From assembly GCA_043228905.1 (NCBI GenBank), contig JBHGNT010000020.1:2356001-2420000 (forward strand): a DNA stretch of 64,000 nucleotides, read 5' to 3'. Position 1 is the stretch's first letter. Every line of letters begins with the position of its first letter. Shown one piece after another: positions 1 to 64,000 of this stretch. A model generated the notes under the pieces. It had not been told where the DNA came from. It made no database searches and worked only from the letters and a program-made list of their open reading frames with translations. Source of the stretch: Azolla caroliniana. Lineage: Eukaryota; Plantae; Polypodiophyta. The position numbers and the translations under genes were made by a program.

Positions 1-1
1 A

Positions 2-2005
2 TTGGACAGGAAAGATGGGCGGGGGTTGGTAAAAAATGCCCCCACGGCAACGGAGACACCAATCGAAGGTGAAGGCTCCGCATCAGCGGAACCGAATACA
101 ACCTTCGAAATCAACCGGGAGCCACGGTCGATTATTACGACTCAGTCCCAATGAGGGAAAGTCGTATTGACAACGGAAATCGAGGTTTTGGCATATCCGG
201 ATTTCCCAGATACGGCCCACGAGTTCAGCGCCCTATTGCAGTTCGGTACTTCTTTTGAGCTCATGGAGTTCCTGGCAACACAATAGGTCAAAGCCGCCCA
301 ACGAATGGCCGAGGAGTATGCGGAACGCCAGATGATCGAGTGCGCCCTAACACAAACAACGGAGAGCGACGATGAGGACCGGCTAGCCAGGGTCGGCAAA
401 CAAAGGAACGCCGTGGTACGGCGAGTGGGGATGAAGATACCGCCCTTAAACACGGCCCTAGTCGAAGTCCATCGGGAACTGGCAAAGATCAGCACGAGCG
501 CCAAGGAGATGGCCATAAAAAATAAGAATGTCTGGAAGAAGGTTAAACTAACCGAAGCCGAACTGCAAAAAGCCAACGCACACATCACGGAGTTGGAAGC
601 TCACGCGACTACGGCGCAACATGCAACCCCGCCACCGAACCACGTCATCTACGCTCTAAAAGAAGAAATCGAGGCTGAGACCGCCATCGCCTCAAAAGCA
701 AAAAGGGTCATGCAGCTAGCGGAATCTGAAATTGACCGTCTTCGAGCAGAACCACGCCAATCCTCAGACAAAGAAAAGGAGATACGGGCTAACGGATGGA
801 AGGCAGTAAAAACTCTTAAAGAGAAACTAGCTACAGAGGTAGCAGCACATCCGGACAAAGGACGACAACGCACAATTACGAGAGGATGCGAAGAAATTGG
901 AAGCGGCAATAGCAATACTTTTGGGCCTTATTAGAAAAAAAAGAAGGTATGGTTCGATGAGCAGTTGGTGGTCGAACAAGATAGAAGGCATCAGCTCGAA
1001 ATCCGCCTAAACAACGAGATGGGGAAATTAGAAGAACATCATACAAAGGAATCCCAGCTGTGGGCGGGCCTGAAGACCACGTATGAGGAAGCAGCAGCCG
1101 TTAAACAACAGGAAATCGCAAATCTCCAGAAGTTGATGGAAGACACACGCAACCGTTGCCAGGCCATCACAGATAGCGTGTGGATTTTTCTCCAAACAAA
1201 TCGGGAGAGGTTCACAGCGCAATTGAAAACGACACTGGACAAAGGATGGATGGTGTGGGTTCCCCAAGCAGTGGAATTGCACTCGTATCGTGCGGACTGG
1301 GAGAACCGGCGAAAAGACGGTCGAGGTTTCTATAAACTAAATGAGGAGAGCATTGCAACCGTATGGGAGGACCTAGCGCAAGACTATCGTGCGCTAGCAG
1401 ACCAACACTCTGAAGAACTTGCACAGCTCTTAGATGATTTTGGTGAAAGTCAGGAGGAGCTATTTCACCAGATCACACAAACTGGCAACACACGCACAAA
1501 CGAGGAATCCATCACGACACCAATTCCGGCCACAGCCAAAGAAGAGGAACCTCAGGCCCGATCATGAGAGATGACAACGAGGGAGAATAGCGGGGACCGA
1601 CGAGCGGAGTTCCCCACAAGACCAGACAGCGAAACCATTACCCAACAAGGGGTCCAGCCACACGAGCCCACACTATCATCAGACCACGCGGAGAACGGTG
1701 CGGACCAAGCGGAATCTCCGCCCCACTCCCAGGAACATACAAAAACGGCCAACACCACGGAGGATGTAACAATGGAGGCAGAGCCGTAGCCGATTGCAAG
1801 CACGACAAGGGCGGAGCCCAACCCACTAACTCAAGAAGAGCCCATCGTACCCAGACCACTCACACACGGCGACGGCGACTCCGGGAGAAACCAGCCCGAC
1901 CAAACAGAGGAGCCACACCACGATGCACCTATAGGCCCTACATCACCTCCGGACGAGGACACCACAGCAGAGCCGAACATCCGGGCCATTTTGGAAGAAG
2001 ATTAA
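2..2005 (+). pseudogene. Disrupted long accessory ORF (coiled-coil, acidic/Pro-rich C-terminus) inside an LTR retrotransposon; 5' end outside the window
   Basis: ORFs 305-934, 965-1567 and 1571-1789 share one frame that runs from base 2 to TAA at 2003-2005 with a few in-frame stops; heptad-like E/K/L/A composition; lies next to LTR A. Confidence 0.65.
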
Positions 2006-2032
2006 GGGATGGGTCCAACGTGCAAAGGCACT

Positions 2033-2049
2033 GTCCCACAGGCGTGCCA
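2033..2049 (-). promoter_or_regulatory. PBS-like sequence complementary to tRNA-Arg 3' end (TGGCACGCCTGTGGGAC)
   Basis: 2 nt from the LTR terminus at 2052; resembles the TGGCACGCC-type tRNA-Arg PBS of Tat-like elements. Confidence 0.7.
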
Positions 2050-2051
2050 AG

Positions 2052-2492
2052 TGTTGTCCGCCGGAATAGTAACCGACGGACAAAAGCGTAGGAATAAGAA
2101 ATTATATAAGAGCATAACGCATGTAATGGTTCACGTAGGAAGCGTGAACGGCTAATTAGACCTTGCATATATAAAGGGCAGAAAATCTCTGATGGAGGGG
2201 CGTGTAATTTTGGGGAATGTAAAGAAACCCCTGATAATAGAATTCTATCTTATCTGATTTTCTGTGTATAGCTACGGCTAGTTCAGTGTGGGTGTCTTGA
2301 ATACTTAAGCGTTGTAGTACGTAAGTGTAACCCTTAATAGGGATTCGGTTGTAGCCGTCTTCCATTATACGTTGATAGGTTATAGGGGTTCTTCCCTTAC
2401 GCATTACGCTTAAACACCTATTCGTTGTTCCACACCCACTTTGAGGTCTAGGTCGAAGGACTGACCGCGGACCGTGTTCCTAAACGGCAACA
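2052..2492. repeat. LTR family A (TGTTG...CAACA, 441 bp)
   Basis: TG..CA inverted termini; closely similar reverse-complement copy at 13521-13960; TATATAAAGGG at about 2168-2178 on +. Confidence 0.9.
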
Positions 2493-2767
2493 ATTCTACG
2501 TATTCTAAAAATTTGACGTATTCTATGTATTTAACAAGTATTTATCATTCAAAAAATGTTTTTTTTTTTTTTTTTAACTTTAAATTTTATGAAGTATTTA
2601 ACATATTTTACAAGTATTCTACACGTATTCTAAGTATTTAACGTATTTAATGTACTTTATCTATAAAATACGTATTCTAAGTATTTAAAAATAAAAGTTA
2701 GAATACTTGTAGAATACTTAGAATACGTATTTTACGCGTATTTTATGCTAAGTATTTTACAACAATG
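2493..2767. mobile_element. Right end of an AT-rich MITE/hAT-like non-autonomous element
   Basis: Many short GTATTCTA/AAGTATTT subterminal repeats in both orientations; ends TTTTACAACAATG directly against Copia coding sequence. Confidence 0.45.
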
Positions 2768-4238
2768 CTTCTGCCATAAGTAAAGGGAGTGCACCTAGAG
2801 AAGTGCGTTGATTGCTTTGTTGGAAAGCAAAATAGAGCAACATTCCAGTCAAGACCACCAAGAAGAAGAGAAGTGCCACTAGAACTAGTACACACGGATG
2901 TGTGTTATGTGGATGCTCCGTCGCATCAAGGCAGACAGTACTTTGTGACTTTCATCGATGACTACAGTCGGATGCTGTGGGCTTTCATACTAAAGTCTAA
3001 AGATCAAGTACTGACATTTTTCAAGGAATTCCAGGCAAGAGTTGAATGGGAGTCAAGACGGAATCTGAAGAGTATTCGAGTCGACAATGGTGGCGAATAT
3101 AAAGGGCAGTTTGAGGAATACTACAAGGCCCGGGATATTCAAATCAAATACATTGTACCAAAGACCCCTATGTTGAATGGGCTTGCAGAGAGGATGAATC
3201 GAACAATCATGGAGTGAGTATGGAGCATGCTCTCTCATGCTAAACTACTGAAATCATATTGGGCTGAGGCGATGTGCACATCGGTTTGCCTAATCAATAG
3301 GTCCCCCTCAGTACCACTGAAAGGTGATGTCCCTCAAGGGTGTGGACAAGAAAGGATGTCTCCTACTGACACTTGAGGGTGTTTAGATGCTTAGTGTATA
3401 TGCATGTTGCAAAGGATCTGAGGTCGAAGCTCGACAGTAAGATGAAACCATGCATATTTATGGGATACTCGGAGGACAAGTTCGGCTACAGGCTATGGAA
3501 CTTAGTCGATAAGAAGGTGGTGAATAGTCCGGATGTAGTTTTCTTGGAAGACAAAACAATTGAGAACTACAAGAAACAGAAGTCGGAATCGACTCCCCAG
3601 TCGCCCTCGACTACCACCTTAAGACTAGCTAAACCGACACAATCGGCTAATCGGAGACAACTAGATGGAAGAGCTGAATTGGATTCTGTTAAGAGCCTAA
3701 CCGCAGGATCAATAGACCAAATCAAGTAAAAAGGAAGAAAATAGATTGGATAGAAGAACCCGTTCCACCCGACCACCCCCGAGCTATGATCTAGACATAG
3801 CCAACCTACCACCAACGTCCCATACCGCCGGATATTAGGATGACTAATACCTTGGAAGAGATAAACACGATCGTCGAGACGAAAGCCTAGCCCGCACCAC
3901 CGGTGTCTACGACAGCAGCCTTCCGACGTGATGATCCTTATGAGGGTAGCTAAGCCTCATATTTATACCTTTTCCTAGGCCCCTTGAATAGATGTGCCTT
4001 TCTAAAAGGCTCTCTATTCATTGGTTGTCTAAATCATGATAGTGCATGCACATATCATTCATTCTATCCAATCATTAGTCCCCTTTTTAATAATAGTGAA
4101 CATACCCTTCACTAATGTAAATATTAGTGACCTACCCTCACCAACGTTATGTGTACATAACATACTCCCCTACTTCAAAAGATTGCACTTTTGCAATATA
4201 AAGTGAGGAAATTGTGCCTTAAGCGAATGCTCGCGTTC

Positions 4239-7200
4239 TCATGTGGCATCATCAATAGGTTTATCCATCCATTTGATCTTGAATAGCCGAATCTCTTTAG
4301 AACATAAACGTTTAGTACGAGAATCAAGAATTCGTTCAGGAACATGAGGTTTGTAAGAAAAATCCTCTAATGTTACAAGATCTTGGATTGTGATGGTGTT
4401 ATCACCAGAGCCTAAAAATGGTTTTAGACGACTGACGTGAAAAACAGGATGAATACCAACGTTACGAGGTAAGGCAAGGTGATGAGCAGATGACCCAACT
4501 CGCTTAAGGATTTCAAATGGGCCACAATATCGTGGAGCTAACTTAGCGCACTTGCCCGTAGATAATGACGTAGAATCAGTCGGGACACGCAAAAAAACTT
4601 TTTGACCAATAGTAAATGCACGAGGACGTCTATCCTGATCAGCATAAAATCGAGCACGATCTTGAGCTGTCTTGACATTTTCTTTGGCAATATGCAACAT
4701 TTGGTTCATGTCTTGCAAAAAATTGTGTGTACTGTCTAATGTATCACGATGAATCGTGACATCAACTGGGGCACGTGGCTGAAAACCATACATCAACATA
4801 AAAGGACTATATCCAGTGGATGTATGTTTAGAGCTATTATAGGCAAATTCTAAGATAGGAAGGTATTGCTCCCACTTAGAAGGGGTTTTTGCTACATAAG
4901 CTCGAAGCATGTCCTCAATAATTTGATTAACTCGTTCAGTTTGTCCATCAGACTGAGGATGATCTGCGGAACTCATGCTCAACGTAGTTTCTAGTTTCTT
5001 AAAGACCTGAGTCCAAAAGTCACTAGTAAACTTGGAATCTCGATCACTAACAATATCCATCGGTAATCCATAAAAACGAAATAACTCATCAACAAATTGA
5101 TAAGCCAACTGTTGAGCGGTTACCGTGGTTTTTGTAGGAATAAATCTAGCTAATTTTGTTAGCCTGTCAACGACAACCCATATGGCATCATGACCCCTCT
5201 GTGTACGAGGTAAACTAACAATAAAATCCATCGAGATACTTTCCCATTTATTGTTGGGAATATCTAAGGGATGTAAAAGACCAGCAGCTTTAAGTCGTTC
5301 CGACTTATTAATCTGACATTGTAAGCATTGAGTTACGTATTTATGCACGTCAGAGCGCATCTTAGGCCAGAAAAAAGTACACGAGATGAGAACGAGTGTG
5401 CGTTGTATTCCAGGATGACCAGCAGATGGTGCATCATGACATTCATGAAAAATTTTCTGTTTAACATTTGGTAAATCTGGAACACAGACCTTTCCACTAC
5501 GGTAGAGCAAACCGTTTGTAATGTGAAAGGTCGCCTTCGAGGGTAGGGTGCTAGTATCGGCATCTAAACCAGATTCGGCTTTCGTCCAGTATTTTGAGAA
5601 ATAACTATCATCAAGGTATTTCCCTCGAAGGTGATCTAAAAGATCAGATTTTATTTCCGTGAAGCTAAGCATGTTAACTTCTTTAATGCGACTAAGAGCA
5701 TCAGCAACGGTGTTCATAGAACCCTTGCGATATCGTATGGAAAAATCAAAATCTTGCATAAGGTCAGCCCAACGGCCTTTACGACCAACAAGATCGGGCT
5801 GGTCACAAAAATACTTTAATGATTGATGGTCTGTTGTAACCACAAATTTATTTCCATAGAGATAGTGCCTCCATGTTTTAAGTGCATGTATCACCGCAAA
5901 CAACTCTTTCTCTTGAACCGAATACCGAGATTGAGCAGCATCAAGCTTCTTACTTTCAAAAGCAATAGGGTGACCACCTTGATAAAGAACGGCACCAATA
6001 GCATAATCACTAGCATCGGTTTCAATTGAGAAAGGCTTAGAAGGGTCTGGTAATAGAAGAGTGGGAGCCTGACACACATGCTCCTTGAGTGTCTCAAATG
6101 ATTTGTCAAGTTGTTCATTCCATGAAATTGGTTTGACAGACTTACGTGGATGACCTTTTAAAAGGTCAGTTAATGGCGTAGTCAATTTGGAATAGTTACG
6201 AATTGATTTTCGTAAAAATCCAACAAACCCTAAGAATGATCTAAGTTCACGAATATTACGAGGAATGGGCCAAAGTTTAACCTTTTCAATACGAGAAGGT
6301 TCAATTTCAACGCCATTTTCTGTAATTAAATGACCTAGGTACACAATAGATTTTTGGAAGAAGTCACATTTTGAATGTTTTGCATAGAAAGAGTTGTCAC
6401 GCAACTTTCGCAAAACAAATCGAACATGTTGAACATGATCTTGCAAGGTACGGCTATATATCAAAATATCATCCAAGAAGACGACAACAAAATCACCGAG
6501 TTGATCTCGGAAAACATCATTCATCGCTTGTTGGAATGTGGCTGGAGCATTAGTCAACCCAAATGGCATGACTAAAAACTCATAATGGCCATAGCGCGTA
6601 CGAAAAGCGGTTTTAGGAATATCATCCTCGGCGATGCGAATCTGATGATAACCAGTTCGTAAGTCAATTTTCGTAAAATATCGAGCCCCGTGCAAACGAT
6701 CAATCAAATCATCGGCACGAGGTAATGGATATGCATTCTTAATTGTCATTTTATTCAAACGGCGATAATTGATACACATTCGCCACGAACCTTCCTTCTT
6801 CTTGACTAATAGAACTGGCGCACCCCAAGGTGATTTACTATACCTAATGTGGCCCATACTCAAGTATTCCTTAAGTTGTTTAGCGATCTCATCCTCTTCT
6901 AATCGACTAAGTCGGTAAGGTGGAATGCTCACAGGAGCAGCCCCAGGGATGAGTTCAATTTGATGGTCCACATTACGTTTAGGTGGTAAAGTAAGCGGTA
7001 ATTCAGTAGGAAACACATCTTGAAAATCCTCTAAAATAGAGTCGAGTAATCGTTGCTCAAAATGTGGTAATTGTGTGGCGTCAATATTAAAATAATAAAA
7101 TTGAACCGCAGGATCAATTACACACGAATAAATTAATGAACTAGAATACTCACTTAAAGATTTAGAAGACACAAGTGAATGAGACGGAAGTTTGGAACAT

Positions 7201-8573
7201 TGAATAAAATGTTTACAATTATTAAGTTCAAATGTGATTGAGGGATTAACCCAATCAATGGACAAAGAAGGGTTTTTATTAAAAAACCAAGGATATCCTA
7301 AAATGACATCTGCGGATTGTAATTTCATAACATGAAAGTCAAGCTTCTCCAAATAAGTATCTATTTGAATTGGCAGTTGACAAACAATGCCACTGATGTA
7401 TTGAACGTTTCCATTTGCCATGTGAACTTGATAGATATGATCACTTGCGTTTATGTGGAGCTCCATTTGCTGCACAAAGTGATCATTAAGAAAATTGTGA
7501 GAACTACCGGAATCAAACAAGAAATGTGCTTGTGTTCCATTGATATATCCGACTGCTCGGAGTAAATCATTAGGTCCAAGTAAATGTGAAGGAAAAGTGC
7601 ATTCACATAAACTTAAGTGATTGGTATGAACTTCAACAATATCAAAAGACTCACCTGTGTGACTCGTAGATTTGTCTTGAGGAGGGGTGTTCATTGACTT
7701 CCTCTCAAGACGACGACAGGTATCCTTTGTGTGGCCCCGCTTCTTGCAATATGCACAGAAGAGGTTCGGTTTCTTTGAGTCGCGGTCAAGAGTGTCACTG
7801 GATTGCTTACGTTTCCCAATGAACTTGACATTCGGAGTTTTGGCGAACTCGGGTTTATTGTGGTCTTTCTTGGAAGTCCTAGGGTATCGTAGCACAATGT
7901 TGACGGCTTCCTCGAAAGTTGTGGGGTCCTTGTCATGGACAATCCAATGATAATCCCCATTGGGAATACCATTCAAAAAACAAGCGACAAACCATTTCTC
8001 ACCCGTAAGTCCCGATTTTTGGATCTGGGTCCGAGCGTGATGCACATAATCCTCGAGAGAGGTAAATGGCTTACTAGACAATGTGAGCAAGTGTTGCGCT
8101 TGTTCGGTTTGAGAAGGTGGCTGCAAGAATTGTTTCTTAAAAACATCAACGAAACCTTCCCAAGTTGTGGGTAAGTTTTTTGCGGTCCTTAGGCCACGCC
8201 ACCAAACAGCAGCTCGGCCACCTAACTCACGACCGACATAACCAATTTTTACTGCATCGGGCTTGGGATGAAGCTCAAAGTGAGACTCCCAACGACCAAG
8301 CCAAGTGCTAATAGCCTCCTCGGTTCTTTCTTTCTTATCTCCCTTGAAAGGCGTGACTACGAAGGAAGGTTCACCTTCTTTCTTGGACTCAATAGTTAAT
8401 TCTTGGAATTTCTTTTCCAATGCCATATTGGCCTGTCTCATTTCGGCCAATTGATTCAAGGTAGTAGTGAGCAATTGCTCAATAGTGATCTCAGCTTGTG
8501 TGCGAGATGCGGATTGGGGTTGAGAGGTCTCATTTGGAGAGATCGTTCCAACTGCGTTCAAAACTTGTTCCAT
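4239..8573 (-). CDS. Gag-Pol polyprotein 1444 aa (Gag, CCHC knuckle, PR, RT, RNase H, IN, truncated chromodomain)
   Basis: [14 protein letters not shown]; LFDSGSSH; [10 protein letters not shown]; [10 protein letters not shown]; HDAPSAGH...CLQC, SMDF, SDRD; GPF; [11 protein letters not shown]. Confidence 0.96.
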
Positions 8574-9566
8574 GATGCACGCTGTGGGTATGCAATAAAA
8601 TAAGGAGGTTCAGAAAATACACAAGCAAAATGAATGCTTGAAATTTTGATTGAAAGAACTTTATCCAAGAAAGTATCTCATGTCTTTACCCCTCTAGACA
8701 TATGAGATGTGATTCGAGATCCGATAACTATGGTAACACTATGGTGTTTTAAAAACCATGGGGGAAAACATAGCTAAGATGTATTTCTCGGATCTCTATC
8801 TTGAGTAATCATGGCGGCTCCCCGAGGCTCAACCATGGTTCTTACATCAATGAAATTTCCTAGATAGCCTTATATTAATGCCAACCCATCATGTATTATA
8901 TGGTCGAGAAAGTGTATTACGTGAAAAAACAAGTGCACTCACAAGTAATATTCTAGTCTTGCGAGCAATAAGCAAACGTGATGATAAAATGATAAAATAA
9001 GGCACTACTCATAAGAGTTAAGTAGTGACGAAAACAAGGGTAAAAAAAAAGAACCCATGTGTTACCTACGAAAAAAACAATGTCACAAATAAATGGGAAG
9101 TGCAAGGTATGCACATATACATCCCAATATGATTGTTATAACTTGCACAATTGTGACATAAGCCACAAATTGATACAAGTGATGACGGTGTTGTGCGCAA
9201 AGATGTAATACTCAAATCCATGAGTAAAACATCAATAAGGGAACTCATATGGTTTTACTCGTTTTCTAAGGCTTGATGATAAGAGTTAAACCTAGATGAC
9301 CCGTTGAAAAAAAAATCATTCAACAAGCCACTCCATACGAAAAAATAGTCTACACGTAAAGGTTACATTAAAAATAAACGATGTAAATACTTTATACATG
9401 AAAAGGAAGTGGAAAAAGGAGAGTTAATTGTGGGCGGGTAAATAATAATTACTAGAAAATCATATAAGTGAAACAATACTTATGAAATTAAAATTTAATT
9501 AGAATAATCAACAATTAGGTGTATGGAATCAAACATGCCCTAAGATACGAAACCCTAGGGTAGTTG

Positions 9567-9832
9567 ACATGCACCTCCTCAAGACCACCACATATCCCTA
9601 GATTCGGCCAAGTAATGGCTAATTAAAGAGGAAAGTGGCATAGGTAAGTGACATATACCTCGTCAAGGCCACATCATCCCTTAGAATCGGCCAATTGATG
9701 GCTAATTAAAAAGGAAAGTGGCATATGTAAGCTACATATACCTTGTCAAGGCCACAACATCCCATAGAATCGGCCAATTGATGGCTTAATACAGAGTAGA
9801 GTGGCATAGGTAGGCAACATACACCTCGTCAA
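9567..9832. repeat. About 83-bp tandem repeat, 3 copies plus a partial copy, in the chromovirus 5' leader
   Basis: Units begin ACAT..ACCT.GTCAA at 9567, 9651, 9734 and 9817. Confidence 0.85.
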
Positions 9833-12059
9833 CCGCAGGATCAATAGACCAAATCAAGTAAAAAGGAAGAAAATAGATTGGATAGAAGAACCCGTTCCAC
9901 CCGACCACCCCCGAGCTATGATCTAGACATAGCCAACCTACCACCGACGTCCCATACCGCCGGATATTAGGATGACTAATACCTTGGAAGAGATAAACAC
10001 GATCGTCGAGACGAAAGCCTAGCCCGCACCACCGGTGTCTACGACAGCAGCCTTCCGACGTGATGATCCTTATGAGGGTAGCTAAGCCTCATATTTATAC
10101 CTTTTCCTAGGCCCCTTGAATAGATGTGCCTTTCTAAAAGGCTCTCTATTCATTGGTTGTCTAAATCATGATAGTGCATGCACATATCATTCATTCTATC
10201 CAATCATTAGTCCCCTTTTTAATAATAGTGAACATACCCTTCACTAATGTAAATATTAGTGACCTACCCTCACCAACGTTATGTGTACATAACAGATTCC
10301 GTCAACTCAGATCAACCAACTTAGGAGTTGGAGTTGATGGACCTATTGAATTCGATCGAAGAATACAAATCGAAGTTAGTGAACATCTGACAACCGATCG
10401 ACATGAATGAACCCGAGCCAAGAGAAGAGTTGGCAGAGACATCCGAGCTGGTGCCAACGAAGAATGGAAGGAGATATCCTCTCAGGGAGAAAAGAGCACC
10501 GACAACATATGCTAGTCAATACATCCTCTTGAATGATGAAGGTGACTAGAGTGCTATGACAAAGCCATTACCGACAAGCACAGAGAAAGATGGCTGAGTG
10601 CAATGCAAGACGAAATGGACTCCTTGCATGCAAACTACACCTACAACCTGGTAGAATTATCGAAAGGTAAGAGAGCACTCAGGATCAAATGGTTCTATAA
10701 GGTGAAGACTGGAGAAGTCGACAGTGCGCCTAGGTATAAAGCCCACATAGTGGTGAAGGGGTTCCAATAGAAAAAGGGTTTCGACTTCGATGAGATATTC
10801 GCACCAGTGATGAAGATGACATCCATCCGAACTGTTCTGAGCATGTCTGCCAGCATGAACCTAGAGATCAAACAGTTGGATGTCAAGACAACATTCTTCC
10901 ATGGGGAACTGGATGAAGAGATCTACATGCAATAACCCTAAGGCTTTGAGGAGAAAGGGAAAGAGAACCTGGTGTGTCGACTGAAGAAAAGCTTTTATGG
11001 TCTGAAACAAGCTCCATGCCAATGGTACAAGAAGTTTGAATCCTTCATGGTGGAACATGGGTTCCAAAAAACATAGGAAGATCATTGTGTGTTCCTCAAA
11101 AGGTATGACGAAGGTGACTTCTTTATTCTATTATTATATGTAGATGACATGTTGATAGTCGGTCAAGATACAAGGAAGATCGGGAGCTTGAAGAAAGCCC
11201 TAGGCAAATCGTTTGCCATGAAAGAACTTGGACCGGCTAAACAAATCTTAGGGATGCACATAGTTCAAGATAGAACTAAGACAGTATGTGACAAAGATCC
11301 TAGAGAGGTTCAACATGTCAGAAGCAAAGCCGGTCGGCTCAAGAGGGGAGAAAGAAAAGGTTGAGATGAAGAAAGAACCATATGCCTCAACCGTCGGCAG
11401 TTTAATGTATGTTATGGTCTGCACGAGACCAGATATAGCATTTGTTGTGGGAACAGTATGCCGATATATGAGTAATCCAGGACGAGAACACAGGGCAGTA
11501 GTGAAGTGGATATGCAGGTACTTAAAAGGCAGCTCGGGGGTATGCCTAAGGTATGGTGTCGGAAAACCCATGCTCGAAGGGTTTACCGATTCAGATATGT
11601 CAAGGGATGCAGGCTCGAGCCAATCCACGTCAAGGTACATGATGACCTATGCAGGCGGACCAGTGTCATGGCAGTCACAACCGCAGATGTCTATGGCCTT
11701 GTCGACCACAGAGGCAGAGTATATGGCAATGGTAGAGACCGGCAAGGAGCTGATTTGGATGAAGAGCTTCCTCACTGAACTCGGGATGAAGCAAGAAGAA
11801 TTCTTGTTTCACTCTGATAATCAAAGTGTCATACATCTTGCAAAGAACGCTACATACCACTCTCAGACCAAGCATATACAAAGGAGGTATCACTGGTTGC
11901 GAGAGAAGGTAGATGAAGGAGAGTTTCCCCTCGTGAAGATCCATACCGATGACAATGGATCCGACATGCTCACGAAGAACCTACCATTGGCCAGACTCAA
12001 AGTCTGTCGGCAGAAGAAAGGACTAAACAACTCCCACCCACCGGAGTGAAGGGGGAGTT

Positions 12060-12711
12060 TGTTGGGAATATGTCCCTCTAGTGGGAGGAGCCTACTGTTT
12101 GGGCCAAGAAGTGTTGATAATTGAAGACAAGGAGGATCTAACTATCCGGATGGTGTGCCGATGGTTGAAGAGTTGACTATGAGAAAGTTGACTATGAGAG
12201 TTGACTGGGTGACTCGATAGGAAGGAGATCCAGGTCGAAGACATGACCGACTAGTCGCGCCGACCGGATGGTCGATGACCAAGCCGACTAGTCGAACCGA
12301 CTGGACAGTCGACACTAGAGTCGGCTGATGGCTACTTACTATTATAGATAATAGTAGTAGTGATGTACAGTTGTAAATAGCCCATATGATGTATGATTAT
12401 AATTTCATCTAGGGCAAACGTAGAGCGTGACAACAATGTGTACAAGTGAGAGGAAGAACATTGAGAGAGCAGCGCGATAGGTGTATGTGTAAAACAAAAG
12501 GCGCCAAGAGCCCTGTGAGGGTGATACACTCCATAGAGAGTGTTGTAATCTTCTCCATTTGTATATTCACTGTATAGTGAAGCTCTGTTCCCGTGGTTTT
12601 TTCCCTTATTCAGGGTTTCAACATAAAATCTATGTGCATTGTTTTGTGTGTGCGTCGAGTTGTGTATTCTCAACGTATTCTTCTTGTGGATTAACGATTC
12701 ATTTCTCAACA
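12060..12711 (+). repeat. 3' LTR of the Copia element
   Basis: Starts TGTTGGGAAT right after the PPT, ends TTCTCAACA. Confidence 0.85.
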
Positions 12712-13082
12712 TGAATGATGTAATATGATAGCAAACTTTTATAAATTAGTGGACATGGAATTAAGAGATAGAATTCGTGAAATACAAACATTGCATAATT
12801 CGGATTGGAATGCATTCAATGTCTGAATATGCTCGTGAAAATTTCTCTCGAGTTACTATGCATTCATTCCATGAATGGGTCTTAGAAGAAGATAAAGGAT
12901 TATCTGTGGCTAACATGAAAAAAGAGTTTGATAGATTGTATGGACATTTAATGCTAGAAGAAAGAAATTCTTTGTCTTGGGAAAAGGTTGTTTTATTTTT
13001 GTAGGCAGTTGACAAGAGATATAGAAAAGAGTTGGAACTAATGCTTGAGGTACCAAATACCAACGATGGTATAACTGCATAT

Positions 13083-14019
13083 TGTTATAGGTTTTACAGT
13101 TAGGGTTAATGGTAATGATGATTATCGATGAAGAAGATAGACATGGTGTAATAATGAAGATGATGGAGAGTATGATGGTGAGAGAGATCATGAAGATGTT
13201 GACAAGCATTGAGAAGCATTGCGAGGTGGGGGGTGGTGCCTAGAATGGCTCCACCCCCCTCCCAAGGGGGTTCAACGTTAAGGGGAGGGAAGAGAGAGAG
13301 GGAGAGAGAGATGACAAGAGAGAGATTGAGAGAGAAACAATTATTGTTGTATTCATTCATTCCCCATAATGGGTTAAATAGGTACAAAAGGGAAGATACA
13401 CAAGGGTGCAAGCCCCTTGGGCATTCACACCTAGTTACTCACTCACACCTCTTTGTATCCACCACACTCACACTTACATTCACACTCATAATCGTATAAG
13501 ATTACACATACATATCAACATGTTGCCGATTAGGAACACGGTCCACGGTCAGTCCTTCGACCTAGACCCCCGAGTGGGTGTGGAACAACGAATAGGCGTC
13601 TAAGCGTAATGCGTAGGGGAATGTTCCCTGTAACCTATCAGTGTATAAGGGAGACGGCTACAACCGAATCCTTAGCAAGGGTTACACTTACGTTCTTACA
13701 CGCTCAGGTATTCAAGACACACACAGTGGATTAGCCATAGCTATACACAGAAAATCAGAGAAGATAGAATTCTATTATGAGACGTTTCTTTACATTCCCA
13801 AAATTACACCCTCCCTCTATCAGAGGTTTTCTACCCTTTATATACGCAGGGTCTATCTAGCCGTTCACGCTTCCTGCGTGAACCGTTACATGCGTTATGA
13901 TCTTATATTATTTCTTATTCCTACGCTCTTGTCCGTCGGTTACTATTCCGGCAGACAACACAACACATTACATCTTTCACCCTCACTTATCAATCACCCA
14001 TACATCTCGTACGGTAACA
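13083..14019 (-). repeat. Solo LTR family E, TSD CATAT, containing a nested solo LTR A
   Basis: TGTTA...TAACA; CATAT at 13078-13082 and 14020-14024; reverse-complement homologue at 51619-52152. Confidence 0.88.
13521..13960. repeat. Solo LTR family A (inverted relative to 2052-2492), TSD CAACA
   Basis: CAACA at 13516-13520 and 13961-13965; reverse complement of 2052-2492. Confidence 0.92.
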
Positions 14020-14615
14020 CATATTGGAATGAGGTAACAAATTCTTGTTATAAATTTATGAAAAGAATGCAAAGGAATGGTACAATGCTACAAATAACAC
14101 ATGTGGTAATCATGAATCAGCTTTATCAAAACATCAAAATTCAAAGACTTGGTCGAGAACCATCACACGAAAGGGTGCATCAACCACGAGAAATGACTAG
14201 AACTACGAGTGAGCCTTGCTTGATGATTTAGTTCAAAATATGAAAGATTTAACAATTAAAATGGAAAAGCTAGAGAATGGTTAGACTTCAAGGTCAAGGG
14301 AACCATTTCGACCTCGATGCATTTGGTGTGATAGTCTCGAACATCAATTACATGATTGTGAGGAATATAAAGACATGAAAAATTGAGACTTGGTCTATCG
14401 GAAAAATGGTAAGATTTACTTCATTGAAACTAGGAGCCCACTTACGAAGAACTTTGGTGATTGTGGTGTCAAGAAAACACCAGCATGACTAACTTACAAC
14501 AAAGTATAGAACCCTTCTCTAAATCTAAATAATACTACAACTCTAAACTCGATGCCAACCTACACACCAATTCAAATTGCGAATATAATGATATGTGACC
14601 TTGTAGATGTCATGA

Positions 14616-14677
14616 TATGGCAAGATTCGAACCCATGACCTTAAGTTATATGGGTCGAGCTCTTGACCATTATATCA
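14616..14677 (-). promoter_or_regulatory. tRNA-like Pol III A/B-box cassette in the 5' LTR of family B
   Basis: Minus strand TGATATAATGG (degenerate A box) ... GGTTCGAATC (B box). Confidence 0.6.
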
Positions 14678-15116
14678 TCTATTGTAATACATACGATATT
14701 ATTTTCATTTTCATTTTATTATAGGAAATTAATGTATATTCCAGATTTCTTTGGAACATTCTAGAAGCTTCAGGATTACTACTGAAAACACTATAAAAGA
14801 GGGCACTAGGCATTATGTTGAACCAAATTGGTTCAACGCTAGTCTTAAGCCTTTTAGCCACCATTGTATATTCTCTTCACATAATACATATCTTTCTTAT
14901 CATCACTCTCTCCCTCGCTCGATCTCTCTCTTTCTCTCCGTCTCACTCACTTCTTCCTTCTCTCAAAGAAGTTCTACACCTCTCATAGTACTAATCCTTC
15001 ATTTAGTACTATCTCCTTCTCTGTCTTAGTACTGTTCTTGACAGTTTGAACCAATTTCCCTACCTTCTGTCTCTCTCATTTCCTACTAATCTCTTATTCC
15101 TCTTTTCTTTCATCCC

Positions 15117-16255
15117 ATGGCCACTGTTAGCGCTGAAGAATATCAATCTGTTTTCTCGGAATTTCAATGCTTGAAAGAGAAGTTCCATGCTTTGGAACAA
15201 GAAAACCAACGGTTGCTGGGGGATCTTCAGCAAATCTCCTTAGAAAAGCAACAAACGCAACAACAGCATGGGGAACTTGCGTTACGCGTGCAACAACTCG
15301 AAGCAACCATCGTAGCGATGCAACAACAAGGGCCCGGAACACAAGGGATTCATAAAGAACCCAAGATTGGCCTTCCCACGAAGTTTGATGGAACGCGATC
15401 GCAATTTAGAGGGTTCCTTAACCAAGTACGATTAGTTATTCAATTGCATCCTTCCCGATATCCCACTGATGCATCACGAGTGGGTTTAGTAGGCACTTTG
15501 TTAAGTGGCTCAGCGTTGGCATGGTTCGCTCCACTATTAGAAAAGGAATCTCCGTTACTCAACAATTTTGAAGAGTTTCTAGGTGAGTTTAAAGCATGTT
15601 TCGGAGATACTGACAGCATTAGGACCGCAATCAACAAAATTCGGCGATTACGCCAAGGTGACCGTCCAGCCTCCGCATACGCTGCAGATTTTCGCCTACT
15701 CGGCACCATGATCAAGCATTGATGGAGCAATTCCGTTATGGTTTACGCAACGACGTCAAGGATTTACTCTTGACCTTCCCCGAAGAGCCAAAGTCCTTAA
15801 CAGAAGCAATCAGTCGCGCGGTGAGATGTGACAACCACCTCTTTGAGCGATGTTCAGAATGACAGCTACAGATGCCGAGGGCAAGATCAGAGCCCACCTA
15901 CGCCTCAGTGGTAGCAAGACCTTTTCCGAGGGAGTCATATAATGCGCCTCCAGCGAATACTCCGACTCCGATGGAGATTGACACTACACGTCGTCGAGGG
16001 CCATTATCCGAAGAAGAAAAGCAGCGACGCTGTACAAATCGACTATGTCTTTACTGCGGTGGACTAGGACATATTGCAATAAATTGCCCCCATAGGCCAA
16101 GAAGACAGGTAAACCAAATAGTCGCTAGTTCTAATTGTACTAAACCCGAGCCTATTTCAATAGGGATATCTGATAGTCCTAATAGTACTAATAGCCCAGA
16201 TCTAGCGAACAAATTTGATGTCCTTAGTCAGTTAGAAGAAGAGTTAAACGACTAA
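15117..16255 (+). pseudogene. gag (sushi/PEG10-like capsid, CCHC knuckle), disrupted
   Basis: EPKIGLPTKFDGTRSQFRGFLNQ; PMEID; [14 protein letters not shown]; one frameshift and stops. Confidence 0.9.
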
Positions 16256-19200
16256 GTCCAGCCAAAATAGGAGCCGTTTGGTTGGACAACCCTAGATCTA
16301 TGCAGCCCATTAGTGGTTCCATTCCCTCTAAGCAAGTTAGTGATGTGTTCGTAGCCCAAGTATTAGTTAGTGCTAAAAGTGCCCCTCCAGTACATGTCCT
16401 AGCACTCCTAGATTCTGGAGCTAACTGTTGCTTTATGGATAAGAAATTTGCTCAAGCTCATAAGATATCCCTAAGAAAACTCCAGTGTCTAGCCTCTGTA
16501 GTAGTCATTGATGGATGTCCCATTGCTTCCGGAAATATCATAGAAGAGTCAGAGCCCATTAATATTTTCCTAGATAACTTAACATGTGTAGTATCATTTA
16601 ATATTATTAGTATCCCAGAACATTCCATAGTTTTAGGATTACCGTGGTTCGAGTTACATAACCCAGACATAGATTGGAGAACAAGAGAAATCCGGTGTCG
16701 ACAAACCCAAGGGTCAACTCAGAAGATGGCAACCATTTCGCTATGTCAGTTGCGTAAAGAAGGGCGCAAGGAGGAAATGTTCCTCTTTGCAATATCAGTA
16801 AACCCCTCCAGCACCACTAAAGAAGAATCCACCGTTCAACTTCCTGAGAAGTATCGTCATTACGCCGATGTGTTCGATAAAGTACAAACCAACACACTTC
16901 TTCATCATCGACCATACGATTGCCCCATCGATTTACAACCGGGAAAAGAGCCTCCATGGGGACCGATCTACAATTTGTCACCAACCGAGCTGGAAGTCCT
17001 TCGGGCCTATATAGAGGAGAATTTGGAAAATGGTTTCATTCGGCATTCGAAATCTCCAGCCGTCGCGCCCATTTTCTTCGTCAAGAAAAAGGATGGATTG
17101 CTTCGTCTCCTTGTAGATTACCGTGGCTTGAATAAGGTTACAATCAGGAATAGGTATGCTCTTCCCCTTATCTCAAGTCTTTTAGAATAGATCAATGGTG
17201 CTAGGTTCTTCACGAAGATCGACTTACGGGGAGCATATAACCTCGTACGGATCCGACCAGGAGACGAATGGAAGACCGCGTTTCGCACAAGATATGGGCA
17301 CTTCGAGTATACGATCATGCCGTTCGGCCTCACTAACGCGCCGACAGTCTTACAGCACATGGCTAATGATATATTCCGAGATCTATTGGATGATTGTTTG
17401 ATCATCTATTTGGATGATCTACTGGTTTATTCAAAGACCCAAGAAGAACATGATTCTCATGTACTATTAGTACTAAAATGACTTCGAGAACATGGTCTGT
17501 ATGCAAAGCTGGAAAAATGTAGTTTCGGGTGCAACCAAGTGGAATTTCTCGGCTACATCATTTCGTCAAAAGGCATCTCCATGGACTCAGCTAAGGTCAA
17601 AACAGTGGTAGAATGGCAGACTCCGCGTTCGATGCGGGATGTGCAATGATTCCTAGGTTATGCCAATTTTTACCGAAAGATCATACAAGATTACTCAAAG
17701 ATCGTTCTACCTCTCACACAAGTCACTAGGAAGGGACAACCGTTCATCTGGTCTGAAGGAACGGAAATGGCTTTCGAGAATCTTAAAAAGGCATTTACAT
17801 CGGCTCCAATTCTAGCTCATGTCGATCCGGAAAAACCATTCATTATCGAAGCTGACGCATCGGATTTTGCATTGGGGAGCATTCTGTCACAACAGGGGAA
17901 TGATGAGAAGCTACATCCTGTGGCTTTTCACTCACGCAAGTTTGACGCCGCCGAAATCAACTACGAAATTCATGATAAGGAGCTATTGGCAATAGTGGAT
18001 TCTTTTATGGAATGGAGGGATCCTCTCATCTAGCCACTGTATTTAGTGACCACAAGGACCTTGCCTACTTTTAGGATGCTCGTGTGTTGAATCGACGTCA
18101 AGCTCGGTGGGCCCACTTCCTCACGCGTTTTGACTTCAAAATTACATATCGTTCGGGGAAGCACCAAGGGAAGGCAGATGCATTATCACGGCATTCGTAT
18201 CTAGCACCCCGTCCCGGCAAGCTAGCTTTCGATAACCAAAAACAAGTCATCTTGGGACCGGCACGACTACAAGCAACACAGATCTTTGACATGCCCATGG
18301 ATTCCCACGTTATCGATACCATATGTGAAGACTTGAAGACAGATGTGTTCGCCCAAGCTATACTAGCACAAATTGATCCCTCTCGAGCATCGTGTTCACA
18401 GTCGCAACCACCAGGTACGGACTATCGGCAATTCAAATACCATGATGGATTACTCTTCTTTAAAGAACTTTTGTATGTTCCTAATGGTTCTTGCCGCCTT
18501 CGAGTAGTACAAAACTGTCATGACACATATACAGCTGGGCATTTTGGTAGTACTAAAACATTAGATTTAGTACAACGATCATTCTGGTGGCCCTGTATGC
18601 GACAATTTGTCGAGGATTTTGTTCGGACTTGTGATACATGCTGCAGAGCGAAAATGCCAAGGCATCATCCATATGGTTTATTAGAACCATTACCAATTCC
18701 AAGCAAGCCGTGGCAATCTATTGCTCTAGACTTCATCACAGATCTTCCAGTCTCTAAGGGGTTCAATGCGATTCTAACGGTGGTCGATCGATATACGAAG
18801 ATGGCTCATTTCTTGCCATGTACTAAGGAGATCTCCAGTGAAGACACTGCCAAAATTGTCACGCGTGAAGTATGTCGACATCATGGACTTCCCGATAGTA
18901 TCATCAGCGACCGTGGACCCCAGTTCGTGTCAAAATTCTGGAAGCACCTTTTTAACATGATCAAGGTCACTTGTAACCTCTCCTACGGCTACCACCCACA
19001 AACCGATGGCCAAGCCGAACAAACAAATCAAACGCTGGAGCAGTATCTGCGGTGCTTTCTCAGCTATCATCAGGATAACTGGGCAGATATTCTCCACTTC
19101 GCCAAATTTGCCTATAACAACTCTATCCATGCATCCACTAAAGTTATGCCATTTTATGCTTATACGGGATGTCACCCCCGGTGGAGTGTACTTGAAACCC

Positions 19201-19826
19201 CAGAGGCGTCCACAAATCCGTGCGCGGAGGATCGTTTGGAGCGGTTACGCAAGATACAAGCGGATTTATCTACTCATCTCCAACAAGCTCAACAAACACA
19301 CAAGGTCTACGCGGATCGTCATCAACTTCCATCCAGTTTTAATATTGGAGATCGGGTGTGGCTGCTATGATGACACATCAAGACTACTCGCCCATGTGAG
19401 AAGTTGGATTATCGGCGATTAGGTCCTTTCCGTATTATCAGAAAGATTAATGATGTCGCTTTTCGTCTCGATCTACCTCCTCAACTTCGGATACATCCGG
19501 TGTTTCATAGTTCTCTCCTCGAACCCTATCACAAGAGCACCATCCCAGGACGTCTTATACAACCTCCACCCCCGATCGAGCTTGAAGATGGGCCGGAGTA
19601 CGAGGTTGCCGCCATCCTTGATTCCAAGATTGTTCGCAACAAGCTCTACTATCTAGTCGATTGGCTAGGCTATAGTCCCAACGAACGTACTTGGGAACCG
19701 ATCGAGAATGTGACCAATGCTCGTGCTCTTCTTGAAGACTTCCATCGTCAATATCCACACAAACCGAGTCCTCAATCCAAGACGACTCGTGACACTTGTC
19801 GTTTTAAAGGGGGGATAGTGTCATGA
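16243..19826 (+). pseudogene. pol (PR, RT, RNase H, IN, chromodomain) in the -1 frame relative to gag; several stops and frameshifts
   Basis: LLDSGAN; YLDDLLVYS; EADASDFALG; HDTYTAGH...CDTC; [11 protein letters not shown]...[17 protein letters not shown]. Confidence 0.92.
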
Positions 19827-19888
19827 TATGGCAAGACTCGAACCCATGACCTTAGGTTATATGGGTTGAGCTCTTGACCATTATATCA
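19827..19888 (-). promoter_or_regulatory. tRNA-like Pol III A/B-box cassette in the 3' LTR of family B
   Basis: Minus strand TGATATAATGG ... GGTTCGAGTC. Confidence 0.6.
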
Positions 19889-20879
19889 TCTATTGTAATA
19901 CGTAAGATATTATTTTCATTTTCATTTTATTATAGGAAATTAATGTATATTCTAGATTTCTCTGGAACATTCTAGAACTTCATGGTTACTCCTGAAAACA
20001 CTATAAAAGCGGGCACTAGGCATTATGTTGAACCAAATTGGTTCAACGCTAGTCTTAAGCCTTTTAGCCACCATTGTATATTCTCTTCACATAATACATA
20101 TCTTTCTTATCATCACTCTCTCCCTCGCTCGATCTCTCTCTTTCTCTCCGTCTCGCTCACTTCTTCCTTCTCTCAAAGAAGTTCTACACCTCTCATAGTA
20201 CTAATCCTTCATTTAGTACTAATTCCTTCTCTGTCTTAGTACTGTTCCTGACAGTAGAGTTCTCTCTCTTCATAGTTGAGGTTTCGTGATTTCTCTAGCA
20301 CTATCAATTGCCACAAAAGAATTCTTTTAACTTTACAACATATTTTCTCACCCCAACTTGCGAATCAAAAGTGAAGGAATTTCGCATATTCCAATTGAAC
20401 CATTACCCCCAATACCTCAAGAACTCAAAAATAATTTAGAAATGAGGTATGGGTAAATATTGTTCTCAATATGTGCAAAAACCCAACTAAAGCAAGATAG
20501 GTTTACTTTGGTTAGAGACATCCACACTAAATTGATACACCTCCATCATGACCATCTTGCATGAAAGAAATTGATGACGACTATGTTCCAATTCCACCAA
20601 ACAAAAGAAACATGTTCCTCTAAAAATGTTTCTTTTTTTTATGCATCCCCCAATGGTAAAGCTCCAACTATAACTCTCTAAATTAATACCTTAGCTCTAA
20701 CATCAATCGAGAAAACCAACTTGCCTTGATCACAAGAACCACTAGGTAATGGGCTTACGAAAACCCCATATCTTTATAACCTTCTCTGTCGTCCACTTAT
20801 GTTTGTCAATCAACTTGTGGTAAGCATCATTTCTTGAGATCATAGTCAATCTCCTATTTCCAACAAACGTCCAAATAAA

Positions 20880-21250
20880 GGTATCTCTCTCTCTCATGAC
20901 ATATCTTACAATATACTTATTTTTTCAATATCCTATATGAGGACACCCCCTTCTCCTTTTATAGTAAAGGGATGCTCTTGCATGCAAGCTATGTGGCGCA
21001 TGTGTAGAGAAGCTCTTGCATGTGTGCTATATGGTGCACATGTAGTACATTGCTTGGCTTATACTATACAATATTAGCTCATATAAAATAACTTATACAT
21101 TAACATATGACTAAATGGTAAGCTTTGAGGCTCATAATGTGGAGGTTGTAAAACATCTTTTGTCCATGTAATATCTTTTTTGTTTCATTTGTCACCTTTT
21201 TATATAATATAATATTATCATAGTGCTTTGTTAATATGACCTCTATGTAT
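20880..21250 (-). repeat. Degenerate LTR remnant resembling family D LTR (boundaries approximate)
   Basis: CCTTTTATAG followed by GCATG-rich tract as in LTR D; partial tRNA-like cassette TGACTAAATGGTAAGC..CTCATAA..GGAGGT at 21108-21160. Confidence 0.4.
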
Positions 21251-21829
21251 ATTTTAATTGCGAAGCCTTCCTACATAACAACAACAGATTCTATGTCAAC
21301 TATTGTTGCCTGTTCAATTTGCCGCATCTCATGCATACATTGCCCTCAACTCTCTCACTACTCCCCCACATCAACTACCTCTCACTCGTCATCTTCACCA
21401 TGCGCACCCCTCTTTCCAGCCCCAAGGGTAATGCCTTTGACATTTTTCACTCTCTTCCCTCCCCTAAAGATCTTTATGTCTTCCAATCTCTCTCCTAGCT
21501 CACCACGAAAAACCAAGGCTCAATACCCGAGAGTGTGCACTCCCTAGTTTCAAGGGGATGTTAAGTACCTATGGTATATAACATGCTCACTAATGATATC
21601 CACATTAGCAAGAAGGACAAAAATGTGGGAGCAAGAGAGGAAGATACATGAAGTATTGGTAAAGTTAGAGCCTTAGGGTTACTTGAATGTGAAAGGAACC
21701 AATGACTTTTTGTACAAAATTATAAATGTCAATTTTATTTGGTGATTCTCATTAATTAAAGTATGGTTAATCTATGTGTTTTTATTCTTTTACTTGTGTA
21801 CATTGTCTAATACTAAAGCCTTAATAAGG

Positions 21830-22330
21830 CATTAGTAAACTTCTTGGTGCGGATAAACTTCAAGAGAGTTGAGTTAGTGTTTTTCTTAGTCTACTTACAT
21901 GATGCTACCAACTCGAGAGTTCTTGACAACCGCTCTTTCGTGACTCCATTAATAGGATATAAGGGGTCCAAACTCCCCTAAAAAATGATCTCAATGTGGA
22001 GACATCACTTAATTGACACAAAGACATGTTCGGTGTGAACACTTTGAGCTAACACACAAATCAACATATTTTTTTGGATCTTTTGTGATAATATGACAAA
22101 CGTACAATTGGCAAATACCCCAGTGCTGCATATGCAAACAAAACACGCTGATGTTCATTATCATTGTATCTAAGCCTGAATTTTGTCAAGAGACATCAAC
22201 CTCAAACATAATTAGAACAATCACTAGAAAATGGATATTTTCACCACAGTGCTTGGACCAAACAAACTCATACACATTTTGACAATAGTTTACATTTTCC
22301 ACTTGATTCTTAGAAGCTAAGAGGAAGTGC
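21830..22330 (+). pseudogene. Old Copia RNase H remnant
   Basis: Fragments read CDNM..LANTPVLHMQTKHADVHYHC. Confidence 0.6.
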
Positions 22331-23809
22331 ATGAAGACATATGTCATTACTAGGGAATCCAAGCTCATTGATCCATGATTGTACAAAATAAGGGCATGTT
22401 GAGACATCACGTTCAATTACACACCTCATGTGTGAATACACTCCTTGGGATATCTATGTATAAAGACAACCCTTTTAATATATGGACGAGGGATGCCTAA
22501 TATCAAATAATGTGAATAATTCTGATATCTTGTTCACTTTTCCATAAATATATGATGGCGTATACGTTTATGCAAGTACACATGGAATATGCTATAAAAG
22601 TTAAGCCACCAAATCAAGTATTGGATATCTTTTATGTGCTATTGAGTTATTTGTAGCTTTATCATTATTTGATCATTCAGTGCTTTGCTAATAAATTGTC
22701 TTAGTAAACCTTGAGAATTTATATAAAAGTATGTAAATATGATCATTGTAATCAATATTTGTGGATAGAGGTTAATTTGGGGAAAGACAAGCTTTATATA
22801 GACATATGCTACATTCCTCATAAAGCATCAAACCACTATAGTTGATTTGAGTTGAATGTTGCCACGAGAATATGTGTGCATGTGAATGTTGCCTGAGCCC
22901 ACCGAAGATTGTGTTATCAATGGTGTCATCAATGAATAGTTGTGGGAGATGATAGTTGTTATAGCATGATCAAATCTTCCCTTCTTGACTTGCATGTGTG
23001 CATTTGTAGGCACACACGATGTAGTCCCCTATATGTGTTATAAAAATGTGTCGATGTGTAGATTTTTGTTTTTTGATGAGTGGGTCCTTGTAAAATAATA
23101 TGGGAGAGTATGCGACATGTGTGTGCCCAAGAAGGTGCAAAAGTGTGTGCACACTTATAGTCTTTTCTATGTGGTTATGACTCATGAATATATATTATAG
23201 ATGTATGAGAACAATAGGTGTGTATTTGTGATTATATATACAAGTATATTTGTGATTATAGGTGTATAATGGTTTGCTTCTAAAAGTTTATGTCTAAGAG
23301 TTTGGGGGTGCTTGTATGTGTATATGTAAGTTTACGTGTAAGAGTTTGTGAGTGCTCATATGTTAGCATGCATATGTATGTATATGTGCAAATATATAAA
23401 ATGATGTGCATACATATATGTACGTAAGTGTGAGTGATTTAGTGAGTAGGTAGGTGTAGTGCATATTTATGCTTAAATGTTGTTGCAAAGAAAGAGGCAT
23501 ACTCTAGATAATAATATTTATATCTTTATTTCTTTTTATTCAAAACTTAGAGGTATTTAAACAACTTTTCTTGCGAGCCGAAAAATATGTCATCGTCCTT
23601 GTTTGATCCAAATCACCAAGAAAATTTCAATTATTTTGACGTACATAAAGATTAAAATAGTTAGGTGGTTATATTTCCTACATATTACAATAAATTTGAG
23701 ATGGGTACAAAAATCTATTTTGAATCTACTTGTACAATAGGAAACCCCTTTACATATGGTGAAAGAGTTTAATATAATAAAGAAGAAATAAGGTTAAAAA
23801 AATAGTTGT

Positions 23810-24650
23810 ATGCATCTTTTACTTGGAGCATTACAAGCATTTGCCAAAGTAGTGGACTAACCGTGAATATGGATAAAACAAAAAACGATGGTCGTGCTAA
23901 CCATCAAACCGCACTAACACCCTACACTTACATCTTAGGGAGAACATGTACAATTTGTGCAAAGATTTAATTACTTTGGTGTTGATGTACCCACCACATA
24001 TAAATGGAGTGTATGCTTTCCTTCCTTCGAGGCTCCAAGTTGGTTAGAAAAGTTATTTTATGTTGGGAAATCAGTGCAAGCAAAGTGATACACATCAATG
24101 GGAAGTAAAACTAATGTTATTTAACACCATGTAAAAAACTCAAGTTTTTGCTTTATGGAGTAGAAGTATGGGCATTATCTCTCTTAGTACATAGGATGAG
24201 ATTGAGAATATTAAAAAGATGATTTGAAGGAGGCATTGGGAGTTAAATACACCATCGCCCCACCAAGTTCTGATCTTGGAAACATGTGTTTGACCCATAG
24301 AGAAATCGGCACACCAAAAAGTATATAGATACATTACGCAAGTCAAGAATGTCTCAAATCATAGATTATTACATCTTGCTTAGAATGTTGATTGTACGCT
24401 ACAAAAGAATCACAAGAAAAAAATTCTATCATCTAATTGGGTTAATGGCATCAAAATATGGGGTGTGGAAGATCTCTTTGAGCTTGCAAGGAATGTTATG
24501 CAATATGTAGTTATCGAGGAAAGGTTGATGGAAATACTACGGAAAAAGTGGAAAGATGACACAAAAAAGGACAAAACTAGAATATTATGTTTGCAAACAT
24601 CAAGTCTAAATGTTACGTTTAATATAAGGCAAGAATGTTCTACTGATTAT
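23810..24650 (+). pseudogene. Degenerate non-LTR retrotransposon (LINE) RT C-terminal region
   Basis: Fragments SGLTVNMDKTK, VQRFNYFGVD (FKYLG-like) and LLYGVEVWG-like, typical of RTE/CR1-type ORF2. Confidence 0.6.
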
Positions 24651-25658
24651 ATTCAACTTTATCTCATTAGCAACTAATTCTTGTATTCAACCTTGATTTT
24701 TACATAACTTTTTCATGAAAGTTGTGATAACATTTAAGAGGGGGTATGATAGCTTAAGCTCATATGGGTATGCCTTATTCACAAGTAAATATTTTTGCTT
24801 GAAGTATGAATATCCCTTCTTAAGAAAGTGAGCCACATTAAGAAAACTTGTGTACTCATGTCCCATATAGGATAGAGAAAATGAGAAAACTTGTGATTTC
24901 ATGTCTTTGTATACTCAACTACTAAAGGAAGTGACTTTAAGTTTAGTGTCAAATAGAAATAAAAGAAATAGTATATATATAATTAAGATTGGGTATGCAC
25001 ATATCATATTGCTAATAAATCATCGCATATGTTCAAATGTGTCCTCTTTTTTGTCCAGAAAAGTATGCTACCCATAGTTAGGAAGAAATACAGGAGGTAT
25101 CATGTGTACAAGGGCCAGGCCTCATATAGAGCTCCGTGGCTTCAATTAACTCTAAACTACAGGGATCCTTCTACAATCCAAGGACATGGTGGGGATGTCG
25201 CATGGGGGGAGTCCTCGATGGGAAAAGCCATTTCGGCAGGAGATACCACCATTGTCAACTATGTCCTTATGATGCATAAGTGCTAATGAGATATTAATGT
25301 GAAGAGAAGTATAATTGTATTTATCACGAGCAAGATGATAAATATCTATTAAATAGTTGGAGACAAGGACTAGAGAGAACTAGCACATTTCATAATTGCT
25401 CACTCCTCTTATTAATAGTGTGCTATCATCATATCATTCATGCAAATTTAGCCCTATCGTTGATCCTAAAAAAAGGAGTGCGGTGGTGGTGGTATATATC
25501 AACTGAATTCATAAGAATGAATTTTGAAGTAGCAAATTTAAGGGAACTAAATTGAATTCAATTTTTTTTTGTGAAGTTGGATTCAAAATTGCACAAAGAG
25601 AATAAGAGGATATAATAAGTTGATCATAAGGAGCCAATCTAATCATGAAGGTGGAATG

Positions 25659-26162
25659 TCATCTATGGCACGAAGAATTTAAGATCTCCAAGATAGTTTC
25701 AAATGTGACAGGATCACATGAAACTTGAAGAGTGCCATGTTGAGAATAGCCAAATTCAAGGGCTGTTTCATGGAGGAGGTGAGCAAGGAGGGGATGATAT
25801 AGGTGGTCAATTTTCACTAGATAATAATGTGAATTTGAGTTAGAGATTCGAACAGGAAGGTAACCTTTAGGAGCACATTGAGAATATAGCATAGGATCAT
25901 ATGCATGATCACATGATGTTGTTGAACTAGAATTAGTCCAAGATCCAAATGGAGTTAAATGAGAAGTATAAGATCCACATAAGGATGAGCTAGATTGATA
26001 AGATTGACACTTTGGGGTAGTAATATTAGCAGTACTACATATGAATGGTGTGTATAAGTCATCTTGCGAGGTTATTAATGGGAATATTGGATGTCTAGAG
26101 GGGTATGATTTAGGGGCTTTTATGATCCATTTCATAAGATTTATGTACCAGGGTACGCCCAT
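25659..26162 (-). CDS. SAUR: SAUR-family auxin-responsive protein, 167 aa, intronless
   Basis: C-terminal APKGYLPV...LVKIDHLYHPLLAHLLHETALEFGYSQHGTLQVSCDPVTF fits the Auxin_inducible consensus; TATA-like TATATAA about 85 bp upstream. Confidence 0.88.
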   Translation of the reverse strand: MGVPWYINLMKWIIKAPKSYPSRHPIFPLITSQDDLYTPFICSTANITTPKCQSYQSSSSLCGSYTSHLTPFGSWTNSSSTTSCDHAYDPMLYSQCAPKGYLPVRISNSNSHYYLVKIDHLYHPLLAHLLHETALEFGYSQHGTLQVSCDPVTFETILEILNSSCHR

Positions 26163-28471
26163 AATGAAATTATTAAATTAGAAGAAGAGGTTGAGCTTTG
26201 AAGGTTTGAATAGGGATGGCTTAAATCTTTGTGATCCTTACATTATATATCAATACTCTTTACAACCTAATACAAAGATTATATTTTTTCTTTGACCTTT
26301 CGGTTTTGATAGATATATTTGTTCGCCACGCCTTCTATAAACCAAATCATGCCTAGAATCATTTGTACTATTTTGTGTCATTTTTGTACCTTCTTTGTAC
26401 CTTCGTTTCTCGTGATTGAATTTTGAATAGTCTATGTATCAAGGTTTTTCTTCTTCTAGATATTGACCATTCAAATTGTGAATTGATGCAATTATTTTGG
26501 GTTATTCGAGATTCCCAAACTCTATTTCAGAGTAGACTAATGACATGTGTATATGGGAGTGCATATTTGAATGAAGATAACACTCACAAATGCAGAAGTC
26601 AATATTCTTCTAGCTATTGAACACACCAATAAAGTTTCAATCACTAGAGGAGAATAATGATGTATTTGTGTGATGCATGTGTTTGAGTATGACATATTTA
26701 TGTCTATGTGTAAGTGTAAATGCAAGTGCAAGTGCATGTTCCCATGCATGAGTACATTTTTTTATTTTATTTTTAATAGTTGATATATTGTTTTGTATAG
26801 TTGTGAATCTATAGATTTGTTTGGGGCTATTTTGTATGTGTATGTGTATAATATGTGTGTATGTGGATGTGTTTGTGTTTGTGTATTAGGCGTACTTATG
26901 TATGTGTATGTATGTACGCGTGACCATGTTACATCGATGAATTAGATAACATATAACTATTGTTAAATAGAACCCACTCGATATAATATCAAGATTCGGT
27001 AGAGAAAATATGCTATTCATTTTCAAACAAGTTTGAAATTATTATTGTTATTTATTGCAAGGATATCCATTCATTAGTATGCATAAATAAGAAGTGATTC
27101 TCAAGTGATTTAAAATATATTTGACTACATAATAGGTTTTGGTAAAAAATAAGATTTTACCACAAACTTAGCATAGAGAATAACAAGATTTTACCACAAA
27201 CTTTAGTGAACATGCCTTCCTAACATTTTATAATTGAATGACGGATTGAATCATCGACTTATATGACACTCTTCCATGAATGTGAATGACTAAATCATAT
27301 ACTCTTCCACAAATGGGAATGGTTGGTGTACTAAAGATTTCTATTCTCTAACACGGTTCATGTTTATATGCGATAATTAAATAACCATTTCAAACTTATC
27401 AATAAATATATTGTTCCCTCTTCATTCAAACTTGTTGTGTCTCTTCCTAGACGAAGATGTTAGCCTAACAAGAAAGTGCTTGAAGGATAGGGCAAATGTA
27501 TGATAAGAAGGAGAGAGAATGAGATGAAAGTAATACAACAAAAAGGTATAGTGTAATTGATAAGAGCTTACTCTTGGGATAGAAGGTCTTGTGTGAGTGT
27601 TGTTTGGACTATAGAAGATCAAGTGGAAGTCAAGGGAATAAACAAATGGGTGGACACTTCTACCAACCGAGGAGAGTTCATTACAAGGGGTAGAAGTGTT
27701 TGGATGAAGGAAGAAGCACTCCTCGAATTCTAAATGGGCACGAGATTGCGAATCAAGAGGGTGTGTAACACCAACAACGACAAGAGGTGATGTTGTCGTG
27801 TTGTACATACTTGTGCTCAACAAATTGGCTAAAAGATAGTAAAATATGGATATAACTTGGATATGACACATTAGGCATGATAATGGATGCTTTAGTCGAA
27901 GGTAGATTTGAAGAATCAAGGTGAATTGGTGTGACATAGTCAAAGAGTGTGTTTACAATAGATAGTCAATGTTTTGGCCATAATATTTCAAGGGAGTTTT
28001 GGATTTCAATAAATAAACATTCTTTGAAAAGCTTGCTCGACGTGCTACAAATGTCTAGAAGGGGTTGTGGATAGACTCAACCTTCTGCATACCCAAAATG
28101 GAAGACCTATCGGTTTCATGCAAAGGAATGTGGTTGAAGTGTTACATGTGCGACATGTGGCAAGTTACATGCAAGCACTAACAAAAGCCCCCTATTGTAT
28201 ATAAGTATGAGTGTGGAAGGCTTGAGAATAGGATAGCCTTAGAATATCTCTCTTGATGTAGTGTGAGTTTTTTATCTCTAGATTGTTAACATACTTTATG
28301 TTCATTCTCCTTTTCTTTCTCATAGATTATGATACATATCTTTGTCACTTCGAGTCTGTTATTTGTTGTACTTGGAGGATTATCATAAAATATTATGAAC
28401 CCTCTTTTATGTAGTGAGAATTTATATGTGTTCAGAATCAAGCTCAACCTAGTGCAACGTGTGAACACACC

Positions 28472-29956
28472 CTTTGAGAATCTATGATCACTCAAAGGTC
28501 AAGAGTCACACCACTACTCTCTACACATTAACTATGTGTCATACAATCATATTCTATGACACATAACTAATGAGTTCCATATTCCCCATGATTATGAGTC
28601 TTCACATTCCCCAAGAGAGAGTGGTTGTGGTAGTGAGTTAATGAAGAGAGAGGGGACCTTATATAAAGCACCCTTCTACTTCATACTAAGTCATGTGTGA
28701 CTCCTTGTAATGCTACATTTTGTAATTGGTATTCTCCTTATGAATATATACCTTCTTCTTGAGTACTTCATTTCTTCTATTATCTATATTGTGTTTTCTC
28801 TTCTCTCCTCTTTTTTCTCTCACACATACAACCACATAACACATATCTCTTCTACTACACAAGAATCATACCCGATTCTTTACATGGTATCAGAGCAGTT
28901 TGGTAGCTCGATTTAGCCCATCCATGTGTGTTGTGTTCTACGGCAACGTTCAAGAAGAACCGGTTCATCGCTATCATAATGCGACTACATAGCTTGTGTT
29001 CGAGAGAGAAAGAAAAGAAGAAAGAAAGCTTCATCGACAATGAATACTCAAATGAGGAGCGCTCTCCCTAGCGAGAAGTTGGACCAAAACAACTTTGCAT
29101 CTTGGGAGTAAAAGATGCACCAAATTATTCCGTGTCGGTCAAGGATATTGGAGCTACATCAAAGGAGCACAAGAAAAACAACCTGACCCGAAACCGACTA
29201 CTCAACATGGGAGGAAGCGGCAAGCCGAGTGATGTATTGCTTAGAGACATGGGTTCATGACCACATGCTCGACTACATTTGAGAAGCCAAGTCGCCGACG
29301 GAAGCGTGGGGGAATGTACGTAAGATTTTTGTGGCCAACACAAGCGCAAGAAAGCTTCAACTCCACCAAGATTTGAATAATATCCAACAAAGGGATATGT
29401 CCATCACAAGCTACACTGTGAAGATCAAGGGATTTTGTGACTCGCTCGGCTCAATAAGCATCAATGTGGATGATGATGAGATGGTGCAAATATGCCTCGG
29501 TGGCCTTGCACCACGGTTTGACACGATGAGGACCGTCGTACTAGCACGGGAGAATCCTCCCTCTTTCTTTGATCTTCAATCCATGTTATTGGTTAAAGAA
29601 AACCATGTTCGAACAAGGAGCAATGACTCGGAAGGCCACATGCTCTACACGCATTTGAACGGAGGAAGAGGATGCGGCCAATCAAGAGGCCGATTCGGCC
29701 AAGGACGAGGTGGACAAGGCCCGACTTACAAAAACAACCTGCAATTTCGGCAACAAGACGGAAGCCATCGAGGAACCTTCGGAAGAAGGGGGAGTTTCCA
29801 TTCCGGCCCAATCTGACAAACCTCGATCGAGTGTGGATATTGCGGAAAAATTAGCCACCACGAAGAAGAGTGCCGAAAGAAGGTGCGTGAGTTGGCTTCC
29901 ACTAGCCGACAACTCACCAATTATGTCACCAACTCCGACTATGACGATCACGGTGG
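28472..29956 (+). mobile_element. 5' fragment of a Copia element (LTR to 28884, tRNA-iMet PBS, gag with Zn knuckle); LTR start approximate
   Basis: TTTACA|TGGTATCAGAGC at 28885-28896; gag 29040-29956 homologous to 37042-37989. Confidence 0.8.
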
Positions 29957-30374
29957 TGTCGTGAAGATACGACAAAGATATGTGAACTTGAGGCAGGACC
30001 CCGAGGCCTCTGACCAGAGGATACCAGATTCGTGCGTTTGTGTTTTAAGAATTAACGGAAATGAGAAAGTTTGATAAATTTCATTAGCAAAGAAAAAGAA
30101 AAATTACAATCTATCCCAAGATTGAGATTACAGAAAATTAGGGTTTATTCGAGAGATGGCTTCAATCTCTAAGGAAAATTAGGGTTTATGCGAGAGATGG
30201 CTTCGATCCCTAAGGAAAATTAGGGTTTATGCGAGAGATGGCTTCGATCCCTAAGGAAAATTAGGGTTTATGCGAGAGATGGCTTCGATCCCCAAGAAAA
30301 ATTATGGTTTATGCAAGAGATGACTTCAATTCCTCAAGGAAAATTTGGGTTTATGCGAGAGATGGCTTCGATCC
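29957..30374 (-). repeat. Fragment of a family D-like LTR containing about six 41-bp tandem repeats
   Basis: Terminus TGTCGTGAAGAT as at 60633; unit GAAAATTAGGGTTTATGCGAGAGATGGCTTCGATCCCTAAG at 30133-30374. Confidence 0.75.
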
Positions 30375-30692
30375 TGTTGAGAATCAAACTCAACTTCCCA
30401 TAGGAATAGTGTTCACACTAGTCGGTGGACAACTTACTAAGACATTTTTGTAATTAGTAGAAAGGGCATTTGCCCTAGACTAGTTGGTATTTAAACCAAG
30501 ATTTTGTAACTTAGTTACTATTGGATGTAATATACAATTTCTTGTTTAGAGCTCTCACTCTCACTCTCTCTCACTCTCTCTTGTACACATACACACACAC
30601 AATTCTTCCGCTACACATAATCACTCTTGATTCTTTATATGGTATCAGAACGCGTGATAGCTTGATCCAAGCCCATCGCCTTTACGTGTGTT
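30375..30692 (+). mobile_element. Copia 5' LTR (30375-30639), iMet PBS and short leader, truncated
   Basis: TGTTGAGAATCAA...TTGATTCTTTATA then TGGTATCAGA; leader similar to 28897-28932. Confidence 0.75.
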
Positions 30693-33600
30693 GGATCGTT
30701 GCATGAGTCGAATGGGAACCGCTGGGGTTTTGGACTAGGAGGAAGAAGAATTTGAGATGAGTCTAGTTATGAATAGATTGTAAGATCAAGAGAAAGAAAC
30801 TTGTGAATCCCACAAGTATAATGTATTTTATTAATCAATATTTAGATAAGAATATGAATTTAGATTGAAAGAGAAGAATATAGAAACCTCATGGATCCCA
30901 CAAGTATAGTTTATTAATCAGTACTTCGAAACATATCCAATTTCCAAAGATTTTCACACCTTGTTACATTATACTCCCCATCCTTATATAGTGATGAGAG
31001 AGTTTTAGCAATCCATGCTTTTTCTCTAAGTATCAACTCCATGCTTTTTCTATCAATAGACTATGCTTTCTCTAACATGCTTTTTCTAAAAGTGATCATG
31101 CGTTTTTTTATGAACTATAATGTTCATACACGCTAGATGTGCATGGTAAGCTTTTTCTTTTATCATGCATTTTCTTCTAACTAAAGCTTTTTTATCTAGA
31201 AAATATACGTGAAATAACGTTTCTATGTGGGATATCTACTTTTTAATACTTATGATGTGTTAGTATAATTGTAAGGCCTTACATTATAAACATGGAGGTA
31301 TAAGGTTCGAATCTTGTCCTATATATTTTAATTTTTCTTTTTTTTTTCTACATATTTATTCAATCGGTTATTTTATATATTTTTCACGTAGTGTACAAAA
31401 TACACTATGACACTCGCCCCCTCCAAACCCGCACATCCTCCGGTATGTGCAGAAGTTGTCGATACTTGTTATTCTCCTTCATCTGTAGTATCCTCAATCT
31501 CTTCCCCTATGTCAATTATTAATTCTAGCCCACGTTCTTCGCTTTTCGTACCTCTGTAACTCTTGTCCGATCGCTCCTTTGTATCGATGTTGTCTAAAGA
31601 TACATATGATTCGGCGTCACTTTGCTTCTTGAAAATCTTCACTCGTTTCCCTGCTACAGGTACCCACATTACTGTCCCATTCAACTCACATAATCAGTAT
31701 GTTCCATTGCCGAATACCTTCCGAACTTCGTATGGTCTGAACCACCATTTAGAAAATTTTCGTATCGAGCTGTGATGATGTTCCAAACTACTGTTGTAGA
31801 CTATCACCCAATCCCCTTCTTCAATCTTCCGTGGTCGTAGAAGGTGCTTTGTGTCGAATCGTTTTTTGTTCCGGAATCATGCTTCTTGTTGTCGGCATAT
31901 CCCTTCCGCTATGTCTTTCGGTCTTCCTTCTAGCTGTTGTATCCGGATTGCTAGTAGTTCTTCTCGGCTCATATCTTCCTTCCATGGTAGCAGTGTCCAT
32001 GTTGCAATTGGGGTTTCCATAGGCATTACTGGAGGTTGTTCGGTCATAAGTTCTGTTGGCATATAACTGGTCACAGAACTATGTGTTGTGCGATCCACCC
32101 ATAGTGCATACGAAAACATTTGTGGCCAAAAATTCACCCTTTTTTCACATGCTTTCGCAAGTGCTTTCACGATTGGACTATGTCCTCATTCGATTTTCCC
32201 GTTTGCTTCTAGATTGTATGCCGTGGTTAAGGTCAACCGAACTCCATGTTTGACGAAGAATTCCCTAACTTTATCGGAATCAAGTTCTCCTCGATTCGCA
32301 ACTACTTGTCCTACGCACCCATACCAACAGAACACTTCTTCCAAGAGAAATTGGCATACTGAAGAACATGTTTACCTCCGTAACCCTCGACATTCTACTT
32401 GGTTCGTTAGATCCTCCCGAGCTAGCACTGTACTTCTTTTGTCCGATCCCTATTGGCATGGCCACGATGTCGACCATCCATTTAAAATTGATTGTCGGTG
32501 AGAATGTCAGATGTAATTCGTCCCGATGTTGTACTCCAGAGTAAATTTGACATTTATTGCAACTTTCCGTGAACTCTGCTACATCCTTATACATATTTTT
32601 CCACCAATATTTTTGTTTGACTTTTGCAAATGTCGCCCATGTTGCCTGATGTCCAGCCCAATCGGATTTGTGAAATTCAGATATTACCTGTTTCTGTTGG
32701 TCCTTTGTGCCGACTACCCAGAGTGATATGCCATCCTGTCTTTTTGGCTCTCTCCAGATCAATCCATTGTTCAAGAAGAACTTGCGAACTTGTCGTTTCT
32801 TCCGTCGAATCTTGACTCTATTTTTTTTTTTTGTCCGATGATTCCTCTATTTCTTGCAACACTTTCCTGATTAATAATCTTTCTCCCTCATATTCTTCTT
32901 CCCAGAACTCCCGAATTACGTTCACCCGGCATATGTGCTTTGAAGTAAAGTAATGTTCGGAAACTTCTTCATTATCCGATTCGGCTACTTCGTCTCCGAA
33001 CCATGCCCTTGATAATATATCCACTACCTTGTTGTCTTTTCTAGAGATACGTCAGATGTCTGGATTAAGTGATTTTACATATGCAATCCATCTTACAATA
33101 GCCACATTCGGTACCGTGCAACATCACATCATCCCTAATATCGGAAGACAATCTGTTTCTATCACTACTTCGACTCTGATCAAATAATCTCGATCTGATT
33201 TTATTGCTGACACGACTCCCCATAGCTCTCTTTTAACTTGTGCATACCCATGTTGCCTTTCATTGAGAATCTTTGCTCCGAATCGAATTGGATAACGTGA
33301 AAATCCATTTCTATCACTACTTCGGCTCTGATCAAATAATCTTGATCTGATTTTATTGCTGACATGACTCCCCATAGCTCTCTTTTAACTTGTGCATACC
33401 CATGTTGCCTTTCATTGAGAATCTTTGCTCCGAATCGAATTGGATAACGTGAACCATCCGAGTCAACTTGGTTGATGACACATCCGATCCCGATTGGACG
33501 TGTATCAACCGTTACTATGATCGATCGGTCATAATTCAGTTTCTCAAGTGCTTCTGCCCTCCGTAGTATTTTCTTGAGCTTCTTCATGGCTTTGGTATGT

Positions 33601-35287
33601 TCCAGTCTCCATTCAAACTTCTTACCCTTCCGCAACAAGTGATAGAGCGGGTCCGCAATGTGTGCATAGTGTGGAATCCATATGTGATAGAATACACATG
33701 CACCAAGAAATCTACGGACTTCAGATTGAGACTCACATATTTCTTTCATAGCTTAAAACGCATCAATCTTGATTGGTGATGGTCTTTGGCCGTAGGGCCT
33801 ACATAGAGGTCCAGCTACCAATATCTCTTCTTCTCTGAATGCCGATTTCTCTCCGGATAGTGTTAAGTACACATCTTCTAACTTCTGTAGCACTTTCTCG
33901 CAACTGCAAATATGGTCAACCACAAACTTTCGGCATCCCCGATCATCCATAGTCTCATCCTTTTCTTCCAGCACACATCCTTTTATTGGAATGTCATCGT
34001 TATCTTTGGAATGTAGTCGCGGAGCACCTTGTTCATTGCATTCATCATATGTGCGATCGAGTTCGTGGCTCCTTGTGGAAGCGTACACATTCGGACTAAT
34101 CCTATCGGTGTTCGCATTGTAGTGATGTCCCGACTATCCATAGCTAATTGGAATTGGTCATATCCAGAGTATAGGTCTATGATAGAGTATATCACACAAC
34201 CAACAAATGCTTTTGCAAATTCATCCACTATAGGACCGACTCCAGAGTTCCAGATCGTGACGTTGTTCACCAGTTGTAAATCTTGAATCAACCGGAGTGA
34301 CCCATTCTTTTTCGGAACCATAAACCATCGATTTGAGTATGGAGCGTTTGATGGGTCTAGAATCCCCATCGCCACCTTTTCTTTGAGCAATTCAATGATT
34401 TTCGGAATATGTGCCCGTGGCACTGGAATTGGCTTCAAGTTCCACGACACATGATCAATCGTGAAGATCACCATCGGCTGCACTATCTTTGGATCAACAC
34501 ACCCTATCTCTTTTGGTGTGAATATGAATGCTTTTCCATGTTGGTCCAACATCTCACAGAATCGTTCTTCTTCATTCTTTAAGAGGAACCCGCCTGCACC
34601 AATCTAGAGTTTCTTTCGGGTCTCATCCGTAAATGTATGTCCAATATCCATGGACTTCTAAAGTGCCAGATCTTCCAAGACTTCTTTCATCTTTTGTTCA
34701 CTATTGGCGGGTAACGATCCCACAGATGGTTTCACCTTCTTTTCCACGGTCTTATATTTCGTACATACCATTGTTTCTTCTTTGCGGGGCGCATCCGGCC
34801 CCATTTCCGCAATGATCTTGTACATCTCTACCGATTCCATCGGAACTACCCGGTCTCCGTGGTGATTCTCTTCCTCGAGCTCTTCAAGCCATTGTAGTGT
34901 GCTTTCGTAAAACACTTCTTCGATTACTCCAGTGATTTCTTCGTCTTCTTTATAATTGATGCAAACCGTAGCTCATCCTGCATCTTCCGGAATTCTTTTC
35001 TCATTACTCTGGTCACGGCCATGTACGTAGATGCCCCATCTGGACTAATCCGCACTTGTTTCGCTCCGAGAGTTTCCTTCCTATGTGGGGTATCAGGGCT
35101 TCTCGGACTATAACTTCCCCACTCCGCAACAGTCCGCTTTAAAAATCCATTTTTGTTTGGGACAATATCTCTCTCTTGTTCCTTTCGTGATTTGATGGCA
35201 CAATTAGGAATTGGACGGTTTTCCCTCCGTTTTGGCTTCGAATCCGTGCAAAAGCCGCTCCACTATTGAGCACCTTTGTTTCCATTC
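30693..35287 (-). mobile_element. Non-chromoviral Ty3/Gypsy family C: 3' LTR (30693-31412), IN, RNase H, RT and end of PR; degenerate, 5' part missing
   Basis: IDLYSGYDQFQL, TVDTRPIGIG, IETDCLPILG, KWMVDIVAMP; PPT next to 31412; LTR homologous to 62643-63384. Confidence 0.9.
31261..31318 (+). promoter_or_regulatory. tRNA-like A/B-box cassette in LTR C, followed by T-runs
   Basis: TAGTATAATTG (31261) ... GGTTCGAATC (31304); oligo-T at 31326-31347. Confidence 0.6.
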
Positions 35288-38200
35288 TGTTGGTAGGTTA
35301 GGCCAACGTATGAAAGGGGAGCCGTTTTTGGGATAAAGGGAGTTGTAATTAGAATTAATTATTATAATTATAAGATCGGACAGACGGACGGACCCGGAAT
35401 CGGTATGTCGATCCGGATCCGGACCGGTTCATAGCCGGTTGCCGGTTGGCACCGATTTGTAACACAACCGGATACCGATAAAAGGATTCAGATACAATTT
35501 AACTGACGACGGATAATTAATAGAGAAGTGTTGTTATTTTCCTATCTTGTTTATCCTGTCATTTCCATTTTGTGCTTAATGACGTTGATCCTACGCGTGT
35601 AACTAATCGATCCGGATAACATTCGGAGAGGATCAGTTCAGTGTTACGGTCTTCCCATTCCTTAATGTACTACCCCTTTGGTGAAGTGTTCCGGAAGGAC
35701 ACCTTGTGTTAGTGGCTTGTCTAGCCCAGGATTAACACAATTTTGGCGACCACGATTCCTGTAGAAAGCAGTGAACAACGGGGGAATGGATGACTAGACC
35801 AATGAACGACGGGCTAGTTGCCGAACAAGTAAGAAGACTAACCGAGAGACTGCAGAAGCGGGAGGCTTACCAACAGGCGGCGTAGGAAATCTGTGTGGAT
35901 CGGTCCTTTTGTAGGGTGATTCGGCAGGTTGTGGAGGAGTCACTCCGATTGCAACAGAACCACCACTCGGATGAAGGAAGTAGTCTGAGCAGTTAGCAAG
36001 AAGCGGAGTCCTTTCTGCAGACACTTGCCGCAAGAGATGGCGATTCGGAAGCGTTCTCCACCATCAAATCAGATTCGGACGACGAACACAACGTCCAATC
36101 AAATTATCGTAGTAGCCATGATACCCCAGACGGCCCGGAAGACGACGAGTCGGACCACATACCGACACTGGAGCCAGAGACAACAAAACCGGTGCCGCAT
36201 TGTTACACGCGTGCGTGGAGAACGAGGCGGGGCCATTGGGGCCTTGGACTGAGAAACTACTGAATGAGAAGAGGGGGAGGAAACTACCGATGTACTTCGC
36301 ACGCGTACAGACACACAGATTCACAGGAGTTGCAACTAACTTTGAACAACGGAGACAGAACGAATGTATACGTATATATAAATCAAGGAGTTACAACCGG
36401 CAAGCCGACAAGTGATAGACTCCAACGCCTGCACACACACACACAAAACGCGAGATGGAGACTCTACCGAAAGCACTCGGGCGTTCCGCGGAGCAGAGTC
36501 AGCCTCCCGACAACCTGCACAGAACGTCTTGAGTGGCAAGCTCAACTGGAGCCAGATAGGCTGAATAAGCCTGAGCCGGCAAGCGAGACGGATCGGTAAG
36601 CTGTGAGCAAACGAGCCAGCAAGCAACAGAGCCGGTGAGCTGGGGAGCCGGTTAGCCGGATCCGATCAGTAACCGGAAGCCTAGTATTAGTGTAGACTAC
36701 TAGGCAATTATAGTCTTGTAGTAAGTGTCAGATGCTCGTGTGAGCATTGAAGTACGCGGTACTTCTGTCAGTCCCACGAGGACTTGTATAAATAATGCTA
36801 CTGAGCATAGTTTTAGGTACAGAGTGTTTTTATTGTTTTTGAATATAGCCTTGAAGTTCTCCTCTCTCTGTCTTTCCCGTGTACTCTGTGTATTCCCTAC
36901 CTTCTCTATTTTCTAACGCTTCTGATGCTTCCGCAAGTAATCGTTTACATGGTATCAGAGCGCGAGGGTTGAGAACCTCCTCTGCAACCGACAAACTCTT
37001 GAAAGCAGACCCTAACAGGTCGTAAAACAGAAGACAGAGAAGTGATGGATAGAGGGATGGCTAGCTCGCTCCCTATGGAGAAACTCGACAGATCTAACTA
37101 TGCATCTTGGTCGTATAAGATGCACCAGTACCTGCTTGGGCATGGCTACTGGAGTTTCGTCAAAGGAGCCAACGAAACAACACCTAATGCGGCACATAAG
37201 GAGTTCCCAGTGTGGGAACAATCGGCAAGCAGAGTGATGTACTGCTTCGCGTCCAGTGTCGGAGACCAGTTGCTGAGCCACATCCGAAACGCCAAGATGC
37301 CGAAGGAGGCTTGGGGAAACCTGAAGAAGGTTTTCGCCGCGAGCACTACAGCCCGGAAGCTGCAACTCCGACAGGAGTTAAGCAATGTCCAACAGAAGGA
37401 CATGTCGGTGGCGGATTACACGGCCCAGATCAAAGAGATCTGTGACTCGCTTGCCTCTATCAACGTTACCGTAGAGGAAGACGAGATGGTACAGGTCTGT
37501 CTTGGGGGCCTGGCGTCTAAGTTCAGAGCGTTCCGAACGGTGGTATGTACAAGGGAGAAAACACCGTCATTTTTCGACTTACAGTCGATGCTCCTTATAG
37601 AGGAGAACCACGCTAGTGCGTCAACTAGCGCACCCATTGACAGCCGGATGTTGTACACGGAAGCGGATCGGTCTTGTGGGCGTGGTGGACGAGGCGGGTC
37701 GGCACGCAATGGAGGCGGCTGGCAAGAGCAAGAACGAAGGCACAGAGAATGTGTCGACAACAGTTTTGCGACTTCCACAAGCAGGGGGAGTCAAGGCGGT
37801 GCCGGAGGCCGGCAAGACAAATCTGCAACGGAATGTTGGTACTGTGGCAAAAAGGGCCACAGAGAAAGCGAGTGCTGGAGAAAACGTGTCGATTCGAACA
37901 AATCCGGATCCGGCAAGGCCGGCAAGGATGGCCGGCAAAGCTCGCACTACGTGAAGGGATCGAGAGGATCCAAGAACGGTAACGGGTGAGCCTTGGTGAT
38001 GAAGCACGAGGCGAACTTGATGAAGAAGACAACTTCCAAATCGGAGGAAGTGTGGTATGTTGATTCCGGTGCGTCGAACCACATGACTAACCACAAAGAG
38101 TGGTTCTCCTTTTTAGAGAAACCGGATCAACCAGGAGTAGTCGAAACCAGAGACGACACTCCTCACCCAATTGTGCATGTCGGAGAAGTCCCTTTGAGCC

Positions 38201-41200
38201 ACGTCGGACAGAAGGGGAGGCTGATGAACGTATTACACGTTCCAACAATCACGAAGAACCTGGTGTCGGTCAGACAGATCGTCGACCAAGGGATGCAGGT
38301 GCGGTTTACGCACCTCGGGTGCTTCATCGAGGAAGAGGGCTAGATTATTGCGCAAGGGCGCAGAGACAGGAGAATGTTTATCCTCGACACCAATGACGTC
38401 GGCACCACTCTATTTGCAAAAGGACAGAAGGTCGAATCGGACATCGACCTGTGGCACAAGCGGATAGGCCATGTCAATTACCGGAGTCTTCAAGACCTGC
38501 AAACGAAACAAGTTGTTTTCGGTTTGCCGAAGTTTAGCGGCCGGAAGGCCCAAGTATGTGATGCCTGCCAACTCGGGAAGCAACACCGGCTTCCATTCCC
38601 CACCGAACGTAACCGAAGCCGTAACAAGCTCGACCTTATCCATTTGGATGTGTGGGGACCGGCACAGAATGTTAGTCTTGGCGGGAGTCGATATTTCGTC
38701 TCCTTCATTGACGACTATACGCGGCACACATGGATCTACCTCATTGAGCGGAAGAGGGAAGTGTTCGAGTGTTTCCGGAGTCTCCAGTTATCTGTAGCAA
38801 AAGGAAATTCGGCGAGAGTTCAGCTGCAGATACACACCGCAACAGAACGGTGTTGCCAAAAGGAAGAACCGGTCGCTTATTGATGCGGCAAGGGCAATGT
38901 TGGAGGAAAAGAGCATGCCCAAATTCTACTGGGCGGAGACAGTCTGAACAACTATCTACATCCAGAACTGGATCGGTGACAAGGTGTCAGCTCATGAGCT
39001 GTATTTCGGGCGCAAGCCGAATTTGAGAGACCTTAAGATCTTCGGTAGCATTGCATATGTGCATGTACCGGAAGAGAAGCGGAGGAAGCTGGATGCAAAA
39101 TCGGAAAAAATGTCTCCTAATCGGCTATGCTCAAGAGCAAAAGGGTTATAAGTGTTATAACCCTCGGACAAAGAAGGTCCAAGTTAGTCGAGATGTCAAG
39201 TTTGATGAATCGGCATCGTGGTACTCTTTACCGACTCCGACTTCCGAATTTGACCCGATGCCGATGGATGTGGCTAGTGAGCCTGAACCGGCCCAGGTAG
39301 AGGATGATGAAGCGTGGACTCAGGATGAGAGTCTGGAATCGTTCCGGTTGAGTGGGCCAAATGAGAGATTGAATCAATCTGACCAGTTCGATGAGGAACC
39401 GGCGAGTAGTGGAGACTCTGCCGTGCACTCCCCGTGCAAGGAACCGCGGCGACGGTTCACGCGCAAAGAGAAGGGGAAGAAGAAGATGCCGGAATTCGAA
39501 ACCGGCAACGATGAGTCGGATCAGTGTGCATCCAACTCCAGCAAGGAGAAAGGCGGATCTTCGGCAACGAAGACCGAACTGGCTAAGAAGGGCCTCAAAC
39601 CGGGTAACAGTGAGTTACGTCGGTCCACTCGCCAAAAGGATCCCGTCAAGCGGTACGGGTACAATGAGTACATGGCGCATCACTATGCGTACATGACTAA
39701 GGTGGCGGAAGTGCGTGAGCCGGAGAGTTACGCAGATGCGGCCAAGGACGCAAATTGGCGTGCCACTATGGAAGAAGAAATGCGGGCACTTGATGTCAAC
39801 AAGACATGGGACCTGGTTGACCCTCCTCGTCACTGTAAACTGATTGGATGCAAGTGGATATACAAGGTAAAGTACAACGTTGACGGTTCTATTAACTGGT
39901 ATAAAGCCCAGTTAGTGGCGAAGGGATACGCGCAGACCCACGGAATCGACTACGACGAGACCTTCGCTCCGGTAGCGAAGATGACGACGGTTTGTGTGGT
40001 GCTGGCGGTTGCTGCAGCAAGGGGGTGACATCTTCACCATATGGATGTGAAGAATGCGTTTCTTCAGGGTGATCTTGAAGAAGAAGTCTTTATGACTCAG
40101 CCCCCCGGCTTTGAATCGGAGATGAACAAGTCGGCGGTATGCCGGTTGAAGAAGTCGTTGTACGGCCTGAAGCAAGCCCCTCGAGCTTGGAATGCGAAGA
40201 TCACACACCGGTTGCGTAAGATGGGGTTTGTGGCCTCCAAATCAGACTCTTCGTTGTTCATCCGGCAAGGCTCAGCCGGTCTGGTATGTATACTGCTGTA
40301 TGTTGATGATCTAGTCATCACCGGACCGGGTGTTCCAGAAATTAACCGCGTCAAGTCCCTGTTGTCGGACGCATTTGAGATGAAGGACCTGTGGGACCTT
40401 CATTATTTTCTAGGGATCGAGGTGATCCAAACCCCCGACGACATATTACTCTCACAATGACATTACGTCTTGAATATGTTGTACAAGTTCGGCATGACAT
40501 AATGTTGACCTGTCTCCACACCCTTGGACCGGAACCAAAAGCTTCGTCCCAACTCTGGACCGGCTTGCAATGAGAAACGGTTCCGACAAATCGTCAGAAG
40601 CCTTATTTATTTGACTATGACGCGATCCGACATCAGCTATCCGGTCGGAATGATAAGTCAATTCATGCAAAAGCCGACCGTGGAGCACCTTCAGTGTGCG
40701 CTGCGGATACTGCGATATGTAAGCGGCACGAAGGACTGGGGCCTGTTATACCGCCACGGTATACCCAAAGAGCTGGTCGGTTACACAGATGACGTCTGGG
40801 CCGGAGATGCATCAGATCGCCGATCAACCTCCGGATTTATGTTTTCCCTTGGGAGTGCAACTATTGCGTGGAGCAGCAAAAAGCAGCCAACAGTGGCTCT
40901 ATCAAGCATTGAGGCTGAGTACCGGGGCCCGACCTTTGCAACCTGCGAGGCCATTTGGCTTCGGCGGATCAAGGTACCAACCCCAATCCCGATTTATTGT
41001 GATAACATCAGCAGCATGTAGCTCGCCAAGAACCTTGTGTTCCATGCTCACACGAAGCACATAGAAGTGCATTATCACTTTGTGCGTGAGCGGGTCCTGA
41101 GCAGTGAAGTTGAACTACGGTATGTTCACACGGATCGGCAAGTTGCCGATATCTTCACCAAGCCGCTCGGATCGGACAAGTTGCAACACATTACCGACAT

Positions 41201-44200
41201 GCTTGGTGTTCAGCATCTCGACGTGCCACACTTGAGGGGGAGAATGGGCAGAGACACCGGAACGGGCAAAGGCAAAGAGACTGCAAATTGCGTCGGTGAG
41301 GGAAGAACAAAAGGCAGTAGAGTCAAGAAGGACAGAGCCGACCGAAGGAAGAAGGCCAAGACCCGGACATGGTCCGATGTGGTAATGGGCTTGGAACCAG
41401 AAGACGAATCGGGAGCAACCGATTCGGACAAGTGCTGGAACAAATCGGAGACAGTCGATTCGGTTCAAAAGATAGATTCGGAAGAACTGGATCAATTCAA
41501 GGCCAAGCAGACAAGGATGCAATGGAAGTCGATGCCATCGCGGAGGAACCGATGGATCGGCAAGCGCCGGAGTCATAGCAACAAAGGAGCTGAGAGGGGC
41601 CTATTGAGTAGACGTGCCGACCAAGAAGGTCGAGGTGCGCAGAACCAGAAGGGCCGTGGCAAACGGGACCGGACCGGACGAGGAGCGCGAGCAAGGCGAA
41701 GCGACGCCAGGAGAAGTCGGTTGGAAGAACTGACTGCCATAGAGACTAACACTAAGATCCAACCTCAAGTTGAGCTTGAGGGGGAGTGTTGAGCGGCAAG
41801 CTCAACTGGAGCCAGATCGACTGAATAAGCCTGAGCCGGCAAGAGAGACAGATCGGTAAGCTGTGAGCAACCGAGCCGGCAAGAAACAAAGCCGGTGAGC
41901 TGGGGAGCTAGTTAGCCGGATCCAATCAGTAACCGGAAGCCTAGTATTAGTGTAGACTACTAGGCAATTATAGTCTCGTAGTAAGTGTCAGATGCTCGTG
42001 TGAGCATTGAAGTACGCAGTACTTCTGTCAGTCCCACGAGCATAGTTGTAGGTATAGAGTGTTTTTATCGTTTTTGAATATAGCCTTGAAGTTCTGCTCT
42101 CTCTGTCTCTCCCGTGTACTCTGTGTATTCCCTACCTTCTCTATTTTCTAACGCTTCTAACGCTTCTGCAAGTAATCGTTTACAGAACGACTATGGAAAC
42201 GACAGAGGAGAAGAGCTCGGTTCCAGTCCGGCAGCACTTCGTCCTCCACAAAACGCGATATCCCTTACAATACCTCTCCCTCTCTTTTATAGACCAAGGA
42301 GGGAGGCCGTTACCACCCGTTACATCATGTTTATTCCCTGTCCGATATGCCTCGATTTTCTTCCTAATGAATTTATGCTACCTAGCATTTCACCTCAGCC
42401 GACTTGTACCTATCTACGTACTATACAACAAAACTTGTACCCTCGTGTAAGGGCCAGTTTACGCATGTTATACCCGGTTTCCGCCTAGGGACGGTTTTCT
42501 CCACGACACCGGAGCCGTAAACAACAAAACTAGAATCTCTGAACAAAACGACCGGTGCGGACCACCAAGAGGAGGAGAGAGTTCCGACACCACCACCCAA
42601 GTCACCGAAGGAACAGGAGGAGCGAGTTTTGACACCGCCCCGGCAGCACAAGAAGATGATGACACAATGCCTTACCAATATCCAAAGTATCGAGATGACC
42701 CGGACGTGGAAGCCCACATATATGCGTTTCTCCAAACATGGTAGGCAAACCATGTCTCCCAACGACTGACCGAAGTAGAGGCCGAACGATCAAAAATAGC
42801 AGAATTCGGCATGACTTTGGAGGGACCAACGACACGATGCCACTCTAAGCACCTCCCCGACAGTATCGCCATGTTTGAAGAGTTAAAGACAAGATTTCTA
42901 CGATTCTTCCATAGACAGGTGGATCAAAGAGAAATTTTCGGGCAATTCTATATGACACGACAGGACCCGTCAAAAACCATTCAGTAGTTTGTTATCCGGT
43001 TCCAGAGGATGCATAGTCAACTCACCAGAGCACTGCCGGAAGAAGAAGCGAAAGCGGTATATTTGGCAACGCTCCGGGAACCCCTCCGAACTGTGTGTGC
43101 AGTCATAGATTTTCGGACCAGCACAATAAACTAGGTCATTGACCGGATCATGAACATGGACAAAAATAGTTTGTGGTTGATGATGGGAGCACTCCAAAGA
43201 ACACTCCCTACCGAAGAGGACCTACGGTTTCACCAGGCAATACAATGCACAACGTGCCTTAATCCCAGGCACTCAACAATAGAGTGCACAATGAGATCGT
43301 AGTGCATGCTATGTCATTCCCGGTCACACACAATGGACCACTATGAATACAACTTGCTAAATCGGAAAGTTGCACCAGTCCGACACATCGAAACTCGGAA
43401 CGATCGAGAAGACGAAGAAGAACGATTTCAGTGAGATGATCGCTACAGACCAATACAAGACATCTGATACAACGATAGACGAGATGATTATGACCGGGAC
43501 CGGAATGATCGAAGCCGGGACTATAACGACGATCGTTATGATCAAGATTACTTCCTCGGCTACAATCGGAGCAGAGAGGATCAACGGGGAGACTATGATG
43601 ATCGGCGCCGGCAAGGACATTGGAACAACCAATGTTATAATAAAAAATGGAATGCTCAAAAAGAGGAGCGTTGAGAACCAGCAAAGGATTACCAACGGGA
43701 GCCGAATAGAAGCATAACTAGCGCTCAATCGGAACAAGGAAGAATAGAGGAGCCCAATCGGGCAGTATCCGGTTTTCAGCCGGGTAACGCGCCAAAAGCA
43801 GATTCTAGCAATACACGGAAGGTGTATTGCTACTATTGCCGGCAGGACGGGCACTACAACAATCAGTGTCCAGTGAAGACTAACGAAAAATGGCTGGCAG
43901 TCAACATGGTGGTCATGGAGGTGGCTGACATCCAACAAGTCACCACCAGGTCAAAAGGGAAGATTGCCGAATGGGAGGCTCAGGAAGCTATCCGAAAACA
44001 AGCCACAGAATGGATCGAAAAAGTGAACGAACGGAATGTCACCAAACTACAGGAGCAAAGGAAATTATCGGAGGAACCCACAGAGACAATGTAGCAGGAG
44101 AACCGCACGTGGCAGGCACTACAAGAATGCTAGATCATGCTACCACTAGGTTGGTTGCTGCAATTAGTGCCCCGATTCACCGATGGTTTAAAATCAGCAT

Positions 44201-44806
44201 TGGCCCCACGAAGCCCCGCATCAGCTCTAACGTTCTTCTCAAATCCGAAAGAGGGACCAAAAGTGGTAGACAAGAGCAATCTAGAAATCACCGCCATCAT
44301 CAAAGGACGAGAAGTACCGGGGACAATTGTCGATGGTGGATCGGGAGTAAATGTAATAAGCCTACGAACATGCAACACTCTAGGAATCCAAGAATGGGAA
44401 CCATGCCCATTCTGGCTCCGGATGGCGGACACTAGTTTGGTACGACCGACCGGATTTATCCGGGACTTGGAAGTGACAATCGGAGGCCATGCCTTCTAGA
44501 TTTCTGCAGTGTTCCTCTAGTTGAATGCGCAAGGAGCATATCCTCTGTTGCTGGGATGACCATGGTTACGGACTGCTCATATAAAACAAAAATGGCAGAA
44601 GAACAATATTACATTCCGAAGATGGAAAACTAAGGTGAGAGTACCAACACAACCCCGTGCAGGCCCAAGCAAGGAAGTAACACCATTGTATGCCGAAAGT
44701 GTGAACATGCTAGAAGGGCTTGCCGATGAAGGAGTAGATTGATACCTCGAGGAGAACCCAAAGATAGTTCCTTTGTTTGAAGTAGACGTTGTCAAAGCGG
44801 TCTCCT
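35288..44806 (+). mobile_element. Non-chromoviral (Tat/Athila-like) Gypsy 5' part: LTR 35288-35737, tRNA-Arg PBS, leader, degenerate gag-PR; interrupted by a Copia
   Basis: TGTT..AACA; TGGCGACCAC at 35744; YPKYRDDPDVEAHIYAF gag; CYYCRQDGHYNNQC; IVDGGSGVN protease at about 44325. Confidence 0.8.
36527..42184 (+). mobile_element. Full-length degenerate Ty1/Copia, TSD GAACG
   Basis: LTRs 36527-36949 and 41787-42184; PBS TGGTATCAGAGC 36950; gag CWYCGKKGHRESEC, PR WYVDSGASNHM, IN, RT LLYVDDLVI, RNase H. Confidence 0.95.
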
Positions 44807-45157
44807 TGTCAGGAGCAGTACTAAGATAGAGAAGTACTGCCAGTATTAGTACTAAAAGATGAGGATTAGTACTAAGGGAGGTGTAGAACTCTCAAGGGAA
44901 GGAAAGAGTGAGTGAGAGAGAGAGATCGAGAGAGAGAGAGAATGAGGATAACAAAAGATATATTATGTTAAGGGAATATAAAATAGTAGCTAGGAGGCTT
45001 AAGATTAGCGTTGAACCGATTTGGTTCGAAATAACTCCTTATGCCTCCTCTTATAGTGTTCTCAGGAGTACTCCTGAAGTTTTTAGAATGTTCCAGAGAA
45101 ATCTGGAATATACATCAATTTTCTATATGAAAATAATATTTTTCGTATTACAATACA

Positions 45158-45215
45158 TAGCCTAATGGTAAGAGCTCGACCCATGCAACATAAGGTCATG
45201 GGTTCGAGTCTTGCC
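45158..45215 (+). promoter_or_regulatory. tRNA-like A/B-box cassette in LTR B (best-preserved A box)
   Basis: TAGCCTAATGG (45158) ... GGTTCGAGTC (45201). Confidence 0.7.
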
Positions 45216-45740
45216 ATATCATGACACTATCCTCATTTTAAAATGACGAGTGTCACGAGTTGTTTTGGATTGAGGACTCGGTTTGTCTGGATATTGACTA
45301 TGGAAGTACGCTCGCTGGGACTATATTCTAGCCAATCAACTAAATAGTAGAGCTTGTACTCAGGTCCATCTTCAAGTTCAATCGGGGGTGAAGGTGGTTT
45401 AACACGATTTGGGATGGTGCTGTCCTGATAGGGTTCTAGGAGAGAACTATGGAATATTAGATGTATCCGTAGCTGTGGAGGTAGATCTAAACGAAAAGCG
45501 ACATCATTAATCTTTCCGATAATACCAAAAGGACCTAATCGCTAATACTCCAACATCTCGCATGGGCTAGTAGTCTTAGTGTGTCGTCGTAGTAGCCACA
45601 CCTGATCTTCAATGTCAAAACTGGATGGAAGCCGATGATGATCCACGTAAATCTTGTGTGTTTGTTGAGCTTGATGTAGATGAGTAGATAAATCTGCTTG
45701 TATCTTACATAGCCGCTCCAAACGATCATCTACACAAGGA

Positions 45741-48700
45741 TGTTGGCATAAAAGGCCGACTCCTTCCAAATTGTATTCGTCCGAGTGTAAACTCGTTAAT
45801 AAGTTAGGGCTTAGTATATAAGCAAATACCTAACATTGTAATGAGTGATGACGAGCAGAGTATCGAATCTCTAAACAAGAACGAAGTAGTAAGAAGCTTT
45901 CCATTAAAGCTCCATCTGTGTAAGTCTCCACGTCTATTCTATTTTCTGTATGTGTTGTTTGCTATTTAGTACGGACTACAGATCCATACACGTTTCTGCA
46001 CATAGCGCTCGTACTCACAATTGGTATCAGAGCGAATCTCTACTGTTCGGCGGCAATAGACAATAGAAGAAGCTGTCACAAATAGAATATGGCATCAACA
46101 TCCGGAATTGGAGTTGAAATCAGAAAATTCGATGGCAAAAACTTTGCCCTGTGGAAGGAGATGATGCAGGATGTGCTAATCATTCGAAGTCAGGTCGAAG
46201 CCATTTGGCACAGCGAAAAACCTGCATCAATGACAGTCGCGGAGTGGAGATCAACAGACGAAATCACACGCTCCACCCTCCGAATGCATCTGGCCAAAAA
46301 CGTCTATTTCATCATGGCGAAAGAGACGACATCGTTCTCATTGTGGGAGAAGCTACATGCCATTTATGAGAAGAAGTCCTCATCTTCGAGACTAATCTTG
46401 ATCAAACAATTGTTCAAGATGAAGATGAAAGAGACTGATCCCGCAACCTCCCACATCAACACCTTCAGTCGGGTGTTGTCAGAGGTCTCGTCACAAGGGA
46501 TCAACTTCAAAGAAGAAGTGAAAGCCCTTGCCCTCCTATCGAGCTTGCCGACGAGTTGGGAGGTATTTTGTGTGACTTACGCCAATAGCCGACCGGTCCT
46601 AAATCTGGACGAAACAACCGGCCAAGTCCTCACAGAGGCTCCCGGTACTTCATCACATTTGTAGATGACTGTACACGGAAAGTTTGGGCATACTCCATCA
46701 AGTCCAAAGATGAAGCGCTCGAGTTCTTCACTCGATGGATATCTGAAGTGGAGAACCGGTCGAGATAAAGAGTGAAGACACTCCGATCTGACAATGGAGA
46801 TGAGTACACCTCCAAAGCCTTCAAACAATACCTGTCCAACAAAGGGATCCGGCACCAAAAGACCAGTCCCTACACACCAATGCAGAAAGGGGTGGCTGAA
46901 CGAATCAACCAAACGATCCAGGAAAGGGTGACAGCAATGCTCCAACAAGATGGACTGAAGCTGGAATTTTGGGCCGAGGCATTGCAGATGGTAGTGTACC
47001 TGATAAATCTGGCGCCGTCAAGAGCAATCAGGCTCGAAGTGCCACATGCACTATGGTCAGGCAAACAACCGACCTACAATAGGCTCCGTATATTCGGATG
47101 TGAAGCCTATGCGTTCATCCCTAGGGACAAAAGGACGAAGTTGGCACCCCATGCAACAAAGTGCATATTTCTCGGTTATGGAACCGATGGGGACTTCGGC
47201 TACCGGCTATGGGACCCTGAGAACCGGAAATTGATCCGGAGCAGCGACGTAGTCTTTAATGAAGACTCTATCTTCTCTCAGCAGAACCAACAGAAACCAG
47301 TTCATAAGAAGGTATCCTTCGAAGATGACAGCACTGTCGTGGAAGGACCGACCAACCAGGCCGAATCGGAGACTCGACAAACAGTCGAACTCCAACAAGC
47401 TGCCAACTTCCCTGCCGACACCGAATCGGCAACAAGTCCTATTGTCGAACTCAAAGAAAAAGTCTTCAAAGACACATTCGAATCAACAAGGATCGATATA
47501 GGCAAAGTTACCAAGAGACAAGTTAGAAAAGAGTTGACGACAACCATAAGGGAGGACAACCAGACACCGCCAAAATCCCAAATCGGGGGCGGGACACCTC
47601 ACAGGACTCCTGACACAACTGGTTCAAGAAATACTGATCGTCAATCGGAACCGATCGAAGGATCCAAACCAGATATTACGGCACCCAGGAGATCTGGACG
47701 AGCACGAAGGCCAACAAAGTTTTATCAACGAGGCCTTGACTATTTCAACTACATGGACGCAGGCAAACCAAGCACGTATGACGAAGCTATGGCCGCACTG
47801 GATGCCGAAACATGGCTGCAGGCCATGAAATCTGAAATGGACTCGATTCATCAGAATCAGACATGGGAGGTGGTTGAACTACTAGCAGGAAGAAAGTCGC
47901 TACCATGCAAATGGGTGTTCCGATACAAGTATGTATATGACTTAGAGAAACCCAAGTACAAAGCTCGGCTTGTTGCGAAAGGATTCAAACAGGAATACGG
48001 GGTCGACTACGATGAGATATTATCATTAGTGGTCAAGACGACCACCCTCCGACTCCTACTAAGAGTCATGGCGACAGAAGATCTAGAGCTCGAGCAGATG
48101 GACGTAAAGATGGCATTCCTACACGGAGATCTGGAAGAAGACATATACATGTCTCAACCGGCAGGCTTCACAACGACGGTGGAGGACTGTCACCTCGTAT
48201 ATTGACTAAAGAAAAGTCTATATGGCCTAAAACAAGCACCGAGAATGTGGTACCAGAAGTTTGTCTCATACATATGGCAGCTTGGATACAATAGATCAAA
48301 CTCCGACCCATGCATGTATGCTCGGCAACTGGCCGACGAGTCAAGGATCTACCTGATCCTATACGTCAACGACATGTTGATTACAGGGAGCAATCAACTA
48401 GAGATCGGCAAGCTGAAGCAGAGCCTTCACGCAAAGTTCGCAATGAAGGAACTCGGACAAGACTGACACATACTGGGCAAGAGGATAGAGCGAAATCGGA
48501 CGACCAAAACTCTTCGACTCTCCCATTCTGAATACATCTGCAAGGTGTTGAAGCGCTTCAACATGGAGAATGTGAAGCCAACACCAACATCGCTTTCGAC
48601 ATCGATCAAACTATCAGATAGAGACTCTCCTGCAACGGACAAGGAGAGAGAGCTTGATGGAAAGATACCCTTCACATCGGCAGTAGGACGTATCATGTAC

Positions 48701-49809
48701 GCAATGGTGGCGACCAGACCTGACCTAGCCTATGCCGTAGGAGTGGTTAGCCGGTACATGTCAAACCTAGGAAAGAAGCATTGGGAGTCCGTCAAGCACA
48801 TCTTCAGGTATCTAAAAGGAACCATGGATGCACAACTGACTTTCGGACTGACAACCTCAACCAAAGTCGAAGGCTACATCGATTCCGACTATGCCGAAAA
48901 TGCAGATAATCGAAAATCGACATCAGGCTACATCTTCACTTATGGTGGCGGTGCGATATCATGGAGGTCAAAACTTCAAGAGTGTACGACTCTATCTACC
49001 ACAAAAGCCGAGTACATAGCAGCATCGAAAGCAGCGAAGGAAGCGATCTGACTGCACCGACTGACTGCAGACTTCGGAATTGCAAACCGAATAGACCGAC
49101 CAATGCCGACTATCTATTGTGACTCACAGAGCGCAATGCACCTCATCAACAATCTTGTCTACCATGCGAAGACAAAGCACATTGAGGTGCGGTATCATCA
49201 TATCCGAGAGCTTGTGACCAAGAAGAAACTCGAAGTTTGGAAGATCGACGCCGAGGTGAACATCATCGATTGCCTGACGAAGCCACTCCCAGATCAACGC
49301 TTCGGAACACTAAGGACGAAGATGGCGCTATGACAAGCAACCGAGCACAAGAAAGCTGAACGGGGAGCAGAAGATAAGAGCTGACTGACACTCATACTAT
49401 ACCTCTGCCGACTCGGCTACTTGCCGACAAACTTGTAACATAAGATCTAGTTAAATTTGTAATCTAGGTTGACGGGGGAGATAACCCCAAGCACTTGTAC
49501 ATGCAAGAAAGAGTAGTCCTTTTATGGGGGAGTTTGTTGGAATAAAAGGTCGACTCCTTCCAAATTGTATCCGTTAAGTGTGGAATCGTTAATAAGTTAG
49601 GGCTTAGTATATAAGCGAATACCTAACATTGTAATGAGTGATGACGAGTAGAGTATCGAATCTCTGAAAAAGAACGTAGTAAGAATATTTCCATTAAAGC
49701 TCCATCTGTGTAAGTCTCCACATCTATTCTATTTTCTGTATCTGTTGTTTGCTGTTCAGTACGAACTACAAATCCATACACGTTTCCGCACATACCGCTC
49801 GTACTCACA
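45741..49809 (+). mobile_element. Ty1/Copia (Tork-like) with internal deletion of gag C-terminus and PR
   Basis: LTRs 45741-46019 and 49535-49809; PBS TGGTATCAGAGC 46022; TSD AAGGA/ATGGA (related intact host copy has ACGGA); IN-RT ORF 46772-48205, RNase H to 49333. Confidence 0.92.
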
Positions 49810-51618
49810 ATGGATTTGTAAGTAGTTCTGGAGTTTCAAATGCACACCATCGGGGGTGACAGCCCATGTAAGCATAAAATGGTGTCACCTTTGTCGATGA
49901 GTGGATAGAGTTATTATATGCAAAATCGGTGAAGTGGAGAATAACTTAAAAAGCACCGAAGATACTGCTCCAACGTTTGATTTGTTCGTTCTACTTGAGG
50001 TTACAAGTGACCTTAAGCATTTTAAAGTGGTGTTTCCAAAACTACGAGACGAACTGGGGTCTACTATCGCTGATGATACTATCGGGAAGGCCATGATGTC
50101 GACATACTTCACGCAGGACAATTTTGGTGGTTTCTTCACTTGAGATTTCCTTACTACATGGCAGGAAATGGGCCATCTTCGTATATCGATCTACTACTGT
50201 TAAGATCGCATTGAATCCCTTAGAGACCCGAAGATTTGTGATGAAATCTAGGGCAATGGATTGCTTGGACTTGGTAATGGTTCTAATAAACCAAATGGAT
50301 GATGCCTTGGCATTTTTGCTCTGCAACATGTATCACACGTCCAAACAAAATCTTCGACAAATTGTCGCATATGGGGTCACCAAAATGATCGTTGTACTAA
50401 ATCGAGTGTTTTAGTACTATCAAAATGCCTAGTTGTATATGTGTCATGACAGTTTTGGACTAATTGAAGGTGACAAGTACCATTAGGAACATACAAGCGT
50501 CTCTTAAAGAATAGTAATCCATCATGACATTCGAATTGTCGATAGTCCGTACCTGGTTGTTGCGACTGTGAACAAGATGCTCGAGAAAGATCAATTTGTA
50601 CTAGAATGGCGAGCGAAAGCATCTGTCTTCAAGTCCTCACGTGTGGTATCGATAACGTGGGAATCCAAGGGCATACCGAAGACCTGCATTGCTTGCAATC
50701 GTGCCAGTCCTAGGATTACTTGCTTTTGGTTATCGAAAGCCGGTTCGCTGGGACGTGGTGCGAGATTAGAGCGCCGTGATAATGCATCTGCCTTCCCTTG
50801 TTGCTTCCCCGGACGATATGTAATTTTGAAGTCGAAATGAGTGAGGAATTGGCCCCACCGAGCTTGACGTCGATTTAACACACGAGCATTCTGAAAGTAG
50901 GCAAGGTTTTTGTGATCACTGAATATGATGACTTAATGAGAAGACCCCTCTAGAAAATGCCTCCATTGCATAAAAGAGTCCACTATTGCTAATATCTCCT
51001 TATCATGAATTTCATAGTTGATTTCCGCGGCGTCAAACTTGCGTGAATGGAAAGCCACAGGATGTAGCTTTTCATCATCGTCTTGTTGAGACAAAATGCT
51101 ACCCAACGCAAAATCCGACTTGTTGAATGGTCTTTCTAAATCAACATGAGCTAAAATAGGAGCTGATGTAAATGCCTTCTTAAGAATCTCAAAAGCGAAT
51201 GATTGTCCCTTCCTAGTAAGTTGTGTGAGAGGCAAAACAAGCTTTGAGTAATCCTGTATGAACTTGTGGTAAAAATTGGCAAAGCCTAAAAAGCATTGCA
51301 CATCTCGCAGCAAGCGCGGAGTCTGCCACTCTACCACCATTTTGACCTTAGTTGGATCCATGGAGATGCCTTCCGAGGAAATGACATAGCCCAAAAATTC
51401 TACCTGGTTGCACCCGAAACTACATTTTTCTAGCTTTGCATAAAGACCATGTTCTTGAAGTCGTTTTAGTACTAACAGTACATGAGAATCATGCTCTTCT
51501 GGGTCTTCGAATAAACCAGTAGATCATCCAAATAGATGATCAAAAAATCCTCCAAGAGATCTCAAAATATATCATTTCCCATGTGTTGGAAGACTACTGG
51601 CGCATTAGTGAGGCCGAA

Positions 51619-51883
51619 TGTTACTCCATACGAGATGTACAGAGAGTCAAGTGTGATGAGCGAGGGTCGAATGTTATCATGATGTTGTGTATGTGTAGGG
51701 GGCATAAATGTAGTTGTGAGTCTATACGTATGTGAACACATGCACACGTGTGTGCATGTGGATGGATACGAGGAGGTGTGAGTGAGTGTCCAGTATGAAT
51801 GCTCGAGGGGGCTTACACCCCTATGTATCTACCCCCTCTTGTACTATTTAACCCCTTATGGGGAATGAATGAAACAGGAATAA

Positions 51884-51939
<56 letters not shown>

Positions 51940-52152
51940 TCATCTCTCTTCCTCTCTCTCCCCTTAACGTTGAACCCCCTTGGGAGGGGGCTGGAGCCAT
52001 TCTAGGCACCACCCCCCACCCCGCAATCCTTTTCTATATGATCTCTCTCACCATCATACTCTCCATCACCATGTATATCTTCATTACCAATCATCATAGT
52101 TATCATTCATCATCATCATCATCCTTAACCCTAACCCTAAAAACCCATAACA
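51619..52152 (+). repeat. LTR family E with (TC)n tract, followed by a degenerate PBS-like TGATGACCAC
   Basis: TGTTA..TAACA; CTATTTAA and AATGAA motifs; homologous to 13083-14019. Confidence 0.8.
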
Positions 52153-54117
52153 CCTTTTGATGACCACTAAGGCGACCCCCCTTTGTAAATGGAGTCGAAG
52201 AATGATACGTGTCGATGCAAGCCATAGAGACTAAGTGCAAGAAATCACAAGTTTCTTATATCTTTCTTTCAATCTAAATATTGATTAATAAAATATATTA
52301 TACTTGTGGGATTCACAAGTTTATAATAATCTATTCATAATTAAAATCGTCTCAAATTCTTCCTCTTCCTAGTCCAAAACCCCAGCGGTTCCCACCCGAC
52401 TCACGCAACGATCCGACGCCGAAAGGCACGACACAAGTGGTGAACCCGACGTGAATACTGGTGGCAAGGAGATGGAGAATCAACAAGAAGCGATGAATAT
52501 GATGATGATGATGATTAAGCGGATGCAAGAAGAGCAACGCACAATGTCGGAGATGAAATCGACAGTAACACGGCTTGTGCAAAGAAACGGGAATTCGACA
52601 TAAAGGATGTGTCACGCTATCTATGCGAATACAAGGCCGAGATGATGCGATGTGGGATACCGGAAGGATTGCAAGTGACATCCTTCAATCGAGTAGTCAC
52701 AGATGAGTTACAAGAGAGAATCCACAGAATAGGGCAACAAAACCCGACATGGGAGTCCTTTGAAGAAGCTTTACGAGAGGCATATGATTTCAAGAGATCG
52801 AAGGGACAAGATCGGCGAGTATTCGACAAATGGGTGGCATCGGAGAAGACCTATCGGAGTGCAACACAAGTATTCCTAGAATTCGAGCATCGTTTTGCTA
52901 GACTCTCGAAGCGGGAACAAAGATTGGTGGGGGAGGATAAAGTCCTAATGTTTGTAAAATCGATCGATCGAAAAGAAAGGATGGACATCGGGATCGAGAT
53001 CGAAGATGATGACGGTGCGAACGGTCTTACCGAGGATTGGGCCAAAGTCGAAAGGGTATGCCGGAGACATGATGAGAGGAAGATGAGAATCTTGTCAACG
53101 ACATGGCCGATGAAGGATGGTCGATTGAAGACAAACGATGGAGCCGATATGAAGGCCGAAATACAACATGATGGTGCGACGGAAGAGGGTGTAAAACAAG
53201 CTACCGTCTTTTCTTGCGAAAGAACGACGGCGAAGGATAAGGCCGATAACCCAAGTGTAGAAGAAGATTTCGGAATACAAGTGTCTGAAACATCGGGTGA
53301 AAAAGGGGTAAGCATAATTGATGTTTGCATAATTGATGCAGTGAAACAAAGCAAGGAGGACTTGATTGAGGAGGTCGCCACGAAAGATGACATCGAATCA
53401 AAGGTGGCTATGGACGAATCAATGGCGAATGGCCATATCGAGATTTCCCCACCACTGATTCTAGAGACTCCGGCGATTGCGATCGAAAGGCAACGTGAGA
53501 CCGAAGAGACGGAAGGTGGTGGAGAGAAAACAAAGCTCGAAGCCAATTCATATGACAGAGAGATAGCCAAGAAGGTGGATATGCGTGAAACGACGGAGAA
53601 CGATAATACCGAGGATTCCTGCCCACTAATCCTAGAGACTTCGGCGGTTGTGTCCGAGAAGCAACGTTGTCGTCAAGATCCGTCACTACGCGCGGATCGT
53701 GAGGCGGAACCGCCGGGGTTCTGGACCGGAAGGATTCAAAGTCGGTACAAGCTTTGGCGAGAAAGTTCTTAAGATAGATTGGGAAAGAGAGAAGTTGAGA
53801 TTAAACGATTGAGAGAGATTGATTGAACTTTTATCTTTGGATTTAAGAAACAAGTTACACGATCAATTTGATAACGAATTTCTTCTTCTTAATTTCATAA
53901 CCTAAAAAAACGTGTTTTTTCTCCTCCCCCCTCCTTTTATAGATGCTCTCATGCATATGATGCATGTGAGGGTACAAGACATGCATAAAAAGCATGTTTG
54001 CCATTTGGTGCTTATGTATTACATGTGGTGCATGATAACCATGTCACTCATTTTAGCTCTCATGTATGAGAATTTACATGTAAAAGTACAATGATAGAAA
54101 TATAAATTCAACTAAAT

Positions 54118-54184
54118 GGCATGGCTTAAAGGTAAGCCAATTGACTCCTAACTCGGAGGTGCAAGGTTTGAATCCTTACTTGCC
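54118..54184 (+). promoter_or_regulatory. tRNA-like A/B-box cassette in the 3' LTR of family D
   Basis: TGGCTTAAAGG (54122) ... GGTTTGAATCC (54165). Confidence 0.65.
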
Positions 54185-54887
54185 CTCCTTGTATATGTAT
54201 ATATGTATATATATTTATATATTTATTTATCTAGTCACCGAACGCCGGTTCGTCGGATGTCGTCGATTATCGGTGCCTCGCCGGTTGCCGTCGGATACCG
54301 GTGCCGCCGCCGGATGCCGTCGTCTCAACGACGCTGGATGCCATCACCTCGCCGTCGCCGGATTGCCGTCAGATGCCAGTGTCTCACTGGCGCCAGATGC
54401 CGCCGGATCACCGGCTCCATCACCGATCCAGTTTTGGTTGGCCAAAACCCTTTACGAGTAGCTAGCCCACCTCCACTCTTAGTTCAAGTTACCTTGACCT
54501 CTCTATGCTCCACACATAGACACAAAGATAATATCTTTTGCTCTACCTTATATATGATGAAAGCCGTATTTGTCGTGCCTATGTGGGATATCTCACAATT
54601 TTCTCTTTTCCTTTCACAAACTTTATACCCTCATATCTTGACATTTAGTTGTCCATTTCTCAAGTAATAAAGTGCATTCGAAACCTCCCCTATTTTGTAC
54701 TTAGATATTAAATTTATTTAAAATGTTATCTTCACAATTATTGTATTATGTGATTCATACTCGATTTCGTACGTTTTATGGGATTTTCACACTATTGCCG
54801 AAAATCTTCACGACATCCACCCCCACCAAACCGCACGTCCTCCGGTACGTGCCAAGAAGAGAGAAAGTGAGATTTCGGCTACGGTGA

Positions 54888-57800
54888 TCAATTAGATTCC
54901 TCCATGTCTTCATTTACATCCGCCCTATTATGTTCATCGTCGAGGTGATCGAGGTCAGGATCCTTGTCTTGTCTTTTCTTGAAAATCTTTACTCTTTTTC
55001 CCCCAATGGGTACGGCCAACCTTGATCCGTCTAGTTCTGCAAGGTGGTATGTGGCATTATCGTTGGCACTTGTCACCACATACAACCCTAACCATCTTCT
55101 TGCGAACTTCCTTGTTGTACTGTGTTGATTGTCAAGGGTGCTGTCATAAACCAAAACCCAATCCCCTTCTTCAATCTTCTTGGGACGAAGTCGATGTGTG
55201 TTGTCGAACCGAACTTTGTTCTTTACTCGGGCTGCCTCCATCTTCTTTCGCGCTTTTTCTAAATCTTCAGGTCTTCTTTCAAGTTGCCTTATCCGCACCG
55301 CTAATAACTCTTCTCGGCTTATCTTGTTCTCCCATGGTATCGCTACCCATGAGGCGATCGTCCTTTCGATGGGCATAATCGGCTTTTGTCCATACATAAG
55401 CTCCGTCGGCATATACCCTGTTACCGAGCTATGTGTCGTTCTATCGGCCCACAAGGCATAGGGTAATAGTCGTGGCCAATTCCCGACTCGACCGTTGCAT
55501 GCCCGTACGATGGCTTTAACGATAGGTCCATGCCCTCGCTCGATCTTCCCATTCGCTTCCGGATTGTAGGCAGTCGTGAGGGAGAGCTTCACGCCTAGTC
55601 TTTCGAAGAGCTCTGTCACTTCGTGCGCATCCAACTCCCCTTGGTCGGCCATTATCTTCCCTACACATCCATATCGGCAAACAACCTCTTCAAGCAGAAA
55701 TTTGCAAACGGCTGAAGTCGTCTTATTTGTCAAGGCTCGTCCTTCCACTTGATTTGTCAAGTCTTCCCTTGCCAGCGCTAAGTACTTCATTTGTCCCACT
55801 CCCATTGGCATCGAGACCAGATCCACCATCCATTTGAAGTGTATGGTGAGTGGGTATGTCGGCTGTAACTCATCACGATGACGTATATTTGAATATATTT
55901 GGCAAGTTTCGCATGTGGACACGAAATGGAGTACATCTTTGTACATGCTTGGCCACCAGTACTTCTCCTTCAACTTTTCGAACATCGCCCATGTTCCTCT
56001 ATGACCTACCCAAGCACTCTCGTGGAATTCGGTCATCAGCGTCTCTTGCTCTTCTTTCTTTACCACCACTCGACGTGGTATTCCTGTCCTTCTTTTTGGA
56101 TGTCGCCAAAGGAATCCTCCCTTCAAGAAGTATCAGTAAGCTTACTTTCGGATTCGTAGGGCCTCCTCCTTTGTCAACGAAGCATATGTCGTCAATGTTC
56201 TTAGGAATCTACCGATGAGTAACCACTCTCCTTCGTACTCGTTCTCGTTGAAGGCGTGGAGGGTTTGCGTGTCCTGGTCTTCTGCCGATAATCGAGCCAT
56301 CTTGAAGAAGTCGAGGGCGACATCTTCATCTTCCAAAACCATGTTACTTCCATTTGAAAATCTTGCCCTCAACAGCATGTCAGCCATGGTGTTCTTCTTC
56401 CCTGCAATGTGACGGATCTCTAGGTTTAAAGACTTGATGTAGGCGATCCACCTTAGCATAGCAAGATCTGGGGTTGCACATCCCGAGACCATTCCGAGAA
56501 TTGGGAGACAATCTGTCTCTATTATCACTTATGACCCGATCAAGTAATCTTTGTCCGTCTTCACTACCGACACAATACCCCAAAGTTCCCGCTTGACTTG
56601 GGCATATCTTTGTTTCCGTTCGCTGAGAACCTTTGCTCTGAACCGGACGACATATCGCGCATTATCTTCACCTTCTTGATTGATGACCCACCCGATTCCG
56701 GTTGGGCTCGTATCTACGGTCACGTAAATTCGTTTTCCTTCGGCATAGTCGACCTTCCTTAGTGTCGGAGCTTCAACAAGCAGTTTCTTTAATCTTCGCA
56801 TCGCATTTGTGTGCTCATCTCGCCATTCGAACTTCATTCTTTTCTTTAGTAGTCCATATAACGGTTCGGCGACATGAGCGTAGTGAGGAATCCATATATG
56901 ATAAAACGCGCACGCTCCAAGTAACCTTCGAACCTCCGTTTGGTTTTCGCATTCTTCTTTCATGTCTTGGATTGCATTCACTTTGGATGGCGAGGGCTTC
57001 CGGCCATATGCTCCACACAAGTGACCTACCACCAAGATCTCTGGTTGCCCAAATGCGGATTTTTCTCCCGAAAATGTCAAATTCGCATCTTCGAGCCTTT
57101 GAAGCACCTTCTCGCAATCTTTCATATGATCCGCAACGAACTTTCTACAACCTTCCTTATCTTTCGATTCATCTTTCTCCTCATCCGAACATCCTTTTAT
57201 TGGAATATCATCCAAGAATGGCATCGTGATGTCCAGGATGCAATCCTTCAAGACTTTATTCATGGCGTTCACCATATGAGCCACCGAGCTCGTTGCGCCT
57301 TGGGGTAAGGTACACATCTGCACAAGCCCGATCGGAGTCCTCATGGTTGTAATGTCTCGACTGTCGATCACCAATTGGAATTGGTCATATCCGGAGTAGA
57401 GATCGCCAATGGAGTAGATGGACCGGCCCGCAAACGCTTCGGCAAATTCATCCACGCTCAGACCGATTCTGGCATTTCGAATTGTCACCTTGTTGACGGG
57501 TTGAAGATCTTGGATGAATCACAATGATCCATTCTTCTTCGGCACCGTGAACTACCTATTGGAATAAGGAGCATTCGACGGTTCTAGAATTCCCATACTC
57601 ACCTTCTCCTTTAAGAGCTCGATCAGCTTCGGAAGGTGTGCTCTCGGAACGGGTATCGGTTTCAAATTCCAAGGCACATGAGGCACCGTGAAGATCACCA
57701 TCGGCTCTATAACCTTTGGGTCGGCGCATCCGATTTCTTGTGGGAAGAATGTGAAAGCCTTCCCATGTCTCTCAAGCATATCGCGAAACATTCGCTCCTC

Positions 57801-58379
57801 TTCAGGGAGAAGGAAATCCTCCTCTCCAACCCGTAGTTTCCCCTTCGTCTCTTTGGTGAAGACATGGCCTATCTTCTTCGGATCTCTTAAGCTTGGATCG
57901 TTAGCGACTTCCTTCATCTTTTGCCAACTATCTTCCGGTAGCGGAGCCACAACTGGCTTGATCTTTTTATCCATCGTTTTATATTTCGTGTTGATGTCAG
58001 CTTCCTTCATCGAGATGCCACGACGGTATTCATCGATGATAGCGTACATGTTGGAGTTAATTGAAATCACGCGTTGGTTGTGAAGATAGCTCAAGTCCAC
58101 GACGTCCTCGATTTCGCCGATGGTGTCGTTAAATGAGGCTTCTTCCATAATATGAGTCACGAACTCTCCTTCTTCTATTATGTTTTCTTCTTTCAGCATC
58201 TTCTTGAATTCTTGTATCCGGTGCTTGTGCTTCTTGTCGGGTAGTACTAGTTTACATGCGCCACTAGGTGTGACACATGTTGCTTCTCCTCGCAATCCAC
58301 GCACTCTTCTTTGTTGTGGGGTCTTGTGATTGCTCGGACTATTTGTGCCCCATGCTTCAATAGTCCGCTCTAAAAATCC
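54888..58379 (-). pseudogene. RT-RNase H-integrase ORF of family D (-1 frame, disrupted)
   Basis: GDLYSGYDQFQL, PFLDDIPIKG, TVDTSPTGIG, HESAWVGH...CETC, WMVDLV, ADQGELD, NGKIERGH. Confidence 0.9.
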
Positions 58380-60571
58380 GAGGATTCGCCTCCGAGACTA
58401 TCTCGATTCCTTTCATGATTGGCTCGCACCGTTAGGAATTGGACCGATCTTTATTTGTCAAGACTCTTTATTCGTGCGAAGGCTGCTCCATTATTGAACA
58501 CTTTGGTCTCCATCCGAGATGATGTGATATAAGGTTGCCCTAGGATGACAGGATGCGTCGCCGATTCTTGTACGAAGAAGTGTTGTTCCATCTCCACATC
58601 CCCGATCGTGACTTTGATATTGGGACAAGCTCCGTACAAGTCCTCCGTAGACTTTGTTGCCGCGCGAATCTTCCATCTATAGTTTGTATTGATTGGCCAT
58701 CTTCCTTTTTTGTAGAAGTCAGTTGACATGAGGTTGATCTCCGAGCCGTGGTCGATCAAGGCTACCACGGTCTCTTTCTTCTCCCCGATCTTCACCGGCG
58801 TCTCCGTTGTCGCTCGTGCCCAATGAGGTCAAGTATAGTGGTTGTCCACCATATCTTCATCGACTTCGTCTCTTGCCATCGTTAAGGCATTCGTTTTTGC
58901 TTTTTGCGGCTTCTCTTCTTCCTCGTCTGATTGTTGTCTCTTTCTCTTTACAAGATCCACGATCGTGTCATGGAACTCCTTCTTCGTAATGCCAAGCAAT
59001 TCCCTCAAGGACAAAGTTACGTGGCTATCAAGAACTCGTTCTTCGAGAATCTTCTTTAGGTCCATCGTCTGCTCTATGTCCGACCTTAGCTTATAGGTAG
59101 GTATAGTCCTTGTCCTCCGAGCGGGGTCTTCGACACCAACCTTCACGGGCCGAACCGTTTCTTCAACTCGTATGCTCGGATCCCCTTTTCGGCTTAATTC
59201 TCGTTCCTCCGTTTGTAAAGGTCGACTCGTCTCCGCATCGTCTTCTTTTTCGCGTTCCTTGTTTCATGTCTTTTTGATGGCCCTTACTCTTCTATTCTCT
59301 TTCTCTTTTCTTCGACGAACACCTCGTGGTTGTCGCACATCACCTCTGCGAGTATGGTGTTGTCGTCCACCGGATCCGACCACCCAATTATGCTTTGCAC
59401 GTTTCGGTCCGCAAGCTCTACCTCGTTCGATGTGACTTTTCCCTTCTTCTCATATTCGAGAACGGAAGTCCAAAACTTTGCTCCCGCTCTAGCAGCTTCA
59501 ATCTTGTCTTTCCCGACTCTTATTCCGGCCGACGCAACATAGTGCATCGCATCCACATGAGTCGCATCGGCATCCTCCATAGATTTCTTCATTCCTCCTC
59601 TTCCGAAATTCACCCGTAGGGGTCTTCTAGTCTCGCTTGAGCAGATCATGTTGTCCTCTATGTATACGATATTTTGTCGAATCGCCTCTCGAAGGCTCGC
59701 ACAATCCCTTCTCATGTGGTCCATGTTATCGCACCACATGCATCTAAAGGGTTCTTTTCCTTTAGGGCCCCAACGATTCATGTTGGCTAGCGTGACCTTC
59801 TCAAACTTCTTCGCTAACTCTTCAATGATGTCGTCATCAATCTTCTTTTCTTCCACGTTACTTTGTCTTGGCGGCTCAGCTACTTTCGGCGGTCTTGCTT
59901 TCTCCGTGGTAGTTGATCCCGTCAAGTCGGTGTCATCAACCCATTGGCGACGCTTGTCGAGCCTATTGCATGCCCGCTTCACCGCGATCCAGTCCGCTAC
60001 GAGCCCATTTGCTTGAGTATCATCTTCGAGAGAGTCCCCAACTCCCATCTATCCTTTATGTCCACGGCCTTCAAGAAGTACAAAGTCTTGTCCTCTTCAA
60101 GCAACACTTGGTCCGTATTGGGGAGACGACTAAACATCTGGTCGAATTCGTCGTACACCCTCGAGATGCTCATCTTCTTATTCTTCTTCTCTATCCACTT
60201 CATCAGGGCATGTCGAGTCATCCTCGTTGAGTCTTCAGTCACAAACTCCGCTAGTATAGTTTCTCGAACTTGGACTATGTTGTCTTACCTTCTTGAAGCT
60301 CGATGACGCGTCTTTGAATGTTGTTGGCGACAACTCTCTTGAAGCTTGCGATTTGACGTGCCTCGGACACGTCCCTCTAATTCATCTCCCTTCTATATGC
60401 ATCAAGGAACTTCGTAATGTTCCTTCCATCGAATTGGCTCTCAAGCTCTACAACACGATCGACAGCCTTCTCCACACTCACGTCGTTGGCCCGAGATCTC
60501 ATCGTTTGCTCGACGATTAGCATCATCCTTTCAAGCTCTCCCGCTTGGTTGCTTGAGGACGCCATCTCCAA
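58370..60571 (-). pseudogene. gag-protease ORF of family D (disrupted)
   Basis: FDGRNITKFL; RCMWCDNMDHMRRDC; LIDHGSEINLM; frame ends ...GGESSDF*. Confidence 0.85.
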
Positions 60572-61094
60572 GTATTAATCTCAACTTGATCCTTCCTACC
60601 GCCTCTTTCACGTCGGGTTCACCACTTAATTATGTCGTGAAGATCCGTCACTACGCGCGGATCGTGAGGCGGAACCGCCAGGGTTCTGGACCGGAAGGAT
60701 TCAAAGTCGGTACAAGCTTTGGCACAAGCTTTGGCGAGAAAGTTCTTAAGATAGATTAGGAAAGAGAGAAGTTGAGATTAAACGATTGAGAGAGATTGAT
60801 TGAACTTTTATCATTGGATTTAAGAAACAAGTTACACGATCAATTTGATAACGAATTTCTTCTTCTTAATTTCATAACCTAAAAAAACGTGTTTTTTCTC
60901 CTCCCCCCTCCTTTTATAGATGCTCTCATGCATATGATGCATGTGAGGGTACAAGACATGCATAAAATGCATGTTTGCCATTTGGCGCTTATGTATTACA
61001 TGTGGTGCATGATAACCATGTCACTCATTTTAGCTCTCATGTATGAGAATTTACATGTAAAAGTATAATGATAGAAATATAAATTCAACTAAAT

Positions 61095-61161
61095 GGCATG
61101 GCTTAATGGTAAGCCAATTGACTCCTAACTCAGAGGTGCAAGGTTCGAATCCTTATTTGCC
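61095..61161 (+). promoter_or_regulatory. tRNA-like A/B-box cassette in the 5' LTR of family D
   Basis: TGGCTTAATGG (61099), D-stem GGCTT/AAGCC, GGTTCGAATCC (61142), T-stem AAGG/CCTT. Confidence 0.75.
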
Positions 61162-62751
61162 ATCCTTGTATATGTATATATGTATATATATTTATATATT
61201 TATTTATCTAGTCACCAGACGCCGGTTCGTCGGATGCCATCGGTTACCGGTGCCTCGCCGGTTGCCGTCGGATACCGGTGCCGCCGCCTCGCCGTCGGAT
61301 ATCGGTGTCTCACTGGCACCGAATCACCGGCTCCATCGCCGGTCCGGTTTTGGTTGGCCAAAACCCTTTATGAGTAGCTAGCCCACCTCTACTCTTAGTT
61401 CAAGTTACCTTGACCTCTCTATGCTCCACACATAGACACAAAGATAATATCTTTTGCTCTACCTTATATATGATAAAAGCCGTATTTGTCGTGCCTATGT
61501 GGGATATCTCACAATTTTCTCTTTTCCTTTCACAAACTTTATACCCTCATATCTTGACATTTAGTTGTTTGTTTCTCGTGTAATAAAGTGCATTCGAAAC
61601 CTCCCCTATTTTGTACTTAGATATTAAATTTATTTAAAATGTTATCTTCACAATTATTGTATTATGTGATTCATACTCGATTTCGTACGTTTTATGGGAT
61701 TTTCACACTATTGTCGAAAATCTTCACGACAACGTGAGACCGGAGAGACGGGAGGTGGCGGCAAGAAAGGTAAAGTCGGAAGCCGGTTCGGATGGAAGAT
61801 GATCCGGACGGAATTCCGATCCGAAAGAAAGTTGACCTGAAAAGGAGTCGACTCGATCAAAACCAATCGACCGAGTCCGATTCGGCCGAACGCGAATACG
61901 GATGGAAGTCGACCTAGTCGAAAGATGATCGGACGAGACCGATCCGGAAAGAAGCTAATCCGACTTAGTTGGACGTTGAACCGGTCGAGCCAATGAAAAC
62001 GAGGAAAAGAAAGCCAACCGAAACCGAAACCGAGAGATCGAAACCGACCCGTAAGGGGGCGAAATCGGTAAAAACTGATCAACCGAGTCCGATTCGGCCG
62101 AATACGAATCCGATCAGAAGCCGATCGGACGAGACCGATCCAGAAAAAATTCAAGGTTGATGAAGAGGCAAGGAAAAGACACTACCACGAATGACAAGGG
62201 CCAAGCGGATTTGAAGGATATTATTAACGATAAGATCTCAACAAAGAAGAATGGCTCTAACGGGAAGAATGTAAACACTAATGCGAGATTCTATGAAGAG
62301 AGAGAACAAAGAATATGGTGGATCGGATGGCGACAATGGTTCGGGTGATAAGAATGGATATGTTCAAAATGGAGAGACAACGCCGACATAGCAAGAGAAA
62401 CATAGGGTACTACAAGTAAAGAAGAATTATGAGGGCCGGTAACCGGAGACCGGACAGAGCCAACAACCGAACAAAACTGGAAACCGAGCGGAGTCGGCAA
62501 CCAAAAACCGGAGACCAAACGGGGCCGGCAACCAAAAATGGCAGGCGACGAAACCAACCATGCGGAGAACGAACGGACGAGATTAACAATCACCGACAAC
62601 TTCGGCACATACCGGAGGATGTGTGGGTTCGGAGGGGGCGAGTGTCATAGTGTATTTCGTACACTACGTGGAAATAATATAAAATAACCGATTGAATAAA
62701 TATGAAGAAAAAAAAGAAGAAGAAAATATCAAAATAAGCATTACATGCATA

Positions 62752-62810
62752 GTGCAAGATTCGAACCTTGCACCTCCATGTTAATAATGTAATGTCTTAC
62801 CATTACACTA
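62752..62810 (-). promoter_or_regulatory. tRNA-like A/B-box cassette in the 3' LTR of family C
   Basis: Minus strand TAGTGTAATGG ... GTGCAAGGTTCGAATCTTGCAC hairpin; T-runs downstream (+ strand A-runs 62708-62734). Confidence 0.7.
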
Positions 62811-63384
62811 ACATTTCATTAGTGTTTAAAAAGTAGATGTTCCACATAGAAAAGTTATTTCACCTAGGATAAACTTTAGTTAAAAGAAAACGCATGCTAA
62901 AAGAAAAAGTTACGCGTGCACATCTAGCTTGCATGAACGCTATAGTTGATAAAAAAACGCACAAGTTAGAAAAAGCATGATCACTTTAGATCAAGCATAT
63001 AGTCTATCTATAGGAAAAGCATGGAGTCTATAGTTAGAGAAAAAAAAGCATGGATTCCTAAGACTCCCTCATCACTACATAAGGATGGGGAGCACAATGT
63101 AATAGGTGTGTGAAATATTTGGGAAATTGGATATATTTCCTAAAACACCAATAATAAAATAGAATCGTGGGATTCACGAAGTTTTATATAATCCATCTCT
63201 TTCAATCTAAATACATATTCTTACATAAATATTAATCAATAAAATACATTATACTTGTGGGATTCACAAGTTCCTAATAATCTACTCATAATTATAATCG
63301 TCACAAATTCTTCCTCCTCCTAGTCCAAAACCCCGGTGGTTCCCACCCGACTCACACAACGATCCGGAGCCGAAAGGCACGACA

Positions 63385-64000
63385 CCGTATTCCGGACCAA
63401 TGTTGTGGAACCCGTTCAAGCAACCGGAGGACGGAGTAGGAACCGGAAGCGGTATTCGAATAGCCGGCAACCAAGAGGAACCTACCACAGAGCCTGTGTT
63501 GTCGGATACAATGGAAAAGGAATAACATGTGTCCTTAAAGAAGGAAAAATAAAAAAAGAAGCCATCCTGCAGGGGTGAGGAGTAAATATGTGGCGAACGC
63601 ATGAGGAGAAGAAGAAGAAAAGAAAAAGAAAGAGTGGTAGTAAAAAATGAATGAACACCACGAAATGGCGTGACGTTAGGCATTTAAAGCGCACCACACG
63701 ACATACAACTTCTATAATAATACATGACATGCATGCGTAGGAATCAAGAAAAGGCGGCAAAGATGGGAACACAAAACATCCGCATTACAGAGTCTCTCTC
63801 ATTCCGCGAACATAGAGCCCTTAGCACATAGAAGCGGATACAGGTGATCAGGCGAATGCAAGAAGCTACCGCAGGCACCCCGAAGCTTACCACCACCACC
63901 AAAGTAAATGACACACTAGAGCCCATGGCGCTCTCCAAGACTGCCAAGAAATGGTTTACACAACATGGATTGGAGGGTTTTCTCCGAATAGCAGAAGCAC
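63385..64000 (+). other. Probable internal retrotransposon sequence with the start of an ORF (MALSKTAKKWFTQHGLEGFLRIAEA...) running off the window
   Basis: ATG at 63925 open to the window end; no diagnostic motif seen. Confidence 0.3.

Follow-up and report, generated by a model that had tools for sequence, protein, structure and literature searches.

Predicted programmed -1 frameshifting at the protease/reverse transcriptase boundary of a Phygy-like Ty3/gypsy retrotransposon family: a conserved slippery heptamer followed by a predicted H-type pseudoknot

The window, i.e. the whole stretch of 64,000 nucleotides of Azolla caroliniana DNA that has been analysed, contains an 8,064-bp Ty3/gypsy LTR retrotransposon with TG...CA ends, located on the minus strand at positions 53668-61731; its assignment to Ty3/gypsy is based on the LTRs, the target duplication and the domain order GAG-PR-RT-RH-INT. 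The 5' LTR (60633..61731, minus strand) and the 3' LTR (53668..54815, minus strand) are separated by a K2P distance of 0.035, and the element is bordered by the target-site duplication ACGT at 53664-53667 and 61732-61735. The primer-binding site (60608..60624, minus strand), a candidate match to tRNA-Trp, is located 8 nt inside from the 5' LTR; among the 80 loci of the family that are compared below, 37 share its first 12 nt. The coding region is divided between two frames: the Gag-PR reading frame (58373..60565, minus strand), broken in this copy, with a protease domain at approximately 58828-58400 that carries a D-H-G active-site motif, and the -1 frame (54888..58379, minus strand), in which a linker of about 130 codons is followed by the reverse transcriptase (RT), the RNase H and the integrase, with five internal stops in this copy.

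From the site where the two frames meet, the minus strand reads TCG GAT TTT TAG AG CGGACTATT GAAGCA TGGGG CACA AATAGTCCG, followed by 13 nt and CCCCA. The slippery heptamer G_GAU_UUU (GGATTTT; 58373..58379, minus strand) is located in the Gag-PR frame, read as TCG GAT TTT TAG, with the Gag-PR stop codon TAG (58370..58372, minus strand) directly 3' of it, and a spacer of 5 nt separates the heptamer from stem 1, whose 5' strand CGGACTATT (58359..58367, minus strand) and 3' strand AATAGTCCG (58335..58343, minus strand) have been assigned by fold and covariation. Within the loop of stem 1 lies TGGGG (58348..58352, minus strand), the 5' strand of stem 2, whose 3' strand is CCCCA (58317..58321, minus strand), both assigned by family pairing tests; the A-rich loop of 13 nt between the 3' strands of the two stems (58322..58334, minus strand) is the variable part of the cassette. 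A re-reading of the sequence has found the heptamer, the stop, the spacer, stem 1, the loop and the downstream CCCCA where the initial annotation had placed them. The -1 frame reads GFLERTIEAWGTNSP at the site and is open from stop to stop at 58397-57552 (minus strand), which agrees with the earlier claim that it runs open into a pre-RT ORF at 57552-58304; the start of that ORF at 58304 is merely a GTG.

The hairpin of the window copy (43 nt folded) has a folding energy of -15.9 kcal/mol (z -5.2) and beats 200 of 200 shuffles. The pairing of the loop TGGGG with CCCCA, also proposed by the initial annotation, is within chance in the window copy alone (5 bp, tail shuffle p 0.11), and the support for stem 2 therefore comes from the comparison of the family, where this pairing covaries. 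Among 9,256 windows drawn at random from the same loci, about 5 have both stems at the family median strength, and an Rfam search with the cassette has given no real match. A further hairpin of 11 bp is present in the predicted fold just 3' of the cassette, at 58280-58254 (minus strand).

The initial annotation had treated the signal of this copy without noting its decay. Stops occur in the protease frame at 58831-58829 and 58453-58451, upstream of the site, the frame breaks in gag, and the RT frame has stops at 57554, 57521, 56531, 56144 and 56135; because of the upstream stops and the frame breaks, ribosomes would not reach the site, which cannot work here, and the window copy is dead, preserving nothing but the signal. 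A second family member (31622-35300, minus strand), which is diverged, cut off inside the protease and marked by frame changes, carries the same cassette intact at 35085..35148 (minus strand). Next to the studied element, an open frame of 417 codons is located at 52519-53772 (plus strand), which shares 33% identity with the family Gag over the stretch 52594-53115, and the studied element seems to have been inserted into this older relative on the opposite strand. Elsewhere in the window, another Ty3/gypsy element (4239-8609, minus strand) consists of one unbroken frame of 1,456 codons, with no gag/pol frame break; its flanking repeats are identical across 300 nt, and it is therefore young. A tandem array with a period of 41 nt (30092-30351) contains TTAGGGTTT, presumably a telomere-like motif.

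The Pfam protease match of the domain that precedes the site (E 5e-4) is under the Pfam cut-off, and for this reason the domain was folded by structure prediction. The predicted fold (pLDDT 84) has Ddi1 and retroviral proteases as its top matches (E 1.6e-6, probability 1.0), and on this model the domain is a retropepsin, in agreement with the earlier placement of the site after the protease. At the level of sequence, a PDB search with alignment A1 has given no match, and a PDB search with alignment A4 has given nine weak retropepsin matches (E 0.19-0.65). The D-H-G motif at 58754-58746 (minus strand) aligns with the D-T/S-G of retropepsins and is present, rather than D-S/T-G, in 159 of the 188 motif matches of alignment A4; some relatives retain D-S-G or D-T-G, and in the divergent protease representatives with these motifs DF, NF or GF is likewise located at the end or close to it.

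The layout of the frames has been compared in 80 loci, the best 80 of 158, chosen on protease similarity alone; three of them end before the stop, 15 have no RT match and 62 contain both the protease and RT. In 61 of these 62 loci, the RT occupies the -1 frame; the opposite arrangement, protease and RT in one frame, which the initial annotation had named as the finding that would speak against it, occurs in a single locus (L075) that is broken, with stops between the two domains. An in-frame slippery heptamer is present in all 61 loci with a -1 layout, located at the stop or at most 15 nt from it (for L043, the heptamer search was extended beyond a premature stop): G_GAU_UUU in 54, G_GAU_UUC in 5, and G_GUU_UUC and G_GGU_UUU in 1 each. 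No stop interrupts the -1 frame between the heptamer and the RT in 60 of these 61 loci, and across the 61 the distance from the end of the protease to the heptamer is 44-89 nt. That the motif is conserved, as had been claimed, is also seen in the 77 loci with a scorable stop, 72 of which have an in-frame heptamer (G_GAU_UUY in 69); the other five have no heptamer by the search pattern, and none of the five has a downstream RT.

Gag and the protease share one frame, which ends at the heptamer or at most 5 codons from it. The stop follows the heptamer directly in 67 of the 74 sites (TAG 28, TAA 27, TGA 12), and in 26 of the 74 sites no fewer than 600 open codons precede the site and no fewer than 1,000 follow it. 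G_GAT_TTY occurs in frame at only 4 of the 18,956 other Gag-PR codon positions; nucleotide conservation is at most 15/25 before the heptamer, as opposed to 20-25/25 within it, among 25 representatives that were chosen for having the heptamer. These loci are redundant: most are assembled contigs with neighbouring accession numbers, which may be collapsed repeat copies, and they comprise 51 distinct cassettes, 25 of them under 85% identity. An 81st locus (L081, 1113-1192), found via RT alone, has an identical layout; its contig is filed under a cyanobacterial genome assembly, and the plant-type retroelement on it, in which the heptamer is unchanged and stem 1 is longer, is probably there through assembly contamination. 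The closest named matches are from Physcomitrium, Riccia and Adiantum, which by sequence similarity places relatives of the family in mosses, liverworts and ferns. The Atlas lists look-alikes in Basidiomycota and Mucoromycota, the last protein search for fungal relatives has returned plant names only, and the scan of viral contigs with the protease and Pol alignments has given no match.

At the protein level, 120 of the 313 protease-side matches and 120 of the 144 Pol-side matches are listed. Of the 120 listed protease matches, 58 have DF as their last residues and a single one contains RT; 91 of those listed have no species name, 86 of which end in xF* or in xF followed by 1-5 residues, and the RT motif is found in 0 of the 91. 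The tail after the protease varies between 23 and 44 residues, yet its end is conserved at xF. The protease is located in the same chain in 30 of the 120 listed Pol matches, all of them Riccia sorocarpa gene models, and several Physcomitrium gene models likewise bridge the protease/RT junction (bridging models of the two genera: P0001, P0070, P0071, P0073, P0083, P0086, P0142, P0145 and P0151). The linkers of the bridging models have 52-152 residues, with joints that differ, and the DNA loci have 142-186 codons; the linker figures cover those of the 37 fused models in which both anchors could be placed, and three values of 180 among the distances are search artefacts. To judge from these sequences, the bridging models are likely the product of predicted introns that span the frame change.

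Copies in the host have been compared in four high-copy runs, in which the junction is deeply covered by contigs that were filtered at 85% identity. Indels at or above 2% are absent between 58270 and 58420 in these runs, and the frame offset is thus the norm of the family, not a private indel. Variants at or above 10% inside the cassette are confined to the last loop; variants in the heptamer and the stems stay below 10% and are transitions at CpG. One further run, presumably of RNA, has yielded a single contig of 191 nt, which speaks neither for nor against expression.

The structure downstream of the heptamer has been compared in 49 distinct cassettes, aligned without gaps, and in 25 representatives under 85% identity; alignment A2 omits L012 and L068, which are too short, and L069 and L075, which are broken. 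In this alignment of the junction, a check that the initial annotation had proposed, both stems of the predicted H-type pseudoknot show compensatory changes. In stem 1, changes on both sides are seen at 8 of the 10 pairs, and 85.9% of the cells of the 49 cassettes are paired; with relatedness uncorrected, its covariation score is reached by 0 of 500 shuffles, and its partners in register score 0.30, as against 0.08-0.14 for slid partners. Each of the 8 pairs of its core holds in 22-25 of the 25 diverse representatives. In 48 of the 49 cassettes, 4-7 nt, mostly 5-6 nt, separate the heptamer from the start of stem 1; the stimulatory 3' structure of -1 frameshift sites is located about 5-9 nt downstream of the heptamer. 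Overall, the geometry consists of a spacer of 5-6 nt, a stem 1 of 8-10 bp, a stem 2 of 4-8 bp and a last loop of mostly 10-16 nt.

At fixed columns, stem 2 is only 56.7% paired, because the last loop varies in length, and a register-free test has therefore been used: loops score 15.4 with their own tails and 13.1 with other tails, a difference that is reached in 0 of 100,000 permutations (relatedness uncorrected). For the eight loops that lack GGGG, the score is 14.9 with their own tails, as opposed to 9.9 with tails of the GGGG class, and in a protein tree of 26 rows such variants are spread over five separate branches or more. The compensatory pairs on separate branches are GCGAGA/TCTCGC, CAAGG/CCTTG, ACAGGG/CCCTGT, GCAGGGA/TCCTTGC and GGGACA/TGTCCC.

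An in-frame heptamer, an open -1 frame downstream and a 3' structure at the right distance are the components of a programmed -1 cassette, and all three are found here. We consider it likely, with a probability of about 0.9, that in intact Phygy-like members the conserved slippery site and the predicted H-type pseudoknot drive programmed -1 frameshifting from Gag-PR into RT-RNase H-integrase, a reading whose strong support comes from comparison. Programmed -1 frameshifting had been put forward by the initial annotation, and the frames of 61 of the 62 loci, the 26 of 74 sites with long open frames on both sides and the covariation of the stems speak in its favour, while the shift of the ribosome, its rate and the Gag-PR:Gag-PR-Pol ratio are what we infer from them. 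According to this model, the structure would pause the ribosome while GAU occupies the P site and UUU the A site, and both tRNAs would re-pair in tandem, from GAU UUU to GGA UUU; most ribosomes would end at the adjacent stop and a minority would go on into Pol, giving abundant Gag-PR and rare Gag-PR-RT-RH-IN, with the protease being made one-to-one with the capsid. The observed variants G_GGU_UUU and G_GAU_UUC preserve the tandem-slip pattern, and both G_GAU_UUU and G_GGU_UUU function in wheat-germ extract in the case of pea enation mosaic virus, as described in excerpts of PMC4737148. The mechanism is textbook -1 frameshifting; what is unusual is its position, in a lineage for which the literature searched has given no description of it.

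It is also conceivable, if rather improbable, that frameshifting is real and that its stimulator is the stem-1 hairpin together with the adjacent stop, stem 2 being absent or irrelevant. Stem 1 is strong by itself (median z -3.3 in the 25 representatives), stem 2, with its 4-8 bp, is weak per sequence (p<=0.05 in only 19 of the 49 cassettes, median 0.086), and in umbraviruses this heptamer works together with a bulged stem-loop and a stop close by (excerpts of PMC4737148); however, a hairpin alone does not account for the compensatory stem-2 pairs on separate branches, nor for the loop residue G31, which is invariant in 25 of the 25 representatives.

We regard it as very unlikely that Pol is reached via splicing, as in Ogre, with the conserved motif serving splicing or RNA packaging. 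The Riccia and Physcomitrium models do join PR to RT through shortened linkers, the sequence TTTTTAG looks acceptor-like, and an intron at the same boundary is proven in Ogre (PMC6317226, in part); but the joints differ between gene models of one family, 39 of the 74 sites have TAA or TGA as the triplet that follows the heptamer, so that the would-be acceptor AG is missing in over half of them, no GT is conserved at or above 60% upstream of the stop, and the -1 frame, open from the heptamer onwards in 60 of 61 loci, leaves no stop-rich spacer. The production of Pol through a start codon of its own or through a sub-genomic RNA, which would suit the poorly conserved linker before the RT, where gene callers put a Met, is highly improbable: the first ATG of the -1 frame occurs anywhere from codon 3 to codon 111, and a separate start would leave unexplained why the -1 frame has stayed open as far back as the heptamer and closes 1-12 codons before it (60 of 74 sites). 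Polymerase slippage, by which one base added on the T-run (five consecutive T in most members) would open the RT frame, can be given next to no credence, given that members with GGATTTC, or with GGATTTT followed by C, have just three or four T, that the GG before the T-run is retained and that the downstream RNA structure is conserved at ribosome distance. Three other candidates have been rejected: a chance motif; a copy-specific indel, on the evidence of the four runs; and stop readthrough, because the RT is not in frame 0.

Control of the Gag:Pol ratio in plant LTR elements is known mostly via splicing. The cassette is compact and backed by covariation, and its many natural variants make it directly assayable. 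Intact Phygy-like copies would look "frameshifted" to pipelines, and moss and liverwort annotations appear to bridge them with predicted introns. More tentatively, a Ty3/gypsy clade of mosses, liverworts and ferns may have independently evolved the strategy of the alpharetroviruses, in which the protease is made one-to-one with the capsid and Pol is rationed by a pseudoknot-dependent -1 shift, with the change from D-S/T-G to D-H-G possibly damping the excess of protease; on this reading, no -1 frameshift pseudoknot would have been described before in a plant retrotransposon.

The heptamer of Rous sarcoma virus is A_AAU_UUA, different from the one described here, and the studied element is a plant Ty3/gypsy element in which env has not been seen. 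The two are alike in having Gag and the protease in one frame, followed by a -1 shift into Pol (the "0/-1" layout, as given in excerpts of PMC1224870), and in having a pseudoknot as the stimulator, with a shift of about 5% in the virus (PMC5009743, in part); this likeness is probably due to convergence. The umbraviruses and dianthoviruses, e.g. pea enation mosaic virus 2, share the heptamer G_GAU_UUU, a stop at or near the site and plant ribosomes, but rely on a bulged stem-loop that pairs over a long range with the 3' end, as opposed to the local two-stem structure predicted here (excerpts of PMC4737148).

Within the plant elements, the target duplication and the length of the studied element fit the Phygy lineage (Neumann et al. 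2019, PMC6317226): Phygy has a 4-bp NCGN target duplication, here ACGT on both sides, and a length of 7,656-9,968 bp, which includes 8,064 bp, and named relatives of our family are found in Physcomitrium patens. A chromodomain and an archaeal RNase H are absent from Phygy, and a Pfam search of the studied element has given no chromodomain match. The primer-binding site of Phygy is that of tRNA-Trp, for which the site of the studied element is a candidate. In contrast with the Phygy of that study, a liverwort and a fern are also among the sources of the relatives in the present comparison. The coding layout of Phygy is listed as ND in the supplementary table of Neumann et al. (PMC6317226), an entry that the present layout would fill. 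The overlapping frames in that table, those of Tcn1, Selgy and SIRE, are all located between GAG and PROT, and none is listed for a plant lineage at the PROT/RT boundary (PMC6317226), a reading of the table on which the element lists and sequences in other supplements may bear. According to the part of Atkins et al. 2016 (PMC5009743) that was available, Gao et al. 2003 found only +1 shifts among plant elements with separate gag and pol frames; splicing provides the sole plant examples in the accessible part of a 2025 review, and frameshifting is unmentioned in the accessible parts of PMC7466625 and PMC6911290. In the searchable portion of the full-text literature, from which subscription journals are largely missing, we have found no published description of a -1 cassette in plant retrotransposons.

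The closest plant parallels are Ogre and Retand of the Tat clade, whose coding region is split at the same GAG-PROT / RT-RH-INT boundary (PMC6317226), with the difference that the spacer in Ogre is an intron and that Retand has a single in-frame stop (PMC6317226). Together with the programmed -1 shift proposed here, plants would thus have three solutions at the same protease/RT boundary: an intron in Ogre, a stop in Retand and a frameshift in the present family.

Follow-up and report, generated by a model that had tools for sequence, protein, structure and literature searches.

An antisense tRNA-derived promoter relic kept in the LTRs of two distant Gypsy lineages of Azolla, a possible TFIIIC site beside the element promoter

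Why should retrotransposons that encode their own proteins and bear their own TATA box keep a tRNA-like Pol III promoter in their LTRs, facing backwards? The question is raised by a stretch of 64,000 nucleotides of Azolla caroliniana DNA (hereafter the window), in which the original prediction placed seven A-box/B-box cassettes in the LTRs of three Gypsy families, B, C and D. The A- and B-box consensus was used for the scans. The available text of the Helenus study gives the same box cores (PMC10886601). The two-box pattern had seven matches in the window and none in any of 60 block-wise dinucleotide shuffles, and the matches lay exactly where they had been predicted, with the predicted A-to-B spacing (43 nt in five cassettes, 44 nt in two). 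As had been claimed, each of the seven lay within an LTR, ran antisense to its element and sat upstream of a TATA-like box; the distance was 103-270 nt (from A-box T8: B1 +114, B2 +103 with a TATAAG variant, C1 +270, C2 +265 and D +180). The partial eighth copy noted at 21108 was also recovered, in an LTR with a weak likeness to D (local score 35 against a null95 of 29). The cassettes of the window are as follows.

61092-61162, plus strand: cassette in the 5' LTR of element D, antisense to D (A box 61099-61109, variable-loop AGGT 61134-61137, B box 61142-61152)
54115-54185, plus strand: the same cassette in the 3' LTR of D, with C56 changed
14613-14684, minus strand: cassette in the 5' LTR of element B1, confined to the LTR's first 77 nt (A box starting at 14677, B box at 14633)
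19824-19895, minus strand: B1 cassette of the 3' LTR, directed into the region of the PPT and chromodomain
45151-45221, plus strand: 3'-LTR cassette of B2, a second copy of the B family (LTR 44807-45226, minus strand)
31254-31324, plus strand: cassette in the 3' LTR of C1 (LTR about 30690-31412, minus strand), with T-runs downstream
62747-62817, minus strand: cassette in the 3' LTR of C2, the C element that hosts D (LTR 62643-63385, plus strand)
21101-21165, plus strand: decayed eighth cassette in an old D-like LTR, with the A box and AGGT kept and the B box lost; a TATA-like box lies 144 nt away

The elements that carry them have these landmarks.

14608-20253, plus strand: element B1, with LTRs at 14608-15043 and 19819-20253 (96.6% identical), TSD GTAGA, a chromodomain and a broken gag-pol
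14791-14799, plus strand: TATA box of the B1 5' LTR
15046-15057, plus strand: B1 self-priming site, 12 nt complementary to 14825-14836 in the LTR (R region); no tRNA PBS
53668-61731, minus strand: element D, 8064 bp, with LTRs at 60633-61731 and 53668-54815 (96.8% identical), 4-bp TSD ACGT and a tRNA-type PBS at 60608-60624
60912-60919, minus strand: TATA-like box in the 5' LTR of D, at a distance of 180 nt from A-box T8
52438-52456, plus strand: 19-nt PBS of tRNA type in the C element, following a truncated 5' LTR (52270-52434); this PBS gave the 3' end of the implied primer tRNA

D, whose pol is broken and lacks a chromodomain, is nested in the gag of a C-family element carrying the same PBS, which may match tRNA-Trp, the primer given for Phygy; scans of viral contigs and prokaryote genomes yielded no tRNA matching this PBS. 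The division of the carriers into a chromovirus (B) and non-chromoviral elements (C and D) stood, as a chromodomain was found in B and in neither of the others. It is C-terminal (PF00385, E 6e-15), and B1 is a 5.6-kb element with 436-bp LTRs and a 5-bp TSD. Judged by its chromodomain, self-priming and lack of a tRNA PBS, B is likely a Tcn1-type chromovirus, Tcn1 being described as a self-priming chromovirus lineage (Neumann 2019, PMC6317226). C and D match the Phygy type by their structural marks (in D, TSD ACGT, 8064 bp and no chromodomain), Phygy being given in the accessible descriptions as a non-chromovirus of 7.7-10 kb with a 4-bp NCGN TSD and a tRNA PBS (PMC6317226; Novikova 2010, PMC2864245). 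The integrases of B and D are 24% identical, and the named homologs of the D reverse transcriptase come from the liverworts Riccia and Calypogeia and the fern Adiantum. Judged by lineage, the joint occurrence of Tcn1-type and Phygy-type elements would suggest a moss. Protein P0092, 61% identical to the D reverse transcriptase, is named from a Kitasatospora assembly (a 1.5-kb contig) and is probably plant contamination.

Other repeats of the window, namely element A and three Copia LTR families, carry no cassette. Element A is a Gypsy element on the minus strand (3699-10300) with no detected chromodomain, an LTR region that is 99.4% identical, a single 1456-aa frame and three 83-bp tandem repeats at 9596-9844. 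Between 28800 and 63385 lies a nested stack, in which D sits in the gag of the C element, one Copia (45741-49811) in B2 and another (36526-42184) in a further LTR, with C1 just behind a Copia PBS. The window also holds a 41-bp tandem array (30092-30351), a 152-bp duplication (33147-33450) and a 400-bp repeat in two inverted copies of 75% identity (13083-13473 and 51750-52152), one end of which carries a CT microsatellite and telomere-like TAACCC units. A host SAUR-type gene (25659-26177, minus strand; PF02519) was the sole non-transposon Pfam match among the 35 frames scanned.

Could the cassettes simply be tRNA genes or stray SINEs? A functional tRNA gene was ruled out: ARAGORN called none in the window and none in 28 loci, the Rfam tRNA model RF00005 scored C2 at 21.2 bits and D at 18.1 bits, both below the gathering threshold of 29, and the cloverleaf was not conserved. 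Rfam gave no tRNA match for B2 or for the 14 clade loci described below, and no 5S match; the LTR core is not 5S-derived. Nor did the cassettes bear SINE marks: there was no tail and no TSD, and no free copy occurred in the 64 kb of the window and 271 kb of loci. Contigs that run on into unlike sequence at the cassette made up 0-2%. A sporadic SINE, which the original prediction had named as a way to be wrong, is also at odds with the presence of the cassette in 14 of 14 readable clade LTRs. What was found of a type-2 Pol III promoter was the pair of boxes at tRNA spacing and an AT-rich stretch over the 50 nt upstream; CAA at -10 to -3 and a conserved oligo-T terminator were not. Together these results support the view that the cassette is probably a tRNA-derived type-2 Pol III promoter relic, a fixed and selectively kept part of the LTR rather than a sporadic SINE insertion.

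The clade in question came from a survey in which loci were chosen by protein only, blind to the cassette: 67 C-terminal integrase/chromodomain proteins were aligned and metagenome contigs were then searched, and the best 80 of 550 confirmed loci, all of chromoviruses, formed the sample. In the surveyed elements the 3' LTR begins directly behind the chromodomain. Eighteen of the loci, which have neighbouring record numbers and may represent few species, formed one clade with B1 and B2 (support 100/89; tree of 83 rows and 136 columns). All 14 clade loci with a readable LTR start, among these best 80 of 550, carried the cassette, antisense and within the first 105 nt. The others were L008, L013 and L014, which stop within 26 nt of where the LTR starts, and L027, which is rearranged and has no LTR behind the match, though the B-side half of a cassette occurs elsewhere in that locus. 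Outside the clade, none of 62 loci in the same sample (59 with at least 120 nt downstream) reached the two-box profile threshold anywhere. A textbook-box scan of these loci gave isolated above-null scores (L018, L054, L057, L059 and L062) at other spacings or positions, none of which passed the two-box profile. Two profile matches, L006:309 (inside pol) and L010:137, were dropped as they fell below the shuffle maximum of 21.3. At 2870-2955 of locus L010 lies one more LTR start of Tcn1-like kind, whose decayed cassette is marginal (score 22.1, spacing 47); another solo LTR interrupts this LTR about 140 nt upstream of the A box.

Orientation was antisense throughout, and spacing was 43-44 nt in 17 of 18 cassettes. 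Clade members shared 55-91% protein identity with B, and their LTRs aligned mostly at the self-priming region or the cassette. Open pol frames of 868-1153 aa that run through the chromodomain were present in six clade loci, which shows the carriers to be coding elements. Between families, the self-priming site and its R partner differ in sequence yet stay complementary (12 nt in B1, L006 and L012, 9 nt in L024), and this covariation would support self-priming in plant Tcn1 elements. Contigs from coded organisms A, B, C and E covered the B cassette, which speaks to presence only, and those from A, B, E and F covered the D cassette. The earlier remark that the LTRs are otherwise little alike was borne out between C2 and D, whose best LTR alignment is the cassette itself (score 46 against a null95 of 30). 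All carriers share one layout, in which the LTR edge is followed by the B box, the A box, roughly 50 AT-rich nt, an enhancer particular to the family, TATA and R; the cassette is the outermost part of U3 in Tcn1 and lies 150-630 nt inside it in C and D.

Which parts of the cassette have been kept was measured in tRNA register over 11 family representatives (nine Tcn1, C2 and D). Mean identity in the A box was 0.65 and in the B box 0.78, values inflated by anchoring of the register on the boxes, and it was 0.81 at positions 44-48; it was near composition level in the anticodon arm (0.35), the acceptor strands (0.30-0.38) and the flanks (0.29-0.37). The comparison of Tcn1 with Phygy gave the same pattern (A box 0.69, positions 44-48 0.76 and B box 0.83, versus 0.31). 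Box positions were 0.74 identical versus 0.43 elsewhere, a difference matched by 1 of 100000 column permutations. Three bases that were not anchored, A44, G46 and T47, were invariant in all 11 and fall within the tauB footprint. This footprint spans 35 bp, with base contacts at G53, T55, C56, G57, C61 and C62 as renumbered here from the available text of PMC11811891. Among 18 cassettes, G53 was kept in 18, T55 in 17, C56 in 15, G57 in 14 and C61 in 16; C56-G57 was intact in 11, and position 62 was mostly T. The 50 nt upstream of the A box were AT-richer than the rest of the LTR in nine of nine cases (0.76-0.84 versus 0.55-0.68), and this stretch matches the region bound by TFIIIB upstream of plant tRNA genes, as far as the accessible part of PMC13578239 describes it.

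A different picture emerged from close pairs of copies. In five such pairs, changes in boxes versus the rest of U3 numbered 5/27 vs 13/116, 3/27 vs 41/349, 4/27 vs 33/178, 3/27 vs 14/128 and 2/27 vs 13/128; box change was not slower, in single copies that also carry post-insertion decay. Contigs of the D family (four runs) had variants at three A-box positions, all degenerate, and at 7 of 24 spacer positions, and none in 61134-61161, a B side that adjoins a skipped repeat. Decay of the boxes at the U3 rate had been set out beforehand as a refutation of the prediction, and the outcome was mixed, with the boxes kept between families (0.74 versus 0.43) and decaying at the same rate in the close pairs. 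Selection on the boxes therefore appears visible only between families.

An alternative sees the cassette as a passenger: a SINE head or tRNA copy of old date would have become fixed in ancestral LTRs and have no present role, its box conservation coming from anchoring, recent U3 exchange or overlap with Pol II signals. The unslowed box change in close pairs and the decayed B boxes of several copies are what it would lead one to expect, and a SINE insertion is the origin proposed for Helenus (PMC10886601, available text). It is harder to reconcile with a spacer, acceptor strands and flanks near background while the boxes and the un-anchored AGGT are kept, with loss in none of the 14 readable clade LTRs, and with the lack of a tail or TSD and the run-on of 0-2%. 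We consider it quite unlikely.

Pol III promoters inside an LTR might equally serve to make RNA. If the cassette were an active Pol III gene, its antisense RNA would cover U3, the PPT and the end of pol (from the 3' LTR) or flanking DNA (from the 5' LTR), and might tune silencing or copy number. In its favour, both boxes, their spacing and the upstream AT-richness are kept, and Pol III miRNA units do exist in the U3 of foamy viruses (PMC3993851, available text). A T4 run was found 11-51 nt past G52 in 11 of 19 copies, including both C copies, whose downstream oligo-T had been pointed out before and consists of T4-T10 runs 22-52 nt past G52. The remaining eight copies (D, L002, L005, L024, L030, L074 and both B1 LTRs) had no T4 within 60 nt; in D no T4 occurs before 206 nt, B varies, and the T-run of Tcn1 is mostly the complement of the PPT. 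CAA at -10 to -3 was present in just 1 of 11 representatives. Folding gave a similarly divided picture: the B and C2 cassettes fold strongly (z -4.5 to -6.3), but folds differ by family, with a long hairpin in B, two hairpins in C and z above -1 in six other representatives. The claim that D-arm and T-arm stems survive while acceptor and anticodon arms are lost was not upheld, since stem pairing was no better than in shuffles (P 0.09-0.51) and no arm paired consistently across families. D can still pair 5 bp in the D-arm, 4 in the anticodon arm, 4 in the T arm and 6 in the acceptor in a flexible register, whereas in B the D-arm is down to 1-2 bp and the sequence forms a long hairpin. The antisense-RNA role suggested in the original prediction is weakened by the non-conserved terminators, CAA and folding, and we regard an active Pol III gene as unlikely. 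As a separate observation, the spacer of the B cassette is an inverted copy of its B-box arm (14619-14668 and 45166-45215), which other families do not have, and the first 60 nt of the B U3 form a long hairpin directly behind the PPT.

The antisense orientation also invites a Ty3-type explanation that had not been raised before: the 3' U3 of the element RNA would pair with a host tRNA through complementarity to its D and T arms, and this pairing might join the RNA ends or aid packaging. A tRNA-like stretch is found in the U3-R of HIV-1 as well. In Ty3, the T and D arms of the primer pair with U3 (PMC5371799, available text), and antisense is the orientation that pairing requires. The conserved blocks correspond to the D loop and the variable/T loop, the spacing is tRNA-like, and the Tcn1 cassette lies directly behind the PPT. 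Ty3, though, matches its own primer, which the cassette does not: of its 12 bases at positions 62-73, only 1-5 agree with the primer that the Phygy PBS implies, and the Tcn1 carriers use no tRNA primer, the clade apparently self-priming with 12-nt matches that co-vary between B1, L006 and L012. T-stem positions 49-51, within the would-be pairing block, vary (0.40). The case for Ty3-type tRNA pairing is weak, and we hold it to be rather improbable.

With linear boxes, tauB-footprint bases and a TFIIIB-type AT stretch kept, and RNA structure and terminators lost, we favour a reading in which the cassette acts as DNA. Binding of TFIIIC itself seems rather probable on these sequence features. That docking of TFIIIC and TFIIIB keeps the neighbouring Pol II promoter open against silent chromatin has, in our estimate, nearly an even chance. 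TFIIIC would bind the B box, with the AGGT directly upstream inside its footprint, and the A box, and would load TFIIIB on the AT-rich stretch between cassette and enhancer. This would create a boundary, poor in nucleosomes, that flanks enhancer and TATA on their outer side, and any Pol III transcript would be a by-product. The geometry of the cassette is one that a barrier role would fit. Such tDNA/TFIIIC barriers were reportedly the subject of work by Simms in 2008 and Noma in 2006. They are known with TFIIIB/C in yeast (PMC9540200, available text); in the literature searched, as far as its texts were available, tRNA/TFIIIC barriers came from yeast and animals and none from plants.

Several observations count against this TFIIIC reading. 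C56-G57 is intact in only 11 of 18 cassettes, box decay in close pairs equals the U3 rate, and element A and the three Copia families manage without a cassette. TFIIIC is moreover described as tolerating an A-B spacing of 30-67 bp (PMC11811891, available text), so TFIIIC docking leaves the tight 43-44 spacing unexplained. Between cassette and TATA, B-type LTRs contain GAAnnTTC arrays (14746-14771 in the window; L002, L005/L006 and L011; nine half-site pairs in L005), and CATG/GCCAAATGG arrays occupy the same place in L009, L012, L074 and D. The GAAnnTTC arrays are presumably heat-shock-element-like. This arrangement suggests that the enhancer modules between cassette and TATA may be swappable.

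Pol III factors can also attract insertions, and Ty3 targets Pol III start sites. The cassette might accordingly be a landing signal that draws Pol III-targeting retroelements or steers the nesting of its own element. No insertion was found within 45 nt upstream of any cassette examined, and the nested insertions of the window strike gag, pol and a PBS, which makes a landing signal very improbable.

How did two distant lineages come to share the cassette? Matrices built from Tcn1 only gave C1, C2 and D scores of 31-35, where shuffles scored with the full matrices reached at most 21, but a true tRNA gene would probably score as high and the scores are therefore no proof of a common donor. The cassettes of Tcn1 and Phygy have one A-box variant in common, and in both a T-rich tail follows the B box, which suggests a common donor. 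Sharing of whole U3 between Tcn1 and Phygy was not detected, only short motifs aligning, near null. We postulate a single gain in the ancestor of the Tcn1 clade, followed by U3 exchange with Phygy or by capture from the same donor. The fuller proposal built on this, that the Gypsy elements own a TFIIIC boundary, a captured tRNA promoter at the outer U3 edge that was gained once in a chromovirus clade, shared with Phygy by U3 exchange and shields the LTR promoter from heterochromatin, is tentative and, by our reckoning, somewhat unlikely.

The original prediction had framed the cassette as a tRNA-derived analogue of Cassandra. A tRNA-type promoter relic in LTRs is indeed what was found, but the analogue is not new as framed, Helenus having been published, and the cassette faces outward and cannot make genomic RNA. 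Helenus, or TRIMp3, is the tRNA analogue of Cassandra, with one plant family, from Selaginella (Kojima 2024, PMC10886601, available text). Like the elements here, it has tRNA-derived sequence in each of its LTRs, with boxes A and B as the main conserved parts and no functional tRNA. Helenus elements are, however, non-coding and 311-1263 bp long, whereas the carriers here are coding Gypsy elements of 5.6-8 kb with a TATA box; and the tRNA part is sense in the three Helenus LTRs inspected, where it is proposed to drive element RNA (PMC10886601), and antisense in all copies here. With these two defining features failing, the cassette carriers are not Helenus. The same text remarks that a partial likeness to a tRNA is found in 'not a few' Repbase LTRs and analyses only TRIMs (PMC10886601), so such LTRs may have been seen before. 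Cassandra TRIMs likewise place the Pol III promoter of a small-RNA gene in plant LTRs, but theirs is 5S-derived and sense, in non-autonomous elements, with transcription shown (PMC10886601, PMC13570524, available texts). Foamy viruses, which are autonomous LTR elements, also have A/B-box Pol III units in U3, next to a Pol II promoter; there RNA hairpins and terminators are conserved and expressed, whereas here the boxes alone are conserved (PMC3993851).

Boxes that work for a neighbour are known as well. Small-RNA genes of trypanosomes have divergent upstream tRNA genes whose boxes serve the neighbouring gene. Barriers of the tDNA/TFIIIC type also use A and B boxes as DNA elements for a neighbouring locus (PMC9540200, available text), but both kinds are host loci, of yeasts, animals and trypanosomes, whereas the cassette belongs to a mobile element's own LTR. 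The available parts of the Tcn1 and Phygy descriptions mention no tRNA-like LTR sequence (PMC6317226, PMC2864245), and in the full-text literature searched, whose scope was outside most subscription papers and Repbase entries, no coding plant LTR element, whether Tcn1, Phygy or another, was described as carrying a tRNA-like cassette in antisense. The accessible supplements of PMC7466625, which may lack sequences, contained none of six box motifs, and the available text of PMC12789967 had nothing on a tRNA-like U3. The cassette is real and clade-wide and is selectively kept between families; its function we infer.

The small-RNA promoters known from LTRs belong to tiny non-coding elements, whose RNA they drive. 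A Pol III promoter kept backwards in coding elements of two distant lineages points to another role. For annotation, pseudo-tRNA and SINE calls in host genomes can be parts of LTRs. If the cassette is a TFIIIC boundary, it would explain the continued expression of chromoviruses that dwell in heterochromatin, it would mean that many TFIIIC-type sites are dispersed through the repeat islands of the host, and it would offer a portable 70-bp test object for TFIIIC barrier action in plants. It would then be a protein-free anti-silencing device of an autonomous transposon and the first Pol III-factor barrier in plants.
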